A stretch of DNA of 64,000 nt from the NCBI GenBank assembly GCA_022646745.1, contig CP060262.1, forward strand, positions 1,751,149 to 1,815,148, written 5' to 3'. Below, piece after piece: positions 1 to 64,000 of the stretch; within the stretch, counting starts at the first letter, position 1; each line of letters begins with the position of its first letter. The stretch is from Planctomycetales bacterium. GTDB lineage: Bacteria; 4484-113; JAFGCY01. The notes under the pieces are model-generated. The model was not told where the DNA came from and ran no database searches. It worked only from the letters and a program-made list of their open reading frames with translations. Made by a program: the position numbers and the translations under genes.

Positions 1-197
1 TCCAGCTTGTTCGTGATCTGGTCCTCCACCTCAAGCGCGGAGGCACCGGTGTAGCTGGTGCGCACGTTGTACTCGAGCGGGTCGACCTCGGGCTTGAGCT
101 GCACCGGGATCTGCATGTAGGCCAGCACGCTGAAGATCACGAGGATCATCACGCCGACGAACACGGCGTGCGGGTTGCCAATCGATGCGCGGATCAT
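1..197 (-). CDS. RND-family efflux permease (AcrB/CzcA-like), N-terminal fragment running off the window
   Basis: Reverse-strand translation from ATG 195-197 gives MIRASIGNPHAVFVGVMILVIFSVLAYMQIPVQLKPEVDPLEYNVRTSYTGASALEVEDQITNKL. This is the typical N-terminus and TM1 of HAE/HME RND pumps. The ATG overlaps the stop of the upstream adaptor gene (ATGA). Confidence 0.6.
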   Translation of the reverse strand, partial: MIRASIGNPHAVFVGVMILVIFSVLAYMQIPVQLKPEVDPLEYNVRTSYTGASALEVEDQITNKL

Positions 198-1537
198 TTC
201 GCCGCTTCACCGGAGCCAGGCGGGGACTGCTGCTGGATACGCAGCTTCGCGCCCTCGAACAGGCTCTCCTTGCCGCGGGTGACAAGCTGGTCACCGGCAC
301 TGAGATTGCCTTCCTCCAGCACCACCAGGCCGTCCACGCGCTCCCCGAGCACCACTGGAATGGTCTCGAAGCCCGGTGGATCCTCACCGCTGGACGGGGC
401 CACACGATAAACAACCTGGCCCATGCGGCTGTCGTAGGCGGCATCCTGGCTGAACAGCAGGCGCGGGGCCGGCTCGGTCAGCAGCAGGCGAGCGCGCACG
501 CTCATGCCGGGCAGCAGGCGCGCTTCGCTGGCAGTGACGCGCAGCGGGAACTGCCGGGTGCTGGGGTCAGCCGCGGCACTGATGCCGGCCACCGTGCCCA
601 GGAACACCTCATCCGGGATCGCATCGGCGCGCAGTTCGACCGCCGTGCCGTTGCCAATCACGTCGCGCTGCTGCTCCGGCAGGCTGAACCAGGCTTCCGC
701 CGGCTCACTGCTGACGAGCTCGGCAAGCGGGCTGCCGGCGTTGACATACTGGCCGACCTCCACCAGCAGCATTGTCACAGAGGCATCGAAATCGGCGGCG
801 ATGCTGCAGCGCTCAACATCAAGCGCGGCCAGCTCCTGCGCCCGGCGGGCGGATTCCACCCGGGCGGCTGCACTGTCAACCTGTTCCTGCCGCGTGCCGG
901 CCAGCAGGCGGTCCAGCACACGCTGTTCCTCTTCAAGCGCGGCCTGCGATTCACGCAGGGCATTGCGCGCCGTCACCAGCTCACTTTCGCTGACGACATT
1001 GCCGGCGCTGAGCTGCTCAAGGCGCGCCAGCCGGTCGGCGGCATCATCACGGCCGGCCTCGGCCTGCTGCACAGCGGCCTGCTGGGCGGCGATGTCCTCC
1101 GGGCGGGAGCCACTGCGGGCCTCAGCCAGCGCCAGCTCGGCCTCGTTCAGGTTTGCCTCCGCAATCGCCAGCCGGGCACGGTACTCACTGTCGTCAATCT
1201 GCACAAGCGCCCGGCCGGCGGACAGGTTGTCACCGACACGCGCGGTGATGCTGTCAATCCGGCCGCTCAGTTCGCTGGCGAGCGTCACCTTCTGCAGCGG
1301 GCGCATCTCGCCGATCAGTTCGATGGCGGGGGCGTAAGCCAGCTCCTGCACAGTCGTTGTCTTCACGTTGACAGGCGGAGGTCCGGATGATGCACCGCCA
1401 CCTCCTCCACCTGAAGAGGGTGCTGGATCCTCATTGCATGCAGTGGCCAGCAGGCAGGCAAGCATTGCCAGTACGGACAGGATTGGCAGCCGGGCATACC
1501 CGGGGGGGCATGCCGGCCGGATGCGTCGCATGCGCAT
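194..1537 (-). CDS. Efflux RND periplasmic adaptor subunit (HlyD/membrane-fusion protein family), probable lipoprotein
   Basis: 495-aa ORF in the track. The likely true start is MRMRRIRPAC... (ATG 1535-1537), followed by a hydrophobic signal (LAMLACLLATAC). Coiled-coil hairpin and beta-barrel/lipoyl-like segments are typical of membrane-fusion proteins. It lies immediately upstream of the RND pump. Confidence 0.75.
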   Translation of the reverse strand: MRMRRIRPACPPGYARLPILSVLAMLACLLATACNEDPAPSSGGGGGGASSGPPPVNVKTTTVQELAYAPAIELIGEMRPLQKVTLASELSGRIDSITARVGDNLSAGRALVQIDDSEYRARLAIAEANLNEAELALAEARSGSRPEDIAAQQAAVQQAEAGRDDAADRLARLEQLSAGNVVSESELVTARNALRESQAALEEEQRVLDRLLAGTRQEQVDSAAARVESARRAQELAALDVERCSIAADFDASVTMLLVEVGQYVNAGSPLAELVSSEPAEAWFSLPEQQRDVIGNGTAVELRADAIPDEVFLGTVAGISAAADPSTRQFPLRVTASEARLLPGMSVRARLLLTEPAPRLLFSQDAAYDSRMGQVVYRVAPSSGEDPPGFETIPVVLGERVDGLVVLEEGNLSAGDQLVTRGKESLFEGAKLRIQQQSPPGSGEAAK

Positions 1538-1733
1538 GGGCCTTCCTCGGGGCGGTGCGGGGAACTGCTGCACCGCGGACTCAACCAGTTGTATCAGCTG
1601 CATGTCCGGCCAGCAGCCAGGCAGCTGAGACTTGCCCGGGCTGGAATAGTCTGAGTATAGCCTGCTGTTGACTGGCGGCAATCACTGCGGCAGGGCGCAA
1701 ACTGTGTGATTTCTGTGGCGAAATGAGACTGGC

Positions 1734-2354
1734 TCAGCCCACCAGGCGCTGCCAGCAGGCCTGGTCCTGCGCGCCATACTCCCGCAGAAGTGCAATCACG
1801 TCATCGTCCGTTGCCAGCTGCAGTGGTGTGCGGCTGTGGTAAGCGCTGCCCTCCACCTGTGCACCATTGCGCAGCAGCAGTTCCACGATGCGGATGTCGC
1901 CATTGGCCGCCGAGACGGAAAGAGCGGTGTTGCCATCGTGGTCTGCGGTGTCAACCGGAGCTTCGTGCTCCAGCAGCAGTCGCACGATGGTTTCATTGCG
2001 CCGCATGGCCGCCAGCAGCAGCGGGCTGCGGCCCTCGCCGTCGCGTGATTCCACCATCCGCGGGCTGCGCACCAGCTGCCGCACCCGTGGCAGGTGCTCA
2101 ATCCAGACCATGATGTGCAGCACGCTGCCATCCTCATCCAGCACCTCGCCCAGTTCAGCGCCATGGTGCAAAAGGAAGCGGGCCGCCTTCGCGCAGTCGT
2201 GCAGCACGGCGGTCAGGAAGGGGGTCATGCCGGTGCGGTCCCGGCAATTGATGTCCACGCCGTTGCTGATCAGCTCGCGCAGCAGCGGCAGGTCGCCGGC
2301 AGCGCTGGCGGAGAACATGCGTTGTTGCAGGTCGAAATACAGCATATCCATCAC
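1734..2354 (-). CDS. Ankyrin-repeat protein (about 5 ANK repeats), no signal peptide
   Basis: Repeated G-TPLh-A...GH...V..LL..GA motifs (GMTPFLTAVLHDCAKAARFLLHHGA, GRSPLLLAAMRRNETIVRLLLEHEA, GNTALSVSAANGDIRIVELLLRNGA). Confidence 0.75.
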   Translation of the reverse strand: MMDMLYFDLQQRMFSASAAGDLPLLRELISNGVDINCRDRTGMTPFLTAVLHDCAKAARFLLHHGAELGEVLDEDGSVLHIMVWIEHLPRVRQLVRSPRMVESRDGEGRSPLLLAAMRRNETIVRLLLEHEAPVDTADHDGNTALSVSAANGDIRIVELLLRNGAQVEGSAYHSRTPLQLATDDDVIALLREYGAQDQACWQRLVG

Positions 2355-2714
2355 GGTCTCAACCCTCCGTTTGGAACTGCAGCCTGAGTTGAGTTGATTA
2401 TAACGTGATCAGTTTGATGAATCAGTGGGGATTCAGTTAAGGCCAGACCCTTCTGCATTCTCCGGAGTGCTGAATGTTTCCGCACCAATACATGCCGGGA
2501 TAGAGGTACATGTGCCTGCAGGATGGACACAGGCCCTGGAGTTCCTGCAGCTCATCCTGCATAGGAGTTGCAAATGTGAAGGCGGAAGCTCCGGTTGTAG
2601 TGAATGTAATCGGACTCATCAGGCCAAGCAGCAGGACCACAGTTGCTGTCCCCAGGCGCTGGCCGAGTCGACGATATGTCTGCATCAACTGGATTCTAAC
2701 ACTGCTGAGGTGGT

Positions 2715-3311
2715 TCAGCGTGGCGGGTAAGGCACATCCGGCCGGCTGCCGGCGCAGGCTGCACCCATTTTTGAGGGTGGATTGAGCTGCTCCAGTGGTT
2801 CATCGGGAGCTTTCGCGTCCAGCAGGCTGTCCGGGTCCAGCAGCGGCAGGCCCCCCGGTTCGATGCTCAGGCGCAATTGCCCTGTCAGCTCAACCCAGCG
2901 ATCCTGCTGCAGGCTGCCAGTGTCATCCGGCAAGGTTCCAAGGGCAATCACGGCCGGGACGCTGTGACCGGGGCAGCAGTCCACCACATAGCGGTACAGC
3001 ACGTAGTCGCCCGGCTGGGGTGCCCCGGCGGACTGGGGCAGCCATTGTTCGCTGCCGTCACAGCGGTGCAGGCGGCCGGTGATCCGTACATTGCGGGCCG
3101 GACCGACGGCAGACCAGGAGTAGACCGTTGCGAAACCGACATCGAGGTATTCAGCCTGCTGTCCCGAGTCAACAGCGGATACTGCATCGGTGGTATCCAC
3201 ACTTCCGTCAGCTTCCACGTTGTTGCGTGTACAGGCGGCACAAAGCAGGATGGCCAGTCCGACCAGGATGGCGGGTTTGATTCGATGCAGCAGGCTCGGT
3301 GACATATTCAT
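2715..3311 (-). CDS. Hypothetical lipoprotein (198 aa)
   Basis: Internal start MNMSPSLLHRIKPAILVGLAILLCAAC (ATG 3309-3311) with lipobox LLCAAC. The 405-aa track ORF 2715..3932 is an antisense 5' extension across the + strand gene at 3393. Confidence 0.55.
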   Translation of the reverse strand: MNMSPSLLHRIKPAILVGLAILLCAACTRNNVEADGSVDTTDAVSAVDSGQQAEYLDVGFATVYSWSAVGPARNVRITGRLHRCDGSEQWLPQSAGAPQPGDYVLYRYVVDCCPGHSVPAVIALGTLPDDTGSLQQDRWVELTGQLRLSIEPGGLPLLDPDSLLDAKAPDEPLEQLNPPSKMGAACAGSRPDVPYPPR

Positions 3312-3392
3312 TAATGTATCCGACCAGCCGCTGCACGCAGGCCACGGGGCAGGGCGGCGGTGATAAAATCGTGCCCTTAACGGAGGAAGGAA

Positions 3393-4061
3393 ATGCGTAT
3401 TCTCGCAAGCACACTGTTCATCCTGCTGCTGCTGGCCGGCAGCGCCATGGCCCAGATGTCCGACGACGACTATGTGGACCATTACTTCGGCACGCAGCTG
3501 CTGATCACCACCCAGGAGCGTCCCTACAACTATGACGCGGGAGAGTGGTGGGGCCAGTCCCTGCCCATGCAGCTGACTGACTACGACAACAGCTACCTGG
3601 CCGGCGTGGTGAATGCCGGCCGCATCGCCAAGGGCGACGAGAACCTGTTGAATGACCCAAACGGCGTCCTGTTGCTCGGCTACGAGATCGAGACGGAGGG
3701 CGGCTACCAGTACGACATCAGCTTCCGCGGCATCCGCCCGAGCGAGGTGAAGATCCTGCTCAAGGCGCTGTCCATGCCCGACAGCGTGCTGGCCGGAGCG
3801 CAGGTGGAGTACATGCCGCTGATGACCACCACCTTTGGCTACTACGGCAGCATGGAGGAGGAGCCGCAGATGATCACGATCGGTGACATGAGCTTCCCGC
3901 TTGAGCTGGACATGGCGGCCAGCGGCCTGCACGATACGTTCGTGGAGATGTTCAGGAAGAGCCTTGGCAAGGAAGTGATGATCGACATCTACTACGGCCA
4001 GAGCCTCGGACAGTATGGCAATTCCTGTGACCTGACCGTCACGGCGACCATTAACGAATAG
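3393..4061 (+). CDS. Secreted hypothetical protein (signal peptide MRILASTLFILLLLAGSAMA)
   Basis: RBS AGGAAG upstream, N-terminal signal peptide, protein-like composition. Tandem with the next gene (18-bp gap). Confidence 0.6.
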   Translation: MRILASTLFILLLLAGSAMAQMSDDDYVDHYFGTQLLITTQERPYNYDAGEWWGQSLPMQLTDYDNSYLAGVVNAGRIAKGDENLLNDPNGVLLLGYEIETEGGYQYDISFRGIRPSEVKILLKALSMPDSVLAGAQVEYMPLMTTTFGYYGSMEEEPQMITIGDMSFPLELDMAASGLHDTFVEMFRKSLGKEVMIDIYYGQSLGQYGNSCDLTVTATINE

Positions 4062-4079
4062 TCCCGGACTGGCTTCATT

Positions 4080-5291
4080 ATGAGCAAGAAGGAAAGCAAA
4101 GCGGCGCTGAAGCTCGCCCCGGAGGCCCTGTTCATCTTCGGGCTGGTGGCGGTCGTCGGCTGGTATGCGGCCTGGCGGATCTTCAACCCGCCCGTGAGCA
4201 CAGGTACCTCGCAGTCCGAGCAGCAGGCGGAGCAGGCGCTGAAGGACCTCGAGAAGCAGCTGGAGCAGAAGCCCGTGCTGGATTCCCCGGTGCGTGATGA
4301 ACTGGCTGAGTTCTACCAGCGCCTGGCTGAAGTCGCCCCGACCTATGTCACACGCGAGGCGCAGTGCCCGCTGGACAATTCACCGCTGGAGCTGCCGGTC
4401 TCGAAGATCAATGAGGCCGGCCAGCGGATGGACAACTCGGTCGGCGGCATCGCTTCGGACTTCATGAAGATCGCGGTCGGTCCGCCTGCAGGCAGCACTG
4501 CAATGCCGGATGTTCTGGTGCAGCAGTGGGAACAGCTGCCGGTGACCTGCCCGAGCTGCCTCAACACCTACCAGGAGCAGGACCTCAACAACCTGCGCTG
4601 GCCGGAACGCCTGGCGCAGCTGCGGGAGAACTGGGACCTTACGAAGCTCAGTCCTGCCCTCGCTGCCATTGACTCCACAGAGTGGACACCGGACCTGGTG
4701 CAGTTTGACCATTACCTCTCCACCAGTGCTGCAGGGACGGAGCATATCGAGCGCGGCTGGACCGCACTGAGCGGGGCCTACGCCTCGAACTTCTCCGTCT
4801 GGTCCGGTGAGCATGGCTATTACATCCCGGCGGCGGCCTTCTATGCGCTGGCTGCCTCGGAATTCCAGACAGCGATCGACCTTGACTGGGAGGGCCTGCC
4901 GGACAAGAGCAAGGCCGAGACCGTGATGGCGCTCCTGGTCTGCCAGCGCTTGCTGGGCCGCGCGGATGACGCCAGGGCAACGATCGAGCTGGCCCGGCAG
5001 GTGGTGCAGAACGAGCCTGCAATGCTGCCCGCGCTCGAGATGGAGGAGCAGTACCTGAACGAGGGCCGCTTCTCACTGGAGCGGGTCAACCTCGAGAACC
5101 GTCCGGCACCGCCGATCGGCTGGCAGCTCGACCTGATGCTGCCTGCGATGAACGGACATATCAGCGAGTTCCGCGAGCAGTGGGCCGTACTGCGCTCAAC
5201 TGACGAGATCGTGGCTGCAATCAACGAGCGGATTGCTGCGGTTGAGGCACAGAATTCAGGTTCCGGCGAGGACAAGGGCTGGAACCAGTAG
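4080..5291 (+). CDS. N-terminally membrane-anchored hypothetical protein (403 aa)
   Basis: N-terminal TM helix (ALFIFGLVAVVGWYAAW), then a coiled-coil segment and a large soluble domain. No recognised family. Confidence 0.6.
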   Translation: MSKKESKAALKLAPEALFIFGLVAVVGWYAAWRIFNPPVSTGTSQSEQQAEQALKDLEKQLEQKPVLDSPVRDELAEFYQRLAEVAPTYVTREAQCPLDNSPLELPVSKINEAGQRMDNSVGGIASDFMKIAVGPPAGSTAMPDVLVQQWEQLPVTCPSCLNTYQEQDLNNLRWPERLAQLRENWDLTKLSPALAAIDSTEWTPDLVQFDHYLSTSAAGTEHIERGWTALSGAYASNFSVWSGEHGYYIPAAAFYALAASEFQTAIDLDWEGLPDKSKAETVMALLVCQRLLGRADDARATIELARQVVQNEPAMLPALEMEEQYLNEGRFSLERVNLENRPAPPIGWQLDLMLPAMNGHISEFREQWAVLRSTDEIVAAINERIAAVEAQNSGSGEDKGWNQ

Positions 5292-5349
5292 GCACATGGC
5301 GGCCAGGCCGCTGGTGCTAGAATCGGATGTTCAGGAGGACTAGGAAGGC

Positions 5350-6396
5350 ATGAAATTTCTCAAGGCACTGTGCGAGACCCCCGGCATTCCCGGACGCGAG
5401 GAGCGCGTCCGCGAGCTGCTGCAGAAGCATACCGAGGGCTGGTGGGACAGCAGCGAGGTCGACCGCGTTGGCAACCTGTGGGGCCGCCTGAAGGCGTCCA
5501 CCCCCAACTGCGGTGACGAGAAGAGCGTCGTGATCGCCTGCCACATGGACCAGATCGGTTTCTATGTGCGCCACGTGGACGATGAGGGCTTCCTGCGCAT
5601 CCAGCAGGCCGGCGGTTTTGACACCCGCAACCTGTTCGCCCGCCGCGTGCTGGTGATGACCAGCAAGGGCGGTGACATCGTCGGCATCCTCAACCCGGCC
5701 ACCAAGCCGGTGCACGTCGCCTCTCCCGAGGAGCGCAAGAAGATCCCCGACGTTTCCGAGTTCGTGATCGACACCGGCCTCTCCAAGGAGAAGATAAAGG
5801 AAATCGTGCGCCCCGGTGACCCGGTGGTGCTGGAGCAGACCACGATCGAAATGGGCGACCACGTCTGCGGGCAGTGCATGGACAACCGCATCAGCCAGTG
5901 GGTCGCGCTCAACGCCATCGAGAAGGCGAAGGGCAAGACGGTGTATGACATCGACTGGGTGGGCACAGTGCAGGAGGAGGTCGGCCTGCGTGGCGCGACC
6001 GTCGCGGCCCAGACCAGCAAGGCCGATGTCGGCATCGCAATCGACGTCACGCTCGCCGTGGACACCCCCGGCATCAGCAAAGAGGAGGGCATCACCCGCC
6101 TCGGCAACGGCGTGGCCATCAAGGTGATGGACAGCTCGGCGATCAGCGACCGCTCACTGTTTGAAGAGTTCGTCGCACTTGCCGAAAGAAATAACATCAA
6201 GTACCAGTACGAGGTACTGCCGCTGGGTGGCACGGACGCCGCCGCCCTGCAGCGATTCGGACCGGGAAGGCGTGCGATATGCCTGTCAGTCCCCTGCCGC
6301 TACGTGCATACGGTGGTGGAAACCGTGCACAAGGATGACCTGAACGCGGCGGTGGACCTGCTGGCTGCATGGCTGACGACGGATTCCGGCCGCTGA
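5350..6396 (+). CDS. M42 family metallopeptidase (glutamyl aminopeptidase/FrvX/CelM-like)
   Basis: N-terminal MKFLKALCETPGIPGRE, a CHMDQIGF-type motif and GGTDA... metal-ligand segments characteristic of M42/M20 peptidases. Confidence 0.8.
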   Translation: MKFLKALCETPGIPGREERVRELLQKHTEGWWDSSEVDRVGNLWGRLKASTPNCGDEKSVVIACHMDQIGFYVRHVDDEGFLRIQQAGGFDTRNLFARRVLVMTSKGGDIVGILNPATKPVHVASPEERKKIPDVSEFVIDTGLSKEKIKEIVRPGDPVVLEQTTIEMGDHVCGQCMDNRISQWVALNAIEKAKGKTVYDIDWVGTVQEEVGLRGATVAAQTSKADVGIAIDVTLAVDTPGISKEEGITRLGNGVAIKVMDSSAISDRSLFEEFVALAERNNIKYQYEVLPLGGTDAAALQRFGPGRRAICLSVPCRYVHTVVETVHKDDLNAAVDLLAAWLTTDSGR

Positions 6397-6478
6397 TACT
6401 GAATGGAAACGGTGCGCGGCACCGTCTGGATTAGAGAGGAGGACCGCTGCCCACGGGTGGCGGAGCGAGGGCAACAAC

Positions 6479-8029
6479 ATGACAGGAAAGGAGCTGGCCT
6501 CCTATTACCGGGCTGCGGTAGAGTACATCGACCCGCGGCTGCGGGATGACTGTCCCGTCGAGGACATCTGTGCCGCCGCCAAGGCGCGCCAGCATGCGCT
6601 GCGCGCACATGACAGCGACACCGCCCGCCTGGAGCTCGAGAAGATTGAGGAGGCCCTGCAGTTCATCCAGCGTGTGCACCCGGATGTGGTCGATATCTGC
6701 CGGGAGCAGGTGACTGCGGAATATGCCGCAGAAGTTGAACCAGCGTTGGATCTTGCGCATATTGCCCAGTCTGAACCGGAAGTGCAGGATGCCAGCCAGC
6801 TGGTCGCGGATTTCCATGCGGAGGAAGCAATACAGCCTGCCGTGGAAACCGACGAGGCCTCCCTAGTTGACAACTCCGTTGCCGCGCCGGCTGAACGCGA
6901 TGACTACGCCGGTGTGCTGCTGAGCGGCACGACTGCGGATCCCGCGGAAGACGAAATGGTCGAGCTCGTGCTCGGTTCCGGCAGCCATTTCGAGGCGGCA
7001 GTGGAATCCGCAACTGAACTGGAGACAGCAACGGCGGATGAACCGGAACCGGAAGCCATCAGTATTGATTTCGCCGCTGAGCCGCAGGTCATCCAGCCGG
7101 AATCCGTGCTGGAAATTGACGACGCGATTGCTTCCAGTATTGACAACGAAGCTGAAGCAGAATCAGGCGATGCCGGCAGCGAGCTGGCCGCCGCCATGGC
7201 TGCCTCGCGTGAGCATGTGGAAGTGCCGAGCCGCCACCAGTTCATCGCTGAACTGCGAGAGCGCCGCCTCAGCAGCCAGCATGAACTGGCCGCAGAGGAA
7301 GCCGAGCAGGTCATTTCCGAACTGCGTGAGGAGCAGCACAGCGAGGAGCGCGTCAGCGAGCTGATCAGCCGCGTGCCTGATGTCAGTGAACGCATGGAAC
7401 AGGAGCTGCAGCAGGAAGAGCAGACCAGCCGCCCGCTGGACTTCCGCAGCCTGATGTCACGCGCCGGTGCCAACCCGTCGCTGAAGGTCCGCCCAGCCAG
7501 CCGTCCGCGCCTGAAGACCGAGGAAATCCTCGGGCGGGAGAGGCCGGCGCGCCGGATCCCGGAGGAACACGCTGCTCCGATCCTGCTTGGGATGCTCATG
7601 ATCCTGTGGCAATTCAGTGCTGCGCTGCTGGCCGGATTTGCGCTCAGCCGTGCACTGGTCTGGCATTTCGGCACAGCCTTCTCATCCATGACCCCAATCA
7701 AGGCATTATTCACCTGCCTGGTAGGCCTCGGTACGGCCGCCCTGATCGGCGCCGGATTCCGCTATTACCGCCTGCGCAGCCACCGGCTGTCCCTGCCGGT
7801 GCACGTCAGTGCGCTGTCCATCGTGATGCTGCTGCTGTCCTGGCAGTTCAGCGCGAATGCCAACGCCTATGCCAGCGGCCCGCCGTTATGGCTGTGGTGC
7901 ATGCTGTTCGCCGCCTGGCTGGTTGCCACAATCGCCGCCGGACTGCACGACCTGCGTGTGCCGCCTGTCTCTCGTGATCCGGAATCGGAAGTGGTAGCTG
8001 CCAAGCCTGCGGTACCGCTTGCCAACTGA
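6479..8029 (+). CDS. Acidic (E/A/D-rich) protein with C-terminal multi-TM anchor, hypothetical
   Basis: 516-aa ORF. The N-terminal ~350 aa are highly acidic and low-complexity. The C-terminal ~150 aa contain 3-4 hydrophobic helices (ILLGMLMILWQFSAALLAGFAL..., ALFTCLVGLGTAALIGAGF..., LSIVMLLLSWQF..., LWLWCMLFAAWLVATIAAGL). Confidence 0.6.
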   Translation: MTGKELASYYRAAVEYIDPRLRDDCPVEDICAAAKARQHALRAHDSDTARLELEKIEEALQFIQRVHPDVVDICREQVTAEYAAEVEPALDLAHIAQSEPEVQDASQLVADFHAEEAIQPAVETDEASLVDNSVAAPAERDDYAGVLLSGTTADPAEDEMVELVLGSGSHFEAAVESATELETATADEPEPEAISIDFAAEPQVIQPESVLEIDDAIASSIDNEAEAESGDAGSELAAAMAASREHVEVPSRHQFIAELRERRLSSQHELAAEEAEQVISELREEQHSEERVSELISRVPDVSERMEQELQQEEQTSRPLDFRSLMSRAGANPSLKVRPASRPRLKTEEILGRERPARRIPEEHAAPILLGMLMILWQFSAALLAGFALSRALVWHFGTAFSSMTPIKALFTCLVGLGTAALIGAGFRYYRLRSHRLSLPVHVSALSIVMLLLSWQFSANANAYASGPPLWLWCMLFAAWLVATIAAGLHDLRVPPVSRDPESEVVAAKPAVPLAN

Positions 8030-8526
8030 GATTTCCACCGATTCAACTGAGATATTCCGAAAATTCTCGAAATTTCTTTAGCCCTGTCCAGCACAGGGCT
8101 CAACGCATTCCGGTGCGGTGATTTTGCAGGATTTCGTTGCCATTTGGGGAACAAAGCAGCCAGGCTGCTCGTCTATCTGCCCGTGATGGGGTTCCTCCCC
8201 AGTCACGGAAAACAGAGTCGGATTGCCAAGTTATGCAACCGTATAGGAGGCAATGGATGACGGAGAAGGATGATAAGCCGCGAGAACCGCGCATGCTGCC
8301 AGGGAGCACTGGCAGCGACCGTGATCCGGGATGCGTCCCGTTGACACGGTACCCGGGCTGTACCAGCCAGGCCACACGCACCGACGGCCTGTAGCGACCA
8401 CGGACTGCAGCCCTGACCTGATTCACTGAACCACGGCCGTGCGTGCACGGCAAGCCACGGGCTCAGTGCATCCCATACCAAGCTTTGCAGCGGCGCTGCC
8501 GACTGTGGCCGCCGCGAGGAGGAAAC

Positions 8527-8610
8527 ATGCTGGTCATGCTCGCATTGATACTGACAACGCTCTGGGTCCTGGCAATGCTGCCTGGGACCGTGCCACAGAC
8601 ACGCTTCTGA
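8527..8610 (+). CDS. Candidate 27-aa hydrophobic micro-peptide (MLVMLALILTTLWVLAMLPGTVPQTRF)
   Basis: Near-consensus SD GAGGAGGAAAC sits immediately before the ATG. A single TM-like helix. Not in the ORF track because of its length. Confidence 0.25.
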   Translation: MLVMLALILTTLWVLAMLPGTVPQTRF

Positions 8611-8699
8611 TCCGGGACCACCGGGCAGGCACAGGAATCTCATTCATCCGGTGGCTGGATCACCGGAACAGGGACCGGTTTGGTCCACGGGAGGAAACA

Positions 8700-9116
8700 A
8701 TGTACTACCTTGACAACAACAACAATGACAACATCAACAGCTGGCAGAACCATGGCCTCGACAATGAGGACCGTGACGGCGCGCAGTTCGGAGAGGACGT
8801 GCGCTACAGCATTGACAACGGGCAGGAGAGCCTGGAGTCAGCCTGGAAGTCACGGATGGCCGAGATCGACGGCTACATCACCCAGTTCATGCATGAGGCC
8901 GATGAGCTCTCCGAGGAGATGATCGATGACCTCAGCCACAACTTCAGCGAGTGGTGGGAGAAGCAGCCGATGTCCGACAAGGTCCGTGCCGAGTGGCAGA
9001 AGGCCAGGGCAGACGGCAAGGTGGTGCGGGCCCGCATGGAGCAGCGCCTGACGCACCTGGTTGAGGATGGCAAGCTCAAGTGGAAGGAATGGACCCGCCG
9101 CAACGGCGCCGGATAG
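8700..9116 (+). CDS. Small soluble protein, paralog A of a 3-member family (138 aa)
   Basis: RBS GGGAGGAAACA before ATG 8700. The C-terminal region (RAEWQKARADGKVVRARMEQRLTHLVEDGKLKW) aligns with the proteins at 9763 and 10131. Confidence 0.6.
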   Translation: MYYLDNNNNDNINSWQNHGLDNEDRDGAQFGEDVRYSIDNGQESLESAWKSRMAEIDGYITQFMHEADELSEEMIDDLSHNFSEWWEKQPMSDKVRAEWQKARADGKVVRARMEQRLTHLVEDGKLKWKEWTRRNGAG

Positions 9117-9186
9117 GCGACCCCGCGCAGCATCCACTGACAAGCACTGACTGGGCGGCCGCCGTGCGACCGCCGGGAGAAATCCA

Positions 9187-9339
9187 ATGCTTTACACCAT
9201 CGCCGTAATCCTGATCATCCTCTGGCTGCTGGGACTCGTCGGGTTCCCGACCATCGGAGGCTTCATCCACATCCTGCTGGTGATCGCAATCATCATGATC
9301 CTCGTGAACATCATCAGTGGACGCCGCGCGATCCTCTAG
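9187..9339 (+). CDS. lmo0937-family micro-membrane protein (50 aa), copy 1
   Basis: MLYTIAVILIILWLLGLVGFPTIGGFIHILLVIAIIMILVNIISGRRAIL with RBS GGGAGA. Matches the widespread ~50-aa lmo0937-type two-helix peptide pattern (…ILWLLG…HILLVIAI…GRR). Confidence 0.7.
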   Translation: MLYTIAVILIILWLLGLVGFPTIGGFIHILLVIAIIMILVNIISGRRAIL

Positions 9340-9494
9340 GAACACCACTGCATTCCATCCTGTGCGGGAGGTGCCCACGGCCTGGTGGCCCCTCCCCCCA
9401 ATGATGCCAACGAACTACACCATCCGGTCCCGCTGCCCTGCAGCGGGGCCGGGAATAAACCAAACCAACCTGTCCGGTTGAAGTGAGGAGAACA

Positions 9495-9644
9495 ATGCTT
9501 TACACCATCGCCGTAATCCTGATCGTCCTGTGGCTGCTCGGATTCGTGGGATTCCACGTACTTGGCAACTTCATCCACATCCTGCTGGTGATTGCGATCA
9601 TCATGATCCTCGTGAACATCATCAGCGGCCGCAGGCCACTTTAG
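9495..9644 (+). CDS. lmo0937-family micro-membrane protein (49 aa), copy 2 (tandem duplicate)
   Basis: MLYTIAVILIVLWLLGFVGFHVLGNFIHILLVIAIIMILVNIISGRRPL with RBS GTGAGGAG. Identical to copy 1 except a 6-residue central loop and the last 2 aa. Confidence 0.7.
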   Translation: MLYTIAVILIVLWLLGFVGFHVLGNFIHILLVIAIIMILVNIISGRRPL

Positions 9645-9762
9645 GCAGTGGAATCGGGAACTTTTCCCGGCCTCCCTTCGTCTGTAAACTCGCAGGGGGC
9701 CGTGGGTGGACCCCTGCGAGTTGTCAGACTGCCACGGCACACTGCCGGATTCGGAGGCAAGT

Positions 9763-10083
9763 ATGACCATCAGAGAACAAAGCACCAGCGCCCAGGGCTG
9801 GCAGCGCGAATGGGAAGAGCGGACGGACCACATCGACACCCTTATCATGCGCTATACACGCCGCTGCGGTGAGCTGACATCCGACCGCGTGCAGCGCCTG
9901 ACCGACGAGCTCCGGCTCTGGTTTGACCAGGAAGTGCCCCACATCAACTACGACCCCGACTGGCAGCGCACGAAGTGCGATCCGCATTGCCTGCAGCAGC
10001 TGCTTGCCGGGCGCCTCAGCCACCTGCTGGCGGACAACCGCCTGTATATCTCGGTTGTCGAGGCCCCGGTTGTTGAGGAGTAG
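9763..10083 (+). CDS. Small soluble protein, paralog B (107 aa)
   Basis: RBS GGAGG 5 nt before ATG 9763. The W..W…ID and C-terminal RLSHLLADNRL motifs align with paralogs A and C. Confidence 0.6.
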   Translation: MTIREQSTSAQGWQREWEERTDHIDTLIMRYTRRCGELTSDRVQRLTDELRLWFDQEVPHINYDPDWQRTKCDPHCLQQLLAGRLSHLLADNRLYISVVEAPVVEE

Positions 10084-10130
10084 GCACAGGCTCCGGTTAT
10101 CCGTGCGGACACGCGGATGGGAGGCAAGCC

Positions 10131-10454
10131 ATGAATGTTGATTACCAGACTGAGACGGAGCAGTTCGGGGCCTGGGAGGCCGCCTGGAGCAAGCACTGTC
10201 CGGAGATCGACCGGCGCATCGTCCGCTTCATGGAGGACAGCCCAAGCTTCAGCCCCGAATCGCTGGCTATCCTGACCAGTGAGATCAGTGACTGGCTGGA
10301 TACGCGCCAGATCAACGGGGAAGCCTGGGTGGAGTGGCGCCGGATCAGGCTTGAGCCGGACTGGCTGCGGGCTCGCGTCGAGCAGCGCATTGCGCATCTC
10401 GTGGCGGACGGCAGCCTCAGGCTCAACATCTGGCGCGAGGGCTGGCACTACTAG
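10131..10454 (+). CDS. Small soluble protein, paralog C (107 aa)
   Basis: RBS GGGAGG before the ATG. The C-terminal RARVEQRIAHLVADGSLRL is nearly identical to the paralog A motif. Confidence 0.65.
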   Translation: MNVDYQTETEQFGAWEAAWSKHCPEIDRRIVRFMEDSPSFSPESLAILTSEISDWLDTRQINGEAWVEWRRIRLEPDWLRARVEQRIAHLVADGSLRLNIWREGWHY

Positions 10455-10515
10455 CCCTCTGTCCGCTGGGGTCCGCAGCAGCCGGATTTGAATTCAGCGC
10501 GCATTCTGGGCGATA

Positions 10516-11328
10516 ATGTTTCACGTGCTGAGGTTGAGATGTATCTACACAGGTATGCTGCTGGCGCTGCTGCAGCTTGGTGCTGCGCAGGCCCAGACGC
10601 ATGACCTGAATGAACTGTCCTGCAAGTCCTACCTGATCTTCGACCTGCAGAGTGAACGCATCGTGGCCCAGGGCAACCCGGACCGCAGCCAGCCGATTGC
10701 TTCCATCACGAAGCTGATGACGAGCATCCTGGCGGCCGAACGCCTGCGCTTCGATGGCCGCTACATCCTGACCGCGGAGGAACAGAAGACCTTCCACTGT
10801 GAGACGATGCGTGGGCAGAAGATGCTGGAGATGATGCTGATCCCGAGCAACAACAAGATGTGCAGCGTGGTGGCACGCATCATCAGCGGCTCCGACGACG
10901 CCTTCGTGAAGGAAATGAATGCCAAGGCGCAGCAGCTCGGGATGTACAACACACGTTTCGCGACCCCGAGCGGCCTGCCGCGGGACGGGCAGTACTCCAC
11001 GATGGAGGACGTGCTGCTGATGACCCGCGTGGCGCTGACCTACCCGCGAATCCGTGATGCGATGACCCGTGAAACGGTTGAACTCAACGGCGAGGTCTAC
11101 TCCGGTACCCTGCGCGACCTGTATGGCCGCCATCCGGGACTGATCGGTGGCAAGACCGGCTACACCAATGCGGCCGGGCGCTGCCTGACCCTGTGGTACC
11201 GCAGCGGCGGGCGCGACTACATCGTGATCACCCTGTGCAGCAAGGGCAGCAAGTCTAGCTTCCGCGACGCCGAGATCCTGCTGAGCAACTTCGGCCTGTG
11301 GGACGGCGAGGTCGGTGCCTGGGAATGA
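10516..11328 (+). CDS. D-alanyl-D-alanine carboxypeptidase (S11, low-molecular-weight PBP)
   Basis: Signal peptide, SxxK (SITKLMT), SxN (SNN) and KTG motifs in the canonical order and spacing. Confidence 0.8.
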   Translation: MFHVLRLRCIYTGMLLALLQLGAAQAQTHDLNELSCKSYLIFDLQSERIVAQGNPDRSQPIASITKLMTSILAAERLRFDGRYILTAEEQKTFHCETMRGQKMLEMMLIPSNNKMCSVVARIISGSDDAFVKEMNAKAQQLGMYNTRFATPSGLPRDGQYSTMEDVLLMTRVALTYPRIRDAMTRETVELNGEVYSGTLRDLYGRHPGLIGGKTGYTNAAGRCLTLWYRSGGRDYIVITLCSKGSKSSFRDAEILLSNFGLWDGEVGAWE

Positions 11329-12419
11329 CGCGCTGCCTGCCGCTCCTGCTGCTGGCGCTGGTGCTCTGTGCATCATGTGAACAGCTGCAGCGCGCGGCGA
11401 ACAAGCCCGGCGGCGTATTCGGGCCATCCGAGAAGGTGCTGCGGGAGTACCATGACTCGCGCTGGCAGGCCGTTGTCAATGCGGTGGCAGAGGGCAGTGA
11501 TGAAGTCGTGCTGCCGGATGAACCGGAAGTGCCGAAGGCACTGGAGAAGCTGAACCTCGAGCAGGGCTACCAGGCGCTGGCTGCCAACCGCACTTCCGAA
11601 GAGCTGAGCTGGCAGGCCCTGATAGAGCAGAGTGACCTCAGCATGCGCTTCTCGGCGGAGGTGCTGGACGTGCTGGAGCGCAATGACGCGGACAGCATCA
11701 GCCAGATCGTGCCGCAGATTGACGACTATGCCTCGCAGCAGGAGACGGCGATGTCCGACTGGCGCGCACTGCGCAGCCAGCTGCGCGGCAGCCTGGACTC
11801 CCTGCAGCAGGACTGGGACAGTGCCTGGCCGGACAACGAGTTCGACTTTGACCTGCTGGCCCAGGTGGAGCGCATCCAGGCGGACCAGCTCGGGCGGCTC
11901 AGCCCGGAACGGATCGCTGCGCTGACACACTACCATGACAACGAATTCTCACGGCTGGCAACGGACTACCTGGAGTATGAACCGGCGGAAGCTGAGGAGA
12001 TCAGCGCCGTGGCGCATGTGCCGGCGGACTGCGAGGGCATCAGTGATGCCACGCGCCGGCTGGAGGCCGCGCTGATCGTGCGCCATGCGCTGGACAGCGC
12101 GATCGTGCGTGACCGCGAGCTGGTGGAGAGCTACGTGCCGGGCGTGCTGGGCAAGGGCCCGATCAGCAATGTGAGCATCCCGGACACGCGCTACGGCAGC
12201 CACCGCGCGCGGCTGGCCGTTGCCAGGCTGGAGCTGTACAGCATGCTCGACGGGCTGGTGACGGATGTGCTGGACGTGATGATCTACGATGTCAACCGGG
12301 AGTGGACGCTGGCCTGGCCGGGCAATGAGCTGGAGAACAACATCTTCGCCTATGCCGGGGTGCAGCAGACGGTGCCGCGGCTGGAGGACCCCTACGAGGC
12401 CCCGGCGTCCAAGCCCTGA
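11325..12419 (+). CDS. Hypothetical lipoprotein (364 aa)
   Basis: MTRCLPLLLLALVLCASC lipobox start. The ATG overlaps the dac stop (ATGA). Acidic soluble domain. Confidence 0.6.
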   Translation: MTRCLPLLLLALVLCASCEQLQRAANKPGGVFGPSEKVLREYHDSRWQAVVNAVAEGSDEVVLPDEPEVPKALEKLNLEQGYQALAANRTSEELSWQALIEQSDLSMRFSAEVLDVLERNDADSISQIVPQIDDYASQQETAMSDWRALRSQLRGSLDSLQQDWDSAWPDNEFDFDLLAQVERIQADQLGRLSPERIAALTHYHDNEFSRLATDYLEYEPAEAEEISAVAHVPADCEGISDATRRLEAALIVRHALDSAIVRDRELVESYVPGVLGKGPISNVSIPDTRYGSHRARLAVARLELYSMLDGLVTDVLDVMIYDVNREWTLAWPGNELENNIFAYAGVQQTVPRLEDPYEAPASKP

Positions 12420-12679
12420 GCTGACAGTCGGTCCAATCCCGCTTAAGCCCCGGTGAACTCCCTGACAACCCACTTGGCCCCGGTGTTTCCATGCCTTAGG
12501 CTCTAGCCGTGGAAGACAAAGCAACAGTTGAGCAGCTGCAGCAGCGCGTCGAGCAGCTGGAGGCGCAGGTGGCGGGCCTGCTGGAATCAAACCGCAATAT
12601 CGTGGATGCCCTGCGCCAGATCGAGAGCTGGATCGTGAATGCCAGCAAGGTGCTGACAGCGCAGATCCAGCAGCAGGGT

Positions 12680-13516
12680 TCAGGCGAGCAGGGACAGTAG
12701 GTAGCGGCCCAGTTCCGCTTCGCCGTTGTCAGGCAGCACATGGCTTGCCAACGCCAGCGCCTGCGGATGGGAATGGCCCATTGCCACCGCCCTGCCGGCT
12801 GCTGCCAGCATCGGCAGGTCGTTGGCATCGTCGCCGACGGCCATGGTCTCACTTATGTCCAGCCCGAGCAGCTGCGCGAATCTCCCCAGCGCCCAGCCCT
12901 TGTTGCCATCGGGATGGAACACCTCCAGTGCGTGGCAGGGCATGCGCGGCCAGAGCACGCATTCGGCGAACACATCGTCGCCAAGCCCGGTTTCAAGGGT
13001 GCGCTTGCCTTCGAGCACGAGCTCCTCAGTGCCGGGCATGCTCAGCTGCAGCACCTGGCGCTCGGGCAGCTCTTCGAGTGATGCAATCGTGCCGCCGCGT
13101 GCGCCATACTCCGAGAAGTAACGTGTCTGCAGCACGGACTCGGCGCGCTTAAGCCAGGCGAAGTCCATCGGGTCCTCGTCATCCCATTCGAAGTAGAGGT
13201 TCAGCGAATGCGGCTCCAGCAGGGAGACGGCCTGCTCGACGAGGCGGTGCTCCAGCGGCTTGCTGGCCAGCCGGGTCCAGTCAGGCAGCTGCCAGAGCTG
13301 GGTGCCGGAGTTGCTGCTGGCGAGGATCGGCAGGCCGATCTGGTCCATGTAGGGTTCGAGGGTGGTGCGCCGCCGGCCGGTGATCACCGCCAGCGCCACG
13401 CCGGCTTCATGCAGCTCACGCAGGGCCCGCAGGTTGATCTCCGGGATGCGGTGGTCATCGACGGGCAGCAGCGTGCGGTCGAGGTCCAGGGCGATCAGCT
13501 TTGGCAGGGTGGGCAC
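12680..13516 (-). CDS. HAD-superfamily hydrolase, Cof-type (HAD-IIB)
   Basis: N-terminal LIALDLDRTLL (DxDxT motif I). Downstream GDDANDLPML motif IV. Confidence 0.8.
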   Translation of the reverse strand: MPTLPKLIALDLDRTLLPVDDHRIPEINLRALRELHEAGVALAVITGRRRTTLEPYMDQIGLPILASSNSGTQLWQLPDWTRLASKPLEHRLVEQAVSLLEPHSLNLYFEWDDEDPMDFAWLKRAESVLQTRYFSEYGARGGTIASLEELPERQVLQLSMPGTEELVLEGKRTLETGLGDDVFAECVLWPRMPCHALEVFHPDGNKGWALGRFAQLLGLDISETMAVGDDANDLPMLAAAGRAVAMGHSHPQALALASHVLPDNGEAELGRYLLSLLA

Positions 13517-13556
13517 GGAGGGATTATCGCAGGTGGGCGTGGAGGAAGTGTGGAGA

Positions 13557-13724
13557 AGAAGGGACCGGGGACCAGGGACCAGGGATCGGGTGGGAATGGT
13601 GATCAGGAATTAGCGGAAATACAAACAATGTACCGGTTATCCGTTTGATGCATAAACCCGATCCCTGCACCCTGAAACCGGATTCTGGTCCCCGGTCCCA
13701 GGTCCCCGGTCCCTGCTATATACT
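13557..13724. repeat. Long imperfect palindrome in divergent promoter region (GGGACCGGGGACCAGGGACCAGGGATCGGG … CCCGATCCCTG … CTGGTCCCCGGTCCCAGGTCCCCGGTCCC)
   Basis: Outer ~30-bp arms (13557-13589 and 13693-13724) plus a perfect 11-bp inner inverted repeat (13581-13591 / 13667-13677). Lies between the divergent HAD hydrolase and ABC exporter genes. TATATACT -10-like box at ~13726. Confidence 0.45.
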
Positions 13725-13797
13725 CAGCCCGTGGCACTTTACAGGTGTTGGGATGAAACTGCCAGTGCGTCCCGCAACGTAACTGTCACTGGAACAT

Positions 13798-15840
13798 ATG
13801 CCAACTGAGCAGAACAAGCCGGCCCCTCCAGCCGCGGAAAGCAGCCAGCAGAAGGCGCAGCGCACCAGCTTGCGCAACTCGCGGCGCTTCATCGCGCGCT
13901 GGATCATCATCTCGAGCGTGGTCTCGCTGCTGCTGGGTGGCCTGCTGCTCGTCTTCAATACAAAGATCAACACGCTGCTGGCGGACTTCGACTCGCTCGG
14001 CAGCATCGAGGGCGGCCCGCTGGCGGTATCCATCTTCATGCTGGCCGGCGGCTGCGGCCTGCTGCTCCTGCTGCCGGTGCTTGGCGGCGAGCGGCGCGAG
14101 TGGGAACGGATCATGCCGCTGATCTTCGAGCAGCGCGGCCACTTCTCGAAGATGCTGATGGGCAGCGCGATCTTCGTCGTGACCGAGATGTCATTGCCGG
14201 CCTTCATCGGCTACATGGTGAATGACATTGTCAACACACAGCGCAGCATGCCCGGGCTCTACATCGCGATCGGCGTGCTGCTGGCGGTGCTGGTGCTGCG
14301 CGCCGTCGGCGGCTACTTCCGCCAGAACCACGCACAGGCGCTGGCCTACAGCATCTCCGCCGACCTGCGCCAGAAGCTGTACTCGCACCTGCAGAAGATG
14401 AACTTCAGCTACTTTGACAAGGCCCGCCAGGGCGACCTGATGTCAACGCTGACGAACGACGTGGAGAAGCTGCAGTTCTTCCTGCTGAACTCCAGCGAGG
14501 ACTTCTTCGTGGCCCCGCTGAAGGTCTACATCGGCATCGCCTGCGTGATCTTCCTCAACTGGAAGCTGGCGGTGGTGATCATCCTGACGATGCCGCTGAT
14601 CTCGATCATGCTGAAGTTCGCCGGCGGGCGGCTCAGGCGCATCAACCGCGAGGCGCAGGACTGGGTGGCTAAACTGACGGCGGAGCTGGCGGAGGGCATC
14701 AACACCATCCGCCTGGCCCAGAGCTTCGGCCTCGAGCGCACCGAGCTGTCACGCTTCCAGCACACCAATGAGGAGACCCGGCGGCACCTGCTCGGGCATG
14801 CCCAGGTCAGCGCGGTGCTGCTGCCGATCGTCGAGGCGATCGGCTTCATCGGCCCGCTGGTGATCATCATCTCGCTGTGCTGGTGGGCGATCAGCGGCGG
14901 GGTGGACCTGAAGGCGGCGGAGATCCTCACACTGGCCGGCTACGGCGCGCTGATTGCCAACCCGCTTGGCAAGGTCAGCCGCCTGATGGTGACCCTGTCC
15001 CAGGGCGAGGCCGCCAGTTCCCGCATCAACGGCATCCTCGACACCGAGGCCGCGATCCACGACCTGCCGGATGCCAAGGAGATCGCCGAGGTGGACGGCC
15101 GGATCGAGTTTGACAACGTGACCCTGCAGTACGGCGCGAAGGATGCCTACGCCCTGCGCGAGGTCAACCTCGTGATCCAGCCCGGCACACTGACGGCATT
15201 CGTCGGCGAAAGCGGCAGCGGCAAGTCCAGCCTCGTGCACCTCGTGCCGCGCTTCTACGAGGTGAGCAGCGGGCGGGTGCTGCTGGACGGGCATGACGTG
15301 CGCGGCCTGAAGCTTGCCAACCTGCGCAGCCACATCGGGCTCGTCAGCCAGGACACGATCCTCGTGCATGGCACGATCGCCGAGAACATCGCCTACGGCA
15401 CGCCGGATGCGGACCATGTGGAGATCCTCGGCGCGGCCCAGAGTGCCAACGCCCACACCTTCATCATGGAGTTCCCGGATGGCTATGACACGGTGGTCGG
15501 CGAGAAGGGCGTGACCCTGTCCGGCGGCCAACGCCAGCGCATCGCGATTGCGCGCGCATTGCTGCGCGACCCGCGCATCCTGCTCTTGGATGAGGCCACG
15601 AGCGCACTCGACAGCGTGAGTGAGGCGATGGTGCAGGATGCGCTCAACAAGCTGATGTTCGGCCGCACCACGCTCCTCGTCGCACACCGCCTGTCAACGG
15701 TGCGCCATGCTGACAATATCGTGGTGCTGAAGGCCGGCCGCATCTTCGAACAGGGCAACCATGAGGCACTGATCGCGAAGGGTGGGGAGTACGCACGGCT
15801 CGTGAAGCTGCAGGGCATGGCGCGGGAAGAGTCCGGATAG
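13798..15840 (+). CDS. ABC transporter, fused permease/ATP-binding (MsbA/ABCB-type exporter)
   Basis: Six-TM domain followed by Walker A GESGSGKSS, signature LSGGQRQRIAIARAL and Walker B ILLLDEATSALD. Extra ~90-aa N-terminal extension. Confidence 0.85.
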   Translation: MPTEQNKPAPPAAESSQQKAQRTSLRNSRRFIARWIIISSVVSLLLGGLLLVFNTKINTLLADFDSLGSIEGGPLAVSIFMLAGGCGLLLLLPVLGGERREWERIMPLIFEQRGHFSKMLMGSAIFVVTEMSLPAFIGYMVNDIVNTQRSMPGLYIAIGVLLAVLVLRAVGGYFRQNHAQALAYSISADLRQKLYSHLQKMNFSYFDKARQGDLMSTLTNDVEKLQFFLLNSSEDFFVAPLKVYIGIACVIFLNWKLAVVIILTMPLISIMLKFAGGRLRRINREAQDWVAKLTAELAEGINTIRLAQSFGLERTELSRFQHTNEETRRHLLGHAQVSAVLLPIVEAIGFIGPLVIIISLCWWAISGGVDLKAAEILTLAGYGALIANPLGKVSRLMVTLSQGEAASSRINGILDTEAAIHDLPDAKEIAEVDGRIEFDNVTLQYGAKDAYALREVNLVIQPGTLTAFVGESGSGKSSLVHLVPRFYEVSSGRVLLDGHDVRGLKLANLRSHIGLVSQDTILVHGTIAENIAYGTPDADHVEILGAAQSANAHTFIMEFPDGYDTVVGEKGVTLSGGQRQRIAIARALLRDPRILLLDEATSALDSVSEAMVQDALNKLMFGRTTLLVAHRLSTVRHADNIVVLKAGRIFEQGNHEALIAKGGEYARLVKLQGMAREESG

Positions 15841-16250
15841 TGGAAGAAGTCTGAATAGTGGAAGAAGTGATTAGTGTTTAGTTCTTAGTAGCGGCGGCGC
15901 CCCCGCCGCTGGGGCAGGTTGGAGTGGGGAGTTTGGAGTTGGGAGGCGCGCAACTTGTTTGCGCGCAATTCGATGGTGAAGCAGTCCGAAGAGGGTAAGA
16001 AGTTGCTAGTGTTTAGTTCTGAGTAGCAGCGGCGCCCCCGCCGCTGAGGGATGTCAGACGAAAGTCTGGCAACAGTTAGCAAAGGGCAGTAGGCAGCGGG
16101 CAGTAGGCAGGATGAGAATGAGAAACAGAATGAGAAGCAGCAGATGCCTATGCTCCCCTACTTCTTTCACTTCCCCCACTATGCAGACTATCCAGACTAC
16201 CGCTGAAGCAGGTAGCTCCGCACATCCCTCATCCCGCATCCCCAGCCAGG
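15841..16250. repeat. Repeat-rich, low-GC intergenic region with two copies of a ~45-bp direct repeat, each carrying a GC hairpin
   Basis: GTGATTAGTGTTTAGTTCTTAGTAGCGGCGGCGCCCCCGCCGCTGG (15868-15913) recurs at 16003-16048. Hairpin AGCGGCGG-CGCC-CCGCCGCT and palindrome GCGCGCAA-CTTG-TTTGCGCGC. Direct repeats GGGCAGTAGGCAG x2 and GAATGAGAA x3. Convergent gene ends on both sides. Confidence 0.5.
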
Positions 16251-16251
16251 C

Positions 16252-16992
16252 TTACAGCCTGGCCTCCCGTTCCTCCCTGTCACGCAGCCGCACATGTTCG
16301 CGCAGCACACCCGTTCCGAGCGTGATCTCCAGCAGGTTGGCAAAGCCCCATTGCCAGAGTGGCGTGGAGAGGATGAGCATGCCCAGCGGTGTGAAGCTGG
16401 CGATGCTCTGCGCATCGTGCAGCAGCAGGTTGAGCGCGGAAAGGATCATCAGCGGGGCAAGGGCGATCGTGCTGATTGCAGTCGCTGCACCTGGCCTGCG
16501 ACGCAGCTCCAGCAGGTAGGGTAGCTGCATCCCCGCGGCCCGGGCCCGGCCGAAGCCCGTTGCCAGGTTGAGGTGGATATGGTCGAGCCGGGCAAGGTAT
16601 CCGCTAGCGTAGTCCTCCACCGGTGGGTAGTTGTCGTCGCTGAGCAGCCGCAGCAGCAGGTCAGAACCGGCAATGCGTCGGCGCAGCTCCACGAGTAGCA
16701 TCCCCAGCCGCAGCAGCTGGAACAGGCCGAAGCAGAATGAGAGGATGAAGCCCGCCATCAGCAGGCGGAAGGGTGGTGTCTGGCTCACGCTGCCAGCCAG
16801 CGGGTAGTCAGCCGCAAGTGAGTACACCACGCGCCAGCCGCAGATAAGGTAGAGCACTACGGGGATGATCACGAGGAACAGCCAGGCGGCAAGCATTGTC
16901 ATTTCCGGTCCCAGCACGCGGCCGGCCGGCAGCACGCGCTCTCCCTGCGGCGGGGTGAACAGGATGCGCTCGAAACTGTGCCGCTCAGGCAT
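16252..16992 (-). CDS. 4-TM membrane protein, member 1 of a tandem paralog triplet (operon-distal)
   Basis: Start MPERHSFERILF… (ATG 16990-16992) overlaps the upstream gene stop by 8 nt. Topology is TM-TM, ~70-aa loop, TM-TM. C-terminus LREHVRLRD. Confidence 0.6.
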   Translation of the reverse strand: MPERHSFERILFTPPQGERVLPAGRVLGPEMTMLAAWLFLVIIPVVLYLICGWRVVYSLAADYPLAGSVSQTPPFRLLMAGFILSFCFGLFQLLRLGMLLVELRRRIAGSDLLLRLLSDDNYPPVEDYASGYLARLDHIHLNLATGFGRARAAGMQLPYLLELRRRPGAATAISTIALAPLMILSALNLLLHDAQSIASFTPLGMLILSTPLWQWGFANLLEITLGTGVLREHVRLRDREEREARL

Positions 16993-17800
16993 CGGTTGTC
17001 TGTCCTGTGTCAGACGGCTGGTCGATGTGCAGTAGGCCGTTGTCAAGCTCGCGCAGGTGCTCACGCAGCAGGGATTGCTGTACAAGCTGGTACATCACCG
17101 GCAGGGCCAGCCAGGTGATGATTACGGCCAGCACAACCTGCGTGACAGCAATGATGAATGTCTCGTTACCGCTGCCGTTGGCCGGCGCATTGGACCGCAG
17201 ATGGCTCAGTGGAACCAGGACTGGAACTGAGAGGCACAACCAGATCAGCAGCAGGTTCACGATCAGGGGAGGCCAGGGGGATTTCCTCAGGCCAATGCAG
17301 TAATCAAGCTGGCGGAAAGCCTCGATGAAGTGGTTCATCATTGTCTCTTTGCGCAATGCCAGCAGTTCGAAGCTGCGCAGCCAGCCCGCCAGCGGGCCAT
17401 CGTGGTACTCCACCCGCCAGCCATGCATCAGCCGGACCGCGATGTCGGACTGCTTCAGCCGGCTGCGCACCCTGTCCAGATGCGCCCGGGCGCGGCTGGT
17501 GAGGAACAGTGTTGCCAGCACCGGGGCCAGTACCGCAAGCACAAGAGCTGCGATGGTGAGGCCGTCCAGCTGCGGGTTGCCCTGGCTCGAGCCCAGCGTT
17601 GCCATCATCATGTCCACTATCAGGGAGATTGCAACAAACAGCAGGCTGATCATTGGCGCAAGCGTCAGGCCCATTGCCATCACCATGTTGATGAAGGCAT
17701 CCGCAGAATCCATCCGGCTCAGGCCGAAGCTCCTGCGGTCCATCTCGCCGAACACCTGCTGCTCCAGGCTGGCCCTGGGAGTGTCGGACACATCAGCCAT
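16985..17800 (-). CDS. 4-TM membrane protein, member 2 of the triplet
   Basis: 271 aa with the same topology. Loop motif KQSDIAVRLMHGW. C-terminus LLREHLRELD. Start overlaps the upstream stop by 8 nt. Confidence 0.65.
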   Translation of the reverse strand: MADVSDTPRASLEQQVFGEMDRRSFGLSRMDSADAFINMVMAMGLTLAPMISLLFVAISLIVDMMMATLGSSQGNPQLDGLTIAALVLAVLAPVLATLFLTSRARAHLDRVRSRLKQSDIAVRLMHGWRVEYHDGPLAGWLRSFELLALRKETMMNHFIEAFRQLDYCIGLRKSPWPPLIVNLLLIWLCLSVPVLVPLSHLRSNAPANGSGNETFIIAVTQVVLAVIITWLALPVMYQLVQQSLLREHLRELDNGLLHIDQPSDTGQTTDA

Positions 17801-18542
17801 GCAACACCTCCACTGCCGCTGGCCGTTGGCTCACGCTGGATGCCTGCTTGTCAAGGTCGCGCAGGTGCTCGCGCAGCAGCAATGCTTCACAGCGCTGCGC
17901 AAGAAAGGCATGCAGGCAGACATGCGTTGCCAGCAGCAGGCATGCTTCAATGGCTGCATAATTCAGGAAACTGTAGAAGTTGACCGGGGCATTGAGCACA
18001 ATGGCAACCAGCAGGGCTGCAAGCATGGGCAGCATCAGGATTGAAGGCAGCCAGCGCTGTTTTTCTCGGCCCTGCATGAAGGACAGCTGCTGGAATACCA
18101 GCCGCAGCTGCAGCGCCAGATCCCTGCCGGAATCAGTTTGCATTCCCTGCTCAATCTCCCTCAGCAATGCCAGGAACGGTGCATCCGGGCTGTCGGGTTG
18201 CCAGCCGGTCATGACCCTCGCCACCAGGTCAGAACGTCTCAGCATGCGCCTGGCGACGGAGATCCTGCGTGCCAGCAGCAGCAGGTTCAGCAGGCTGAGC
18301 AGTACGGCACTGAGCGCGAGCGACCAGCCAATGGTCTCAATGTATTCGTAATCAAAGGCATGGCGCACACCGGGATTGATAGCCTTGATTGGAGCGAGCG
18401 TGTACTGTAACCATAGGAGCGGCGGCAGCAGCGAAGGCACGAGGATGGCCAGCGCAGGCCACAGGGGATAGAGGTAAGTGCTGCGTGGTTCGCGACTGGC
18501 GTGCTCGCCAAACACCCGGTTCTCAAAGCTGGCCGTCTGCAT
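17793..18542 (-). CDS. 4-TM membrane protein, member 3 of the triplet (operon-proximal)
   Basis: Start chosen at MQTASFENRVFGE (RBS AGAGGGGA). A TATAAT box sits ~35 nt upstream on the minus strand. Loop motif RRSDLVARVMTGW. C-terminus LLREHLRDLD. The track ORF extends to 18689 through the repeat element. Confidence 0.55.
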   Translation of the reverse strand: MQTASFENRVFGEHASREPRSTYLYPLWPALAILVPSLLPPLLWLQYTLAPIKAINPGVRHAFDYEYIETIGWSLALSAVLLSLLNLLLLARRISVARRMLRRSDLVARVMTGWQPDSPDAPFLALLREIEQGMQTDSGRDLALQLRLVFQQLSFMQGREKQRWLPSILMLPMLAALLVAIVLNAPVNFYSFLNYAAIEACLLLATHVCLHAFLAQRCEALLLREHLRDLDKQASSVSQRPAAVEVLHG

Positions 18543-18616
18543 CGTCCCCTCTGTATCAAGCATGTCCATTCCCATGGGGATTATACGCCTGCGGGCATGG
18601 CTGCGCCAGCCTTGAC

Positions 18617-18767
18617 AGCAATGAGCAATGAAGAGTGAGCAATGAGTAGGAAGCAATGAGTAGGGATCAATGAAGAATGATCCTATCAATGTTTAGCAGG
18701 ACTCGATGCAGGTTCAGTCTCATTGCTCACTCTTCAGTGCTCATTGCTCCCCACTCATTGCTCCCCC
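18617..18767. repeat. Palindromic GAGCAATGAG-repeat element, copy a
   Basis: Arm CAATGAGCAATGAAGAGTGAGCAATGAG (18619-18647) is an almost perfect inverted repeat of CTCATTGCTCACTCTTCAGTGCTCATTGC (18719-18747). Additional (A)GCAATGAG direct repeats flank it. Located in the divergent promoter region between triplet gene 3 and the lipoprotein gene at 18828. Confidence 0.55.
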
Positions 18768-18827
18768 GCTTGACCCGCAAGCCGCATCCGCGGATAATTG
18801 ACTGGTAGTCCATCCAAGGGGAATAGC

Positions 18828-19679
18828 ATGGGAACGCAGAAGGGTATCGGTTTCGCAGGCGTGCTCGCCATCAGCCTGGCCTCACTGGTCTTCGGGGCCT
18901 GCGGCGGCGGAGGGGGCAACATCACCGGCTACGTGGTGCCGGACAACCCCTATTACTACGGTGGCAACAACGGCCCCTACTACTCAGGTAACAGCGACTA
19001 CTACTACCAGAACGGCTACTACTACGACCAGTATGGCTACTATGACCAGTTCGGCTACTACGACGGTTATGGCAACCAGCTGTACAACTCGAATGACCCG
19101 GCCTACGTGAACATCGTCAACCGCAACGGACGTGGCAACGACCCCTTCATGCAGAACTATGCCAACATCAACGACCGCACGGTCTCGCAGTTCGTCAACT
19201 CAACCTACTCCGAGATGCTGGCGGACTTCGGCGGCAGCCTGCAGGACCTGCTGGTGCGCGTGGATGGCAACTCAGTTGACATCCCGCCCGGGGAGTACAC
19301 GCTGGCAAGCCGCAATGCGGTGCTCAGTGAGGACGGCGGCCTGGACAGCGCGATCACGCTCAACTCCAGCTATGACGGAGTCAGCCTCGTGACCTACACG
19401 CTCGAGGAGTTCTCCGGCTACGAGCAGCTGGCCAGCTTCGCCATCAACGGCACGGGCAGCTTCGGCAGTGGCGACCGCAACGGGGTGTACTTCGGCATCC
19501 GCCAGTACGGCGACCGTGACACCCGCTGGTACGGCCCCTACCGCAACGGGATGGAGTGGAAGGTGCGCCCGCTGCGCTGGGATGAGCGCTACCAGTCGCG
19601 CCACTGCTTCGTGACCGTGGCTGTGTTCGGTGGAGACAGCGTGACCGTGAACCACATGCGCGCTGAGGTCGTTTACTGA
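18828..19679 (+). CDS. Lipoprotein with Tyr/Gly-rich low-complexity segment and a C-terminal W-Y-G-P-Y domain
   Basis: MGTQKGIGFAGVLAISLASLVFGAC lipobox. YYYGGNNGPYYSGNSDYYYQNGYYYDQYGYYDQFGYYDGYGN low-complexity segment. C-terminal TRWYGPYRNGMEW…HCFVTVAVFGG resembles the domain in the 21312/22287 lipoproteins and the giant protein. Confidence 0.65.
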   Translation: MGTQKGIGFAGVLAISLASLVFGACGGGGGNITGYVVPDNPYYYGGNNGPYYSGNSDYYYQNGYYYDQYGYYDQFGYYDGYGNQLYNSNDPAYVNIVNRNGRGNDPFMQNYANINDRTVSQFVNSTYSEMLADFGGSLQDLLVRVDGNSVDIPPGEYTLASRNAVLSEDGGLDSAITLNSSYDGVSLVTYTLEEFSGYEQLASFAINGTGSFGSGDRNGVYFGIRQYGDRDTRWYGPYRNGMEWKVRPLRWDERYQSRHCFVTVAVFGGDSVTVNHMRAEVVY

Positions 19680-19723
19680 ATCGAGGACTGACGAGGCACT
19701 GAATCTCGTGCTGAGGGAATTCC

Positions 19724-20221
19724 ATGGAATCTCCACATTCCGGCATGCCTGCATTGCGCAGCCCGGGCTATAATCGCCCAGTGGCGAAAAGCTCAGTCTG
19801 GTTATGCATTGTATGCTTTGCACTGCTGCTGGCAGGTGCCTGCGGCAGTTCATCCACATATTCCTACCGCCTGCCGGCCGGCGTTGACAACAACCTGCGC
19901 ATCGTGCGCGCCGGTGACCCGAACTCGGTGCTGGCCGACACGCAGGACAAGGGGCGGATCACGATGCGGGTCGGCGAGACGCTGACGGTCTCGGCGATCT
20001 ACCGCTTCCGTTCTGCGATCTTCACCGGCACTGACGAAAAGGATGAATTCGTCACCGCGGACAGCAGCTGGCACTGGCTGGAGGCCGTGAATGACACACT
20101 CAGCTTTGACAACGGGGTGGTCACGGCACTCAAGCCAGGGGTGGACACGCTCAAGGCGGAGTACCGCGACAACGACATCTTCGAGGACTTCGACGCCAAG
20201 CTGGAAATCACCGTTGAATAG
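19724..20221 (+). CDS. Small lipoprotein, paralog 1 of a tandem pair (Ig-like/BIG-type fold suspected)
   Basis: LLLAGACGSS lipobox. Aligns along its length with the next gene (…LRIVRAGDPNSVLADTQDKGRITMRVGETLTVSAIYRFRSAI…). Confidence 0.65.
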   Translation: MESPHSGMPALRSPGYNRPVAKSSVWLCIVCFALLLAGACGSSSTYSYRLPAGVDNNLRIVRAGDPNSVLADTQDKGRITMRVGETLTVSAIYRFRSAIFTGTDEKDEFVTADSSWHWLEAVNDTLSFDNGVVTALKPGVDTLKAEYRDNDIFEDFDAKLEITVE

Positions 20222-20278
20222 GGGCACGGTACCGGGATGGGCAGACGGATCAGGAAACCACAGTTACAGGAGCTGGAA

Positions 20279-20713
20279 ATGACAATCAACAGGATGGCGG
20301 GGATCTTCCTCGCAATGGTGGCGATGCTGGCGCTGGCCGCCTGCGGCGGTGGCGGCAGCGAGTACATGCTGCCCACCGGCCAGGACTACAGCCTGCGCCT
20401 CGTGAAGGGCGGCGACCCGAATGACGTGCTGGCCTCCACCGAGCGCAAGGGCCACATCACGATGAATGTCGGCGAGACGCTGAATGTCACGACGATTTAC
20501 CGCTTCCGCTCGGCGATCGGCGACAAGGAGAAGGATGAGTTCGTCACGGCGACCTCGGCCTATGTCTGGCTGGAGGACGTGAATGACAAGCTGAGCTACA
20601 GCAACGGCAAGATCACCGCGGTCAAGGCCGGGCTGGACACCCTGCTCGTTAACTACGTTGACAACAATGCCAATGAGACCGTGTCCTGCCGGCTGGAGAT
20701 CACGGTCAACTGA
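20279..20713 (+). CDS. Small lipoprotein, paralog 2 of the tandem pair
   Basis: RBS AGGAG before MTINRMAGIFLAMVAMLALAAC. ~45% identical to the previous gene. Confidence 0.65.
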   Translation: MTINRMAGIFLAMVAMLALAACGGGGSEYMLPTGQDYSLRLVKGGDPNDVLASTERKGHITMNVGETLNVTTIYRFRSAIGDKEKDEFVTATSAYVWLEDVNDKLSYSNGKITAVKAGLDTLLVNYVDNNANETVSCRLEITVN

Positions 20714-20737
20714 TCTTCATCGGATTGATCCACAGTG

Positions 20738-20768
20738 GGCCCGCTTCGGCGGGCCCTTTCTGCTTTCT
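20738..20768 (+). terminator. Rho-independent terminator (GGGCCCGC-TTCG-GCGGGCCC + TTTCTGCTTTCT)
   Basis: Perfect 8-bp GC stem, UUCG tetraloop and T-rich tail directly after the 20713 stop. Confidence 0.55.
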
Positions 20769-20774
20769 GCTCCC

Positions 20775-20890
20775 TGGCTCCGCCTAACAATCTCCTTCTT
20801 CATTTACTTCTCCCACTTCTTCAACTATTCAGACTATCTACACTATTGCCAGACTCTCGTCTGGCCTCCTGCCCACTGCTTACTGATTAT
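20775..20890. repeat. Mosaic short-repeat segment related to 15841-16210
   Basis: CACTTCTTCAACTATTCAGACTATC is the reverse complement of AGTCTGAATAGTGGAAGAAGTG at 15849. TACTTCT..CACTTC..CAGACTATC.A.ACTA matches 16157-16200 in direct orientation. Hairpin GCCAGAC-TCTC-GTCTGGC (compare CAGAC-GAAA-GTCTG at 16058). CCTGCCCACTGCTTACTG is the reverse complement of the CAGTAGGCAGCGGGCAGG family. Confidence 0.45.
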
Positions 20891-20988
20891 TTAACTTTCA
20901 CTTAATCAAACTCCTGTTAGGGTTCCGCCCCCCTGCGGTAACACATCTGGTTTGTGAGAACCCCACCAAATTCCAAAGGAGGCAGACC

Positions 20989-21177
20989 ATGCGTTCAATG
21001 ATCTATGCAGTGGCGGCAGTGCTGCTGGTACTTGCAATGGCAGTGGTTCACATGCTGTCCTCTGCGGATGCCGCGGGCGGCAGCCGGGAGGGGCAGCGCA
21101 TCGGCATGGCCGTTGCAGGTGACCACACTGACGATGCTTATTGCCAGGTTTCTGACTGGCTGAGTGAACTGGACTGA
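20989..21177 (+). CDS. Small protein (62 aa) with N-terminal hydrophobic segment
   Basis: Consensus RBS AAAGGAGGCAGACC before the ATG. MRSMIYAVAAVLLVLAMAVVHMLSSADAAGG is signal- or TM-like. Confidence 0.45.
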   Translation: MRSMIYAVAAVLLVLAMAVVHMLSSADAAGGSREGQRIGMAVAGDHTDDAYCQVSDWLSELD

Positions 21178-21311
21178 TGCAGGTGTTGACTGCCTGATCG
21201 GTGGGGCCGGGAAACCGGCCCCTTTCCGTTTCTGTTTAGCGATTGCGCTGGGCGGGTAACGATAACGGTTCATCTGTGGAACCCCAAAATCCAAATCAGA
21301 GGCCCACAGAA

Positions 21312-22115
21312 ATGTATGGAAAGTCTTATACCGGGTTTGCCGGTATCATCGCAGGAAGCATCATGATCCTCGCAGCCAGCTGCTCCGGTGGCAACGGCAT
21401 GGCAGAGGTCCCCTCCCCGCAGGACAGCGCGCCTGTCATCGGGGAAGCGCTCACCATGGAAGGTGCCCCCAGCCTGGAGAAGATCTCCAGCGGCTGGCAG
21501 CAGTGGGGCGATTTCGAGCTCGGCTGGCTGGACCTGCACCAGAGCGTGCATGACGGCAGCAATGAGCTGGACGAGACCCGCATCTTCGCCAAGAGCGAGG
21601 GAGTCTACAACTTCGAGGACGGCGGCAAGGACTACATCAACTTCCCGGCCGCCGGAGTCGGCATGCACTACGCCGTGTTCGGCCTGAAGGACATCCCGGT
21701 CGGCTCGATCATCCGCGGCATCCGTTTCACCACGGACTTCAACAGCTCCGAGAGTGATGACGCCGAGTACTACGTTGCCTACAGCAACTACGAGACCGGT
21801 GTGTTCCAGTGGTACGGCCCCTACGCCGAGGGCGACATCGAGCTCTACAACCTGTTCACGAACAACGTCAGTGTCGGCCAGAAGGCCTACTTCACCATCG
21901 CGGTCACGGGGAACAACTACTACTCCGACGTGACGGACGTGGAAGTCAGCATCGGCAAGCCGCTGAAGGTTGATCTGCCGCTGCTCTACGAGCGCCAGCC
22001 GATCCCCAACGACTGGGTTCTCAATGAGTATGGCAAGGTGGACTGGGACCTGCTGTGGAAGCGTCCCGAGTTCCAGGAGATCATGATCATCGTCCGTCCG
22101 ATCCTGATCTTCTGA
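21312..22115 (+). CDS. Lipoprotein, tandem duplicate 1 (W-Y-G-P-Y domain family)
   Basis: MYGKSYTGFAGIIAGSIMILAASCSGG lipobox. ~60% identical to the next gene, including the upstream leader (GGTTCATCTGTGGAACCCCAAAATCCAAATC…CCCACAGAAATG). Confidence 0.7.
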   Translation: MYGKSYTGFAGIIAGSIMILAASCSGGNGMAEVPSPQDSAPVIGEALTMEGAPSLEKISSGWQQWGDFELGWLDLHQSVHDGSNELDETRIFAKSEGVYNFEDGGKDYINFPAAGVGMHYAVFGLKDIPVGSIIRGIRFTTDFNSSESDDAEYYVAYSNYETGVFQWYGPYAEGDIELYNLFTNNVSVGQKAYFTIAVTGNNYYSDVTDVEVSIGKPLKVDLPLLYERQPIPNDWVLNEYGKVDWDLLWKRPEFQEIMIIVRPILIF

Positions 22116-22129
22116 GCAGCAACAAGCTG

Positions 22130-22166
22130 TCCTGAACAGCGGGCCTGGCATCTGCCGGGCCCGTTT
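22130..22166 (+). terminator. Rho-independent terminator (CGGGCCTGGCA-TCT-GCCGGGCCCG + TTTTTGTTTTTCT)
   Basis: GC stem plus a long T-tract after the 22115 stop. Confidence 0.55.
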
Positions 22167-22286
22167 TTGTTTTTCTGCACGATCCTGTGCGCTTTCACTG
22201 CATTTGCTGTTTAGGTTTGGGAGGGGCCGGGTAACAAGAATGGTTCATCTGTGGAACCCCCAAATCCAAATCTAGGACCCACAGAA

Positions 22287-23129
22287 ATGTACGGAAAGTT
22301 CACTAACAGCATTGCAGGAATCATCATCAGCGGCGCCGCCATCATGGCAGCCAGCTGCTCCGGCGGAGCCGGGATGGATACAGCCAACCCGGGTAACACC
22401 GAAGTCGACCAGGCCGCCATCATTGAGCAGGCCATCACCACCGACGAGATGCCTTCCCTTGAGAAGCTCTCCAGCGGCTGGGAGCAGTGGACCGGCAGCG
22501 ACATCCTGATCGACTGGTACACCGTCTGGCTCAACAAGCACCAGAGCGTCGGCTACGGCGTGAACGACCTTGATGAGACAAAGCTGATCACCAAGAGTGA
22601 GGGCGTCTACAACTTCGAGGACGACGGCAAGGATTACCTCAACTTCCCGGCCACCGGCGGCGGCCTGAACTACGCCGTGTTCGGCGTCAAGGACGTTCCG
22701 CAGGGCGCGATCATGAAGGGCATCCGCTTCACCACGGACTTCAACTCCAGTGAGAGCCCGAACGCTGAGTACTACGTCTGCTACAGCAACTACGAAAGCG
22801 GTGTCTACCAGTGGTACGGCCCCTTCGCAGAGGGCGAGTACGAGGTCTACAACTTCTACACAAACAACATCAACGAGTACCAGCGTGGCTACTTCACCAT
22901 CGCCATCACCGGCAACAACTACTACAGCGATGTGACTGACGTGGAAGTGATCATCGGCGACCCGATCGACTTCAAGATCCCGGACCTCGTCGAGCACCAG
23001 CCGATCCCGAACTGGTGGCTGATGGACGACCTGGGCTTCGTGGACTGGGGCAAGCTGTTCGAGCTGCCCGCCGTCCAGCAGCTGAAGATCGCCCCGCAGT
23101 TCCAGTTCAGGACTGAGCTGGCCCGCTAG
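22287..23129 (+). CDS. Lipoprotein, tandem duplicate 2 (W-Y-G-P-Y domain family)
   Basis: MYGKFTNSIAGIIISGAAIMAASCSGG lipobox. Conserved blocks SEGVYNFED(D/G)GKDY(I/L)NFPA, IRFTTDFNSSES, QWYGP(Y/F)AEG, TGNNYYSDVTDVEV. Confidence 0.7.
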   Translation: MYGKFTNSIAGIIISGAAIMAASCSGGAGMDTANPGNTEVDQAAIIEQAITTDEMPSLEKLSSGWEQWTGSDILIDWYTVWLNKHQSVGYGVNDLDETKLITKSEGVYNFEDDGKDYLNFPATGGGLNYAVFGVKDVPQGAIMKGIRFTTDFNSSESPNAEYYVCYSNYESGVYQWYGPFAEGEYEVYNFYTNNINEYQRGYFTIAITGNNYYSDVTDVEVIIGDPIDFKIPDLVEHQPIPNWWLMDDLGFVDWGKLFELPAVQQLKIAPQFQFRTELAR

Positions 23130-23146
23130 GCAGACAGTCAGCAACA

Positions 23147-23180
23147 AGGAAACAGTGAGCCCCGCCACGGCGGGGCTCCT
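23147..23180 (+). terminator. Rho-independent terminator (GAGCCCCGCC-ACG-GCGGGGCTC + CTGCATTTTCT)
   Basis: Perfect 10-bp stem after the 23129 stop. Confidence 0.55.
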
Positions 23181-23245
23181 GCATTTTCTGTGGAGAAAGT
23201 ATCGCCATACGGGCAGCCCCGGAATCCCATAGTAGAATTCTGCCC

Positions 23246-23764
23246 GTGAGTGATATGCAGTTGCCCGATGGACTTGAAGTGATCGTGCTGCTTGGCAGCA
23301 TCAGCGACCGCGCGGTGGCGGAGGAGATGCTGCCCGTGTTCAGCGATTTCGGCGTCACCGCCCATGTGGCCGTGTGCAGCGCGCACCGCGACCATGAACG
23401 CCTCGCCCGGCTGATCCCCGAGGCTGAGTCGAAGGGCTGCGTGAGCGTGATTGCAGTGGCGGGCAAGAGCGCACACCTGCCGGGTGTCTGCGCCGCCCTG
23501 ACCACCATGCCGGTGATCGGCGTGCCCGCAGTCAACAGCGGGATCTGGCAGGATTCGCTGTACTCCATCGTGAACATGCCCCCGGGCATCCCGGTGGCCT
23601 GCGTCGGCATGGATGCGGGGCGCAACGCCGCCCTGCTGGCCGTGCAGCACGTTGCCATCGGCCGCAGTGAACTGCGTGGTAAGCTCAAGGACTTCAGGGA
23701 CAAGATGCGTGAAAGCAACCGGCGTGACAGTGCCAAACTGCAGCAGGAGCTGTCAGGAAAGTAG
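23246..23764 (+). CDS. purE: N5-carboxyaminoimidazole ribonucleotide mutase (AIR carboxylase catalytic subunit)
   Basis: VLLGSISD P-loop-like motif, …AHR…, AVAGKSAHLPGV and the overall 170-aa PurE layout. Confidence 0.9.
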   Translation: MSDMQLPDGLEVIVLLGSISDRAVAEEMLPVFSDFGVTAHVAVCSAHRDHERLARLIPEAESKGCVSVIAVAGKSAHLPGVCAALTTMPVIGVPAVNSGIWQDSLYSIVNMPPGIPVACVGMDAGRNAALLAVQHVAIGRSELRGKLKDFRDKMRESNRRDSAKLQQELSGK

Positions 23765-23858
23765 GCGCCACGCACTTCGCGTTCTGTTCCGCAATAAAAA
23801 ATAAAACTGTGCCGTGCGCGGCGGTGGGTGCCGTGCCCGGCTGCATCCGGAGCAATGG

Positions 23859-25703
23859 ATGATCGATCGCTACACGCGGCCGCCAATGGGCCGCCTGTTC
23901 ACGGCGAAGCATCGCTTTGACACCTGGCTGAAGGTTGAGCTGGCTGTCTGCGAGGCCTGGGCGGAGCGCGGGGAAATCCCGCAGGATGCCTGGAAGCGCA
24001 TCAGGAAGAATGCCAACTACAAGCTCAAGCGCATCAACGAGATTGAGGCGGCCGTGCACCATGACGTGATCGCCTTCAACACGGCGGTGGCGGACTACAT
24101 CGGCGAGGACAGCGCCTACTTCCACAAGGGGATGACCTCCAATGACGTGGTGGACACCGCGCAGTGCCTGATCCTCAAGGAGGCCGGGCAGCTGATCGAG
24201 GAGGGCCTGATCCGCCTGCGCAAGGCGCTCGGCGCCCGTGCGCTGGAGTACCGCCACACCCCGGTGATGGGCCGCACACACGGCGTGCATGCCGAGCCGA
24301 CCACCTTCGGGCTGAAGCTCCTGGTCTGGTATGACGAGCTCAACCGCCACGAGGAGCGGCTCGCGCTGGCGATTGACGGCCTGGCCGTCGGCAAGCTGTC
24401 CGGCGCCGTTGGCAACTTCGCGCACATCCCGCCGGACCTCGAGGAGCAGATCCTGCGAAAGCTCGGCCTGCAGAGTGCGCCGGTCTCCAACCAGGTGGTG
24501 CAGCGCGACCGGCATGCGCACTTCGTGATGGTGCTGGCCGGGCTGGCCTCCACGATGGAGAAGATCGCCGTCAACCTGCGCAGCTACCAGCGCACGGAGA
24601 TCGGCGAGGTGCAGGAACCCTTCGCCAAGGGCCAGAAGGGCTCCTCCGCGATGCCGCACAAGAAGAACCCGATCCTGCTCGAGCGCATCACCGGGCTGTC
24701 CCGTGTGATCCGCGGCTATGCCGTGACCGCGCTTGAGAACGTCGCGCTGTGGGACGAGCGTGACATTTCACACTCCGGCGCCGAGCGCGTGATCCTGCCG
24801 GACGCCTGCATCCTCGTTGACTACATGATGGACAAGCTGTCAACGGTGATCGGCGGGCTGGTCGTGCGCCCGGAGCAGATGAACCGCAACATCTACCTGA
24901 CGAAGGGCCTGATCTTCAGCCAGCGTGTGCTGCTGGCCCTGACCGAGGCCGGCGTCAGCCGCGAGGATGCCTACAGCATGGTGCAGCGCAATGCGATGCG
25001 CTGCTGGGAGGACCGCACCCCGCTGCTGGATGCTCTGCTCAATGACCGGGACGTGCGCAGCCACCTGGACACGGCGCAGATCTCCAGCCTGTTCACCATC
25101 GACCCGTTCCTGGAGCATGTCGACCGGCTGTTCGAGCGCGTCGGCCTCAGTGACGGCAAGAAGCACAGCTCAGACGACCCGAAGCCGGTGCAGGCCCCGC
25201 GCCGCGGCCGGGGACGCGGCCGGCGCAAGGATGACCGCATCATGCGCAGCGAACAGGGCAACATTGACAGCATTGCAGTGGACACCGGCGCGATCCAGAA
25301 CATCAGTGAGCGCGCCTCCGACTACTACGAGTCCGCCAGCGTGGTACTGAGCCGTACGAAGTCGGATGCACCGAAGGGTGATGACACGCTTGGCGAGGCG
25401 GAGCACCAGAAGAAGAAGGTGGCCAGTGAAGGTACCGGCAAGCCTGCCAGCGCCTCCCGCAGCCGCTCGCGCAGCAAGCCGCGCACTGACAAGGATAAGG
25501 ATAAAGTTGCCACTGAAGGCAAGGATAATGAGAAGCCTTCCGGGGTAGGAAGCAGCAAGCCCGCCCCTCCCGCCGACGCTTTGGCGTCCGCCGATGAGGA
25601 GAAGGCGGCGAAGCCACGCCGGCGCAGGCGTCGCAGCCCGTCGCGCAAGCCCGCAGAGGGTGGCACTGGTAATGGATCTGATACTAAGGAAAAGGGAGAA
25701 TAG
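23859..25703 (+). CDS. purB: Adenylosuccinate lyase with ~190-aa basic/Ser-rich low-complexity C-terminal extension
   Basis: N-terminus MIDRYTRPPMGRLF (compare B. subtilis-type PurB). Fumarate-lyase signature GSSAMPHKKNP. The catalytic core ends ~aa 440. The ORF continues uninterrupted through a K/R/S/D-rich tail (RRGRGRGRRKDD…RSRSRSKPRTDKDKDK…KPRRRRRRSPSRK) to 25703, 2 nt before purC. Confidence 0.85.
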   Translation: MIDRYTRPPMGRLFTAKHRFDTWLKVELAVCEAWAERGEIPQDAWKRIRKNANYKLKRINEIEAAVHHDVIAFNTAVADYIGEDSAYFHKGMTSNDVVDTAQCLILKEAGQLIEEGLIRLRKALGARALEYRHTPVMGRTHGVHAEPTTFGLKLLVWYDELNRHEERLALAIDGLAVGKLSGAVGNFAHIPPDLEEQILRKLGLQSAPVSNQVVQRDRHAHFVMVLAGLASTMEKIAVNLRSYQRTEIGEVQEPFAKGQKGSSAMPHKKNPILLERITGLSRVIRGYAVTALENVALWDERDISHSGAERVILPDACILVDYMMDKLSTVIGGLVVRPEQMNRNIYLTKGLIFSQRVLLALTEAGVSREDAYSMVQRNAMRCWEDRTPLLDALLNDRDVRSHLDTAQISSLFTIDPFLEHVDRLFERVGLSDGKKHSSDDPKPVQAPRRGRGRGRRKDDRIMRSEQGNIDSIAVDTGAIQNISERASDYYESASVVLSRTKSDAPKGDDTLGEAEHQKKKVASEGTGKPASASRSRSRSKPRTDKDKDKVATEGKDNEKPSGVGSSKPAPPADALASADEEKAAKPRRRRRRSPSRKPAEGGTGNGSDTKEKGE

Positions 25704-25705
25704 CC

Positions 25706-26443
25706 GTGAGTCACAGCAAGGGAGAGATGCTCTACGAAGGCAAGGCCAAGCGCCTGTACAGGACCGATGACCCGGACCTGCTGATCATGGAGTACAAGGA
25801 CGACCTGACCGCCTTCGACGCCACCAAGCGCGGCACCTCGCTTGGCAAGGGCGCGATCAACAATGCAGTCAGTGCGCTCCTGATGGGCCGCCTCAATGAC
25901 ATGCATGTCGAGACGAGCTTCCTGAACCTGATTGATGCCAACCACTCGCTGGTGCGCAACGTGAAGATCGTGCCGATCGAGGTGATCATCCGCTTCGAGG
26001 CGCACGGCAGCCTCTGCCGCCGCTATGGCATCGAGCCCGGCCTGGTCTGCGACCCGCCGCTGTACGAGATCTGCTACAAGAACGACGACCTGCATGACCC
26101 CTTCATCACCGACCAGATCGCGGTGCTGATGGGACTGGCGACATACGACGAGCTTGCCAAGATCAAGTACATGGCGCTCACCATCGGCCATACCCTGCGT
26201 GAGATCTACCTTGGCCAGGGCATCAAGCTGCTGGACTTCAAGCTTGAGTTCGGCCGCTACCAGCCGGCCGGCGAAAGCGAGGCGCGCATCATCCTTGCCG
26301 ACGAGATCACCCCCGATACCTGCCGCCTGGTGGATGCGCAGACCGGCGAGAAGCTGGACAAGGACCTGTTCCGCTTCGACATGGGCGACCTCGGCGAAGG
26401 CTACAGGAAGCTGCTCGACAAGCTGCAGGCCAGCGCCGGCTAG
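25706..26443 (+). CDS. purC: Phosphoribosylaminoimidazole-succinocarboxamide synthase (SAICAR synthetase)
   Basis: LYEGKAKRLY N-terminal motif, 245 aa short-form PurC, conserved LADEITPDTCRL region. Confidence 0.9.
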   Translation: MSHSKGEMLYEGKAKRLYRTDDPDLLIMEYKDDLTAFDATKRGTSLGKGAINNAVSALLMGRLNDMHVETSFLNLIDANHSLVRNVKIVPIEVIIRFEAHGSLCRRYGIEPGLVCDPPLYEICYKNDDLHDPFITDQIAVLMGLATYDELAKIKYMALTIGHTLREIYLGQGIKLLDFKLEFGRYQPAGESEARIILADEITPDTCRLVDAQTGEKLDKDLFRFDMGDLGEGYRKLLDKLQASAG

Positions 26444-26452
26444 GCCGGCTGG

Positions 26453-26911
26453 CTAGTCGGCCCAGACGATGTAGTCGGAATTGACGGCGGGACGGCCGCA
26501 GGCCTTCAGCGATGTGTTCACATACCCGCGGTGGAATGCCGAGTGCAGCACCATGTGCATCAGGATGTCATGCATGCTGCGCTCGCAGTTCTCCCCTTCA
26601 TGGCTTCGGTATCGCAGGCGCAGGCGCAGGTAGGTGTCGTCCATGTTTGAAAGGATGATCTGCAGGCGCAGCTGCGTTGCCAGGTCCATGTCGCGAATCT
26701 GGCGGATCAGCTTGTCCGGCCACATGTCCACGTGGTCCGAGTTGCCCTTGTCAATCCGCTCCAGCCAGCATGCCCGCCCGGCGATGATGTGCGCAGCCTG
26801 CCGCCGCGCCTCTTTCGCGTGTTCGCAGTCACCGGCACGTTCCACGGCGCCGATCACCTTTTCCGTCATTTCGAATTCGTAGGCGAACAGGCGCCTCAGT
26901 TGCGTGACCAT
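26453..26911 (-). CDS. DinB/YfiT-like (DinB_2 superfamily) metal-dependent protein
   Basis: Internal start MVTQLRRLFAYEFEMTEKV (ATG 26909-26911). C-terminal HSAFHRGY motif typical of the DinB four-helix-bundle family. The track ORF up to 27277 is a spurious 5' extension antisense to the next gene. Confidence 0.65.
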   Translation of the reverse strand: MVTQLRRLFAYEFEMTEKVIGAVERAGDCEHAKEARRQAAHIIAGRACWLERIDKGNSDHVDMWPDKLIRQIRDMDLATQLRLQIILSNMDDTYLRLRLRYRSHEGENCERSMHDILMHMVLHSAFHRGYVNTSLKACGRPAVNSDYIVWAD

Positions 26912-27043
26912 AGGAATAATGTAACAGAGCCGGGCATTGCTGGACAGCCCGCACAAAGGCCCGCAAGGTTTGTTTCCACCGCATTGACGGGGTACAATCA
27001 CAGCGGGAATCACCGGCTGAAACAGAATTCCCGGGAGTATGTT

Positions 27044-29026
27044 ATGAAGGGACGTAAGATCGCTTTTCTTCCCTGCGCCATCATCATCCTGCTGCTGCTT
27101 GGGGGCTGCGGTGGGAATGCCGGATCCGGCAATGGATCCACCGCACTGAATGATGCCGCCGGGAAAGACATGAAGCTCGAACAGCAGCTGCAGGCTGAGC
27201 TGCTTGGACTGCTGGCCGATCGGGGGATTGATGCGCAGCGCAGCGCCAGCCGCCCACCGCTCGGTGAAAGCAACCATGTGTTCTCCAGCCGGCTCACGGC
27301 GAATGAACCGGACGGGGCAGGTGATGACGGATCACTGCGCCTGCTGTTCGTGCCCCGGCTGGCCGGTGACTACGATGGCAACGGTGAGGTCGGACTGTCG
27401 GACGTCACACCGCTGGCCCAGAATTTCGGCAAGAGCGTGCTGTATGGCAAACCGGCGCTGCCCGGTGGCGCGGACAACCCGCCGGTTGGCGACCCCTACA
27501 GCGATGGGCATGCCAACTGGCTGCTGTCCCGCTGCGACGGGGATGGCAACGGGGTGATCAGCAGTGCCGACCTGACCGCGATCGCGCTGCACTTCGGCGA
27601 GCGCGCCGATGGCTGGCGCGTGGAATGGCGCAATGATGACTTCTCAGGATTCGCCCCGCTGGCGGACCCCAACGGGCTGCTCGATGGCTACAGCCTCGGC
27701 TGGCAGGACGGCCGGGTTTCCAACCTGGCCCAGGAGTTCATCCTGCCCTGGCCGCTGAGCGGACATGCCGAGGTGCGGCTGCGGGCCTGGGATGCCCGGA
27801 CCGGCAGCGGGGGCGAAGCCAGTGCCGTTCAGGTCTATGACGTGGCCTCCACTGACTGCGTCGCCGCCTTGCAGCTCATCGAGAATGAGCAGCCGGCCCC
27901 CTTCCTTGCACGCTTCACCGCGACCGGCAGCACGGTCGATGCGGACAGCTACGAGCTGGACTTCGGCGACGGCAGCAGCCAGCTGATTGCCAGCATCACT
28001 GAATTCCCGGTCGAGCATCTGTATGAAACCGGTGGCACTTCGCTTGCCACCCTGACCGTCAACTGCGGCCAGGACAGCGCACAGGCCGGCATCACAGCGG
28101 TTGCCACCCCGGTGCCGACAGCCAAGCAGGCCCACATCCTGGCCTTCAGCAATACGGGCTTCGCCCCGCAGACAGTGCATTTCTCCTACCAGTGGACTGA
28201 TGAGCCGGCGGTCAGCTACACGCTGGACTTCGGCGATGGCAGCGAGCCCATCAAGGTCGAGGAGTGGGCCACCCAGCTGCCGACGGAGCATGTCTACACC
28301 ACGGCCGGGGAATACACCGCCAGCCTGACGCTGGAGGCCCGTTACCTCGGGACTTCCGTTGCCAGCGTGCCGGTCACGATCCTGCAGGGTACGCCTGAGC
28401 TGAACCTGAGCATCGAGGCGGAGTACATTGACGCCGGCAATGACAGCATCATCTTCGACTTCAGTGGATCCTCCCCCGTCACCGCCGTGCTGTCACTTGG
28501 AGATGTATTTGCCCCGATAGAAATCGACCTCGGACTGGTCCAGCAGTACGCAATCACCAGCGAGCAGATCATGCAGCTGGACAAGGATGAGAAGGCTACG
28601 ATCAGCGTCGAGATTGCCGGTCAGACCTACAGCGATTCCGTGATGATCCCGCGAAAGAACATTGTCCTGACTCCCGGCGAGCTGGATGTGCTGCTGGTTT
28701 CCATGGACAATACTGGCAACATCCTCGAAACCTTCCCCGGAGTCGGATTCAGCCTGTTGCTCAGCCAGCATGCCAGCACCGGCTCACCGCTGGTCAACAA
28801 GTACACCACCGGCAGCGGCGGGTATTTCATGGTCAGAACCCAGCAGGACAAGCTCAGCAAACTGATCAATCCGGATGGGTCTGACCCGCTCGTACTGCTG
28901 CCGGACCCCGCTGACCGGGCCCTGCTGGAAGCGGACTACATCTGGCCTGAAGGGGACATCAGCCTTTCTCCGTTTGAACTTGTGTATGGAGGCACGCATT
29001 ACATCAGGCTGCGTCCGCGCAGCTGA
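27044..29026 (+). CDS. Surface lipoprotein with dockerin-like repeat pair and PKD-like domains, paralog 1 of 3
   Basis: MKGRKIAFLPCAIIILLLLGGCGG lipobox. Two dockerin type-I-like Ca-binding repeats (GDYDGNGEVGLSDVTPLAQNFG; CDGDGNGVISSADLTAIALHFG). PKD-type motifs YELDFGDGSS, YTLDFGDGSE. Confidence 0.75.
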   Translation: MKGRKIAFLPCAIIILLLLGGCGGNAGSGNGSTALNDAAGKDMKLEQQLQAELLGLLADRGIDAQRSASRPPLGESNHVFSSRLTANEPDGAGDDGSLRLLFVPRLAGDYDGNGEVGLSDVTPLAQNFGKSVLYGKPALPGGADNPPVGDPYSDGHANWLLSRCDGDGNGVISSADLTAIALHFGERADGWRVEWRNDDFSGFAPLADPNGLLDGYSLGWQDGRVSNLAQEFILPWPLSGHAEVRLRAWDARTGSGGEASAVQVYDVASTDCVAALQLIENEQPAPFLARFTATGSTVDADSYELDFGDGSSQLIASITEFPVEHLYETGGTSLATLTVNCGQDSAQAGITAVATPVPTAKQAHILAFSNTGFAPQTVHFSYQWTDEPAVSYTLDFGDGSEPIKVEEWATQLPTEHVYTTAGEYTASLTLEARYLGTSVASVPVTILQGTPELNLSIEAEYIDAGNDSIIFDFSGSSPVTAVLSLGDVFAPIEIDLGLVQQYAITSEQIMQLDKDEKATISVEIAGQTYSDSVMIPRKNIVLTPGELDVLLVSMDNTGNILETFPGVGFSLLLSQHASTGSPLVNKYTTGSGGYFMVRTQQDKLSKLINPDGSDPLVLLPDPADRALLEADYIWPEGDISLSPFELVYGGTHYIRLRPRS

Positions 29027-29134
29027 ACAGGCAGCGCAGCGGTCGGTCTCGCTTGCAAGCAGCTTGTGAGACACCGTATACTGCTAATGGCTGAATCATG
29101 AGCGGCGGGCCGTAACCGCTCCCAGGAGTAATGC

Positions 29135-31102
29135 ATGCGTCGACTGAGCGGATCATCCCGGTGGATACTGCTTGCCTGCCTGCTTTTGCTGACGGTGGGT
29201 TGTGCAGGCGGCGGAGGACAGAACACGGAGCAGCAGGCTGCCCTGCAGCAGCCTCCCGCAGCTGACCCGCAGCTGCTGGCTGAGCTGGAGGGCCTGCTGA
29301 TGGACGAGCTGGCCCGGCTGGGCAAGGACCCGCAGCGCACGACTTCAGCGCCACCCGCCGGGAATGGCAACGCCGTGTTCAACCTGCTGGTGGATGCCCG
29401 TCCGCCGGACGGCCTCGGCGGGCAGGGTGACTCGGAATTCCGCTTCTATCCCCGTATGGTCGGTGACTACGATGGCAATGGCGAGGTCGGCATCAGTGAC
29501 ATCACCCCGCTTGGGCAGTACTTCGGCGAGAGTGTGGTGTATGACGACCCGTTGGAGCACGGCGGGATCGCCTACTGGCCGAGCGGTGAACCGGACGGCG
29601 GCGGGCGCACCAACTGGCTGAAGGCCCGCGTCGACGGCGATGGCAACGGCGAGATCAACACGGCGGACATCACCCCGATCGCGATCCACTTCGGCGAGCA
29701 CTGCGATGGCTGGCGCATCGAGCGGCGCTTCGCTGCGGAGACCGGCTTCGAGATGCTGCCGCATGCTGACAATCCTGAGAGTGAGCTAAGCGTCGGCTGG
29801 AAGGAACTCGCCGAGAACAGCATCGGCTACCGCCTGCCCGGCGACTGGCCGGCCAGCGGTTACCTCGAGATGCGGGTGCAGGGCTGGGAATCGGCCAGTT
29901 CCAGTGGCGGTCCGATGAGCGACAGCAGTATCTATGAATTCACGGAAGGCAGTTGCGAGGCATTCCTGCAGGCCAGCCCAACGGTGGCTGACTTCCCCTT
30001 TGACGCGAGCTTCACGGCCGCGGGATCATCCGTGCTGGCCGACTCATACGTGATTGACTTTGGCGACGGCACGGATGCCACTCTGGGCAGCCTGGCCGAA
30101 TTCCCGCTGAGCCACCCGTACAACGAAGCGGGGATCTATGACGTGGTGTTCACGGTCAGCTGTGGCACGGATGTCGCCACGGACAGCTTCCAGATCATCG
30201 CCACCCCGCTGCCCTGTGAGCTGGAGGCGGTGCTTGGTGTCAACCCGATGGATGGCTTCGCCCCGCTCAAGGTGCTGTTCAGCCCGCTCGGCACCAGTCC
30301 CGGTGCGGCCGGCTATGAGCTGGACTTCGGCGATGGCAGCGAGGTCGCCAGCGGGGCCACGCCCTCTGAACTGGCAATCACCCATGAGTATACTGAGACC
30401 GGCAGCTACACCGCCACCCTGCGGGTGGTCTGCGAGAATGGTGGCAACGTCGAGACGACGGTCACGATAACCGTCGGCAACCCTGATGACGAGTGTGGCG
30501 TCAACCTGTCAGTCGATGACGACAGCCCGATCATCGGCACACCGACGGCATTCTTCTTCGGCGGCACCAGCGGTTCTGCTGCCCTGCTGGACCCCGGCGA
30601 CGGCAGTGACGTGCAGTTCATCAACCTGCAGGGGCCGGAGCCGGTGTTCTACACCTACCCGGAGATCGGCACCTACACCGCGGTGCTGTCCATCCTCTGC
30701 AATGACAGCATGCACAGCGACTCGGTGCTGGTGTTCGTACTGCCTGAACCGATCAACACTTTCGATGCGGCGGGCAAGGTCTACCAGTACGAGTCCAACC
30801 CGCCGATCGGCGGACCGGAGCCGGACAAGTTCGCGATGGTTGGCGCGGAGATGGAGATCTACAACTCGACTGACGACGTAGTGATGGGCACGACCACCAC
30901 GGATGCGTCAGGTGCATACTTCTTCGATGGTGACAGCCTGGGCCTTGATGTCAACAAGATCTACTTCGTGCGGCCGACTGATGCGGAACGGGCCAAGCAT
31001 GTCCCGCTGGACTGGTTCCCGGGCCAGGCCACGATCGCCGCACCGCCGGCTGACATGGTTTACACATGCACTGACATCAACCTGCTGGCAACGGAGGTCT
31101 GA
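29135..31102 (+). CDS. Surface lipoprotein with dockerin-like repeats, PKD-like domains and C-terminal Cna-B/CarboxypepD_reg-like domain, paralog 2 of 3
   Basis: Lipobox LLLTVGCAGG. GDYDGNGEVGISDITPLGQYFG and VDGDGNGEINTADITPIAIHFG. YVIDFGDGTD, YELDFGDGSE. C-terminal TTTDASGAYFFDGDS. Confidence 0.75.
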   Translation: MRRLSGSSRWILLACLLLLTVGCAGGGGQNTEQQAALQQPPAADPQLLAELEGLLMDELARLGKDPQRTTSAPPAGNGNAVFNLLVDARPPDGLGGQGDSEFRFYPRMVGDYDGNGEVGISDITPLGQYFGESVVYDDPLEHGGIAYWPSGEPDGGGRTNWLKARVDGDGNGEINTADITPIAIHFGEHCDGWRIERRFAAETGFEMLPHADNPESELSVGWKELAENSIGYRLPGDWPASGYLEMRVQGWESASSSGGPMSDSSIYEFTEGSCEAFLQASPTVADFPFDASFTAAGSSVLADSYVIDFGDGTDATLGSLAEFPLSHPYNEAGIYDVVFTVSCGTDVATDSFQIIATPLPCELEAVLGVNPMDGFAPLKVLFSPLGTSPGAAGYELDFGDGSEVASGATPSELAITHEYTETGSYTATLRVVCENGGNVETTVTITVGNPDDECGVNLSVDDDSPIIGTPTAFFFGGTSGSAALLDPGDGSDVQFINLQGPEPVFYTYPEIGTYTAVLSILCNDSMHSDSVLVFVLPEPINTFDAAGKVYQYESNPPIGGPEPDKFAMVGAEMEIYNSTDDVVMGTTTTDASGAYFFDGDSLGLDVNKIYFVRPTDAERAKHVPLDWFPGQATIAAPPADMVYTCTDINLLATEV

Positions 31103-31386
31103 CGGCAGGTGCAAAATGGACTCCCTGAAAACGGCATGAATTGAACCTTTTGCCACTATGCCTGTTCTGGCATAATCCGCATAGATGCAGGTCCCTGCAT
31201 GCCAGTCAGCTACTGCCGGCTGGAAAATGTGGATATGGACACGGTTACCATGTAACCAGGCTGTGTGCAAACCGGTGTGCAGGGCCTGCATTCCATTGAA
31301 GGTGCGTGCTGCTCTGCGGTTGATGGCAACGCAGTTTAGTGCCCCTGCGCTTGAAGCGCTCCCTCTTTGCGGTATACAGATATTGT

Positions 31387-32838
31387 ATGAACACCGCCAA
31401 GCGCAGATCCTCCGGCTGGATCACCCTGTTCTCCCTCCTGCTGGCAATCGCATTGCTGCCGTCCTGCTCGGCTGGCCTTGATGGCCGTCCAGTGCAGTCC
31501 GGGGCGGATCTCCAACGGGAGCTGGAAGGCCGCCTGCTTTCGGAACTGGCCCGCCTGGGCAAGGACCCCGATCGTGCGGTGGCCAGTGCACCGCAGGGTA
31601 GTGGCAACGCCGTATTCAACCTCACGGCGGAGCCCAATGACCCGGACGGGCCGGGCGGCCAGCCGCCACTGTCCGTTGAGCTGAGCTGGACGGCGCGCAT
31701 CGTGGGCGACTACGACCAGAACGGCGAGGTAGGGATTGCCGACATCACGCCGCTCGGGCAGTTCTTCAAGCAGTCCGTTGCCTATGACGACCCGCTGGAC
31801 CACGACGGCATCAGCTTCTGGCCGGCCGGCGACCCACTCGCGGATGGCAAGGCCAACTGGCGCAGCGCCGCCGTGGACGGCGATGCCAACGGTGAGATCA
31901 ACGCGGCCGACATCACCCCGATCGCGATCCACTTCGGTGAGCGGATTGATGGCTTCAATATCTACCTGAAGCAGACCGGCGAGACGGAGTTCAGCATCCT
32001 GCCGAACCTGCTCGACCCATTCGTCTCGGTCAGTGTTTCGCTGAAGGCCGCCGGAAACGGCCCGGCGAATTACACAGCGAGCATCCCCTGGCCATCCTCC
32101 GGGATGGCGGAGATCGCCGTGGCAGGGTACGACAGCCAGAGCAGCTCGGCCGCGCAGCTTTCCAACATAGTCAGCGTCAGCGGTGATCCCGGATCTCCGC
32201 CGGGCAGCTGTGTGGCGGAGCTGACGGTTGATGTCCCCTCTGGGCAGGCTCCACTTGGCGTGATGTTCGGGCTGGGCGGTTCCAGCACGGGTGATCCAGG
32301 CGACTACCGCTACGTGCTCGACAGCGGTGAGGGCGGGGCACGCTTCAGCTTTGAGGACAGTGCTTCCTTCCCGCTGGCCTATACATTCCTCAGCGGCGGG
32401 ACCTTCAATGCCGTGCTGGCCGTGGTCTGCCTGGCGGATGGCCAGGTGGCCTTCTCCGACCCGGTGAGTGTCACGGTCACGGATCCGGCTGGGCCCGGCC
32501 TCAACCTGAACGGCTTCGTCTGGCAGTACGAGAGCAACCCGGAACTGGGCGGGCAGGATGAACCTCCCAAGAACCCGCTGGAGGGTATCGAGGTCGAGGT
32601 TTACATCCTTGGCGAATCCACGCCGCTGGCCGTGACCACCACCGCGGCGAACGGCGAATATGTCTTCCCCAACCTGCAGATTGACGAGTCGGTGGAACTG
32701 CTGAACGTGAAGGTCAGCGATGCGCAGAAGGCCGAGCTGCTGCCGCTGACCTGGCTGCCCGGGGAGCGGATCCTGCTGCTGGACAGCCATGAGCAGTTCA
32801 CGGCAGCCGACATGAACCTGCTGGCCACCGCCGTCTAG
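31387..32838 (+). CDS. Surface lipoprotein with dockerin-like repeats and Cna-B-like C-terminus, paralog 3 of 3
   Basis: MNTAKRRSSGWITLFSLLLAIALLPSCSAG. GDYDQNGEVGIADITPLGQFF and VDGDANGEINAADITPIAIHFG. TTTAANGEYVFPNLQ. Confidence 0.75.
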   Translation: MNTAKRRSSGWITLFSLLLAIALLPSCSAGLDGRPVQSGADLQRELEGRLLSELARLGKDPDRAVASAPQGSGNAVFNLTAEPNDPDGPGGQPPLSVELSWTARIVGDYDQNGEVGIADITPLGQFFKQSVAYDDPLDHDGISFWPAGDPLADGKANWRSAAVDGDANGEINAADITPIAIHFGERIDGFNIYLKQTGETEFSILPNLLDPFVSVSVSLKAAGNGPANYTASIPWPSSGMAEIAVAGYDSQSSSAAQLSNIVSVSGDPGSPPGSCVAELTVDVPSGQAPLGVMFGLGGSSTGDPGDYRYVLDSGEGGARFSFEDSASFPLAYTFLSGGTFNAVLAVVCLADGQVAFSDPVSVTVTDPAGPGLNLNGFVWQYESNPELGGQDEPPKNPLEGIEVEVYILGESTPLAVTTTAANGEYVFPNLQIDESVELLNVKVSDAQKAELLPLTWLPGERILLLDSHEQFTAADMNLLATAV

Positions 32839-33119
32839 CCCAGGGACTGCGAATTCCTCATATGTGAACTCGCGCTTAAGCGCTGCAGTCGCGTGCGCGC
32901 GGGCCGATGAATAGCCTGCAGGGTGGATGGGCCCTGTTACCGGCAAACCTACATTGATATAGCCATTCCCCCCCCATTGCGGGAGGAGCCTCCGGGCTTC
33001 TCCCGTGCCTTTTTCCACAGCCAGCCAGTCCCGGACCGGGAATATCAACGAAAGCAAATCCCGGTTGATGGATTGTTGGCCTCCATCGGCCGATATACCT
33101 TATTAATGAACAGAGAATG

Positions 33120-33148
33120 TTTGACAAATTTTCTCTGGATAGGGTAGT
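33120..33148 (+). promoter_or_regulatory. Sigma70-like promoter TTGACA-N18-TAGTAT upstream of the OMP-like gene
   Basis: TGTTTGACAAATTTTCTCTGGATAGGGTAGTAT, ~55 nt upstream of ATG 33207. Confidence 0.4.
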
Positions 33149-33206
33149 ATCTTCGATCAGCAGGTGTCGTAAGATGCCAGCTAATGGAATATTCCGGGAG
33201 GAAGCG

Positions 33207-33740
33207 ATGAAAAAGCTGACGGCAATCCTTTGCTTTGTGGTTACCGTAATGTGGGCCAGCAGTGCATTCGCTCAGTACTCAGCTCTTGATGACCAGAACG
33301 AATTCGGTCCGGCAATCGGTATCGGTGGCCTGCTGCTCAGTGGTGACGACTCAGCTGGTAACAGCCAGAATGACTTCGTCCCGACCCTGAACCTCAGTGG
33401 CCTGTCCGACGTGCTTGCCTACCAGCTGTATTTCGGCCTGGACAGCGATGTTGACGTCTGGGGTCTCGACCTCGACTACGTCGTGGCGGACAACTTCGAC
33501 GAGTGCGCCCCCTGCGCCGGCGAGGGTGGTTCCTGGTGGTTCGGCGTTGGTGCCAGCTACATGGACTACAGCGACCTGTTCAACGACAGCGGTGCCGGTG
33601 TGAGTGGTGACGACTTCGGTCCGAACCTGGCCTTCGGTTACATCTGGGACGAGTGGAGCTTCAACCTCTACGCCCGCTACTTCATGGATGCTGAGGCCTT
33701 CAGCGTGATGGGCAGCATCAACTACTCCTTCGACAGCTAA
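33207..33740 (+). CDS. Small outer-membrane beta-barrel-like protein (177 aa) with signal peptide
   Basis: RBS GGGAGGAAGCG. MKKLTAILCFVVTVMWASSAFA signal. Alternating hydrophobic beta-strand pattern, aromatic-rich, ends …SINYSFDS. Confidence 0.55.
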   Translation: MKKLTAILCFVVTVMWASSAFAQYSALDDQNEFGPAIGIGGLLLSGDDSAGNSQNDFVPTLNLSGLSDVLAYQLYFGLDSDVDVWGLDLDYVVADNFDECAPCAGEGGSWWFGVGASYMDYSDLFNDSGAGVSGDDFGPNLAFGYIWDEWSFNLYARYFMDAEAFSVMGSINYSFDS

Positions 33741-33766
33741 GTCGGATCAGTCAGACCAAAGCCAGT

Positions 33767-33794
33767 CCCCGGGGCATGCCCCGGGGATTTTTTT
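33767..33794 (+). terminator. Rho-independent terminator (CCCCGGGG-CATG-CCCCGGGG + ATTTTTTT)
   Basis: Perfect 8-bp stem plus T7 tract, 27 nt after the stop. Confidence 0.65.
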
Positions 33795-33861
33795 GCGCAA
33801 TTTCCCAGGAAACACTTGGAACTTCCTGAATTTCTGCTAGTCTATATATTGCGTGTCCGCT

Positions 33862-33897
33862 CCGGCGGTCGAAAGACCGCCGGTTCTTTTATTTTCT
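33862..33897 (+). terminator. Second rho-independent terminator (CCGGCGGTC-GAAA-GACCGCCGG + TTCTTTTATTTTCT)
   Basis: Perfect 9-bp stem, GNRA loop and T-rich tail ~70 nt after the first terminator. May end a short independent transcript. Confidence 0.55.
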
Positions 33898-33961
33898 ATG
33901 CAGGTTTTTCGCCGAATCCCCACCAACACTGCCCTTAGCCCTGTTTTTGCGCGCTGTGGCT

Positions 33962-33990
33962 TTGACTGTGCCCCGGTAATACCTTAAAAT
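33962..33990 (+). promoter_or_regulatory. Sigma70-like promoter TTGACT-N17-TAAAAT
   Basis: Consensus-like hexamers with 17-bp spacing, ending 14 nt before ATG 34004 (short or leaderless mRNA). Confidence 0.4.
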
Positions 33991-34003
33991 ATCCAGTTCT
34001 GTA

Positions 34004-34756
34004 ATGCAGCTAGCATTGTTCACACCCGGGGCCTGCATCTGGCCAGTCCACAGGAACTTCGAAGCCTTCGTGGCCGAGCTCGGCGGCGCGGGCACCGATT
34101 CGGTGGACCTGCTGGATAGTGGCTGCTACCCGGTGCATGCCCGCAGTGAATCAGGCGTGCAGCAGCTCAGCGAGAGAATGGACTACCGCCTGTTCAAGCT
34201 GCACCAGGACCTATACAACTCGCTCCTGCGTCCCTCGGAATTCTTCCACGGCGAATCCCGCAGTTTCGCTGACCGCTTCTGGCCGGACCTGATTGGCACG
34301 CCGCCGGCTGACCTGCTCAGCGCGCTGGTGTTCCACTTCATCGAGCGACCCGCGGAGGACTGCTCCGTCAATGCAGGCCTGCGCGTGCTGCGCAGCATTT
34401 TCTTCCAGCATGAGATGGCGGACCCGAACCTCTGGGTCTGGAGTGCGCGCGAGAACCTCTCCAGCCTGCGTGGCGATTGGAGCTGGATTCCGCTGAGATT
34501 CAACGCCCCGGCCGCCAGCCGGCTGCACGACATCGAATTCACTGTACACGGCATGCGTGAGCGTCCGGCGGACAGCAGTGGCTGGTTCAGCGGGCAGATC
34601 CGCCGCAACGACCGGGGCGAATGCCGGGTCGCATTGCGCTGTGGCGCTGACCGCGGCATGCGCGAGCATGATCCGGCCCGCCTCAGCGAGGCCAGCCTGC
34701 AGGACTGCAAGCGCTATATGTCCGCGATCTTCGGCTGGCAGGGGGTGGCGGCGTGA
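34004..34756 (+). CDS. Hypothetical protein (250 aa) upstream of gmk
   Basis: Stop overlaps the gmk GTG (GTGA). Occupies the position usually held by yicC-type genes but lacks the YicC N-terminal motif. Confidence 0.55.
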   Translation: MQLALFTPGACIWPVHRNFEAFVAELGGAGTDSVDLLDSGCYPVHARSESGVQQLSERMDYRLFKLHQDLYNSLLRPSEFFHGESRSFADRFWPDLIGTPPADLLSALVFHFIERPAEDCSVNAGLRVLRSIFFQHEMADPNLWVWSARENLSSLRGDWSWIPLRFNAPAASRLHDIEFTVHGMRERPADSSGWFSGQIRRNDRGECRVALRCGADRGMREHDPARLSEASLQDCKRYMSAIFGWQGVAA

Positions 34757-35376
34757 GTTTCACCCCATCCTGCATCGTGGTGGCCGGTCCCAGCGGGGTC
34801 GGCAAGTCAACGCTGATTGCCAGGGCACTGGCCAAACTGCCGGAATGGATGCTTTCCGTTTCCGCCACAACGCGCGCGAAACGTGACGGTGAAGTGGACG
34901 GCGTGAACTATCATTACCACTCCCGCGAGCAGTTCGAGTCGCAGGTGGTGGCCGGCGGATTCCTGGAGTTCGCCCAGGTTTACGGCAATTACTACGGCAG
35001 CCCGGTATCCGAGATTGAGCGAGCAGCTCAGGCTGGCCGGAACCTCGTGTTCGAGGTGGACACGGTGGGCTGCCTGAGCATTCGGTCCCTGCGTCCGCAG
35101 TGGCCGCTGGTGGCGATCGTGCCCCCTGAACTGGCGGAGCTCAGGCGCCGTCTGGAGGGCCGCGGGACGGAGAGTGCGGAAAGCCTCGCGCTGCGCCTGG
35201 CCAACAGTGTGGCGGAACTGCAGCGGATGCGCGGTTTTGATTTCGTGATCGTGAATGATGACCTGGAGCGGGCCAGTGGCCAGCTCACTGAACTGATGTC
35301 CCTGGTAGGGGCGGGGCTGACGAGTGTCAGCCCGACTGTCGACAGTCTGCTTGAGAAAGCCGGAGGAACAAACTGA
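34753..35376 (+). CDS. gmk: Guanylate kinase
   Basis: P-loop VAGPSGVGKST, SATTRAKR(D)GE(V)DG(V)NYHY, Y.NYYG motifs. GTG start overlapping the upstream stop. Confidence 0.85.
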   Translation: MSFTPSCIVVAGPSGVGKSTLIARALAKLPEWMLSVSATTRAKRDGEVDGVNYHYHSREQFESQVVAGGFLEFAQVYGNYYGSPVSEIERAAQAGRNLVFEVDTVGCLSIRSLRPQWPLVAIVPPELAELRRRLEGRGTESAESLALRLANSVAELQRMRGFDFVIVNDDLERASGQLTELMSLVGAGLTSVSPTVDSLLEKAGGTN

Positions 35377-35819
35377 TGAAGTACAAGGAAGACTCCCTGA
35401 TCCAGCCCTCGCTAGAGGCGCTGCAGGAGCGGATTCCCAAGAAGTATGAGCTGGTGCTGACCGCCACCCGGCGCGCCAAGCAGATCATCCGCGACATGCG
35501 CCTGAACACCGTGGGCTACAGCGAGGATGACCTGCGCCGCAAGCCGCTCTCGATCGCGCTCAACGACATCGTCGAGGGCCGTGTCGACTCCACCACGCTG
35601 TCCACTCCGGACATCAACTTCACCGACTACGAAGAGGGCACCAGCGACCTGTTCACCGACATTGACAGCCTCGGGCCCCCCGAGGAGGGCGAGGCCGGGG
35701 ACGACTTCCCCGAGGCCAGCTTCCCCTCGATCCCGGACGATGCGGACCAGGAGGAGGAGGAGCCGGATTACATCGATGATGATGAGTTCGGCCTGTCCAT
35801 CGGCGAGGAAGACGACTAA
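35376..35819 (+). CDS. rpoZ: DNA-directed RNA polymerase omega subunit with ~70-aa acidic C-terminal extension
   Basis: Core KYELVLTATRRAKQI. Tail is D/E-rich (DADQEEEEPDYIDDDEF…EEDD). Conserved gmk-rpoZ-coaBC order. Confidence 0.8.
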   Translation: MKYKEDSLIQPSLEALQERIPKKYELVLTATRRAKQIIRDMRLNTVGYSEDDLRRKPLSIALNDIVEGRVDSTTLSTPDINFTDYEEGTSDLFTDIDSLGPPEEGEAGDDFPEASFPSIPDDADQEEEEPDYIDDDEFGLSIGEEDD

Positions 35820-35834
35820 CAGTCGCCTGATCGC

Positions 35835-37076
35835 ATGTCCGCCGGTAAACGCATCCTGCTGGGAGTCAGCGGCGGCATCGCCGCATATCGCGCCTGCGAG
35901 CTGACGCGCCTGTTCGTGCACAGCGGCTGCGAGGTGCAGGTCGTCCTCACTCCGGCAGCGGAGCAGTTCGTCTCCGCGATGACCTTCACCGCACTCAGCG
36001 GCCGCCGCGCACTTGTCACCGACGATTACGACGGTGGCAGCGAGGAGCTGTACGCGCATCTCAACCTGACCCGTGGGATTGATTGCATGGTGGTGGCCCC
36101 GGCCACCGCGGACTGCATCGCTGACATGGCCCATGGCCGCGCCGACCGCCTGCTGACCGCCTGCCATCTGAGCAACACCGCCCCGCTGGTCGTCGCCCCC
36201 GCGATGAACGTACGGATGTGGGAGCATCCCGCCGTGCAGGCCAATGTGCGCCTGCTGCGTGAGCGCCGTGCTCATGTGATCGGCCCCGCCAGCGGCAGCC
36301 TGGCCTGTGGCGACGTCGGCAGCGGCCGGATGTCCGAGCCGGAGGAGATCCACGACTTTGTATTCGACGTGATCGCCTCCACTCCCTCTGACTTCAGCAG
36401 CGGCGAGCTGGCTGGCCGGCACATCATCGTCACCGCCGGCGGCACCCGAGAATACATTGACCCCGTACGCTACATCACGAACGCCAGCACCGGCACCCTC
36501 GGCCTCGAAATTGCCGCTGCCCTGCTTGATGCGGGGGCCACGGTGGAACTGCTGGAAACCGGCATTGAGCTGCGTCCTGAGATGCTTGAACGGCTCAGCG
36601 AGGTGACCCGAGTGCGCACGGCCTACGACCTGCAGGGAGAGCTGGCGCGCAGGCTACCGGATGCCGACGGCCTGGTTATGCTGGCCGCGGTGGCTGACTA
36701 CGGCCCGGCGCAGTACATCTCCTCCAAGCGCAAGAAGGACGGCGACAGCTGGATGCTTGCGCTGTCAGAGACCCCGGACGTGCTGGCCTCGATGCAGCAG
36801 CTGCGCCGCCCGGACCAGGTGATCTGTGGCGTTTCGCTGGAGGACAGCGACTGGCTTGAACGGGCCAAGGACAAGGCCCGTCGCAAGGGTGCGGACATGC
36901 TGCTTGCCGTCGAGCTCGGTGGCGACCTGCCATTCGGGCGCTCCAAGTTAAACTGCGCGATGGTCACCGGCGATAGTGTTATTGCCGAACCGGGCTGGAG
37001 GGAGAAGCATGAGCTGGCGGCGCTGACCGCCCAGTGGATTGCCGGACGACTCGGTGAGGCAGGCGCCGGGCACTGA
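35835..37076 (+). CDS. coaBC: Bifunctional phosphopantothenoylcysteine decarboxylase / phosphopantothenate-cysteine ligase
   Basis: N-terminal flavoprotein motif LLGVSGGIAAYRA, PAMN…MW. C-terminal CoaB ligase domain. Confidence 0.9.
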   Translation: MSAGKRILLGVSGGIAAYRACELTRLFVHSGCEVQVVLTPAAEQFVSAMTFTALSGRRALVTDDYDGGSEELYAHLNLTRGIDCMVVAPATADCIADMAHGRADRLLTACHLSNTAPLVVAPAMNVRMWEHPAVQANVRLLRERRAHVIGPASGSLACGDVGSGRMSEPEEIHDFVFDVIASTPSDFSSGELAGRHIIVTAGGTREYIDPVRYITNASTGTLGLEIAAALLDAGATVELLETGIELRPEMLERLSEVTRVRTAYDLQGELARRLPDADGLVMLAAVADYGPAQYISSKRKKDGDSWMLALSETPDVLASMQQLRRPDQVICGVSLEDSDWLERAKDKARRKGADMLLAVELGGDLPFGRSKLNCAMVTGDSVIAEPGWREKHELAALTAQWIAGRLGEAGAGH

Positions 37077-37113
37077 CCGGTTCCATTCCAGTAATTAGCC
37101 TCAGGAGACCCAG

Positions 37114-38010
37114 GTGAGAACAACCGCCACCGCCATCTTGCTTTCAATGCTCGTGCTGCTCTGTGCGGCACCGGCCAGCGCTGCGGGCAACAGCCCGGTT
37201 GCCAGCAAGGACGGCGTTACCTTCACGCTTGACGACCTCAACATCTACTGGCTGCGTAACCTCGGCAAGGATGGCCTGCTGGATTTCTTCCAGACGATGG
37301 TCGTCTACCAGGAGGGCCTCAAGCAGGGCCTGCGCCCGACCCAGCAGGAGATGACGGACTTCGTGGACAACACGATGGGCCGCGATGTCTACAACCAGTT
37401 CAAGCTGCTGTACAGCGAGAAGAACGTCAACCAGCTGATCGAGTACACCATCGTCACCGCCAAGTACGAGACCTGGCTGCGTGACAAGATCAGCCGTGAG
37501 AAGAACATCAAGGTCACCGAGGATGAGGCCAACAAGTTCTTCCTCGAGAACATCGAGCAGTTCCACCTGCCGGAGGGTGCGCACCTGTCGATCATCTCCG
37601 TCGACAACGAGGCCGCCGCCAACACGGTGCTCTCGCGGCTTGGCAAGGGCGAGAACTTCGGGGACATCGCCGCCGAGGTGAACATGGACCCGGAGATGCG
37701 CGCGGTGCGCGGCGAGCTGGGCTCCTACCGCCGCGGCGAGGGCCTGCCAAAGCCGCTGGAGGATGCGGCGTTCTCCCTGCAGGAAGGCCAGTACAGCGGC
37801 ATCATCAAGGGCAGCAATTACCACATCGTGTACTGCCACCGGCGCTACCCGGAGGTCAGCCCGACCTTCGAGCAGATCAAGGAGCAGCTGATGGTCGACC
37901 TGCGCGAGGCCAAGATCGACCCCTATTACCTTGATGCGCTGAACGACCTGATGAGCGACCAGCTGCCCAAGTTCAACATCGACGCGGAGCTCTTCCGACC
38001 GGAGGAGTGA
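37114..38010 (+). CDS. Periplasmic peptidyl-prolyl isomerase, SurA/PrsA-like (parvulin domain)
   Basis: Signal peptide MRTTATAILLSMLVLLCAAPASA. Chaperone-like N-terminal domain. Parvulin core HLSIISVDNE…GELGSYRRGEGLPKPLEDAAFSLQEGQYSG…HIVY. Confidence 0.75.
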   Translation: MRTTATAILLSMLVLLCAAPASAAGNSPVASKDGVTFTLDDLNIYWLRNLGKDGLLDFFQTMVVYQEGLKQGLRPTQQEMTDFVDNTMGRDVYNQFKLLYSEKNVNQLIEYTIVTAKYETWLRDKISREKNIKVTEDEANKFFLENIEQFHLPEGAHLSIISVDNEAAANTVLSRLGKGENFGDIAAEVNMDPEMRAVRGELGSYRRGEGLPKPLEDAAFSLQEGQYSGIIKGSNYHIVYCHRRYPEVSPTFEQIKEQLMVDLREAKIDPYYLDALNDLMSDQLPKFNIDAELFRPEE

Positions 38011-38030
38011 GCCAAAAGGCAACGCAAAAC

Positions 38031-38060
38031 GGGGCGTGGCAGGGATGCCGCGCCCTTTTC
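38031..38060 (+). terminator. Probable rho-independent terminator after the PPIase gene
   Basis: GGGCG-(13-nt loop)-CGCCC followed by TTTTC. Confidence 0.4.
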
Positions 38061-38304
38061 ACTTTCTGCTGCCAGCCGGACTGTCTGTCAATGCCAGAAT
38101 CTCCGCGAGCCTCCCGGCTGGCAGCGCGGGATGGCAGCCCGGGGGGCCAGGATGTCGGTCCAAACAGTGGCTGGCGATCCAAGTCCGAGCCAAGGCTGAG
38201 CTGCAATCGTGCCAATCCCGTGGGCAGTGCCCGGGGAGCCGGTTTGAAAACGCTTCTGCGTTGCCTGCCGGACGGCCTGCCAACAGTTAACCGTTTCCAG
38301 CGCC

Positions 38305-38470
38305 TGAACCTGCCAATTCTTCGGGGGGCCGGGTGCCAACGATTCCGGCAACGCCGGAAAATGCCAACAATTGGCCGGATTTCACCGGAAATTCGCCAAA
38401 AACGCCCCATTTCTGGCAATATTCCGGGCAAAAGGGCTTGACTTGCGCTAATATTGCCAATAGTACTTCT
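38305..38470 (+). promoter_or_regulatory. Array of ~6 TGCCAA-N2-4-ATTCCGG-like direct repeats plus a TTGACT..TAGTAC promoter upstream of the SRPBCC-H1 gene
   Basis: TGCCAATTCTTCGGGG, TGCCAACGATTCCGGC, TGCCAACAATTGGCCGG, CGCCAAAAACGCC, TGGCAATATTCCGGG, TTGCCAATAGTAC spaced ~20-30 bp apart. CTTGACTTGCGCTAATATTGCCAATAGTACT contains -35/-10-like boxes. Confidence 0.35.
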
Positions 38471-38486
38471 CTAAGGAGTAGACAAA

Positions 38487-39074
38487 ATGGCAAGGAAAAC
38501 CACTTACAGAAGTCGCATTCAGCGCACCATCGATGCTCCCGCCGCCAAGGCGTTCGATGCGTGGGTTGATGCGAAGACGAATGCCAAATGGTATGCGTCC
38601 AGTGCAAACCACGACGCCAAGGTCGGTGGTGCATACAGCAACAGCAACGGTGACAAGGGCCAGTTCCTTGAGGTCTCCAAGGGCAAGAAGCTCCGCTACA
38701 CCTGGGAGAACCCGAAGAACGCCCCCGGCACCGTCGTCACCGTCAACTTCCGTCCCTTCGGCCGCAACAAGTGCAAGGTCCAGGTGACCCACTCCAAGCT
38801 GCCCAAGAAGACCGACATCGACAAGTTCCAGGAGTACTGGAACTGGGCGACTGACAGCCTCAAGAGCTTCATTGACAGCGGGCGCCGCATGACCATGGAT
38901 GCATGGAAGAAGGCCCAGGCTGCCGAAGCGAAGGCCGCTGCCGCTGCCAAGGCCGCCCCGAAGAAGGCTGCCGCCAAGAAGGCCGCTCCGGCCAAGAAGG
39001 CCGCCCCGGCCAAGAAGGCTGCCCCGGCCCGCAAGCCGGCTGCCAAGAAGGCCGCTCCGGCACGCAAGAAGTAG
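38487..39074 (+). CDS. SRPBCC (AHSA1/Aha1-like START-fold) domain fused to a histone-H1-like AKKAAP repeat tail
   Basis: RBS AAGGAG. N-terminal ~150 aa match the activator-of-Hsp90-ATPase-homolog/SRPBCC pattern (…RTIDAPAAKAFDAWVD…KW…). C-terminal ~45 aa are AAKAAPKKAAAKKAAPAKKAAPAKKAAPARKPAAKKAAPARKK. Confidence 0.7.
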   Translation: MARKTTYRSRIQRTIDAPAAKAFDAWVDAKTNAKWYASSANHDAKVGGAYSNSNGDKGQFLEVSKGKKLRYTWENPKNAPGTVVTVNFRPFGRNKCKVQVTHSKLPKKTDIDKFQEYWNWATDSLKSFIDSGRRMTMDAWKKAQAAEAKAAAAAKAAPKKAAAKKAAPAKKAAPAKKAAPARKPAAKKAAPARKK

Positions 39075-39146
39075 TCAATCCGGCAAGCCGGATTCACCGG
39101 GGCAGGGCCATTGCGGTCCTGCCCCGCTCTTTTTTCTTGACAGCCC

Positions 39147-39758
39147 ATGGCCGTTGACGACAGTTTCGCCGAGTTCTGGGACAGGATGTACCGCAACGGC
39201 AGTTACCTCGAACTGTGGGAAGAGCAGGAGCCTGACCCGCAGGTTGGCAGGATGCTGGCTAGCCTTGTGCTGCCGGCCGGCAGCCGGGTGCTGGACCTGG
39301 GCTGCGGCACCGGGCTGGAAGCATGCGCGATGGCCGCGCTGGGCTGGAGTGCCAGTGGGATAGACATCAGCCCGGCAGCAGTCAGCATGGCCCGGGAGCG
39401 CAGCGCAGTGCTCGGCCTCGGGATTGACTGGCGCGTTGGCAGCGTACTTGAACTCCCCTGGGATGACGACTCCTTCGAGCTGCTCACCGACCGCGGCTGC
39501 CTGCACCTGCTTCCACACTCCAAGTGGCCGCTGTATGCCGCCGAGGCCCGCCGCGTACTGCGCCCGGCTGGCCGGCTGCTTGTGCGGGGCTGCAGCGACT
39601 GTGGCAACCCGGACTTCAGCTGCCTGTCACTGGCAATGCTGGAGGAATTGCTGCTGCCAGCCGGCTTCAGGCTGCTCGAATGCGCCCCCCTGCAGCTTGC
39701 CAACAGCCGCGGCGGCCTGCCGGCCCTGTTGTGTCTGCTAGAATCCGCCCATGCCTGA
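39147..39758 (+). CDS. Class I SAM-dependent methyltransferase
   Basis: Motif I VLDLGCGTG. Acidic motif II (…SASGIDIS), …WDDDSFELL…. Confidence 0.75.
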   Translation: MAVDDSFAEFWDRMYRNGSYLELWEEQEPDPQVGRMLASLVLPAGSRVLDLGCGTGLEACAMAALGWSASGIDISPAAVSMARERSAVLGLGIDWRVGSVLELPWDDDSFELLTDRGCLHLLPHSKWPLYAAEARRVLRPAGRLLVRGCSDCGNPDFSCLSLAMLEELLLPAGFRLLECAPLQLANSRGGLPALLCLLESAHA

Positions 39759-40134
39759 GGGCGAAGACAGCTGGGCCGGACAGGATCCGCAGGTGCACTC
39801 CAGTGGACATGCCCGTCGCATGCGCGAACTGGAGGAGGAGCTAGAGGTGGCGCGCCGCCAGGCTGAGATCGAAAAGGCCCGCGCCGAAGCCGTCGTCAGC
39901 CACCTCGTGGTCGAGAACCATGAGCTGCGCCGCCAGGGCACAGCCATCCCCTCGCAGCAGCCACAGCAGAAGCCACGTCGCAACACCGGCTGGATGCTTG
40001 CCGGCAGGCTGGCAGCCAGTGTCAGCTCAATGCTGCTGGGGCTGCTGAGCTGTGTGACCTTTCTCCTGTTCGCAGTGCTGGTCTGGGCTTACTGGCCGGA
40101 AATCTCCGGCCTCATCTTCCCGCCGGGCCAGTAA
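39751..40134 (+). CDS. Small coiled-coil protein with C-terminal TM anchor (127 aa)
   Basis: ELEEELEVARRQAEIEKARAEA heptad segment. C-terminal WMLAGRLAASVSSMLLGLLSCVTFLLFAVLVWAY. Overlaps the previous gene by 8 nt. Confidence 0.5.
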   Translation: MPEGEDSWAGQDPQVHSSGHARRMRELEEELEVARRQAEIEKARAEAVVSHLVVENHELRRQGTAIPSQQPQQKPRRNTGWMLAGRLAASVSSMLLGLLSCVTFLLFAVLVWAYWPEISGLIFPPGQ

Positions 40135-40319
40135 CCGCTTGCTGCCTTAAGCCTGCAAGGTTGTTTGCTTTAATTGACTGGACATCAGCAGGCTCTGCAA
40201 TTCTCACCGGTCGGATCCGGGATCATCAAATCATTTGCCAATATCCCGCGTCCTGTATCAGTGCGGATTTACATGTACGGACGGTACTCCGAATATTCTA
40301 TGTACGCATTGGTGCTTTC

Positions 40320-41468
40320 GTGAGCAGGCATTACGACAGAGTGGATCCCGGGCCGCACAGTCCGGAGGCTGAACGCAGGCGCAACCTGCAGTTCCTGCTC
40401 GCCTCGATCCTGCTCAACGTGCTCGTGATCCTGCTGCTGCCGGCGCTGAGCCGCCAGGTGGACCTGCCGCTGGTGTTCCAGGTTGAGCTGATTGACCCGG
40501 CGGACCCGCCCAGGCCGAAGCCGCAGGTGCCGCTGATCGTGCCGACGGAGGAAGGGCTGACCGCCCAGGCCGCCGGGGCACAGTCCAATGCCGCCGCCCT
40601 GCAGAACATGCAGCAGGCCCCCAGCAACAGCAGTGCGCCGACCCAGGCATCCAGCCCCTCGAACCTCAAGCCCTCCACCGATCCGCGCGATGCAGGGGCA
40701 ACACCGCAGCCGGGCCAGGCCAGCAACAGCTCGAGCATGACCCAGGTGCCGCAGACCAATGCCGACAACCCGAACAGCTCGACGGTGGTTGACACCAAGC
40801 GGCCGGTCAAGACCCAGCAGTCACCGGAGAAGGTCAAGCCCTCCGGCGAGAGCAGCCCGAGCAACAAGGACGCCAAGCCCTCGCAGCAGCAGGACAAGCC
40901 CGCCACCAACGAACCCGCTGTCAACGTCAACTCCAATGCGCCGGCCAGGCCCGTGCAGGATGCGACCCAACCCGCCACCAAACCAGCTGAGGAGCAGCAC
41001 AGCCCGGACGTGAAGGTGCCGGACAAGCCGGCCGAGAAGCAGAATGAACCCTCGGTGACGGTATCCCCAGAGAACAACCCGCAGGTGAATGTCAGCGCTG
41101 ACAAGCCTGACAGCAACACCACCGGCTCCGTGGACCCGGGACCGCCCGCGGCCCCGCCGGGCCCGAGCCAGGCCGAGCTGAACATCCTCGGTGACTACGG
41201 CGATGCGGCACGCAAGAAGATCCGCCGACTGGTGCGCACCCCGGAACGTGCGCGCGAGCGTGACATCAAGGGCCCCGTGACCTTCGAGTTCGAGCTTGAC
41301 CGCAATGGCAACCTGCTTAGCGTGAAGGCCATCGAGAGCCCGCACAAGATCCTCGAGCAGGAATGCTTCGAGGCCACACGTGTCGCGGCACCCTTCGGCA
41401 AGTTCCCGCCGGAGATCACTGTCAAGAGCTGGAAGTTCCGCATGAAGCTCGAATTCCCGATCGTCTGA
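40320..41468 (+). CDS. tonB: TonB-family energy transducer (start uncertain: GTG 40320 or ATG 40161)
   Basis: Single N-terminal TM (LLASILLNVLVILLLPAL). Pro/Gln/Ala-rich spacer. C-terminal TonB domain (…IKGPVTFEFELDRNGNLLSVKAIESP…). Lower-GC sequence 40140-40320 looks non-coding and contains a weak Fur-box-like GATCATCAAATCATTTGCC. Confidence 0.6.
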   Translation: MSRHYDRVDPGPHSPEAERRRNLQFLLASILLNVLVILLLPALSRQVDLPLVFQVELIDPADPPRPKPQVPLIVPTEEGLTAQAAGAQSNAAALQNMQQAPSNSSAPTQASSPSNLKPSTDPRDAGATPQPGQASNSSSMTQVPQTNADNPNSSTVVDTKRPVKTQQSPEKVKPSGESSPSNKDAKPSQQQDKPATNEPAVNVNSNAPARPVQDATQPATKPAEEQHSPDVKVPDKPAEKQNEPSVTVSPENNPQVNVSADKPDSNTTGSVDPGPPAAPPGPSQAELNILGDYGDAARKKIRRLVRTPERARERDIKGPVTFEFELDRNGNLLSVKAIESPHKILEQECFEATRVAAPFGKFPPEITVKSWKFRMKLEFPIV

Positions 41469-41492
41469 GGCCCCGTTGGGCAAGGAGCGTCT

Positions 41493-42116
41493 GTGATCCT
41501 GGTGATTAACGGTCTTGAATGGTTCAGCAAGGGTGGCTGGGCGATGTACCCGCTCGCGGTCATATCGCTGTACACCGTGTTCGTGATCCTCAACCGGCTG
41601 TATTTCTTCACGCGGTTCATCCCGGAAACCGACACTGAACTGGAGAACGTGCTGCGCGGCACGGCCCTGTTGCCGGAGCGCCTGAATGGCGAACTGGCAC
41701 CGTTGCTGGCCCGTGGCATGCAGGATGGACGGATTGACCGCCGCCGGGCGGAACTGGCCGTCGAGCAGGAGCTGCTGGAGGGAATGCAGTTCCTCAACTC
41801 ACTGGACACCGTCACCCAGGTGGCGCCGATGTTCGGCCTGATCGGCACCGTGACCGGCATGGTGCAGACCTTCCGTACCGTGGCTGAACTGCAGGGCCAG
41901 GTCAACCCCTCGGTGCTGGCCGGCGGCATCTGGGAGGCACTGTTGACAACGGTGGCCGGCCTGATGATCGCCATCCCGGCCGTGATTGCGTTCCGCTACT
42001 TCCGCAGCCGGCTGCTGCGCTGGCAGAACCACCTGAACACGATTGTTGACGACTGCGTGAAGATCACCGCCGAGCGTGGCCCGGTGCGTGTTGCCGTGGA
42101 AGGCGGTGAAGGCTGA
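41493..42116 (+). CDS. exbB: MotA/TolQ/ExbB proton-channel protein
   Basis: GTG start with RBS AAGGAG. Three TMs. Conserved PMFGLIGTVTGM and …GGIWEALLTTVAGL… motifs. Adjacent to tonB. Confidence 0.8.
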   Translation: MILVINGLEWFSKGGWAMYPLAVISLYTVFVILNRLYFFTRFIPETDTELENVLRGTALLPERLNGELAPLLARGMQDGRIDRRRAELAVEQELLEGMQFLNSLDTVTQVAPMFGLIGTVTGMVQTFRTVAELQGQVNPSVLAGGIWEALLTTVAGLMIAIPAVIAFRYFRSRLLRWQNHLNTIVDDCVKITAERGPVRVAVEGGEG

Positions 42117-42523
42117 TGAAGGTCAGCCAGATGCTGGAAAGCGGGGGAGGGCTACCGTTTGCGCCGATGCTGGACGTGATCTTCCTGCTCTTGATCTTCT
42201 TCATGCTGATCACGCGCTACCTGCCGCCCTCGCTGTCCGTCACCCTGCCGGAGGCGGACTCTGCGGCGGTTGACGACAAGCCCTCCGTGATGATATCGAT
42301 AGACGAGGCCGGACTGCTGGCGGTGGATGGCGTGGAGTACCAGTGGGAGGCCCTGCCACGCCTGTTCGAGGGCAGCGACCCGGAGACCAGCGTGCGCATT
42401 GCGGCTGACCGCGGCACGGACTACGAGCTGGTGGTGCGTGCGATGGATGCCGCCGGGCAGGCCGGGCTGACGCATATCGCGCTGGAGACCGCGCCAGGTG
42501 CGCTGTCCGGTGCAACGAACTGA
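42116..42523 (+). CDS. exbD: ExbD/TolR biopolymer transport protein
   Basis: 1-nt overlap with exbB. N-terminal PMLDVIFLLLIFFM TM. Periplasmic domain …ISIDEAGLLAVDG…. Confidence 0.8.
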   Translation: MKVSQMLESGGGLPFAPMLDVIFLLLIFFMLITRYLPPSLSVTLPEADSAAVDDKPSVMISIDEAGLLAVDGVEYQWEALPRLFEGSDPETSVRIAADRGTDYELVVRAMDAAGQAGLTHIALETAPGALSGATN

Positions 42524-42576
42524 CAACACAAACCTAACAGGCCCGTGGATGACGCGGGCGAGATGGAGGATGCAAG

Positions 42577-44055
42577 GTGGGATACGGTCCCGGCTCCTAC
42601 AACGGGAAACAGGACTTGCTGGAACAGCTCAGGGCCAAGCGCCGCAAGCGCCAGGCCCGGCTGCTGGCATTCTCGATCCTGGCTACCGCCGGCTTGCTGG
42701 TGCTTGTCGTGCTGGTCATCGGCCTGAAGAGCTGCATCTCCGGCCCGGGGGCCGGTCCGCAGCAGCTGGACCAGGCGCAGCTGCCACCGGAAGTGCAGAC
42801 CACGGCTGCCAGCGAGGCCGGCCAGATCGACTTCCGCCCGGAGCCGCTGTTCACGGCGCTCGGCAGCGATCTGCTGCTAAGTGCCAACGCCGGCATGGTG
42901 GACGGCCAGCCCTCCTCCGGCCTGGTGGAGAAGCTGGTGGCGCATTCGATCAGTGATGGCAAGCTGGCCTGGGAACGGCCCGTCAATGACATCCTGTCCG
43001 GCATGCTGGTCAGCGGTGGCAACCTGGTGGTGCACCGCGAGGACGACCACGGCTTCAGTGCGCAGGCATTCAGCCTGGCGGATGGCAGCCCGGTGTGGGA
43101 CTTCAGTATCGACGGCGCGCAGAACATCAGCATCGCGAATGACAACGCCCGGCTGGCAGTGGCCTACAACCTGGCTGACGGCTACCGCGTGGCGATCTAC
43201 GACACGGTGAAGGGCGTGAAGGGCAGCGGCAGGATGCTGCAGGGTGCCAACAGCACGATGCTGGATGTCAGCCGGATGAACATGCGCTTCATCGGAACCC
43301 AGCTGCTGTACACGGTCGACCGCACGGTCGGCATGATTGACTTCGAACAGGGCAGTGCCTGGGCCGAGACCGGCAGCACCCAGGTGATCATCGCCAGCCC
43401 GGACCCGGCCAACCGGCAGGTCTATGTGCTGAGCTGGGGGAACGGTGCCGACAGCCTTGTGCTCTATGTGCGCGGATTCGGGGATGGCAAGGGCAAGGAA
43501 CTGGACCGCTTCGAGACCACCGCTGAATGGCCCGTGATGGTGGCTGACGACGGCTACCTGCTGCTGGCCTGCTCGGACCGGCGCGCTGACGGGAAGTTCG
43601 ACACGACCGTGCGCCTGTTCCGCAAAGACTCGCGCGACACCTATGTGCGCGAGACGCTGGAGGGCGTGGTCGTCGAGGACGCGATGCCACTGGCCAGCGG
43701 GCTGTTCGTGCTGGGCACCAACCGCAGCACCGGCAATCCTGACAACCCGGCCAGCGGCGGGCAGCTGCACCTTGTCAATGCCGAGGACGGCAGTGTGACC
43801 GAGTTCGAGGGCATGCGCGAGAACGTGGAGTACACCATCCGCTTCGGTGAGGACCGGCTGGTGCTGCTTGACAACGGCGACATCCGCCGCATCGAACTCG
43901 GGGACTCCCGTGCGGTAAAAGTGCGCCGCGCCGCCTACCCGATGCTCAGGCCGCTGTTCAGCCCTGACATGGACGTGCTCGGCGTGCTCAGCACCCAGCC
44001 GGAGTCAGTGCCGGGCAGTGCCGGCAGCCGCATGCAGGCCGTGATCTTCCGCTAG
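42577..44055 (+). CDS. Membrane-anchored PQQ-like beta-propeller repeat protein
   Basis: GTG start with RBS GGAGGA. N-terminal TM (LLAFSILATAGLLVLVVLVIGL). Repeated …G.L.W…(D/N)G.(V/L)W… blades similar to BamB/PQQ repeats. Directly follows exbD. Confidence 0.6.
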   Translation: MGYGPGSYNGKQDLLEQLRAKRRKRQARLLAFSILATAGLLVLVVLVIGLKSCISGPGAGPQQLDQAQLPPEVQTTAASEAGQIDFRPEPLFTALGSDLLLSANAGMVDGQPSSGLVEKLVAHSISDGKLAWERPVNDILSGMLVSGGNLVVHREDDHGFSAQAFSLADGSPVWDFSIDGAQNISIANDNARLAVAYNLADGYRVAIYDTVKGVKGSGRMLQGANSTMLDVSRMNMRFIGTQLLYTVDRTVGMIDFEQGSAWAETGSTQVIIASPDPANRQVYVLSWGNGADSLVLYVRGFGDGKGKELDRFETTAEWPVMVADDGYLLLACSDRRADGKFDTTVRLFRKDSRDTYVRETLEGVVVEDAMPLASGLFVLGTNRSTGNPDNPASGGQLHLVNAEDGSVTEFEGMRENVEYTIRFGEDRLVLLDNGDIRRIELGDSRAVKVRRAAYPMLRPLFSPDMDVLGVLSTQPESVPGSAGSRMQAVIFR

Positions 44056-44057
44056 GC

Positions 44058-45302
44058 TCAGGCGCGGCGGAACAGAAGCACGGCATTCTGGCCACCGAAG
44101 CCGAAGGTGTTGCACATCGTGTAGTCGCCATGGAAGGGCACTGCCTCGTTCGGCACGTAGTCCAGGTCGCAGTCCGGGTCCGCTTCCTCGTAGTTGATCG
44201 TCGGCGGCAGCTCATTGCGCTCGAAGGCCTTGATGCTGAGGATGCCCTCGATTGCGGCCGCGGCGCCGAGCAGGTGGCCGTGCATGGACTTCGTTGACGA
44301 CACCTTCAGCTTGTAGGCCAGGTCGCCGAACACGGCCTTGATCGCGGCGGTCTCCGCGCGGTCGTTCAGGGGAGTGCTGGTGCCATGCGCGTTGACGTAG
44401 GTCACTTCCTCGCGCTTGACGCCGGCATCCTCCATCGCCCACTTCATCGCCAGCTGTGCACCGGCGCCGTCATCCGGCGGGGCCGTGACGTGGTAGGCAT
44501 CCGCACTGGCGCCATAGCCGACGACCTCGGCGTAGATCTTCGCATTGCGGGCCACGGCGTGCTCCCATTCCTCGAGGATCATCACGCCGCTGCCCTCGCC
44601 CATCACGAAGCCGCTGCGGCGCTTCTCGAACGGGCGGCTGCCCTTCTCGGGCTCGTCATTGAAGTCGAATGTCAGCGCCTTCAGGGTGGAGAAGCCGCCG
44701 ATGCCGACCTGGTTCAGTGCACTCTCGGTACCGCCCGCGATCATCACGTCCGTGCGGCCGTGGCGGATCGCCAGCGCGGCCTCGCCGATGCTGTGGCCAC
44801 TGGTGGCGCAAGCGCTGGTCACGCAGAAGCAGGGGCCATGCACGCCCCATTCCTTGGCGACGACGCCAGCCGGCATATTGGCAATCGCGTTGATGATGAA
44901 GAACGGCGAGATGCGCTCAGCGCCCTTCTCGGCGGAGCGCATGATCTGCTCCTCGAGGGTGCGCAGGCCGCCGATGCCGCTGCCGATGAACACGCCGGTG
45001 CGGGTCTTTAAGTCACCCTCGAAGCTGATGCCGCTGTCCAGCACGGCCATCTTCGCCGCCGCCGTGGCCTGCAGGATGCTCTGCTCCAGCCGGCGCGCGT
45101 CACGCGGCTCGACGAAGTAGGACGGGGCGTCGAAGTCCGGGCATTCCGCGCCGATCTGGCAGGGGAAGTTGGCCGGGTCGAAGCCGCTGATCCGGCGCAC
45201 GCAGCTCTTCCCGGCGAACACGCTGTCGGTGAGCACGTCCACGCCGGCGCCGAATCCGCTGACGGCACCCATTCCGGTAACTGCAACTCTGCGTCGTTCC
45301 AT
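44058..45302 (-). CDS. fabF: 3-oxoacyl-ACP synthase II
   Basis: Active-site Cys region CVTSACATSGHSIG. His-His motifs (YVNAHGTST…, HGHLLGAAAAIE). C-terminal NTFGFGGQNAVL. Confidence 0.9.
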   Translation of the reverse strand: MERRRVAVTGMGAVSGFGAGVDVLTDSVFAGKSCVRRISGFDPANFPCQIGAECPDFDAPSYFVEPRDARRLEQSILQATAAAKMAVLDSGISFEGDLKTRTGVFIGSGIGGLRTLEEQIMRSAEKGAERISPFFIINAIANMPAGVVAKEWGVHGPCFCVTSACATSGHSIGEAALAIRHGRTDVMIAGGTESALNQVGIGGFSTLKALTFDFNDEPEKGSRPFEKRRSGFVMGEGSGVMILEEWEHAVARNAKIYAEVVGYGASADAYHVTAPPDDGAGAQLAMKWAMEDAGVKREEVTYVNAHGTSTPLNDRAETAAIKAVFGDLAYKLKVSSTKSMHGHLLGAAAAIEGILSIKAFERNELPPTINYEEADPDCDLDYVPNEAVPFHGDYTMCNTFGFGGQNAVLLFRRA

Positions 45303-45319
45303 GTGTTTCTCCTCTCCTC

Positions 45320-46072
45320 TCAGGCCGGGTAGCCGCCGCCATTCACGTGCAGGCAGGCCCCGGATACATATGACGCCGCCGGTCCCGCGAGGAACAGCAC
45401 CGCTGCCGCGATCTCCTCCGGTGTGCCGAAGCGGGCCAGCGGGATGCGGCTGACGAAGTCAGCGCGCAGCTCATCGCTGAGGTTCTCGGTCATGCCTGTG
45501 TCCACCAGGCCGGGCACGATGCAGTTCACGCGGATGGCCTTCGGGCCGTACTCCAGCGCGAGGCTGCGGGTCAGGCTGACGACGCCGCCCTTGGCAGCGC
45601 TGTAGTTCGCCTGTCCGGCGCTGCCCGCGAAGGCGGCAACGCTTGCGATGTTCACGATCGACCCGCCGCCCTTGCGCATCATTGCGATCGCGGAGCGGCA
45701 GCAGTAGAACACGCCGTCCAGGTTGACGGCAAGCGAGTCACGCCACTGCTCGTCCTTCATCAGCAGCGCCAGGCCGTCCAGCCTCGCGCCGGCATTGTTG
45801 ACGAGGATGTCCAGCCGGCCGCAGCGCTGCTTGACCTCGGCGAAGCCGGCGTTCACGGCCGCGCTGTCGCTCACGTCGAACTGCAGCGTCCAGGCCGTGC
45901 CTCCCGCTGCCACGATCTCTGCTGCGACGGCCTCGGCGGCCTCGGCGCTGTCCAGGTAGTTGACAACCACCTGGGCACCCTGCGCCGCCAGGGCACGGGC
46001 GCAGGCGGCACCGATTCCGGTGCCTCCGCCGGTCACCAGCGCGACCATTCCTTCAAGCGGGCGGCTGCTCAT
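45320..46072 (-). CDS. fabG: 3-oxoacyl-ACP reductase (SDR)
   Basis: TGGGTGIG Rossmann motif, NNAG, catalytic YSAAK. Located between fabD and fabF. Confidence 0.85.
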   Translation of the reverse strand: MSSRPLEGMVALVTGGGTGIGAACARALAAQGAQVVVNYLDSAEAAEAVAAEIVAAGGTAWTLQFDVSDSAAVNAGFAEVKQRCGRLDILVNNAGARLDGLALLMKDEQWRDSLAVNLDGVFYCCRSAIAMMRKGGGSIVNIASVAAFAGSAGQANYSAAKGGVVSLTRSLALEYGPKAIRVNCIVPGLVDTGMTENLSDELRADFVSRIPLARFGTPEEIAAAVLFLAGPAASYVSGACLHVNGGGYPA

Positions 46073-47016
46073 GACAGCTCCTCCAGCCAGGCCGCCAGGC
46101 CTTCGGCATCACTGCGGGCATCCACGTTGTAGGTGCGGATGTCACGGTTGGTCTTCACGGTCAGCATCCGCAGCACCTTGCCCGGGCCGATTTCCAGCAG
46201 GTCCGTCACGCCACTGGCGGCAAACCACGCGATGGTGTCGGTCCAGCGCACGGGGTTGAAGATCTGCGCATGCAGGTGCATCGCATACTGCATCGGGTCC
46301 GTCGGGTAGGGCTGCACGGTCAGGTTGGCAACCACCGGCAGCTCTGTCGTGGCGAAGGCCGTGCCGTCAAGCATCGGCTTCAGGGCATCCGCCGCGGGGG
46401 TCATCAGTTCACAGTGGAAGGGTGCGCTGACCGGCAGCTCGACCACGCGCTTGGCACCGGCACTGGAGTACTGCTCCATCGCCGCGTGCACCGCATCGGC
46501 ATGGCCGCTGACAACGGTCTGCTCCGGGCTGTTGAAGTTGGCCTCGGCCAGCACCCGTCCGGGCAGTGACTTGCGCACTTCCGCATCGATGCTGCGGATC
46601 TGCTCCGCCTCCATCCCGATCACGGCGGCCATCGCGCCCGTGCCCTGCGGCACCGCTTCCTGCATCAGCTCACCACGCCGGTTGACGATGCGTACCGCGT
46701 CGGCAAAGTCGAGCGCGCCACTGGCAACCAGTCCGCTGTACTCGCCGAGGCTGTGCCCGGCCATGCAGGCCACCTCCGGCAGCTGGCCCTGCAGGGCGCG
46801 CCAGATCGCGATCGAAGCCGTCAGGATGGCGGGCTGCTGGTTGCTGGTCAGGCGCAGCTGCTCCTCCGGGCCGTTGAAGCACAGCTCCGAAAGGGGGAAG
46901 CCCAGCGCTGCATCAGCCTCGGCAAAGGTCTGCGCCACCGCGGGGACGTCCATCCAGTCCTGGCACATCCCGACGCGCTGGCTGCCCTGTCCCGGGAATA
47001 CCACTGCCAGACTCAT
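46069..47016 (-). CDS. fabD: Malonyl-CoA:ACP transacylase
   Basis: VFPGQGSQ and GHSLGEY active-site motifs. Confidence 0.9.
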   Translation of the reverse strand: MSLAVVFPGQGSQRVGMCQDWMDVPAVAQTFAEADAALGFPLSELCFNGPEEQLRLTSNQQPAILTASIAIWRALQGQLPEVACMAGHSLGEYSGLVASGALDFADAVRIVNRRGELMQEAVPQGTGAMAAVIGMEAEQIRSIDAEVRKSLPGRVLAEANFNSPEQTVVSGHADAVHAAMEQYSSAGAKRVVELPVSAPFHCELMTPAADALKPMLDGTAFATTELPVVANLTVQPYPTDPMQYAMHLHAQIFNPVRWTDTIAWFAASGVTDLLEIGPGKVLRMLTVKTNRDIRTYNVDARSDAEGLAAWLEELS

Positions 47017-47073
47017 CCGCCGACTCCTGAGATTGATTGCATCACCTGTGCGTATATCATCCTTCCCACCGGA

Positions 47074-48093
47074 TTATCCATTCCCTGCCAGCGGGTCGCC
47101 CCATACGAGGTAGGTCGCACCCCAGGTGAAGCCCGCGCCGAAGGTCATCAGCACGACCTTCTGGCCCACCGCCAGCTTGTTGTCAGTGTACAGTTCATCG
47201 ATCCCGATCGGGATCGTGCCGGAGGTGGTGTTGCCATAACGGTCAATGTTGACCACAAAGCGCTCTTCCGGCATCTTCAGGCGCTCGCGCACGCTGTCAA
47301 TGATGCGCTTGTTGGCCTGGTGCGGCACGAACCAGTCGATCTGGTCCGGCGTCAACCCGGCCTTGGCGATCACTTCCTCGACGATCGCGTTCATCGTGCG
47401 CACCGCATTCGTGTAGACCTCGCGGCCGGACATGTGGATGTAGTGCCCATGGCGCGCCAGGCTGTCCGGGTTCGGCGGGTTGACGCTGCCGCCGTCCGGC
47501 TGCCAGAGCTTGTAGGCCAGCGAGCCATCCGAGCCCAGCACGAACTCGCGCAGGCCGAAGCCCTGCGGGTTGTCCGCCGGGTCGACGGCCTCCAGCAGCA
47601 GCGCCCCGGCACCGTCGCCGAACAGCACGCAGGTGGCGCGGTCGGTGAAGTCGAGGATCGAGGTCATCTTTTCGCTGCCGATCACCAGCGCACGCTTGTT
47701 CACACCGCTTGCCAGCATGCCGTAGGCCAGGCTGAGCGCATAGACAAAGCCGCCGCAGGCCGCATTCACATCGAACGACCAGGCGGTGCGGTTGCCGAGG
47801 TTCTCCTGGATGAAGTTCGCCGTGGCTGGGAAAATCCGGTCACCTGTCACGGTGGCGCAGATGATCAGGTCCACTTCAGAGGTATCGACACCGGCGCGCT
47901 CAAGGCACTGCTGGGCAGCCTTGGTGCCCATGTCGGAGTTGCGCTCATCCGGGGCCGCAAAGCGGCGCTCACGGATGCCCGTGCGATCGCGGATCCACTC
48001 GTCACTGGTGTCGAGGATCGTGGCGAAATGGTCATTTGTAATGACCTTCTCAGGCAGGTAGCGGCCTGAGCTGCGTATGACCACATCTTTCAT
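47074..48093 (-). CDS. fabH: 3-oxoacyl-ACP synthase III
   Basis: Start MKDVVIRSSGRYLPEKVITNDHF (ATG 48091-48093). Active site FDVNAACGGFVYAL. C-terminal …GFTWGATYLVW. The 555-aa track ORF is a spurious 5' extension across plsX. Confidence 0.85.
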   Translation of the reverse strand: MKDVVIRSSGRYLPEKVITNDHFATILDTSDEWIRDRTGIRERRFAAPDERNSDMGTKAAQQCLERAGVDTSEVDLIICATVTGDRIFPATANFIQENLGNRTAWSFDVNAACGGFVYALSLAYGMLASGVNKRALVIGSEKMTSILDFTDRATCVLFGDGAGALLLEAVDPADNPQGFGLREFVLGSDGSLAYKLWQPDGGSVNPPNPDSLARHGHYIHMSGREVYTNAVRTMNAIVEEVIAKAGLTPDQIDWFVPHQANKRIIDSVRERLKMPEERFVVNIDRYGNTTSGTIPIGIDELYTDNKLAVGQKVVLMTFGAGFTWGATYLVWGDPLAGNG

Positions 48094-48134
48094 AACGTGG
48101 GGAACATTATGACACCAGTGTGCTGCCGGCAGCG

Positions 48135-49190
48135 CTATTCGGCCGCGCTGGGGGCGTAGCCCTCCATCACTTCCTCGACGCGGTGCACGAGGTCCTTGCT
48201 GCTCAGTTCGTAACCGACCTTGAGTGCATTGCGGATCGCCAGCGCATTGCTGCGCCCGTGGCAGATGATCACGTTCCCCTTCAGACCGAGCAGCGGCGCT
48301 CCACCCCACTGGGCGTAGTCCGTGCGGTTGCGGATCTCTTTCAGGGCCGGGCCGAGGAACAGCTTGGCCACCAGCGCATTGAACATGTTGCGCTTCAGCG
48401 CAGAGCGCATGGTGTCGGCCATGAATGTGCCGACGCCTTCCGCCAGCTTGAGCGTGATGTTGCCGAGGAAGCCGTCGCAGACCATGATGTCCACATTGCC
48501 GTCGAACAGGGAATGCCCCTCCACGTAACCGACGCAGTTCAGATTCGGGTCCGCCTCGATCAGGGCACGGGCTTCCTTCACTAGGGTGTTGCCCTTGTAA
48601 TCCTCGGTGCCGTTGCTCAAGAGCGCGATGCGCGGGCTCTGCTTGTTGTAGAGCGTGCGCACGAACTGGTTGGCTAGCACGGCGAACTGGTGCAGGTGCA
48701 CCGGCTTGCAGTCGACGTTGCTGCCGCCGTCCACGAACCACATGTCGCCTTTGTGGGTGGGCAGCGGGGTGCCGATCGGCGGGCGGTCGATGCCCTTCTC
48801 GCGGCCCAGCGTGAACAGTCCGGCGGTCATCACGAGCCCGGTCGTGCCGGGGCTGATCACCGCGCTCTGCGGATGCTGCTTCGCAATCTCCATCGAGCGG
48901 CGGATGCTGCTGTCCGGGTACTTCTTGTAGGCATCCACCGGGCTGGTGAATTCCTTGGGCAGCACATCCTTCGCATGCTCGAAGCGCACGCTGAAGTCCG
49001 GGCTGTTGCTGCTGTCCAGCGCGATCTGCCGCCGCAGGTCCTCGATCTCGTCCGGTGCGCTGTGCACCACCACGATATCGAACTCGCGGCCGCGCATCAC
49101 GTCACAGAAATCAGCCACGCCGCGCAGCATCTCAGCGACACCCTGGTCACTGCCCATCACGTCCATGATCAGTGTCGGCCGTTTTGCCAT
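48135..49190 (-). CDS. plsX: Phosphate:acyl-ACP acyltransferase
   Basis: 351 aa with PlsX-type layout (…ALLSNGTEDYKG…, …GFLGNITLKLAEG…). Heads the plsX-fabHDGF operon. Confidence 0.85.
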   Translation of the reverse strand: MAKRPTLIMDVMGSDQGVAEMLRGVADFCDVMRGREFDIVVVHSAPDEIEDLRRQIALDSSNSPDFSVRFEHAKDVLPKEFTSPVDAYKKYPDSSIRRSMEIAKQHPQSAVISPGTTGLVMTAGLFTLGREKGIDRPPIGTPLPTHKGDMWFVDGGSNVDCKPVHLHQFAVLANQFVRTLYNKQSPRIALLSNGTEDYKGNTLVKEARALIEADPNLNCVGYVEGHSLFDGNVDIMVCDGFLGNITLKLAEGVGTFMADTMRSALKRNMFNALVAKLFLGPALKEIRNRTDYAQWGGAPLLGLKGNVIICHGRSNALAIRNALKVGYELSSKDLVHRVEEVMEGYAPSAAE

Positions 49191-49214
49191 CAGGCACCTA
49201 TTATATAAACCGTA

Positions 49215-50162
49215 ATGCTCAGATTGATATACAGCCTGCTGGCCCTGCTGCTGCTGTTCCCCACCACTGCATGGTGCCAGGAGGAACAGCTGCTCAGCCG
49301 CGAGCAGTTGCTGGAGCTATACGGTGACTCAACTGACGAGCTTAATGAGACTGAAGCGAATGCCCTGCTGCTGGACCTCGTGAACCACGAGCGTGAGCAG
49401 GCCGGCCTGCCCAAGCTGGCCCCACTGGACCTGGCGGCCTTCATGGCCCGTCGACACGCTTCAGACATGGCGCGCGATGGATACAGCGCTCACTACGATA
49501 CGGACGGACGCAACCCGGTGGAACGCTACAACCGGCTCGGTGGCACGGACTATGTGCAGGAGAACCTGATCCTGCTGGAGATTGACTGGCCGCTACTGCT
49601 GACCGAGCGGCTCGTACGCTCATTCCACCGCGAGTGGATGGCCAGTCCGGAGCACCGGCGCACCCTGCTCAGTCCTCAGGCCACGCACTACGGCAGTTCC
49701 TTCGAGCTGTTCCGGGTGGGAGGCCTGTACCGCATGGGAGCGGTGCAGGAATTCGTCTGCGAGCGCGGGGACTACAGCCGCCTGCCGCAGCTGATGTCCG
49801 TCGGTGAGCGCCTGCAGCTGGGCGGACAGTTCCAGCAGGGCGTGGAGCCGGGCTACATCGGCATCGGGCTGCAGCCGACAGCCGCAGGCCTCAGTCCGGC
49901 ACAGCTCAATGCCATGCCGAAGTACTACACCCTGCCTGAGGAGAGTTTCCAGCTGCCGCTTGACCCGCAGCTGATCGAACAGGCGATGCAACTGCCCTCG
50001 GCACGCGCATCCTACGATGCCCAGGCCAGCAGCTTCAGCCTTGAACTGGAAATCCCTGCGGACTGGGCGGGCCGGACCGCCTACTTCTACATCTTCGCCC
50101 AGCCACCGGGAGACACTGAACTGCGCTGCATTTCCTGCCAGACCGTATCAATCGAAAGTTAA
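49215..50162 (+). CDS. Secreted CAP/SCP/PR-1-like (YkwD-type) domain protein
   Basis: Signal peptide MLRLIYSLLALLLLFPTTAWC. CAP signature region LVNHEREQAGLPKL…HYDTDGRNPVERYN…HREWMASPEHRRTLLSPQATHYG. Confidence 0.7.
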   Translation: MLRLIYSLLALLLLFPTTAWCQEEQLLSREQLLELYGDSTDELNETEANALLLDLVNHEREQAGLPKLAPLDLAAFMARRHASDMARDGYSAHYDTDGRNPVERYNRLGGTDYVQENLILLEIDWPLLLTERLVRSFHREWMASPEHRRTLLSPQATHYGSSFELFRVGGLYRMGAVQEFVCERGDYSRLPQLMSVGERLQLGGQFQQGVEPGYIGIGLQPTAAGLSPAQLNAMPKYYTLPEESFQLPLDPQLIEQAMQLPSARASYDAQASSFSLELEIPADWAGRTAYFYIFAQPPGDTELRCISCQTVSIES

Positions 50163-50217
50163 ATCCCGGTTAAGTGGACAAGTCCTGTGCAAGCATGAGA
50201 ATGCAGTGGGCAAGTAA

Positions 50218-51102
50218 ATGCCATATAATCCTCATGTGGAACACGCATTGGACTGGAGCAAACTGGCTGAGTTGCTCCCACAGCTCGGCAGGGAGTATGC
50301 CCGACTGGCGGCCCGCTACCGCATCGTCCTGACCGTGCTTGCCATGCTTCCGCCACTCCTTATCCCGCTGGAAGCTGCCAAGTGGTTCTCAAGGAACCCC
50401 GCCGTCATCACGACTTTCGTCTGCATCTACCTGCTGATTGCCGCCGCGATTTTCGTCTACACCACACGCTGGGTGGAGAACGTGCGCAGCTTCGGCCAGC
50501 GGCGGATCATGGAGGACCGGCTCTGTTCCCGTACACTGGACCGCATCGAGCGCGACCATGGCAAGAGCGGCGAAATGAGCTTCGAGGAGATCTACCTGAC
50601 GGATGGCAGCGGGCTTGAGCGCCGCACCCGCAAGCAGATCATCTACTCCGAGAACGACATTGAAGTCAACATGGACCGCGGCCAGAAGCTGTTTGCCAAC
50701 AACAATGTCCCGCTGATGATCAACACCGCGATCGTGGCGGCCTACTGCCTGTTCACGATCATCGGCGGCTTCGTGCTGCCCTATGACGCGATCCAGGGGC
50801 AGGGCAAGCTGATGGTCGTGCAGGGCGTGATGCTGGTCTGTGTGCCGGCAGCAATCTTCGTGATCCAGGGCAGTTACCGCCAGCACCTGCTGAACCTCGT
50901 GATTGCGGAGCAGCTGCTGGAATACATCACGGATGACGACGCACGCGAGGCGATGGATTCATTCGTGCCCCAGCTTCCCGCGGAGGAAGCTGGCAACGAA
51001 GAGTACGCTGAAGAGAGCACCGGCGTGGAAAGCCTGCAGGCGGCCACCGGCGGGGATTCCTCCGAAGACCCGGGTGACGAGGGCGTGCAGGCCCAGGCCT
51101 AG
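50218..51102 (+). CDS. 4-TM membrane protein, possibly a distant member of the triplet family
   Basis: Topology TM-TM, ~85-aa loop, TM-TM. C-terminal amphipathic RQHLLNLVIAEQLLEYI followed by an acidic tail. Confidence 0.55.
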   Translation: MPYNPHVEHALDWSKLAELLPQLGREYARLAARYRIVLTVLAMLPPLLIPLEAAKWFSRNPAVITTFVCIYLLIAAAIFVYTTRWVENVRSFGQRRIMEDRLCSRTLDRIERDHGKSGEMSFEEIYLTDGSGLERRTRKQIIYSENDIEVNMDRGQKLFANNNVPLMINTAIVAAYCLFTIIGGFVLPYDAIQGQGKLMVVQGVMLVCVPAAIFVIQGSYRQHLLNLVIAEQLLEYITDDDAREAMDSFVPQLPAEEAGNEEYAEESTGVESLQAATGGDSSEDPGDEGVQAQA

Positions 51103-52316
51103 GCCGCGTCCGGCGGGAACTGCAGCAGGATCTCCTCGTCCAGCTGCGGCAGTGAATCCCAGTACAGCTCGGTGATCTCGCCGGGCCGGATCTCCACCAT
51201 CGTCTGGCGGTTGTCAACCGCCGCATCCGTGCTGACGACGAATGTGCCGAGCCCGAGGGTGATGCGTGCCTTGCCCTGGCTGTCCAGCTTGACCCGTGCG
51301 ATCTGGCGCAGGGCACCGAAGTTGAACACATGCACCGTCACATGCGCCTCCTCACTGCCGGCTGCCGTCGGCACCTCGACCGTCAGCAGGCCGGTGTCAC
51401 GGTAGAAGGCGGTGGAGTTGAAGCGGGTGTAGCGCGCGCCGACGGTCTCCTCAACCTCCAGCACCGTCTCGTCACGCGTGTCGGGGATGCCGAATGCCAT
51501 CGAGCAGACCAGCGGGGCGTTCTTCACCGCACCGTTGAACCAGGCGTCGTCAAGCTGGTCCTGCGGCTCGCAGCCGCCGGTGTAGTGCCACAGCCCGTCG
51601 CTGCCGAACACCTCCACCCAGGCATGGTTGTTGTCAGACACCGCCCAGTAGGGGCAGTAGGCCATCCGCGCCGGGATGCCGACCGCGCGGCAGGCATCGA
51701 CGTAGAAGATCACCATCTCCTCGCAGCGCCCGTAGCCGCTGGCCAGCGTTGCCAGCGGGCCCTGGTCGCGGCGCTGGGTCTGCCTGAAACCCACGCGCTG
51801 CCCGCACCACTTGTTGACGAGCACGGCCGCTTCCTCCAGCGTGGTGGCACCATCAAGCTCATTGCCAAGCTCGGCAAGGAAGAAGCGCCGCCAGTCCGAC
51901 AGCGGTTCCTGGCTGACGCGCGGCGGCAGCACGAAGTGCGCCCAGGTCGCCAAATCGCAGTCATCACCCCAGGCAAAGTCATTGCGGGCTGCCAGCGCCA
52001 TGTCCAGGTTTCCTGTCAGTTCCGCGCTGGAAATGCTGCCAAGGTCGCAGGTCGGCAGGCTGGCCACGGTGAAGCGCATCGCATTGCGGCGCAGCATGTC
52101 GCCATCCGACTGCGCAAGCGCATCCTCGAGCTGGGCCCGGTTGCTGCCGGACAGCGCCAGCGCCTGCTCGATGTCGGCATCACTCACAGCGGGGATTCCG
52201 GCAGCGGATGCCATGGCAGGGATTGCCAGGATGGCGGCGGCCAGCAGGCAGCAGCACAAAAGGGTCGGGGTCAGTAGCCTTCTCACGGCACGATTATACT
52301 TGTGCACCATGCCCAC
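51099..52316 (-). CDS. Secreted transglutaminase-like (papain-fold Cys-His-Asp) domain protein
   Basis: Signal peptide. GYGRCEEMVIFYVDACRAVGIPARMAY…NHAWVEVF…DGLW core typical of the transglutaminase-like superfamily. Confidence 0.7.
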   Translation of the reverse strand: MGMVHKYNRAVRRLLTPTLLCCCLLAAAILAIPAMASAAGIPAVSDADIEQALALSGSNRAQLEDALAQSDGDMLRRNAMRFTVASLPTCDLGSISSAELTGNLDMALAARNDFAWGDDCDLATWAHFVLPPRVSQEPLSDWRRFFLAELGNELDGATTLEEAAVLVNKWCGQRVGFRQTQRRDQGPLATLASGYGRCEEMVIFYVDACRAVGIPARMAYCPYWAVSDNNHAWVEVFGSDGLWHYTGGCEPQDQLDDAWFNGAVKNAPLVCSMAFGIPDTRDETVLEVEETVGARYTRFNSTAFYRDTGLLTVEVPTAAGSEEAHVTVHVFNFGALRQIARVKLDSQGKARITLGLGTFVVSTDAAVDNRQTMVEIRPGEITELYWDSLPQLDEEILLQFPPDAA

Positions 52317-52947
52317 CGGCGCTGAAACCTACGCATCCCTGCTGCAGTCTATGGACAGCCCACTCGATGCCGCCCAGTGTGGCCAGCTCGGCAAGTGGCT
52401 GATGCTCGTCGAACAGGCCGGCAAGGTGATGAACCTGACCGGTCTGCGTGAGCCGCATGAGATGGCCGCGGAGCTCGTGCTGGAATCACTGCGACTGCTC
52501 GGTGACAGCACATTCGTGGAAGGCAGCCGTGTGCTGGACATCGGCAGCGGCAATGGCGCACCGGTGGTCCCGCTGGCCGTGGCCTGCCCGCAGGCCAGCT
52601 TCACCGCTGTCGAGGCCCGCAGCCGGCGAACGGACTTCCTGCAGTTCGCCATGCGCCAGATGAAGCTCACGAACCTGCAGGTGATCTGCAGCCGGGTCGA
52701 GGAACTGCCAGCCGTGCAGCGCGGGCCATACGACTGCATCATAAGCCGCGCCTTCGCCTCGCCACAACTGTTCATCAGTATCTCCAGCGGACTGCTGGCT
52801 GAATCAGGCGGGATCCGCGGCATCTGTGGGGACAGCGAGGAAGAAGTCCGGCAGGCGGCGCTGGAACATGGAATGAACGTTGAAGCGCTGGAGCGCTATG
52901 AGCATGGCGGTCGGATGCGCATCTCATACCGGCTCAGCAGGTCCTGA
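52309..52947 (+). CDS. rsmG: 16S rRNA (guanine527-N7)-methyltransferase
   Basis: Start MPTGAETY (ATG 52309). …MNLTGLREP… and VLDIGSGNGAPVVPLAV SAM motif. 212 aa. Confidence 0.8.
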   Translation: MPTGAETYASLLQSMDSPLDAAQCGQLGKWLMLVEQAGKVMNLTGLREPHEMAAELVLESLRLLGDSTFVEGSRVLDIGSGNGAPVVPLAVACPQASFTAVEARSRRTDFLQFAMRQMKLTNLQVICSRVEELPAVQRGPYDCIISRAFASPQLFISISSGLLAESGGIRGICGDSEEEVRQAALEHGMNVEALERYEHGGRMRISYRLSRS

Positions 52948-52959
52948 TGGTCCAGCGGA

Positions 52960-53072
52960 TTCCTCTTACCTTAAGATAATTAATTACTTGATTAAGATAA
53001 TTGAATTACTTGCAGGTAATTCGTTCAATCATTCACAAAAGCCTTGACATATCGAAAAGGAATTGATAATAT
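52960..53072 (+). promoter_or_regulatory. AT-rich UP-like element with direct repeats followed by a consensus sigma70 promoter TTGACA-N17-TAATAT
   Basis: CTTAAGATAATTAATTACTTG / ATTAAGATAATTGAATTACTTG direct repeats (52962-53006). -35 TTGACA 53044-53049, -10 TAATAT 53067-53072. Confidence 0.5.
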
Positions 53073-53213
53073 CTTCCTGTAAGTGAATGGACGTGGATAG
53101 GAGATCCACGCAATATCCGAGGGCGTCTGGGCATCGGACCGAAGTGCCAGGGGGCACTGAACGCTAGGGAGCACTTCCACTGGAAGGGTCTCCCGAGACG
53201 ATGGGACGATGCA

Positions 53214-53729
53214 ATGGACGGACTCGGTTTCTTCTACGGTTCGAGGATACTCGGACGCTCCCCGGCCTTCTGGCCGCTGGTGCTGATCACCCTGGTGCTG
53301 ACCTTCAGCACCTACGACTCAGGCAAGGGCCTGCGCAGCATCTTCCTCGGGACCTGGCACGGCATCCCGGTGATCCTGCTGATCTTGCTGGCAATGGGAC
53401 TGACATTCTGGCTGGATCACTACCTGGAGAAGAGCACCCGCGAGGAGCTGGGCCAGGAGATCGAGAAGAACGAAGCCGCATTCACGGCAGCGCACCGCCC
53501 GGGTGGCTGGAAGCAGTACTACGGCATCGAGGAGCAGCAGCAGCCTGAAGTGCTGCTGGTACCGGACAGGCTGCGCCGGCAGGGCTGGCGGGCCAGCTAC
53601 GGTGAGGCTGGTGACCGGCTGGCGGATATGGCCCAGCGGTACCGCGAGGAGCAGGAGAAGCTGCGCCGCCAGGCTGACAACCTGGACTGGGTGCGAGGGC
53701 GCAGCGGAGACGGGAACGGATCACTCTGA
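53214..53729 (+). CDS. Small membrane protein (171 aa, 2 TM)
   Basis: PAFWPLVLITLVLTFSTY and IPVILLILLAMGLTFWL helices, then a charged coiled-coil-like tail. Preceded by a ~130-nt structured leader. Confidence 0.5.
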   Translation: MDGLGFFYGSRILGRSPAFWPLVLITLVLTFSTYDSGKGLRSIFLGTWHGIPVILLILLAMGLTFWLDHYLEKSTREELGQEIEKNEAAFTAAHRPGGWKQYYGIEEQQQPEVLLVPDRLRRQGWRASYGEAGDRLADMAQRYREEQEKLRRQADNLDWVRGRSGDGNGSL

Positions 53730-53881
53730 CACAAGCACAGCATCCACGGCCATCCGGGTGGACGGCCGGCGGGCCGGACAGTCCCGCCGGGGGGACAGGT
53801 GGGGACCGATGGATGCACAGGGACAGTAGGGGCCACGGGAGGCGTTGGATACAACCGCGCCTCCCTTGGGCGTTTCTGTCC

Positions 53882-56800
53882 CTACTCGATGCAGATCGCG
53901 AGACCCATTCCTCCAGTGGTGGTTGTTCCTGCAACATCATTTCCGATCATCATCGCGTTTGGTTTGCGGGAGATGGTCGGCCCGCTAGTGACAGGTAGCC
54001 AGCTGCTGCCGTTGACATCCAGCCCACGCTGCAGGCTTGTGGTGAAGGGGCATTCATATATCCTGGGCAGGCCACTGCGATCCAGCAGTTGCGGGTAGTT
54101 GCCATAGGTGTTGGCTGTTGCGCCCAGTAGGTACTCGGTGCCGGACCAGCTGCTGCCATCCGCATTGTCAGACCGGATGTAGTAGAGCTGGTTCCAATTG
54201 AACAGCGCCATTGCCGGATAGCCGTCGATGATGGCCAGGTCGGGCCTGGAACGGAACTGCGCTACTGCAATCGGGGCGTTCCATGAACTGCCATCCGCAC
54301 TGCTGGCACGCAGGTACCAGATATAGCCCACTGACTCATCTGCATATGTGATGGCCGGATTGCCGTTCACGATGATCATGTCAGTGTCATGACCCGTGTC
54401 AGCCGTGCTGTCCAGCACCTGCACGCTGCCCCAGCTCGTGCCCTGTGCATCAAGCGCCCGGATGAAACACAGTCTGTTGGCAAGGTCATCCTGGAAGGAG
54501 AGGGCCGGATAACCGTCAACGATTGCCCCGCTGGAAAACACCACGCCGAGCCCGGTTGGGATGTCCACCGGTGCACTGGTCCAGCTGCTGCCGGAGGCAT
54601 CGTCAGCCCGGATGATCCTGAGCGTGTCAACCACATTGCGGCTGTAGATCACGGCCGGGTGTCCGTCCGCCTCAATCAGCTGCAGGCTGAGAATCGTGCC
54701 GCTGCCCACGATCTGGACCGGTGTGCTCCAGGCCCGGCCATCCGCCTGGCTGGCAATCGCAAAGCGGATTCCGGAACCGGATGGAGCAGTCGAGTAAGCC
54801 ACGGCGGGCATGCCGCCGATCAGCTCCAGGTCCTGGTAGTCCCCGACATTCACGCTGCTGTCAATTGGCACCAGCAGCGGGTTGCAGTCGATCGTCAGGC
54901 TGTCCGTGTGCACATGACCATCGTTGTCAGTCACCTGCATCACCACTGTGTAGTCACCGATGCCGAAGTCATGGGAGACGGTCGGGTCCGTGCCGCTTGC
55001 CTCGTCATAGCTTCCATCGCCGTCCCAGTCCCAGGAGTAGTCGACAATGCTGCCATCCACATCGAATGACTGGCTGGCATCGAAGTTCACCGTCAGGATG
55101 CATTCACCTGCTGTCACGTCGCTGGTGAGGATGGCGTAGGGCCAGTATTCACCATCCCCTCCCAGGGCAAGTAACTGGCCATCCACGGGTAGATAGGTAG
55201 TCCCGTCAGTGCCGATCACGGGCTGGTAGGTTGCGGGGGCATCGTCCTGCAGGGCATAAACCCAGTCTGACAGCCCGGTGGAACTGGCAATCCCACGAGC
55301 GTCGTCATTGGTGCCGCAGATTATTGAATCGGAGGCATCCACTGTCGGATTGTGAAAGATGCTGAACGAATTCAGGAAGTTCCAGTTCTGGTTGCCGGCC
55401 GGGTCATATGAACGAATGCTGCTGTTCTTGTAGGCAATGATGTTGCCGGCATTGTCTACCCCGAAATGGCCGACTCCCCCGAAGAACAGATCCTGCCAGT
55501 CAAGAGTTCCGTCAGGCAGGTAGCTGTACACATGTGTGAATCCCACGATGATGTTCCCTGTGGGGGTGACCAATGGTGCCACATCGGGAGAGGAGGGCAC
55601 CTTCCACTGGAAATTGCCGTCAGGATCCACACAGTAGACAAAGTCATTAGTCGGGAAGATGATGTTGCCGGACAGGTCAAAGCAGCTGGCCTGGCTGACA
55701 TCGTAGTTCTTTCCTGTGCTGTATTCCCAGAGGAAATTGCCGTCTGGATCATGGCACACAAGACGGGCGGGGGATTCGGTGGAATAGTAGATATTGCCGT
55801 TCGGTCCGATGCTGGCCGTGGTGTACATCTCCGCAGTGTGGCCCGATTTCCAAAGGAAGTTGCCATTGAAGTCGATCTTCTCCAGCTGGGCATCGCTCGC
55901 ACTCGACGTGAGGATGCCGTCCACCGCCAGACACGGGCCGATTACCGGCCCCCAGGTCGGGTAGGTCCACAGCTCCTGGCTGTCCTGGCTGATCGCGCGC
56001 AGAAGCGCTCCATCATTCAGCAGCACAACATCATCGGGTGTGATTACCAGGTTACGTGGAGAGTTGCTGAAGTGCAGGTACCATCGCCTGTCCGGATCCG
56101 GGTCTGCAATGTTCATTGACTGACCGTTGCCCCTGGAATTTCCATTGGCCGTCCACCACACATCATCGCCGGGCGGGCTGGGGGCGGTGCAGATCTCCAT
56201 CGTGCGCGTACTGAAGACACCTGAGTCGTCATAGGCATAACAGACAACCACATGCCGCAGGGTACCGGACAGGGTCGTCCCCGTTGTCGGCGAACTGCCC
56301 GTCTCATCCATCACACCGTCGCCATCGAAGTCCCAGCGGTATTCCACGATGGAGCCGTCGGGGTCGTAGGAAGCCGAGGCGTCGAAGCTGACCGACAGGG
56401 GGCTGGCCCCGCTGTAGGCACTGGCGGTGCACAGCACCACCGGCAACTGGTTTGCAGCGCTGACGGTCACCTGCAGGCTGTCGTTGTCCTGCAGCCCGTC
56501 GTTGTCAGTCACGCGCAGGGTGACGGTGAATTCACCGGCGTCATTGAAGGTCCAGTCAACGGTATCGCCGGCATCGGTCAGGTCCCAGACACCGTCCGTG
56601 TTGAAGTCGTAGTCGTAGCTGACGATGCTGCCGTCCGGGTCGCTGGAGCCTGTGGCGTCGAAGTTCACCTGCAGCGGGGCTTCGCCGGAATTCAAATCAG
56701 AAGCCAGCACGGCAATCGGTGGCGTACCTTCAATGGGCGGGTTGCCGATGCAGCTCAGCATGCCGTTTGGCATCACGATCAGCACCCTGCCGTCAGCCCC

Positions 56801-59494
56801 GATCACCGGGCCGTGGAAGGTGCCAGTGCCCATGTCCTGGTCAAAGAACAGATTGCCATTGGCATCGAATGCCATCACCCAGCCGCTTGAGTCATTGAAG
56901 TAAGTGTTGTCCTGTGAGTCGATTGCCACACCACGGATGCCGTAGATATGTGGCTTGACATGCCAGTCAACCGAGCCATCGGAGGGATCAACCTGGTAGA
57001 TGTCACCGGAGCTGGTTCCGATGCGCAGCTTGCCATCGCGGGACTCAGCGCTGATCACGTGGTTGTCCGCCAGCGGAACTGACCACTGCTCCTGCAGCTG
57101 GCTGTCATAGGCGACGAGATTCGCATCGGTGTCGCCGACCATCAGCAAACCATCCCGGTTCAGCATCGCGATGCCCCGTGCACCGAGCATATCCTCAGTC
57201 AGTGCTGCATCAATTGAGGTCCAGCTGTACCAGCCGATGCCACTGCCGTAGACGACGCCCCGTGCCCCGTCAATCATCGGCATTGTCAGGCCGCCCTGCG
57301 TCGGCAGGTCCAGCTGCCAGAAGGTATTCCCGCTGCCGTCGATCAGTGCGACCTTGTCCGTGCCGACCAGCAGCGCGCGGTCCAGGGCATGGCTGTAGGT
57401 GGCACTGAGCACTGGGTCCGTCAGTCCGCTGGTCTGCCAGACCTGCGCTCCGCTGGCATCCAGGCAGACCGCGCCGCCGGCCGTGGATGGCACCAGCAGG
57501 TGGTCATCGTCAATCACGCTGATCTCGGGGGCACCGCTGATCGGCTTGTCCCAGTTCAGCCCGCCGTCCTTGTCCAGGCTGAACATCACGTTGTCAGTGG
57601 TGGCGAAGTAGATGTTGCCGGCGCTGTCAACCACGGGAATATGGTGGATCGTGCCCGGTGCCGGTGCATCGTAGGTCCACAGCACTTCCGCTCCGGCAGT
57701 GAATCCGGGCGAGGGACTGCGCCGCGTGTTCCAGGCGGTTGCCCCCGGCACGGGCCAGCTCGAGTGGAAGATGTGCACCGCCGCACTTGTGCTGTCCTGG
57801 AATCCGTTGTTGTCAGTCACCCGCAGCCTGACGCGGTAGCTGCCGGGGCTGTTGAACTGGTGCGTCAGCGTATCCTCGCTGCCCTGCTGGTCATAGCTGC
57901 CGTCACCGTCAAAGTCCCATTCATACAGTTCGATTGTGCCGTCAGGGTCCATGCTGGCACTGCCGTCAAGCTGGACCAGGGCGCCGGCAAAGCCGTCGCT
58001 CTCGGGATACGCAAGGACCGCAACCGGTGGTTCTCCGGATGCCGCAACACTGATCTGCAGCTCATCGGTGTCAACTGCCCCGTTGTCATCAATCACCCGG
58101 AAACGGGCGGTGAACTCCCCGGGCTGCATGTAGACATGCACATACGGCGTGATCGGGTCGGGGCCGGAGATGTCGTAGAAGCCGTCACCGTCATAGTCAA
58201 GCGCATAATCCACGATGTAGCCGTCAGGGTCCGAAGCCGTGCTGCTGAAGCCGACGGACAGCGGCGCATCACCGGAAAGCACATCTGCCGCGGCTGCGAC
58301 CTGTGGCGGCTGGTTGTCAGTTACCAGCACGCAGCAGGCTGCCAGCCGAACCGCCTGCTGGTCCGCCGTACGCGAGAGGATGCCGGGACGCATGAAGCCT
58401 GCTGGCTGAGCCACGGTCGTGAAGCTGCCCAGCACCTGTCCGGTCTGCTCGAAGCTGCCGTCACCGTTGCCATCGAGGTCATAGCTCTCCGCTCCGACCA
58501 CATCAACATCCAGTAGCGTATCGGTCTTTGGCTCATTTGAGTCCGGCAGCAGCAGTGGAATGGAGGCGGTACCGATGCCGGGCTCAAACTGCAGCACATC
58601 ACTAAGCAGGCCCTGATTGCCAGCGAAGTCGACGGCTGTCAGGGCAGCCCAGCCACCGCCGGGCATTTCCAGCTGGCAGAGCGGGCCGGCAAACAGGAAC
58701 TCGTGCAGGGTCACACCCGGGTCCCCCGTCCCGCTGAACTGGCTGGACGATGTATAGAGCCGGTAACCGGCGATCGAGGGATCCGCAAGCCTTGTCCAGC
58801 CTGCCAGGATGCCGCCGGCAGCCGGCTGCACGAAGAAGTCCTCCACCGCATCGGGCGAAGTGAAGTCCTCAGTATCAAGCATGTTGACGGAACAGTTGAC
58901 CACATCCAGCCGAGCGCCCTGGCTGGCAACCACGGCGACGAATGTGTTGCCAAGCGAACTCGTGTAGTCTGTGGCATTGTCGAACAGCGGAATGCGCAGC
59001 TGGCTGTCGTGGATCGGGCCGAACCAGTCCCAGCGGCCTGTGGTGTAGTTCGCCAGCCCGACCGAATAGCTGCTGGCCTTGCCTTTCGAGTCCTCCAGCG
59101 GATTGATGTCAAGGCTCACTACCGCCGGGCTGCCACCATGGTTGTCAATCCGGTAGATGCACGATGCACTGGAATCTGCGGATGCGCCGCCGGTAAGCCT
59201 GGCTGCAATGCCCATCCGTATCACATCACCACTGCGCCGGAACCAGTCAAATCCAAGTACGACTTCAGACTGGTCATTGATTGCCAACGGACTGCGCTGG
59301 TTGAACTGTGATTGCGGATCCAGTTCCCAGGCATGCGGCCTGTCCTGCGGAATCACGGTAAACGGGTCAGGGCTTGCGGCTAATGTTCCAGCCGGCTCAA
59401 GGCCGGATTGCTGGCCGAACTGTCCGCCCCCACAGGATATGCAAATCATTGCAAGCAAGACGGTTGAGCTGAGCAATGAAAGTAGAGATTTCAT
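53882..59494 (-). CDS. Giant (1870 aa) cell-surface lipoprotein: W-G-P domain + multiple PKD domains + PQQ-like beta-propeller + C-terminal BNR/Asp-box propeller
   Basis: Start MKSLLSLLSSTVLLAMICISCGG (ATG 59492-59494). N-terminal domain …NYTTGRWDWFGPIHD… homologous to the 21312/22287 lipoproteins. At least 5 PKD motifs (YALDYDGDGFYD, YEWDFDGDGSYD, YDYDFNTDGVWD, YRWDFDGDGVMD, YSWDWDGDGSYD). PQQ-like repeats (…GNIYFATTDNVMFSLDKDGGLNW…). Six C-terminal SxDxGxxW Asp-box repeats (SADGSSW, NADGSSW, DASGSSW, DAQGTSW, QADGRAW, DVNGSSW). Confidence 0.8.
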   Translation of the reverse strand: MKSLLSLLSSTVLLAMICISCGGGQFGQQSGLEPAGTLAASPDPFTVIPQDRPHAWELDPQSQFNQRSPLAINDQSEVVLGFDWFRRSGDVIRMGIAARLTGGASADSSASCIYRIDNHGGSPAVVSLDINPLEDSKGKASSYSVGLANYTTGRWDWFGPIHDSQLRIPLFDNATDYTSSLGNTFVAVVASQGARLDVVNCSVNMLDTEDFTSPDAVEDFFVQPAAGGILAGWTRLADPSIAGYRLYTSSSQFSGTGDPGVTLHEFLFAGPLCQLEMPGGGWAALTAVDFAGNQGLLSDVLQFEPGIGTASIPLLLPDSNEPKTDTLLDVDVVGAESYDLDGNGDGSFEQTGQVLGSFTTVAQPAGFMRPGILSRTADQQAVRLAACCVLVTDNQPPQVAAAADVLSGDAPLSVGFSSTASDPDGYIVDYALDYDGDGFYDISGPDPITPYVHVYMQPGEFTARFRVIDDNGAVDTDELQISVAASGEPPVAVLAYPESDGFAGALVQLDGSASMDPDGTIELYEWDFDGDGSYDQQGSEDTLTHQFNSPGSYRVRLRVTDNNGFQDSTSAAVHIFHSSWPVPGATAWNTRRSPSPGFTAGAEVLWTYDAPAPGTIHHIPVVDSAGNIYFATTDNVMFSLDKDGGLNWDKPISGAPEISVIDDDHLLVPSTAGGAVCLDASGAQVWQTSGLTDPVLSATYSHALDRALLVGTDKVALIDGSGNTFWQLDLPTQGGLTMPMIDGARGVVYGSGIGWYSWTSIDAALTEDMLGARGIAMLNRDGLLMVGDTDANLVAYDSQLQEQWSVPLADNHVISAESRDGKLRIGTSSGDIYQVDPSDGSVDWHVKPHIYGIRGVAIDSQDNTYFNDSSGWVMAFDANGNLFFDQDMGTGTFHGPVIGADGRVLIVMPNGMLSCIGNPPIEGTPPIAVLASDLNSGEAPLQVNFDATGSSDPDGSIVSYDYDFNTDGVWDLTDAGDTVDWTFNDAGEFTVTLRVTDNDGLQDNDSLQVTVSAANQLPVVLCTASAYSGASPLSVSFDASASYDPDGSIVEYRWDFDGDGVMDETGSSPTTGTTLSGTLRHVVVCYAYDDSGVFSTRTMEICTAPSPPGDDVWWTANGNSRGNGQSMNIADPDPDRRWYLHFSNSPRNLVITPDDVVLLNDGALLRAISQDSQELWTYPTWGPVIGPCLAVDGILTSSASDAQLEKIDFNGNFLWKSGHTAEMYTTASIGPNGNIYYSTESPARLVCHDPDGNFLWEYSTGKNYDVSQASCFDLSGNIIFPTNDFVYCVDPDGNFQWKVPSSPDVAPLVTPTGNIIVGFTHVYSYLPDGTLDWQDLFFGGVGHFGVDNAGNIIAYKNSSIRSYDPAGNQNWNFLNSFSIFHNPTVDASDSIICGTNDDARGIASSTGLSDWVYALQDDAPATYQPVIGTDGTTYLPVDGQLLALGGDGEYWPYAILTSDVTAGECILTVNFDASQSFDVDGSIVDYSWDWDGDGSYDEASGTDPTVSHDFGIGDYTVVMQVTDNDGHVHTDSLTIDCNPLLVPIDSSVNVGDYQDLELIGGMPAVAYSTAPSGSGIRFAIASQADGRAWSTPVQIVGSGTILSLQLIEADGHPAVIYSRNVVDTLRIIRADDASGSSWTSAPVDIPTGLGVVFSSGAIVDGYPALSFQDDLANRLCFIRALDAQGTSWGSVQVLDSTADTGHDTDMIIVNGNPAITYADESVGYIWYLRASSADGSSWNAPIAVAQFRSRPDLAIIDGYPAMALFNWNQLYYIRSDNADGSSWSGTEYLLGATANTYGNYPQLLDRSGLPRIYECPFTTSLQRGLDVNGSSWLPVTSGPTISRKPNAMMIGNDVAGTTTTGGMGLAICIE

Positions 59495-59578
59495 GAACTG
59501 TCCGCCATATCGGAATAAGCAAGACTGTATCAAAATCTCCTATGCACATGCAATATGCAGCCAAATCAGTCGCCGGGT

Positions 59579-59604
59579 AACAAAAAGGCCCGCCGGAGCG
59601 GGCC
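59579..59604 (-). terminator. Rho-independent terminator for the Cys-rich lipoprotein gene (GGCCCGC-TCCG-GCGGGCC + TTTTTGT on minus strand)
   Basis: Perfect 7-bp GC stem with a T5 tail when read on the minus strand, ~70 nt after the 59672 stop. Confidence 0.6.
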
Positions 59605-59671
59605 TCTAAGTTGTTCAGGTTCCAGCCTGCAGCCGGCTCTCACCGCCTGCATTGCCCGAATGGCGAAGGGC

Positions 59672-60196
59672 TTAACCCTTGGTGCCGGTCTCGGTGCTGG
59701 CAGTGTCGTCCTTCTCCGTGGACTTCTCCTTGCCTTCGCAGTCACCGCAGTCCTTGCCATCGCAGTCGCCGCAGTCCTTGCCTTCCTTGCCCTCGCAGCC
59801 TTCCTTGCCCTCACAGCCTTCCTTACCGCAGCAGTCCTTCTCGCCTTCGCCGCCCATGCTGGCGTCGGTGGTCACGATGCCTTCCTTGGCCTCGGCGGCG
59901 CAATGCTCACAGGTGCCACCCTCGGCAGCAGCGCACTCAGCGCAGGCTTCCTTGGAAGCAGCCTCGGTCGCCTTGTCACCGGCACAACCGGCGCAGCTGC
60001 TGCAGCCGCCTTCAGCGGCCTCAGCGCCACAGGGGTTGGCAGCCGGGGGAGCCACACCGGTGTCGGTGCTGGCGTTGACGGTCTCGACGGCCTTGCCGTT
60101 GTCGGCGGCATCCGCGCTGTAGTTGCTGTCATTACAGCCGGCTGCCACCAGGATGGCCGCCAGCGCAAGAAGAAGCATTGCAATTCTGAATTTCAT
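59672..60196 (-). CDS. Cys-rich repetitive lipoprotein (174 aa), metal-binding-like C(G/E)(K/D)(E/D)GC repeats
   Basis: RBS AAGGAGAT. MKFRIAMLLLALAAILVAAGCNDS lipobox. C-terminal CCGKEGCEGKEGCEGKEGKDCGDCDGKDCGDCEGKE. Many CxxC and CAEC pairs. Confidence 0.65.
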   Translation of the reverse strand: MKFRIAMLLLALAAILVAAGCNDSNYSADAADNGKAVETVNASTDTGVAPPAANPCGAEAAEGGCSSCAGCAGDKATEAASKEACAECAAAEGGTCEHCAAEAKEGIVTTDASMGGEGEKDCCGKEGCEGKEGCEGKEGKDCGDCDGKDCGDCEGKEKSTEKDDTASTETGTKG

Positions 60197-60340
60197 CGTT
60201 TGATCTCCTTGGTACTGTGCTCGCCGGCCATCAGACGGACCGGCTGCTACCGCAGCTTGAACGTGCAGACTATATAACATGGCTGCACGACCCTTGCGCA
60301 AATGATCGCAAGACACTGCTCTGACGCAAAACGGCGCGGA

Positions 60341-61069
60341 TTATTCGATTCCGGCATTTGATTCACCTGCTTCATCCTCTGGATCTTCCCTGCTGAAGCG
60401 TGATTCCAGTTCCTCGAGGATCAGCAAAAGCTCGATCCGGCGCCTGAGCATCTCCGGCAGCATGCTGATGAACACCATTCCCATCAGGATCCCGAAGCTC
60501 GGCACATAGGCAAGCTGCGGCAGCTCCAGCAGCTGCCCGATGATCACGATCCCGAGCAGCCCGTACACCGTCCAGCAGGCATATGCGTACCTGCGCAGCG
60601 GGTCACTCTTCCGCGGTGGATGGGTCAGCACGAAGCGGTTTGCGATCAGGTGCTTTGAGGCATAGTGCAGCCAGCCGCGCAGGTCCTGGCCCTGCTGCAC
60701 CCAGGCCTCAAGGGAATTGTCGCGCAGGATGAGCGTGCCGTGCGGCACCTCGCGCTGGTCCATGTGGATGATCATGCGGGTGGCGAACTGCTGCACGGCC
60801 TGGCTGTCCTGCAGCAGCGGCCGGAAACTGTCCATCAGCATCCGGCTCAGGCGGCAGGCCAGCAGGTAGCACAGCCCCCAGCCGGGCAGCAGCATGGCGA
60901 GGCCGAGCAGGATTGGGTTGGGCAACCAGTCCGGTGCGGTCAGGTAGAAATCCAGCGCCAGCATCAGGTTGAAGTACAGCGCGGGCAGCAGCGAGAAGAA
61001 GAACAGCGTATAACCCAGCATCTCATGCTGCACCCGGGCCCGCTCCTTCAGTTCGTGGCCGATGTCCAT
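60341..61069 (-). CDS. 4-TM membrane protein, second triplet, member 1 (operon-distal)
   Basis: 242 aa. TM-TM, loop, TM-TM. C-terminal EMLRRRIELLLILEELE amphipathic helix and an acidic tail. Confidence 0.6.
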   Translation of the reverse strand: MDIGHELKERARVQHEMLGYTLFFFSLLPALYFNLMLALDFYLTAPDWLPNPILLGLAMLLPGWGLCYLLACRLSRMLMDSFRPLLQDSQAVQQFATRMIIHMDQREVPHGTLILRDNSLEAWVQQGQDLRGWLHYASKHLIANRFVLTHPPRKSDPLRRYAYACWTVYGLLGIVIIGQLLELPQLAYVPSFGILMGMVFISMLPEMLRRRIELLLILEELESRFSREDPEDEAGESNAGIE

Positions 61070-61120
61070 CGCGCGCTGATTATAGGGGGATGCCGAAATC
61101 TAGTGGCGTCGCCCCGTCGC

Positions 61121-61864
61121 CTAGGCCCTCAGCCTCCTGATCACTTCCTCGGGCAGCAGGTAGCGCCAGACATTGTTGCGGATAAAGTTTCCACTCAAGA
61201 AAATCAGCAACACAATTTGCATCAGGAACGGATGAGTCAGTTTCACAATATCCAAAACGACGAAAACCATGACAAATGCAACGATTGGAATCATGAAGGA
61301 TGTGATTTTCGCTCCCCTTTTGGAGTCATTGTCCACAGTAAGCGATTCCAGGAATTGCATCCTGTGTCCTAACCAGTTTATCCAGTCCGCTGTTTCCATT
61401 TCAGTGCGAGCTGACTCGCTGAATTTAGTCCCGCCGAAGGTCAGGCAGCCCAGTGCCGGCATTTTCTGCAATTTCTCTTCAGGAATCTGATGTGTCATGA
61501 TCTGCCAGACAGCATCGCCATCCTGAATCCGGGACTTTCCGCTGTTCTCATATTTGGCAACCTGACCGTGAATCCATTTGTCCACCACATATCTTGCAAG
61601 GATTGCCAGACCCAGAGCGACGCAAAACAGGCCCACCTGCCATTTCCATCCGGGGGGAAGTAGTGAATAAACAGGCGGAACCAGCAGATATGGAATGGAC
61701 AGTACCGCGAAAGCGGTTAACCATGTAAAGCCAAAAATCCAGGATGCGAGCATCCGGCGTGCATAATCCGCCTGTCGTTTGAGTTGGATCAACAGGCGTT
61801 CGTGCTCTATCTGGCGAGTCGCCGTTTCCGGTACTGCGTTGCCAGAAGAATCATGTGCACTCAA
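61121..61864 (-). CDS. 4-TM membrane protein, second triplet, member 2
   Basis: C-terminus RYLLPEEVIRRLRA. Start overlaps the upstream stop (ATGA). Confidence 0.6.
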   Translation of the reverse strand: MSAHDSSGNAVPETATRQIEHERLLIQLKRQADYARRMLASWIFGFTWLTAFAVLSIPYLLVPPVYSLLPPGWKWQVGLFCVALGLAILARYVVDKWIHGQVAKYENSGKSRIQDGDAVWQIMTHQIPEEKLQKMPALGCLTFGGTKFSESARTEMETADWINWLGHRMQFLESLTVDNDSKRGAKITSFMIPIVAFVMVFVVLDIVKLTHPFLMQIVLLIFLSGNFIRNNVWRYLLPEEVIRRLRA

Positions 61865-62550
61865 GCCCTCAGTCTCCTCAGCACTTCCTCTGGCAGCAGA
61901 TAGCGCAGCATCTGGGTCCGCATTTGCCCGTCAACCGAGCCGAAGGGTACTAGCATGAAAACCAGTAGCAGTGAAAAGGGTTGCAGCTCCAGGGCAATGC
62001 CACGGGCTTGCAATAGATAAAGTGATATGGATGCAGCCAGCAGAAGTATCATTGCAACGAAGCCTCCATATGGCTGCAACCGCAGATTGGGAAGTTCCTT
62101 TTCAACACGGTGCAACTGGCCCAGCAACCACGTACTCAAATCTTGCCCGTCCTTCAGTTCCACGAACCTGTTCTTCTCCAGCGACGGTTCGCCCTGGAGA
62201 TTGTCAAGGTTGATCCTCCATTCACCTGTCGTACCGGTCATGATGTTGCGCACAGCATCGCTGCCGGCAAGATGCCTGGCCGTTTTGATTCCGATTATCC
62301 GCAGCCGATGATTCAGATACATCCAATAAACTGCTCCAGAAACAATGCCGGCCATGCAACCGGTTTCCCAGGGAATATTGGGGTCATAGGTGATGCCTGG
62401 CAGCTGCTCCTGGATATCTCCGGCAATGGAACCGGCGATCAATCCGCAGAACACGGCCAGTCCGGCGGCCAGGGCGAATATATAAAAGGTCATGCAGCGC
62501 CGCTCGAAGCTGATCGTCTTCTCAAGCCTGTCCGTATAGCTCCCCGTCAC
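61861..62550 (-). CDS. 4-TM membrane protein, second triplet, member 3 (operon-proximal)
   Basis: N-terminal TISFERR motif and loop motif AGSDAVRNIMTGTTGEW, as in triplet 1. C-terminus RYLLPEEVLRRLRA. Confidence 0.6.
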   Translation of the reverse strand: MTGSYTDRLEKTISFERRCMTFYIFALAAGLAVFCGLIAGSIAGDIQEQLPGITYDPNIPWETGCMAGIVSGAVYWMYLNHRLRIIGIKTARHLAGSDAVRNIMTGTTGEWRINLDNLQGEPSLEKNRFVELKDGQDLSTWLLGQLHRVEKELPNLRLQPYGGFVAMILLLAASISLYLLQARGIALELQPFSLLLVFMLVPFGSVDGQMRTQMLRYLLPEEVLRRLRA

Positions 62551-62629
62551 ATCCCAGATTCTACATTGACTTCCATTGCAGCTTACATGGACATCCCGTA
62601 TCTATAATGGATGCGAGGAGCAATGCACC

Positions 62630-63655
62630 ATGCACACCCGTTTATTCCTGCCTGCCATCGCGGCCCTGCTGGCCGCCCAAGCCATGACTAGCCCCGCGCG
62701 CGCTGATCAGCCGGCGGGTGATGACCCGCTGCGCATCTATGCGCTGGATGAGGAACGCAGCCTGTTCGACAGCGGCATCGTGAGCTGGGAGAGATTCATC
62801 TCCGACCTTGCCGCTGCTGACGTCGTGTTCCTCGGCGAGTACCACGACGATGACGCCAGCCACCGCGTGCAGCTCAGGGTGCTTGACGAACTGGCCTGGC
62901 GCCACGACATGCAGCTCAGCCTGGCGATGGAACAGTTCGAGCGCGATGTGCAGCAGGTGCTTGACGCCTACCTCAGGGGCGAGATTGACGAGGAGGCCTT
63001 CCTCGCGGACAGCCGCCCCTGGCCGAACTACCCGGAGCATTACCGGCCGCTGATCGAATACTGCCGCGAGTACGGCATCCCGGTGCGCGCCGGCAACATC
63101 CCGCGGCGCTTCGCGAGCAAGGTTGCCAAGAGCAGCCTGCCGGAGATGTACGGGGAACTGACGGAGGAGGAGCGGCCCTGGGTCGCGGGGGCCACCGTCA
63201 ATGAGCACAATGCCTACTATGACAACTTCGTGAACGCGATGGGCGGGCACGGCAGCGGCATGAGCGACGAGACCTTCGCGAAGTTCTATGAGGCGCAGTG
63301 CATCAAGGATGACACGATGGCCGAGAGCATCGCCATGATCCGCGATGCCGGGCCGGACAGGCCGGTGCTGCACGTGAACGGCAGCTTCCACAGCGACTAC
63401 GGGCTGGGCACGGTGGAGCGCCTCATTCAGCGCCGCCCGGCTGACAATGTGGTGGTGGTCGCGCTGCGCCCCGTCGACAGTTTCACGGGACTGATGCCCT
63501 TTGAGGACCGCGAGCTGGCGGACTACATCGTCTATGTGCCGGGCCCGCAGTGGGGAATGTGGAAGAAGGAAACGATGGCCCGCGAGGCGGCAGCCGCAGA
63601 AGCCGCGGCAGCGGAAGAAGCAGCCGCTGAAGAAGCAATGAGCAATGAAGAATGA
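62630..63655 (+). CDS. ChaN-family (haem-binding uptake, Tiki/TraB superfamily) periplasmic protein
   Basis: Signal peptide MHTRLFLPAIAALLAAQAMTSPARA. DVVFLGEYHDD… and …HVNGSFHSDYG motifs typical of ChaN/PF04187. The C-terminal A/E-rich tail is encoded by the repeat element. Confidence 0.6.
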   Translation: MHTRLFLPAIAALLAAQAMTSPARADQPAGDDPLRIYALDEERSLFDSGIVSWERFISDLAAADVVFLGEYHDDDASHRVQLRVLDELAWRHDMQLSLAMEQFERDVQQVLDAYLRGEIDEEAFLADSRPWPNYPEHYRPLIEYCREYGIPVRAGNIPRRFASKVAKSSLPEMYGELTEEERPWVAGATVNEHNAYYDNFVNAMGGHGSGMSDETFAKFYEAQCIKDDTMAESIAMIRDAGPDRPVLHVNGSFHSDYGLGTVERLIQRRPADNVVVVALRPVDSFTGLMPFEDRELADYIVYVPGPQWGMWKKETMAREAAAAEAAAAEEAAAEEAMSNEE

Positions 63656-63770
63656 GCAATGATTTTTGAGTGATGAGAAGTGAGTAATGAGCAATGAGTT
63701 CAACTCACTGTGACGTCACCTCGTTGCCTGTCAGGCTCATTGCTCACTCTTCATCACTCATTGCTCCTCA
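63636..63770. repeat. Palindromic GAGCAATGAG-repeat element, copy b
   Basis: GCAATGAGCAATGAAGAATGAGCAATGA … GTGATGAGAAGTGAGTAATGAGCAATGAG, then a spacer containing the perfect palindrome GTGACGTCAC, then the inverse arm GCTCATTGCTCACTCTTCATCACTCATTGCTCC. Shares the exact 17-mer TCATTGCTCACTCTTCA with copy a. Confidence 0.55.
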
Positions 63771-64000
63771 AACCTCCTCACTCCAAACTCCCCCTGATTT
63801 TTCAGCCATTTTGTGAACAATGACCGATCCGGGCGGTCTATGTAGGCGGGGAAGCACAGCGCTTGGGGAAGCGCGGACGCCGAAAAACACGTCAGCGTGA
63901 CAGGGGATGGAACCACATGCAAGTCCTGTGCAATTCTGCGCGCAAATCAATATCTGCAAGTCCCTTTTCAGGATTGTCAATCAATTGCGCTTGCCAATTT

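Follow-up and report, generated by a model that had tools for sequence, protein, structure and literature searches.

Three genes (A, B and C) that lie in one cluster of the window, the whole 64,000-nucleotide stretch of DNA analysed here, encode paralogous proteins of a new, previously uncatalogued and rare family, and members of this family recur beside genes for DUF5670/lmo0937 micro-proteins. We put the probability at roughly 45% that these micro-proteins have A, B and C as cytoplasmic partners or co-regulated companions, within a module that responds to envelope or membrane stress.

Organization of the cluster

The features of the cluster are listed in Table 1. The lengths given in the earlier note are right for A and C (138 and 107 aa), while B has one residue fewer than the 107 stated there. 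The GGAGG Shine-Dalgarno (SD) sequences noted before A, B and C are present, 5-6 nt 5′ of each ATG.

Table 1. Features of the cluster, in order of position in the window
Feature	Position	Strand	Remarks
P1, ECF (RpoE-like) promoter motif GGAACAAAGCAGCCAGGCTGCTCGTCT	8148..8174	+	GGAAC-N17-YGTCT match
Possible hydrophilic ORF 3′ of P1 (uncertain)	8257..8394	+	45 aa
Single-helix micro-ORF MLVMLALILTTLWVLAMLPGTVPQTRF	8527..8610	+	27 aa; GAGGAGG SD; conserved in L001, L003, L004, L006
Palindrome GGACCGGTTTGGTCC, immediately 5′ of the SD of A	8672..8686	+	one match in window
Family member A	8700..9116	+	138 aa; N-terminal extension Asn/Asp-rich, tail Lys/Trp-rich
m1, DUF5670/lmo0937-family two-helix micro-protein	9187..9339	+	50 aa; PF18919 E 5e-15; NF033488 E 2e-17
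Spacer between m1 and m2, holding two GC hairpins (9366-9397, 9429-9448)	9366..9448	+	conserved
m2, DUF5670/lmo0937-family micro-protein	9495..9644	+	49 aa; Pfam E 2e-15; NCBIfam E 4e-18
P2, ECF (RpoE-like) promoter motif GGAACTTTTCCCGGCCTCCCTTCGTCT	9657..9683	+	80 nt 5′ of B
Family member B	9763..10083	+	106 aa; conserved C-terminus ...VVEAPVVEE
Family member C	10131..10454	+	107 aa; 8 Trp; tail WREGWHY

The paralogy of A, B and C that had been proposed from their motifs is well past chance in BLASTP: A aligns with C at 35% identity across 86 aa (E 4e-18), A with B at 23% (E 3e-10) and B with C at 24% (E 3e-11). The alignment contains the motifs already described, namely a W-x3-W pair, a block reading (E)ID..I..F and, C-terminally, EQR(L/I)xHL(V/L)xDGxL, and residues W19, D27, I30, W55, R86, L90 and G94 (C numbering) are invariant or near-invariant in 58 family members. 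To call the tails of A and C nearly identical was too strong, as 11 of 20 residues match.

The earlier note had allowed that these ORFs might be missing from related genomes; the A, B and C groups are in fact kept, each sharing 45-95% amino-acid identity with counterparts in five to six of them. The dN/dS values of these orthologs range from 0.08 to 0.65, mostly 0.1-0.3, which indicates purifying selection. A genome of 62% GC will hold many long chance ORFs, and A, B and C might be non-coding examples of these, but the five to six genomes preserve each frame with its start codon, SD site and length, dN/dS is far under 1, a profile of the family matches 52 clusters in a set of 1.84 billion representative proteins, and the AlphaFold fold is compact and confident. 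Conservation, dN/dS and the profile matches elsewhere refute the chance-ORF reading, and A, B and C are real genes.

A rare family without catalogued relatives

The description of the family as unrecognised holds in each library that was searched. Pfam, NCBIfam, PADLOC and PHROGs gave no match: for A, B and C no Pfam-A or NCBIfam family appeared at E≤1 except one chance 12-bit match, and none of the 58 family members (0/58) reached a Pfam gathering score. The PDB, searched by sequence with the family proteins using HMMER, returned no match, and Foldseek, suggested earlier as a check on an AlphaFold model, found no similar fold in the PDB or BFVD. The confident assignment to a known domain that the earlier note had considered was thus obtained in neither profile nor fold searches. 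Narrower family alignments, scanned against genomes and metagenomes, identified four genome loci and one metagenome locus. No relatives were found in viral contigs (IMG/VR) or in plasmids, and a mobile origin of the family was rejected on these grounds.

The AlphaFold model consists of five helices (pLDDT 80, pTM 0.69), and the core is predicted to fold into a helical domain (pLDDT 83-92). That the proteins had been called soluble is consistent with their composition: there is no hydrophobic segment, the pI is about 5 and GRAVY lies between -0.6 and -1.2. The net charge of A, B and C is -6 to -11, and the micro-proteins m1 and m2 end in a basic GRR tail. The three are best read as acidic cytoplasmic proteins rich in Trp, roughly 105 aa long and with five predicted helices. 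Protein A and many distant members end with a Lys/Trp-rich segment, and such segments are typical of membrane-interface binding; some distant members carry long low-complexity tails rich in Gly, Gln and Ser. Hydrophilin/LEA-like disordered protectants, which would show intrinsic disorder, >6% Gly and high hydrophilicity along their full length, were considered and set aside, given the predicted folded helical core and a Gly content of 2.8-6.5%.

Recurrent linkage to DUF5670 genes

The proteins m1 and m2 score 55.7 and 56.9 bits against PF18919 (cut-off 23.5) and 62.9 and 65 bits against NF033488 (cut-off 30), which marks them as bona fide DUF5670/lmo0937 members; they also agree with that family in length (about 45-50 aa) and in having two hydrophobic helices. 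In Listeria lmo0937 is sigma-B dependent (PMC7690807, PMC3225968). The earlier note asked about co-occurrence with lmo0937-type genes in other genomes, and the linkage does recur in distant ones: nine of 11 non-redundant loci are same-strand arrays in which one to seven family copies are interleaved with genes for 50-aa DUF5670/lmo0937 two-helix proteins. The linked loci are the window, L001/L003/L006, L015, L017, L018 (with a related 84-kb contig), L019/L020, L021, L010, L022 and L023. An HMM scan of the fetched loci places the family and DUF5670-like genes on one strand, about 30-250 nt apart.

Three or more unrelated flanking contexts occur among these loci. The flanking gene is that for the S11 peptidase in UBP7-type genomes, which come from saline activated sludge (PMC8495973); xseA, Ank and ATP synthase flank the array in L018, and RsfS in L019. 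In the window, L001, L003, L006, L010, L018, L019, L021 and L022 a family gene is directly followed by a DUF5670 gene, 29-92 nt further on. Two micro-protein genes are kept in most of the longer fetched loci and the family copies range from one to seven; L017 has an additional, weaker third micro-protein match, and the 84-kb contig related to L018 has four genes of 49-50 aa, two of them DUF5670 by Pfam. The ratios of family to micro-protein genes vary (3:2, 6:2, 7:2), which does not suggest a fixed 1:1 complex; ratios of 1:1 and 2:0 also occur. The 8-kb contig L009 has B and C and no DUF5670 gene, so these two can exist without an adjoining micro-protein gene. The arrays in L018 and L021 also hold unrelated small disordered proteins, hydrophilic and Lys-rich or Pro/Gln-rich, and for the remaining small proteins encoded in distant arrays Pfam gave no family. 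The distant loci may stem from one deep lineage, and shared ancestry could then account for part of the linkage. A literature search for a dedicated soluble companion family of DUF5670 found no report.

Promoter motifs and other elements

The motif GGAAC-N17-YGTCT has two matches in the 64-kb window when both strands are searched, P1 and P2; both are on the plus strand, intergenic and within the cluster. For the shorter GGAAC-N17-CGTC, two matches are observed where 0.40 are expected in 64 kb. The E. coli sigma-E -35 element is GGAACTT, and the ECF02-type -10 element is CGTC or CGTCTAA (PMC3397946, PMC2893595). P1 is identical in L006 and L012, and L001 and L003 carry GGTAT in place of CGTCT at the aligned site; P2 is present at the equivalent position in L001, L003, L006 and L009. 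The motif is conserved more widely, being found 5′ of family genes in L001, L003, L006, L009, L015, L017 and the distant L021 array; it was not found 5′ of the arrays in L018, L019 and L010. A crude signature regex detected no ECF sigma gene in the 64-kb window.

The SD and the N-terminus MT.K.D.PRE.R of the 45-aa ORF are kept in L001 and L006, and the remainder is poorly conserved. In four genomes the m1-m2 spacer shows 81% column identity, and hairpin 2 contains a compensatory change at one pair. A structured RNA was considered and rejected: Rfam yielded nothing at gathering threshold in the window and one chance match at E≤1 within 7900-10600. GC hairpins before the SDs are not special to the cluster, being no stronger than those at 67 other candidate genes of the window (Mann-Whitney p 0.13). 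Among them, only the GGACC-N5-GGTCC palindrome before A-type genes is noteworthy; it also precedes the orthologs of A and, in L017, two A/C-like paralogs.

Interpretation

In the stress module that we propose, P1 would transcribe the small ORFs, A and m1, and P2 would transcribe B and C, both functioning as RpoE-like ECF-sigma promoters. An envelope or membrane stress signal would turn the cluster on, and A, B and C would then work alongside the micro-proteins on the inner side of the membrane, whether as partners, as stabilisers or as regulators, possibly by direct contact. The earlier note had suggested a stress-induced or membrane-associated module. That suggestion is supported, independently but indirectly, by the DUF5670 linkage, by a conserved ECF motif that is unique to the cluster within the window, and by the sigma-B dependence of lmo0937 (PMC7690807); its functional side we infer.

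A different account, possible though on the whole unlikely, is that A, B and C serve the cytoplasm in a general way, as protectants or regulators, and share a stress island with DUF5670 genes solely through common regulation, with no physical or functional coupling to them. The variable gene ratios, the occurrence of B and C without micro-protein genes in L009, the Gly/Gln/Ser-rich tails of some members and a sub-threshold YtxH-like match in one member (E 1e-5) all fit this account, and the L018 and L021 arrays, with their unrelated small disordered proteins, resemble a mixed stress island. However, the order of family gene and then DUF5670 gene persists at 29-92 nt despite differing flanks, and further stress families, such as CsbD, BON or Usp, were not recognised in the arrays.

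More remote are two readings that involve toxins. The hydrophobic 50-aa proteins could be membrane-damaging toxins which the acidic soluble proteins neutralise, but there is no 1:1 pairing, overlap or translational coupling, each gene having its own SD and spacer, and the micro-proteins are more conserved than their soluble partner. PADLOC has no match, the family is absent from the searched plasmids and viral contigs, and DUF5670 is widespread where the A/B/C family is absent. In Listeria, moreover, DUF5670 is a member of the sigma-B regulon and not a known toxin (PMC7690807). We consider such a module improbable, even with a small hydrophobic protein gene adjoining a small acidic soluble one, a fast-evolving soluble family (57-70% amino-acid identity in one genome pair in which the micro-proteins share 82-92% and the S11 peptidase 92%), variable copy number and a window that is a strain-level mosaic relative to L006. 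Arrays of immunity proteins or secreted WXG100/Esx-like substrates would also be about 100 aa, all-helical, with conserved Trp and tandem, rapidly diverging paralogs in variable copy number. This identification is very improbable: neither the WXG100 nor the immunity families of Pfam match at E<1, the WxG turn is absent and the conserved motif at the centre reads W-[FL]-[DE]-x-Q, and the called neighbours have no recorded toxin, Rhs, CdiA or FtsK/EssC-type ATPase domain.

Returning to the stress module, we can speculate, while thinking it rather unlikely in this specific form, that the family is a dedicated cytoplasmic subunit or regulator of the DUF5670 micro-proteins in a previously unknown ECF-controlled membrane-stress complex, which the diversified A, B and C types, each with its distinct conserved C-terminal tail, would tune to different partners. 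Were this true, it would offer the first mechanistic handle on the DUF5670 micro-proteins. A soluble family that almost always adjoins DUF5670 genes would give studies of interaction and function something concrete to start from. The family comes from a candidate phylum, is missing from Pfam and NCBIfam and has no fold match in the searched libraries. Its reach is limited, the family being rare and restricted to uncultured lineages.

Comparison with known systems

The family resembles WXG100/Esx proteins (PF06013) in being helical, of about 100 aa and encoded by tandem paralogs, but it lacks a Pfam match, the WxG and, among its called neighbours, a secretion ATPase of the FtsK/SpoIIIE type, and has five predicted helices rather than a two-helix hairpin. 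YtxH-like (PF12732) and ElaB/YqjD/YgaM (DUF883) proteins are, similarly, small, helical and hydrophilic stress-regulon proteins at the membrane. One of the 58 members, P0027, aligns through residues 15-65 with the helical portion of the YtxH profile (E 1e-5, 26.2 bits; cut-off 37.5). P0032 and P0039 were suspected of carrying a YtxH-like fusion in their tails; they do not, and the sub-threshold match is confined to the P0027 domain. Judged by a PF12732 score above 37.5 bits and an N-terminal anchor, A, B and C show no match and no hydrophobic segment; they differ from the YtxH-like and DUF883 proteins in lacking a transmembrane anchor, and the hydrophobic element here is a separate gene.

With RpoE-like (ECF02-type) regulons the cluster shares the GGAAC, the 17-nt spacer and the CGTCT(A/G) of P1 and P2, which fit the E. 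coli sigma-E -35 and a CGTC-type -10 element, and the adjoining gene encodes a cell-wall D-Ala-D-Ala carboxypeptidase (the S11 peptidase). It differs in that the S11 peptidase gene carries a separate sigma-70-like promoter, and membership of the cluster in such a regulon is putative. A further comparison is with DUF5670/lmo0937 itself, the linked partner: m1 and m2 belong to that family and lie, like lmo0937, in an apparent alternative-sigma stress unit, whereas A, B and C, soluble and about 105 aa long, are unrelated to it in sequence.

Conservation and coding capacity of A, B, and C

The small paralogous proteins A, B, and C are the only family members in the 64-kb window. The earlier note had given their lengths as 138, 107, and 107 residues, which is right for A and C, but B has 106. 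The GGAGG Shine-Dalgarno (SD) site described for each gene lies 5–6 nt 5′ of the ATG in all three cases, and the listed motifs are found in the protein sequences; the "nearly identical" tails of A and C were overstated, 11 of 20 residues being identical. Pairwise BLASTP bears out the proposed paralogy (A–C: 35% identity, E 4e-18; A–B: 23%, E 3e-10; B–C: 24%, E 3e-11). The proteins are acidic (pI 4.8–5.2; charge −6 to −11), and their tryptophan content is unusually high, at seven residues in A, four in B, and eight in C.

In a word-indexed search covering 5.8 billion proteins, each query had only five relatives, and these fall into three orthologous groups with their own conserved C-termini: ...GKLKWKE(W/L/M)T (A), ...SVVE(A/S)PVVEE (B), and ...W(R)xGWHY (C). 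Contigs labelled "bacterium isolate UBP7 HKST-UBA01" exhibit 94% DNA identity to the window, and NCBI lists the same A protein also under "Planctomycetales bacterium"; the UBP7 genomes of this series originate from saline activated sludge (PMC8495973). Synteny is kept in related genomes, comprising an M42 peptidase, a membrane protein of ~516 residues, A, the micro-protein genes m1 and m2, B, C, an S11 D-Ala-D-Ala carboxypeptidase, and a protein of ~367 residues. Between genomes, dN/dS (Nei-Gojobori) is 0.10–0.65 for A, 0.08–0.30 for B, and 0.22–0.50 for C, compared with 0.09–0.15 for the S11 peptidase. With values below 1, A, B, and C therefore code for protein, and the reading as chance ORFs is refuted. 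The three genes evolve faster than their neighbors, amino acid identity to the related genome L001 being 57–70% for the family versus 92% for the S11 peptidase; the micro-proteins, at 82–92%, are also better conserved than the family.

Against the close strain L006, identity is mosaic, at 100% over ~10157–13356 and 82–87% across m1-m2-B, and m1 of L006 appears to have been converted to the m2 type. The pattern points to recombination or gene conversion, or else to an assembly that is strain-chimeric. The hypervariable stretch shares 63–77% nucleotide identity with L006, and both of its flanks 92–97%.

Coordinates of features in the window
Feature	Position	Strand	Description
Hypervariable stretch	6574–6973		acidic; within 516-aa gene (6479–8029)
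P1	8148–8174	+	precedes A and two conserved small ORFs
45-aa ORF	8257–8394	+	hydrophilic, with SD; ~80 nt downstream of P1
27-aa micro-ORF	8527–8610	+	MLVMLALILTTLWVLAMLPGTVPQTRF; single helix, strong SD; between P1 and A
Palindrome	8672–8686		GGACCGGTTTGGTCC; directly upstream of SD of A
A	8700–9116	+	ORF, 138 aa
Mosaic region	9163–13356		compared with L006
m1	9187–9339		DUF5670
m1-m2 spacer	9366–9448		81% conserved
m2	9495–9644		DUF5670
P2	9657–9683	+	80 nt upstream of B
B	9763–10083	+	ORF, 106 aa
C	10131–10454	+	ORF, 107 aa
TTGAAT-N18-GATAAT	10488–10525		conserved; overlaps annotated ATG of S11 peptidase gene

Database searches and structure prediction

A, B, and C belong to a real but rare family of small acidic helical proteins that none of the databases searched has catalogued. 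In line with the earlier note, which recognised no family, none matches Pfam, NCBIfam, PADLOC, or PHROGs. A profile built from 14 sequences recovered 52 clusters at E≤1e-3 (33 at E≤1e-10) from 1.84 billion representative proteins. None of 58 members reached a Pfam cut-off, the profile had no sequence relative in the PDB (best E-value 0.24), and no relatives were found in IMG/VR or plasmids. AlphaFold2 modeling of C with 58 sequences gave a confident five-helix structure (residues 8–21, 23–36, 42–58, 64–73, and 76–93; pLDDT 79.9, pTM 0.69) with a disordered tail. In C numbering, the residues W15, W19, [IV]26, D27, I30, W55, R86, L90, and G94 make up the signature of the family.

Linkage to DUF5670 micro-proteins

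A and B are separated by two genes of 50 and 49 residues, the only DUF5670 genes in the window, both of which clearly encode two-helix micro-proteins of the DUF5670/lmo0937 family. Contigs of distant members were scanned with HMMs of both families, revealing tandem arrays of variable make-up in which family genes and DUF5670 micro-protein genes occur together. The co-occurrence that the earlier note had proposed to look for in other genomes was found at 9 of 11 non-redundant loci, whose flanks represent three or more unrelated contexts. Exceptions are L009, an 8-kb contig with B and C alone, and L024, a 1.2-kb contig with three family members.

Arrays at distant loci (numbers, family protein sizes in aa; m, DUF5670-like gene; listed genes are all same-strand)
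Locus	Array	Remarks
L010	108-m-107	
L015	149-161-m-m-113	
L017	106-118-158-106-m-107-m-118	
L018	107-m-(72)-m-80-130-107-106	lies between xseA and Ank/ATP-synthase genes
84-kb contig	many small genes; four of 49–50 aa, two DUF5670 by Pfam	flanks as in L018
L019/L020	103-m	adjoins rsfS
L021	107-m-184-...-110-m-135-110-107-...-105	seven family members in total
L022	148-m-107	
L023	128-98-m	

The 90-nt regions upstream of the two L015 DUF5670 genes (8607–8696 and 9019–9108) are identical, indicating a recent duplication or conversion that took in the leader. L021 (6939–8360) and L018 (2347–2589) encode small Lys-rich, His/Gln-rich, or Pro-rich proteins, probably disordered and assigned to no Pfam family; the distant arrays resemble islands of mixed small proteins. 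Conservation of the m1-m2 spacer exceeds that of the coding DNA on either side; within the spacer, an invariant CAACGAACTACACCA lies between two GC hairpins, one of which shows a compensatory change. The spacer has no Rfam match.

Promoter motifs and upstream elements

Over both strands of the 64 kb, GGAAC-N17-CGTC has two matches against 0.40 expected, and the extended form GGAAC-N17-YGTCT matches at the same two sites, P1 and P2, both intergenic and on the coding strand. The motif unites the GGAAC type of −35 element of E. coli sigma-E (GGAACTT) with the −10 type of RpoE-like ECF promoters (CGTC/CGTCTAA) (PMC3397946, PMC2893595). Equivalent places in L001, L003, L006, L009 (TGTCTGA), L015 (TGTCTAA), and L017 carry the motif, as does the distant L021 array, ~120 nt upstream of its first family gene. 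An ECF-type promoter motif precedes family genes both in this lineage and in one distant array. All matches with a 17-nt spacer in the scanned loci lie in intergenic regions of such clusters, those elsewhere having other spacings. L018, L019, and L010 yielded no match to the motif, and a crude search recognized no ECF sigma gene in the window.

The 27-aa micro-ORF, also found in L001, L003, L004, and L006, may encode a micro-protein of a third kind within this unit. The coding status of the 45-aa ORF is uncertain because only its N-terminus (MT.K.D.PRE.R) and stop position are conserved (L001, L006). The palindrome, its sole match in the window, recurs upstream of A orthologs and two L017 paralogs and could be an operator or RNA stem. 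The S11 peptidase gene downstream has its own conserved sigma-70-like promoter and is thus not necessarily in the same transcription unit as the cluster; the overlap of TTGAAT-N18-GATAAT with the annotated ATG points to a leaderless mRNA that starts at GTG 10525.

Proposed function

We infer that the cluster forms a module for envelope or membrane stress, in which the soluble proteins would act alongside the micro-proteins on the cytoplasmic side of the membrane. Binding to the membrane interface would be aided by the Lys/Trp-rich tails that A and many distant members have and by the aromatic tail of C. The conserved, acidic C-terminus of B (PVVEE-COOH) would be a docking peptide.

In view of L009 and of gene ratios that differ between arrays, it is plausible that the two kinds of gene are merely co-regulated, without coupling. 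A pair in which the micro-protein is a toxin and the family protein its antidote is unlikely because 1:1 coupling is lacking and the conserved partner would then be the "toxin". Arrays of immunity or Esx-like proteins are a further rival, against which stand the absence of the WxG motif and the failure to find toxin or secretion genes nearby.

The micro-protein family takes its name from lmo0937, which in Listeria depends on sigma-B (PMC7690807, PMC3225968) and is targeted by the sRNA Rli51 (PMC11394854); this fits a stress role for the micro-proteins but has no bearing on mechanism. The pairing, from uncultured lineages, offers a testable lead on DUF5670/lmo0937 function. As a kind of system, small proteins controlled by an alternative sigma factor and encoded beside stress micro-proteins are familiar; the novelty is the specific, recurrent pairing of this family with DUF5670.

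Follow-up and report, generated by a model that had tools for sequence, protein, structure and literature searches.

The two short genes L1 and L2, which lie in tandem in the 64,000-nucleotide stretch of planctomycetal DNA analyzed here (the window), are an ordinary pair of lmo0937-family (DUF5670) membrane micro-protein genes that is already known from public annotation. Their nearly identical helices and different loops are best explained, as far as sequence comparison can tell, by a constraint on the whole family, combined with gene conversion between the two copies, which themselves stem from an old tandem duplication. Together with a role in stress or at the envelope, assigned by association, this explanation is held with good confidence as a whole.

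Gene models, family membership and conservation

L1 occupies positions 9187..9339 of the plus strand and encodes an lmo0937/DUF5670 micro-membrane protein of 50 amino acids (MLYTIAVILIILWLLGLVGFPTIGGFIHILLVIAIIMILVNIISGRRAIL) with the conserved loop GFPTIGG; its paralog L2 occupies 9495..9644 of the same strand and encodes 49 amino acids (MLYTIAVILIVLWLLGFVGFHVLGNFIHILLVIAIIMILVNIISGRRPL) with the loop GFHVLGN. Both genes start with ATG and are separated by a spacer of 155 nt, as the original prediction of two tandem open reading frames (ORFs) 155 bp apart had stated. Its further statement that each copy has its own Shine-Dalgarno sequence also holds: GGGAG lies 7 nt upstream of the L1 start (9175..9179, plus strand) and GAGGAG lies 4 nt upstream of the L2 start (9485..9490, plus strand). 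The block GCGACCGCCGGGAGAAAT around the Shine-Dalgarno sequence of L1 is kept in three related loci (L101, L094, and L100), and the orthologs of L2 show a purine-rich Shine-Dalgarno sequence at the equivalent position. In the ORF listing of the window, L2 had been begun at an upstream GTG (9483) that falls inside the Shine-Dalgarno sequence. The two proteins are identical at 41 of 49 residues (83.7%), and the changes from L1 to L2 are I11V, L17F, P21H, T22V, I23L, and G25N, together with the last residues past R47. The claim of complete identity outside the loop and the tail is thus nearly correct, the exceptions being I11V, which lies in helix 1, and L17F, which borders the loop. The DNA of the two copies is alike from about 4 nt upstream of the ATG to about codon 46, and the resemblance covers the coding sequence only; no alignable sequence was found between the flanks and spacer of the two copies.

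Profile searches bore out the predicted lmo0937-type assignment. Against NCBIfam NF033488, the lmo0937 family model, L1 scored 62.9 bits and L2 65.0 bits (cut-off 30), with residues 2–45 matching the model end to end (positions 1–43 of 43). Pfam PF18919 (DUF5670) gave 55.7 bits for L1 and 56.9 bits for L2 (gathering threshold 23.5), residues 1–44 matching positions 1–43 of 43. Scores for both families are about twice the curated cut-offs. Like other members, L1 and L2 are 49–50 amino acids long, match the family over their full length, and carry every invariant residue. A Pfam search at E values up to 1 returned no family besides DUF5670 for either protein. The UPF0391/YtjA proteins are likewise ∼50 amino acids long with two hydrophobic segments, and the JGI label on one close homolog reads "YtjA (UPF0391 family)." Against the corresponding model, NF010227 (PRK13682), L1 reached 14.4 bits and L2 24.1 bits, both far below the cut-off of 73, and the L2 match paired residues 5–47 with model positions 8–51 of 52 (E = 2.9e-5). 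UPF0391/YtjA is at most a distant relative, and L1 and L2 are not members of it.

The pair had been described as missed by the ORF track. This is true of the 60-amino-acid cut-off applied there, but exact-sequence look-ups showed that public assemblies call L1 and L2 as neighboring genes and record PF18919 for both. In GenBank, both genes are named "lmo0937 family membrane protein" in a "Planctomycetales bacterium" metagenome-assembled genome (MAG), with the accessions MCB1221548.1/UNM09797.1 for L1 and MCB1221549.1/UNM09798.1 for L2. An ORF cut-off of 60 amino acids therefore hides genes that standard annotation already calls. Among bacterial proteins of up to 50 amino acids, lmo0937/DUF5670 is a common annotation (sORFdb preprint). 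Literature searches found no paper on "DUF5670" and nothing relevant on "YtjA."

In a search of 5.8 billion clusters, 7,992 of 8,000 candidate sequences scored at E values up to 1e-3. Relatives that are 65%–85% identical come from Verrucomicrobiota, Planctomycetota, Ignavibacteria, Acidobacteriota, Beta- and Gammaproteobacteria, and other groups, and the best match in a scan of genome contigs was 77%–80% identical, in Verrucomicrobiota MAGs. When 79 homologs from several phyla were aligned, 22 of the ∼49 columns were invariant (M1–A6, L9, W13–G16, G24, F26, H28, L30, L31, A34, M37, L39, N41, G45, and R46), and all 22 are present in both L1 and L2. The loop columns 19–23 include the most variable of the family, with entropies of 1.3–1.7 bits at columns 19, 21, and 23. 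Because the invariant columns and the variable loop are features of the whole family, the identity of the helices is not special to L1 and L2, and the precise helix conservation that had been put down to the pair turns out to be family-wide.

What is peculiar to this locus is the lineage-specific GF that both copies carry at positions 19–20, along with the fact that L2 has lost T22 and G25. The turn reads GF-x-x-x-G(G/N) in the window, whereas the family usually has (T/S)-S-(Y/T)-T-x-G-G; T22 and G25, from which L2 departs, are found in 113 and 117 of 118 homologs, respectively. The setting of the pair also differs from that of the family. L1 and L2 are adjacent and have diverged loops, whereas a second copy within 4 kb was found at just 4 of 80 representative loci (L022, L038, L047, and L090), and the two copies of each such pair are nearly the same, their loops showing no more than one difference. 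The window pair is moreover set among orphan genes, termed the A family, that are absent from all of those 80 loci. The locus does not tell what the protein does, but it offers a clean natural experiment that shows where the sequence can vary: the helices, G24, F26, H28, and N41 stay constant, whereas the turn at 19–23 and, unusually, position 25 can change.

Gene conversion and evolution of the loop

The arrangement in the window recurs in four genomes or metagenome contigs (L101, L094, L100, and L098), which share the order M42 peptidase, a gene of ∼520 amino acids, A1, L1, L2, A2, A3, and S11 peptidase. L101 is the closest relative of the window locus, and L094 and L100 form a sister pair. 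A more distant, syntenic outgroup (L097) has a single L gene, with the loop GFPVIGN, and a single A gene. Between lineages, the orthologs of L1 and L2 are separated by dS values of 0.36–0.76. The duplication therefore predates the split of at least four lineages and is not recent; by these comparisons, L1 and L2 are an old tandem duplication. Duplication of an (A-L) module in a single simple step was considered and rejected, as it would not yield the order A1-L1-L2-A2-A3. Two further contigs (L103 and L104) carry a single chimeric copy, which could be an assembly artifact.

In L101, the two genes are identical over nucleotides 1–94, loop included, and all 7 differences between them fall in the last 44 nt (p ∼3e-4). 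Both loops are of the L2 type (GFSAIGN), and a single nucleotide separates them from the L2 loop of L094 and L100; in the remaining genomes, 10–13 of the 27 loop nucleotides distinguish L1 from L2. The L1 gene of L101 keeps its own 3′ end and flanks, which argues for conversion and not for gene loss, and gene conversion in this genome is a well-supported reading. In the window, the 27-nt loop segment holds 13 differences between L1 and L2, compared with 3 in the 48 nt of helix 1 and 4 in the 63 nt of helix 2. Synonymous divergence (pS) between them is 0.21 in the helices versus 0.77 in the loop (Fisher p = 0.018), a contrast that selection at the protein level cannot explain. Over the helices, the dS of the window paralogs (0.25) is below that of the orthologs (0.36–0.76) and below that of the L098 paralogs (0.66). 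The comparison within the window genome draws on few sites, with 7 versus 14–18 differences in 111 nt (p = 0.03–0.17); because the counts are small, these data are only suggestive of patchy conversion in the window lineage, with the loop left uncrossed.

The identity of the helices thus has two likely sources: very strong purifying selection on this part of the protein throughout the family, and conversion between the copies in patchy tracts. Conversion in the window genome would have homogenized the segments that encode the helices and left out the loop segment; in the closest relative, L101, it extended across the loop, so that both loops are now the same. Concerted evolution of tandem bacterial paralogs by gene conversion is well known, with tufA/tufB and the rRNA operons as examples. 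Analogous to these systems, paralogs within a genome are closer to each other than to their orthologs over part of their length, and the tract boundaries are mosaic. The window genes differ in being only 150 nt long, with very short tracts and low statistical power in the window. Genes as short as 150 nt can undergo mosaic gene conversion, as this locus shows, and a pattern of identical ends and different middle is on its own not evidence of selection.

The loops of L1 and L2 show different rates of change. In the window, L094, L100, and L098, L1 has kept the loop GFPTIGG despite 5–7 nucleotide changes in codons 17–25; the dN of this loop is 0 against L094 and L100 and 0.11–0.14 in comparisons with L098, with dS values of 0.57–1.27. 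The L1 loop is under purifying selection. Loops of the L2 orthologs follow the pattern GF(H/S/G)(V/A)(L/I)GN, with N25 fixed in all of them. Their dN of 0.19–0.41 and dS of 0.54–1.0 give a dN/dS of ∼0.3–0.4, compared with ∼0.1 for the helices, and the L2 loop evolves faster, under relaxed constraint, with N25 kept. After the duplication, L1 retained the near-family loop rule (T22 and G25), and the turn of L2 relaxed. Positive selection on the loop was rejected, as no signal was found and dN/dS stayed below 1 in every comparison. The original prediction had suggested selection on the loop, to be checked by comparing dN/dS between loop and helices. Part of this stands, since the L1 loop is conserved by purifying selection and the difference between the loops is old and partly maintained; positive selection does not, and the L2 loop is relaxed.

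It is possible, though we consider it rather unlikely, that the two paralogs have specialized through the periplasm-facing turn, with selection keeping two loop types and purging conversion tracts that cross the loop. The long persistence of G25 and N25 loop types in four lineages fits a functional difference and not pure redundancy. The constancy of GFPTIGG in the window, L094, L100, and L098 in the face of 5–7 nucleotide changes, the fixation of N25 in every L2 ortholog, the departure of L2 from two near-invariant columns (T22 and G25), and the conversion-like homogeneity in the window that stops at the loop are all consistent with such specialization. Set against them is the free variation of L2 residues 21–23 (H/S/G, V/A, and L/I), at a dN/dS of 0.3–0.4 that indicates relaxed constraint, and the mixed loop of the single-copy outgroup, GFPVIGN; the single chimeric copy on L103 and L104, possibly an assembly artifact, also counts against it. 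In L101, furthermore, both copies carry an L2-type loop, so the L1-type loop would be dispensable in a close relative. Specialization of the loops, had it occurred, would not be obligatory, as conversion in L101 replaced the L1 loop by one of the L2 type. Under the preferred explanation of family-wide constraint and gene conversion, the two copies may be largely redundant and provide dosage, with a possible difference at the periplasm-facing turn.

Topology, function and flanking genes

The hydropathy profile has two maxima (residues 8–10 and 32–37) and a dip at residue 22, and Gly and Pro residues cluster at 16–25. L1 and L2 are predicted to consist of two hydrophobic helices of ∼19 residues each (∼2–20 and ∼26–44) with a short Gly/Pro-rich turn between them. 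Because the only charged residues are the C-terminal Arg-Arg (R46-R47), both termini most likely face inward (N-in/C-in), which would place the loop on the outer side of the membrane. In contrast to this hairpin, the AlphaFold2 model of L1, made with a 79-sequence alignment, is one continuous helix spanning residues 2–49 (pLDDT 88.8). When the family alignment was searched as a profile against the PDB, nothing matched at E values up to 10, and the family has no solved structure there.

The Listeria prototype of the family, lmo0937, depends on sigma-B and PrfA and is induced during infection; the small RNA Rli51 binds its mRNA (PMC3225968, PMC7690807, PMC11394854). In other phyla, BON, glycine-zipper, OmpA, DUF883, DUF3185, CsbD, YtxH, and entericidin proteins recur among the neighbors of the family. 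This census covered 115 neighboring ORFs from 80 genomes, with crude ORF calling, and at no more than 4 of 115 for any one family its flavor points only weakly to the envelope or general stress. By family association, the products of L1 and L2 may be stress- or envelope-associated inner-membrane micro-proteins. They would probably oligomerize, with themselves or with each other, through the invariant polar intramembrane residues W13, H28, and N41. A stress-associated, oligomerizing membrane micro-protein is our best guess at what each gene encodes.

Three paralogous genes flank the pair. A1 (8700..9116, plus strand) encodes an orphan helical protein of 138 amino acids; A2 (9763..10083, plus strand) encodes 106 amino acids and matches A1 by BLASTP at E = 3e-10; A3 (10131..10454, plus strand) encodes 107 amino acids and matches A1 by tblastn at E = 1.5e-16 (34% identity). 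A2 is conserved in L101, L094, L100, and L098, and A3 has orthologs in all related loci. The AlphaFold2 model of A1 (pLDDT 69) shows a disordered N terminus and a helical core at residues 45–122, and Foldseek found nothing in the PDB below E = 4.9 for this model. The A family is rare, with 51 representative clusters in 1.84 billion proteins. An A-family gene was also observed beside a GF-loop DUF5670 gene in L097, L105, and L106; the A-L pair of L106 lies in a different genomic context and adjoins a TerC gene.

Upstream of A1 lies L0 (8527..8610, plus strand), a conserved single-helix ORF of 27 amino acids (MLVMLALILTTLWVLAMLPGTVPQTRF) with a Shine-Dalgarno sequence. It gives a weak tblastn match to residues 1–18 of L1 (44% identity) and resembles helix 1 of L1 and L2. 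L0 and its Shine-Dalgarno sequence are conserved in L101, L094, and L100, the variable sites being distributed 5:2:11 by codon position; the gene list of GCA_020440665.1 does not contain it. No Pfam or NCBIfam model matches A1, A2, A3, or L0. The lineage-specific cluster has the order L0-A1-L1-L2-A2-A3. Divergence from L101 is greater in the stretch that holds this cluster than in the flank upstream of it, and a recombinant block of 100% identity lies next to this stretch.

A module in which GF-loop DUF5670 proteins such as L1 and L2 work together with the multi-copy A family, soluble helical proteins of ∼105 amino acids, would be undescribed; we regard its existence as improbable. Were it true, the fast-evolving loop of L2 would be an outward variable contact surface, for example for an envelope partner or an external agent, and would be reshuffled by gene conversion between the two genes. 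Within this clade, the A-L association points to a candidate partner protein that could be tested, and it is here and in L0 that a modest residual value of the locus lies.

RNA elements, age of the pair and coding strand

A GC-rich stem-loop (GGGAGGUGCC...GGCCCCUCCC; 9366..9396, plus strand) begins 27 nt past the L1 stop and has no U-tract. Its sequence is kept in the orthologs, as judged by alignment and consensus fold; folded alone, it reaches −19.6 kcal/mol (z = −0.9), which is not significant. Further along the L1-L2 spacer, 42 nt upstream of the L2 ATG, a 13-bp hairpin (9424..9452, plus strand) folds at −29.1 kcal/mol (z = −5.6), a value matched by none of 200 shuffled sequences. Its pairing is kept through double changes in L094, L100, and L098, and it is a putative 3′-end or terminator-like element of L1. 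Another hairpin (9687..9722, plus strand) lies 43 nt past the L2 stop, is followed by GUUGUC, and folds at −28.7 kcal/mol (z = −4.7). The case for it is built on single-sequence folds and on comparison with L101, which shows compensatory double changes at 9692/9717, 9693/9716, and 9695/9714; L094, L100, and L098 have a hairpin at the same place with another stem sequence. RNAalifold did not recover this hairpin from the L2-A2 spacer, where MAFFT left the arms out of register. Both the 9424..9452 and the 9687..9722 hairpins lack a U-tract and were not picked up by a terminator scan. They would be terminator-like or 3′-stabilizing elements, making L1 and L2 separately bounded units.

An Rfam scan of 8000..11000 at E values up to 1 returned only a chance match to mir-11 and no riboswitch or sRNA family. 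A sigma-70 scan of 8300..10300 gave one weak match, on the plus strand inside L1, and none on the minus strand, although the promoters of this phylum may not fit the pattern.

The small hydrophobic peptides of type I toxin systems are known in tandem repeats, as in hok/sok, ldr/rdl, and ibs/sib. Compared with the general description of these systems, the window shares small hydrophobic ORFs, tandem repetition, and structured intergenic RNA. L1 and L2 could accordingly be read as type I toxin-like peptides of the hok, ldr, or ibs kind, with spacers that encode or bind antisense RNA antitoxins, and their small size, extreme hydrophobicity, tandem repetition, and conserved spacer hairpins would suit this. 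Such a role is nevertheless very unlikely. Type I toxins evolve fast and are narrowly distributed, whereas the family of L1 and L2 is 65%–85% identical across many phyla, and most of the representative loci (76 of 80) lack a second copy within 4 kb. Neither an antisense RNA family (Rfam, 8000..11000) nor a promoter for one was found, the lone weak sigma-70-like match in 8300..10300 lying on the plus strand inside L1, and the Listeria prototype behaves as a member of a stress regulon.

It is highly improbable that the pair arose by recent tandem duplication followed by rapid change focused on the loop, which the original prediction had offered as one of two explanations. The helix-coding DNA of the two copies is indeed highly alike, with 3 of 48 and 4 of 63 nt differing. 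However, the same pair, with its two loop types and its neighbors in the order A1-L1-L2-A2-A3, is present in L101, L094, L100, and L098, at orthologous dS values of 0.36–0.76; neither the spacer nor the flanks can be aligned between the two copies, and synonymous sites in the loop are saturated with changes (pS 0.77). These observations favor an old duplication.

That the long antisense ORFs of the window (9076..9378 and 9336..9848, minus strand) are the true genes and the sense ORFs arose by chance is almost certainly wrong: they are the sole ORFs of at least 60 amino acids that cover the region, and one antisense frame has no stops across the genes in several relatives, as expected because it is the reverse complement of ATC/CTG/GTG-rich codons, whereas the sense ORFs match curated HMMs at E = 1e-15 to 1e-18, the extents of the antisense ORFs change in every related genome, each of the three antisense frames of L098 is interrupted by stops in L1 as well as in L2, and variation is concentrated on sense third positions. 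L1 and L2 are real genes and the antisense ORFs are spurious, as had been supposed from the start. Among 11 related copies, the variable sites are distributed 13:5:35 over sense codon positions 1:2:3, and the helices alone give 7:2:27. The GC content at the three codon positions is 0.52/0.30/0.86 in L1 and 0.53/0.24/0.82 in L2.

Identity boundary near 10100 and copy number of the L genes

Comparison of the window with L101, the locus of its closest relative, revealed 100% identity from about 10100 to 12100, which upstream of about 10100 drops to only 79–95%. The segment 9100..10100, which contains the paired micro-membrane protein genes L1 and L2 and the downstream paralogue A2, is 79–91% identical. 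Because the identity changes so sharply near 10100, the boundary indicates a recent exchange of DNA between diverged lineages by homologous recombination.

In two metagenome contigs from different samples, L103 and L104, only one L gene (735..887 in both) lies between A1 and A2. This gene is a mosaic: its upstream flank is that of L1, its 3′ end and downstream flank are those of L2. It may reflect either a deletion through recombination across the 94-nt tract that is identical in the two L101 copies or a collapse of the two copies during assembly.

Model of L1 and the flanking A family

AlphaFold2, run with a 79-sequence alignment, modelled L1 as one unbroken helix (residues 2–49, pLDDT 88.8) and did not return the expected two-helix hairpin. 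The hairpin topology of the widespread DUF5670/lmo0937 family is therefore not established by modelling.

The pair is flanked on the same (+) strand by three orphan helical protein paralogues, A1 (8700..9116), A2 (9763..10083) and A3 (10131..10454), of 106–138 aa and 23–34% mutual identity. The A family has no model in Pfam or NCBIfam and is rare, with only 51 representative clusters among 1.84 billion proteins. The AlphaFold2 model of A1 places a helical core at residues 45–122, for which no fold match was found in the PDB. Members also adjoin a DUF5670 gene at the distant syntenic locus L097 and at L105 and L106, the last in a different genomic context.

Upstream ORFs

Within the 516-aa ORF at 6479..8029, nucleotide identity to L101 is about 51% at 6700..6900, in surroundings of 92–99%. 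The middle part of its product is acidic and of low complexity, and hydrophobic segments lie C-terminally.

The 27-aa single-helix ORF L0 (MLVMLALILTTLWVLAMLPGTVPQTRF; 8527..8610, +), preceded by GAGGAGG, is missing among the genes listed for GCA_020440665.1 and has no NCBIfam match. It is conserved, with counterparts in L101 and the sister loci L094 and L100; its variable sites are distributed 5:2:11 by codon position, a coding-like substitution pattern. L0 resembles helix 1 of L1 and L2, with 8/18 residues identical.

Follow-up and report, generated by a model that had tools for sequence, protein, structure and literature searches.

The window, the whole 64,000-nucleotide stretch of DNA analysed here, carries three consecutive minus-strand genes (A, B and C) for paralogous four-transmembrane (TM) proteins of a new, orphan membrane family without detectable relatives; the fold comparison behind this statement covers the PDB and BFVD. 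Comparison of related genomes showed that the array, to judge from gene content and sequence divergence, turns over by tandem birth and death, with 2 to 4-5 copies present, and that it diverges far faster than the genes that flank it. We tentatively propose that a birth-and-death array of this kind supplies co-translated membrane subunits that may assemble side by side into a mixed inner-membrane complex via their cytoplasmic helices, and rate this reading at somewhat below an even chance.

Gene array, promoter and junctions

Gene A (17793-18569; NCBI hypothetical protein H7A35_07040) is the first in the operon and encodes 258 aa from an ATGGAC start. It is followed by gene B (16985-17800; 271 aa; H7A35_07035) and gene C (16252-16992; 246 aa; H7A35_07030), whose product is identical to P0003. 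The A and B proteins fall into one clade ("upstream-type"), and C belongs to a terminal "C-type" clade with an LREHVR.RDRE tail and is the member best conserved across genomes. The initial annotation gave sizes of 246, 271 and 249 aa, which hold for C and B but probably not for A. Gene A has three in-frame ATGs, at 18569 (258 aa), 18563 (256 aa) and 18542 (249 aa; 17793-18542, the start chosen earlier). Because the methionine at 18542 is replaced by isoleucine in the 98%-identical ortholog of locus L001 and the ATGGAC start at 18569 is kept in the window, L001, L005 and L006, gene A most likely spans 17793-18569 on this comparative evidence. NCBI calls the same start.

A TATAAT -10 box had been reported directly upstream. 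It lies at 18580-18585 on the minus strand, inside the conserved GCGTATAATC; five other loci (L005, L006, L013, L014 and L016) keep this -10 region ahead of their first gene. A consensus promoter scanner called no full -35/-10 pair on the minus strand, and the box was accepted on its comparative conservation. As the TATAAT is only 10 nt upstream of the ATGGAC start, the transcript leader is probably very short or absent. Genes A, B and C are predicted to form one expression unit driven by this conserved -10 promoter.

Further upstream, between two divergent promoters, is an imperfect palindrome of about 150 bp (18617-18765) built of GAGCAATGA units, with a folding energy of -40.6 kcal/mol (z -8.3). 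The palindromic element noted previously is thus present, but it is not specific to the operon. Its GAGCAATGAG element occurs in four exact copies at 18637-18763 and seven times in the window (0.22 expected); a second copy of the palindrome is found at 63631-63768, and the orthologous promoters of L005, L013 and L014 lack it. By this distribution the GAGCAATGAG palindrome is a dispersed repeat, a MITE/REP-like hairpin. An operon-specific operator is ruled out, given that the element is dispersed and not kept at orthologous promoters. At the other end of the array, gene C and the ABC exporter gene converge on a gap that holds two 77-nt direct repeats (15843-16054). Both contain a GC-rich hairpin (15890-15910 and 16025-16045), and the repeats may serve as terminator or as REP-like spacer. 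The position of these repeats is occupied by one or two extra soluble "x" genes in relatives. Rfam and tRNA scans of the window gave no matches.

The gene overlap of exactly 8 nt at each of the two junctions, noted earlier, agrees with the ORF coordinates. At the A/B junction (17793-17811), a GGAGG at 17807-17811 within the end of gene A precedes the stop/start overlap ATGGCTGA at 17793-17800, an arrangement also seen in L001, L006 and L009. The B/C overlap is ATGCCTGA at 16985-16992 (..D A stop / M P E..), and junctions of this type, ATGCCTGA or GTGCCTGA, were found in L001, L006, L009, L013, L014 (four times) and L015. Altogether the ATG(G/C)CTGA junction, usually with GGAGG ahead, was recovered at 14 junctions in 7 loci, even where the paralogs are only ~20% identical. 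That it survives at such low identity speaks for selection on coupling; in part, the conservation could simply have come down with the duplicated unit. These data back the translational coupling suggested by the initial annotation and support a model in which B and C would be translated by coupling via the ATG(G/C)CTGA stop/start overlap and the upstream GGAGG.

Distribution, topology and conserved residues

When 1.84 billion cluster representatives were searched exhaustively with the family HMM, 12 clusters were recovered, all from the same syntenic locus and all from metagenome-assembled genomes (MAGs) of one candidate phylum (GTDB 4484-113; "UBP7" according to the submitters). Word-indexed searches of 5.8 billion sequences returned 2-5 members among the matches listed, and only three GTDB species genomes carry the family. 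The hosts are a few uncultured wastewater bacteria from activated sludge and bioreactors. The family had been described as uncharacterised, and this stands: Pfam, NCBIfam, PADLOC, PHROGs, PDB sequences, PDB folds and BFVD contain no relative that we could find, and the family profile had no match among PDB chain sequences at E≤10. A confident HMM match to a characterised family was looked for and none was found. Weak matches to DUF898, DUF5693, BrkB, FtsX, MlaE, CydC and a phage holin fell far below the cutoffs and were dismissed as hydrophobic-composition noise.

Hydropathy indicates four TM segments in each of A, B and C. The AlphaFold2 (AF2) model of gene B, a monomer of medium confidence built from 16 sequences (pLDDT 77.8, pTM 0.75; only 8 sequences gave a poor model with pLDDT 60), is all-helical with no strands, with helices at 33-70, 80-117, 179-202 and 210-253 and long TM helices that reach into the cytoplasm. 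Mean K+R counts are 5.2 for the N-terminus, 0.7 for loop 1, 12.4 for the central loop, 0.2 for loop 2 and 4.2 for the C-terminus. Hydropathy, the AF2 helices and the positive-inside rule together support a four-TM, N-in/C-in topology and, with the family similarity, the earlier description of three paralogous proteins of one architecture.

The most conserved columns of the family (B numbering) are E13, F17, R112, S118, D119, R123, Q164, L165, L245, R246, H248, R250 and D253, and they coincide with the short motifs previously noted as shared by the three proteins. Conservation is concentrated in the cytoplasmic parts, namely an N-terminal S-F/L-E..F helix, a TM2 extension with R.R...SD...R and a TM4 extension with LLREHLR.LD, and the central cytoplasmic loop has a constant length of 73-76 aa. 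Variation is highest in the TM helices and the outward loops. Within the TM cores, Pro49 of TM1 is the only conserved residue, and none of the conserved residues is polar or charged. The N-terminal half (hairpin plus basic helix) and the C-terminal half align in register, but an internal duplication was not supported (hhalign probability 5%).

The products of a second gene triplet (D, E and F; 60341-62550) share layout, topology and collinear short motifs with those of the first. When the two triplets are aligned globally, their SFE, SD...M/L.G and LL.E..R motifs fall in register (pairwise P 0.0015-0.005), whereas scores of D, E and F against the family HMM are about 1-3 bits and the hhalign probability is 4-7%. 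On these alignments the second triplet is not demonstrably homologous to the A/B/C array. A metagenome scan for its relatives found none.

Turnover of the array in related genomes

The initial annotation described the three genes as a triplet. A survey of related genomes shows that the conserved unit is not a triplet: the arrays hold 2, 3, 3+1 or 4+remnant copies. L013 has no C-type gene at all, and L006 retains a 32-aa remnant ORF consisting of only the start and the ..ADA-stop end of a lost copy. The L014 array is disrupted by a Y1 transposase, DUF2283 genes adjoin the array in L006, L009 and L014, and zero to two variable soluble "x" genes follow it. A C-type gene is preceded in L016 by a 31-nt gap and its own TATAAT. 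Given this variable copy number, a fixed three-subunit stoichiometric complex is not implied.

Between genomes that share 75-92% identity in the neighbouring genes, the upstream-type members reach no more than 34%. In the comparison of the window with L006, identity is 91% for a peptidase S11, 85% for the ABC exporter, 79% for a hydrolase, 75% for a lipoprotein and 72% for C, against ≤34% for A and B. For L016, the ABC protein is 89% identical and C only 33%. The dN/dS values are 0.11 for B, 0.18 for C and 0.03 for the ABC exporter gene, and the measurable pairs are under purifying, not positive, selection.

Possible roles of the array

Under the mixed-complex reading, A, B and C would be co-translated as paralogous N-in/C-in four-TM inner-membrane subunits, which could then associate side by side into a mixed-subunit complex in the inner membrane. 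Because conservation lies in the cytoplasmic parts and variation peaks in the TM helices and outward loops, contact is proposed to run through the cytoplasmic helices: these conserved, charged helices would hold the complex together or carry signalling, and the membrane- and periplasm-facing surfaces might give variable specificity. The subunits would appear to be interchangeable and not a fixed 1:1:1 trimer. We infer hetero-oligomerisation of A, B and C, and we keep this much of the earlier suggestion of a stoichiometric hetero-oligomer; its fixed set of three subunits is not supported by copy numbers that range from 2 to 4+remnant. That variation speaks against an obligate, defined hetero-complex, and independently acting paralogs fit it equally well. 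The separate TATAAT and gap in L016 and the missing C-type gene in L013 also count against a mixed complex.

The paralogs may instead act independently, as a diversifying set of membrane "specificity" proteins (for immunity to membrane-acting toxins, superinfection exclusion or defence) whose gene overlap is a legacy of tandem duplication; we consider this unlikely, though well worth weighing. Copy number and content differ between close genomes whose flanks are still 75-92% identical, the TM and outward parts are the least conserved, the L006 remnant records a lost copy, and the slot resembles a variable hotspot, with the L014 transposase, the DUF2283 genes of L006, L009 and L014 and the "x" genes. 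The immunity proteins of pore-forming colicins, such as that of colicin A, are small N-in/C-in four-TM inner-membrane proteins with specificity in the membrane-embedded part, and by analogy such a location of specificity would fit the variable regions and rapid turnover of the array. The array family differs from them in its conserved 73-76 aa cytoplasmic loop and terminal helices, which the immunity proteins do not have, and no toxin gene is near the array. No phage or known defence gene is nearby either, PADLOC and PHROGs gave no matches, and the measured dN/dS values are <1. Conservation of the cytoplasmic parts suggests a shared intracellular partner over purely in-membrane recognition, and the ATG(G/C)CTGA junction with GGAGG is retained at ~20% protein identity.

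A bolder version, which we regard as speculative and rather doubtful, is a hypervariable system in which interchangeable four-TM paralogs would join on a conserved charged-helix platform in the cytoplasm to make a mixed oligomer and would diversify its membrane- and periplasm-facing surface for recognition (immunity to membrane-acting toxins or phages, self/non-self) or would form a new class of heteromeric channel, with the triplet at 60341-62550 as a distant branch of the superfamily. Connexin, innexin and CALHM channels have four TM helices, a short cytoplasmic N-terminal helix, a cytoplasmic TM2-TM3 loop and a cytoplasmic C-terminus, and their paralogous subunits mix within an oligomer. 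The array family resembles them, by analogy, in its four-TM layout and paralogous subunits.

In all recovered loci the array has the same two neighbours, an ABC exporter gene (13798-15840, plus strand) and a lipoprotein gene. It could thus encode accessory membrane subunits or regulators of the exporter, or an inner-membrane partner of the divergent lipoprotein cluster (18798-23129, plus strand), which we judge improbable. Adjacency says little here, since all the genomes are closely related and generally syntenic over 20 kb; the exporter gene is convergent and hence outside the array operon, and it is highly conserved (dN/dS 0.03), whereas the array is hypervariable. The best, insignificant fold and sequence matches include the TM domains of type-I ABC exporters (MsbA, BmrA, CydDC and TAP), and the long TM helices of the AF2 model continue well into the cytoplasm as in MsbA, CydDC and BmrA, the only recurring theme among the weak matches. 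However, Foldseek E-values were ≥0.1 (≥0.6 for MsbA, TAP and BmrA), and the TIGR02868 CydC match scored 17.4 bits against a cutoff of 329. The family has no match to PF00664 (ABC_membrane); type-I exporter TM domains have six TM helices and a fused or partner nucleotide-binding domain.

It is very improbable that the proteins are MotA/ExbB/TolQ-type stators, or members of another known four-TM channel family (connexin-like or bestrophin-like), diverged past HMM detection. In MotA a large cytoplasmic loop separates the TM1-TM2 hairpin from the TM3-TM4 hairpin, a cytoplasmic helix forms the C-terminus, and the protein works as an oligomer encoded in an overlapping operon. The initial annotation held that topologically similar families (MotA/ExbB, bPH_2/YdbS and SLATT) differ in TM count or loop position. 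For MotA this is incorrect, as two TM hairpins, a TM2-TM3 cytoplasmic loop, cytoplasmic termini and a short N-terminal helix make up the same gross topology, and stators are likewise helical inner-membrane proteins of similar size; MotA is excluded instead by sequence, fold and partner-gene tests. None of 16 members matches PF01618 at E≤1, the family profile has no PDB sequence match at E≤10, the B model showed no fold similarity to solved stator structures, and the TM cores keep only Pro49 and no polar or charged residue. The partners within the array are paralogs of one another in varying number, and no MotB/ExbD/TolR-like single-TM ORF, a partner type with a conserved TM aspartate, is in or beside the operon in the window and six related loci. 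The genes found next to the array there are those for the ABC exporter, lipoproteins and DUF2283 proteins, and the soluble "x" genes.

Two other membrane families were considered and rejected. The bPH_2 (YdbS-YdbT; PF03703) proteins combine two TM helices with a beta-sandwich PH domain; there was no Pfam match, and the AF2 model contains four TM helices and no strands. SLATT families, which have two TM helices and a cytoplasmic helical domain and are associated with defence or nucleotide-signalling genes, gave no Pfam or PADLOC match at E≤1; the array proteins have four TM helices, and the neighbourhood lacks defence genes. For Reticulon/Yop1-type membrane-shaping proteins the comparison is mixed. 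These have two short hairpins that cross the bilayer only in part, minimal luminal loops, a hydrophilic loop of about 60 aa and a C-terminal amphipathic helix, and the two hairpins, 73-76 aa cytoplasmic loop and C-terminal helix of the array proteins resemble that layout. There was no Pfam Reticulon/TB2_DP1 match, and full membrane spans are indicated by helices of 24-44 residues and by outward loops that are polar and 3-23 aa long.

Chance overlapping ORFs are possible in GC-rich DNA, and many spurious ORFs overlap the region in other frames, but the probability that the genes are mere pieces of a single disrupted gene, or ORFs without function, is practically negligible. The comparative data already refute such an artefact, as each gene is a full-length copy of the same four-TM architecture, orthologs with conserved junctions occur in at least six assemblies, dN/dS is 0.11-0.18, and database relatives are 247-309 aa long with a single matched stretch each and no fused longer homolog among the 1.84 billion representatives.

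If the mixed-complex reading is true, the array would represent a membrane protein family and fold to which no relatives have been described and which is restricted to a candidate phylum of wastewater bioreactors that has hardly been studied. Orphan membrane families are common in candidate phyla and the hosts are uncultured, so the practical impact would be limited until a structure or phenotype is available. The signature is unusual, with rapid array turnover in a conserved chromosomal frame and yet an exact 8-nt junction and cytoplasmic face that are kept. Systems under conflict or specificity pressure typically show such a combination, and it could be a sign of a new envelope function.

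Gene structure and expression signals

Three successive ORFs, A, B and C in order of transcription, were read on the minus strand between 16252 and 18689; public annotations call all three "hypothetical protein." For gene C (16252-16992, 246 aa) and gene B (16985-17800, 271 aa) we recovered the extents of the initial annotation, which had read gene A as 17793-18542 (249 aa). However, a 98%-identical ortholog has Ile in place of the Met at 18542, and an ATGGAC start at 18569 is kept in four lineages, so the start of A needs moving to 18569 (258 aa, as in the NCBI call). Both of the 8-nt stop/start overlaps described earlier are present, A/B as ATGGCTGA (17793-17800) and B/C as ATGCCTGA (16985-16992), each exactly 8 nt. 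Junctions of the form ATG(G/C)CTGA or GTGCCTGA were found 14 times in 7 loci, usually with GGAGG 5-7 nt upstream, and they account for the ..DA/..HG ends and MPE or MA(D/E) beginnings of the family members. The junction is kept between paralogs that are only ~20% identical, which argues that translational coupling is under selection.

The TATAAT box reported upstream corresponds to a -10 box (GCGTATAATC, 18580-18585) before the first gene, conserved in five related loci of other genomes (L005, L006, L013, L014 and L016). The distance from the box to ATGGAC is exactly 10 nt in the window, in L005 and in L006, suggesting that the transcript leader is very short or absent.

The palindromic element noted directly upstream also exists, but it is not specific to the operon. 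Units of GAGCAATGAG (GAGCAATGA) build a ~150-bp hairpin at 18617-18765 (DNA fold, dG -40.6 kcal/mol, z -8.3) between two divergent promoters. A second copy at 63631-63768 shares the terminal arms, which are conserved, and varies at the centre; exact 10-mers of the unit occur 7 times in the window (0.22 expected), and L005, L013 and L014 lack the element at the orthologous position. Because of the second copy and these absences we rejected the hairpin as an operator of the operon; it resembles a MITE/REP-like repeat dispersed in the genome. Partial copies lie upstream of the array in L001 (a sister MAG), L006 and L009.

Paralogy, topology and family searches

BLASTP aligns A with B (E 1.5e-10), and the A/B clade matches the C clade with 98.7% probability across 240 columns (hhalign). 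Compared with orthologs in the sister MAG, dN/dS is 0.11 for B, 0.18 for C and 0.03 for the ABC exporter gene beside the array (13798-15840, plus strand). Judged by these comparisons, the three are genuine genes and paralogs of one another. We excluded that they are pieces of one gene, as each is a full copy of the architecture and the database relatives are all 247-309 aa with a single matched stretch each. Against L001, dS climbs along the operon (16252-18569), with values of 0.015, 0.13 and 0.25 for A, B and C (0.11 in the adjoining ABC exporter gene), and this gradient suggests recombination or gene conversion inside the array.

By hydropathy, each protein has two TM hairpins with a hydrophilic loop of ~75 aa between them. 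The AF2 model of B (16-sequence alignment, pLDDT 77.8, pTM 0.75) consists of helices throughout: long ones at 33-70, 80-117, 179-202 and 210-253, and short ones within the central loop. Mean K+R across 16 family members is 5.2 in the N-terminus, 0.7 in loop 1, 12.4 in the central loop, 0.2 in loop 2 and 4.2 in the C-terminus, a distribution from which the family is predicted to be N-in/C-in with four TM helices. All three lines agree with the architecture first proposed, two hairpins and a cytoplasmic loop. Hypervariability in the TM and outward parts contrasts with a conserved cytoplasmic face. The central loop is nearly constant in length (73-76 aa) and the outward loops range from 3 to 23 aa; pairwise column identity is highest in cytoplasmic parts (0.24-0.36) and lowest in TM helices (0.16-0.19) and outward loops (0.11-0.14). 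The near-invariant residues (E13, F17, P49, R112, S118, D119, R123, Q164, L165, L245, R246, H248, R250 and D253 in B) coincide exactly with the shared motifs picked out by the initial annotation.

No Pfam or NCBIfam model scored above threshold (best: DUF898 with 15 bits where the cutoff is 28, and CydC with 17 where it is 329), PADLOC profiles gave zero matches and PHROGs profiles none that were significant. The family profile had zero matches at E≤10 among all PDB chain sequences, and Foldseek against PDB and BFVD returned generic matches only, none at E≤0.001. The family, already suspected to be uncharacterised, is a genuine orphan membrane-protein family, distant from known families in all libraries searched.

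A second minus-strand triplet of four-TM genes lies at 60341-62550: D (61861-62550), E (61121-61864) and F (60341-61069), with a 4-nt D/E overlap and a 51-nt E/F gap. These resemble the first triplet in size and topology and share collinear, in-register motifs (SFERR, SDAV..IMTG and LLPEEV.RR(LRA)). The family HMM gives them ~1-3 bits and hhalign a probability of 4-7% (pairwise P 0.0015-0.005), not significant by either method, and a metagenome scan found no relatives of D, E or F; distant homology is possible. Nearby on the same strand are a small Cys- and Glu-rich lipoprotein gene (59672-60316) and, adjoining it, an 1883-aa ORF (53882-59533) whose N-terminus is lipoprotein-like and whose sequence repeats PKD-like "DPDG(S/T)IV.Y.WDFDGDG" modules.

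Distribution and turnover of the array

Word-indexed searches of 5.8 billion proteins returned 2-5 matches, and hmmsearch, run exhaustively over 1.84 billion cluster representatives, yielded just 12 proteins at E≤0.001. Only a few MAGs carry the family, under the labels "UBP7 HKST-UBA01/03," "AC1.30" and "Bacteria_4484_113." A review table (PMC11382960) gives GTDB phylum 4484-113 as 12 genomes, which reach 4.11 Mb and come from bioreactors and activated sludge. Every placeable match is at the same syntenic locus, flanked on one side by a divergently transcribed lipoprotein gene and on the other by the convergent ABC exporter gene, then Hydrolase_3 and peptidase S11 genes.

On the divergent side is a series of predicted lipoprotein genes specific to the lineage (18798-23129, plus strand; 293, 165, 158, 62, 290 and 292 aa), syntenic across all related loci and without Pfam matches. 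In each, Cys and a G-rich stretch come after a signal peptide, and there are obvious paralog pairs (165/158 aa among them). In relatives, 0-2 genes for soluble proteins of 266-292 aa, with no family match, follow the array; the window has none. Where sister genomes have one or two of these extra genes, two 77-nt direct repeats (15843-16054, 83% identical), each with a GC-rich palindrome, AGCGGCGGCGCCCCCGCCGCT, lie between gene C and the ABC exporter gene, which converge.

As a conserved unit the triplet does not hold, since copy number varies from 2 to 4 plus a remnant among the surveyed loci. The window and L001 have three copies, L013 two (no C-type), L006 and L009 1 + 3, L015 at least three, and L014 four plus a 75-aa C-type remnant beside a Y1 transposase. 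At L014 4194-5141 this ORF, with repeated "LMELSP" units, is what is left of the terminal C-type gene, and the transposase gene (IS200/IS605 or RAYT-type) is inserted after it. L006 (8237-8335) and L009 encode a 32-aa ORF, MDMPETAGTVGSASQTQERLATPSPSAEAADA (MDM...ADA), with the conserved promoter-proximal ATGGAC start; it ends within the ATGCCTGA junction leading into the following gene. The ORF may be what remains of a deleted paralog, or else encode a leader peptide.

A neighbour-joining tree separates an "upstream" clade of at least five subgroups from a "terminal C-type" clade, and paralogs are 13-30% identical. Amino-acid identity between the window and L006 is 91% for peptidase S11, 85% for the ABC exporter, 79% for the hydrolase, 75% for the lipoprotein and 72% for C, and at most 34% for the best matches of A and B; between the window and L016 it is 89% for the ABC exporter gene and only 33% for the C-type gene. 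By these identities, divergence is far faster in the array than in the flanking genes, and the array changes by birth and death of copies at a locus that stays fixed.

Possible function

The co-oriented, translationally coupled genes of the first triplet encode paralogous N-in/C-in four-TM inner-membrane proteins. We tentatively favour a reading in which the co-translated paralogs would form a mixed-subunit membrane complex through their conserved charged cytoplasmic helices, with the variable membrane- and periplasm-facing surface providing specificity. The main rival, that the paralogs act singly as diversifying immunity- or defence-like proteins, is rather unlikely. A role as accessory of the ABC exporter or lipoprotein cluster is improbable, and a diverged form of a MotA-like or another known channel family is very improbable. 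An artefact is hardly credible. The results place an orphan family in an unusual, fast-evolving and tightly coupled tandem array.
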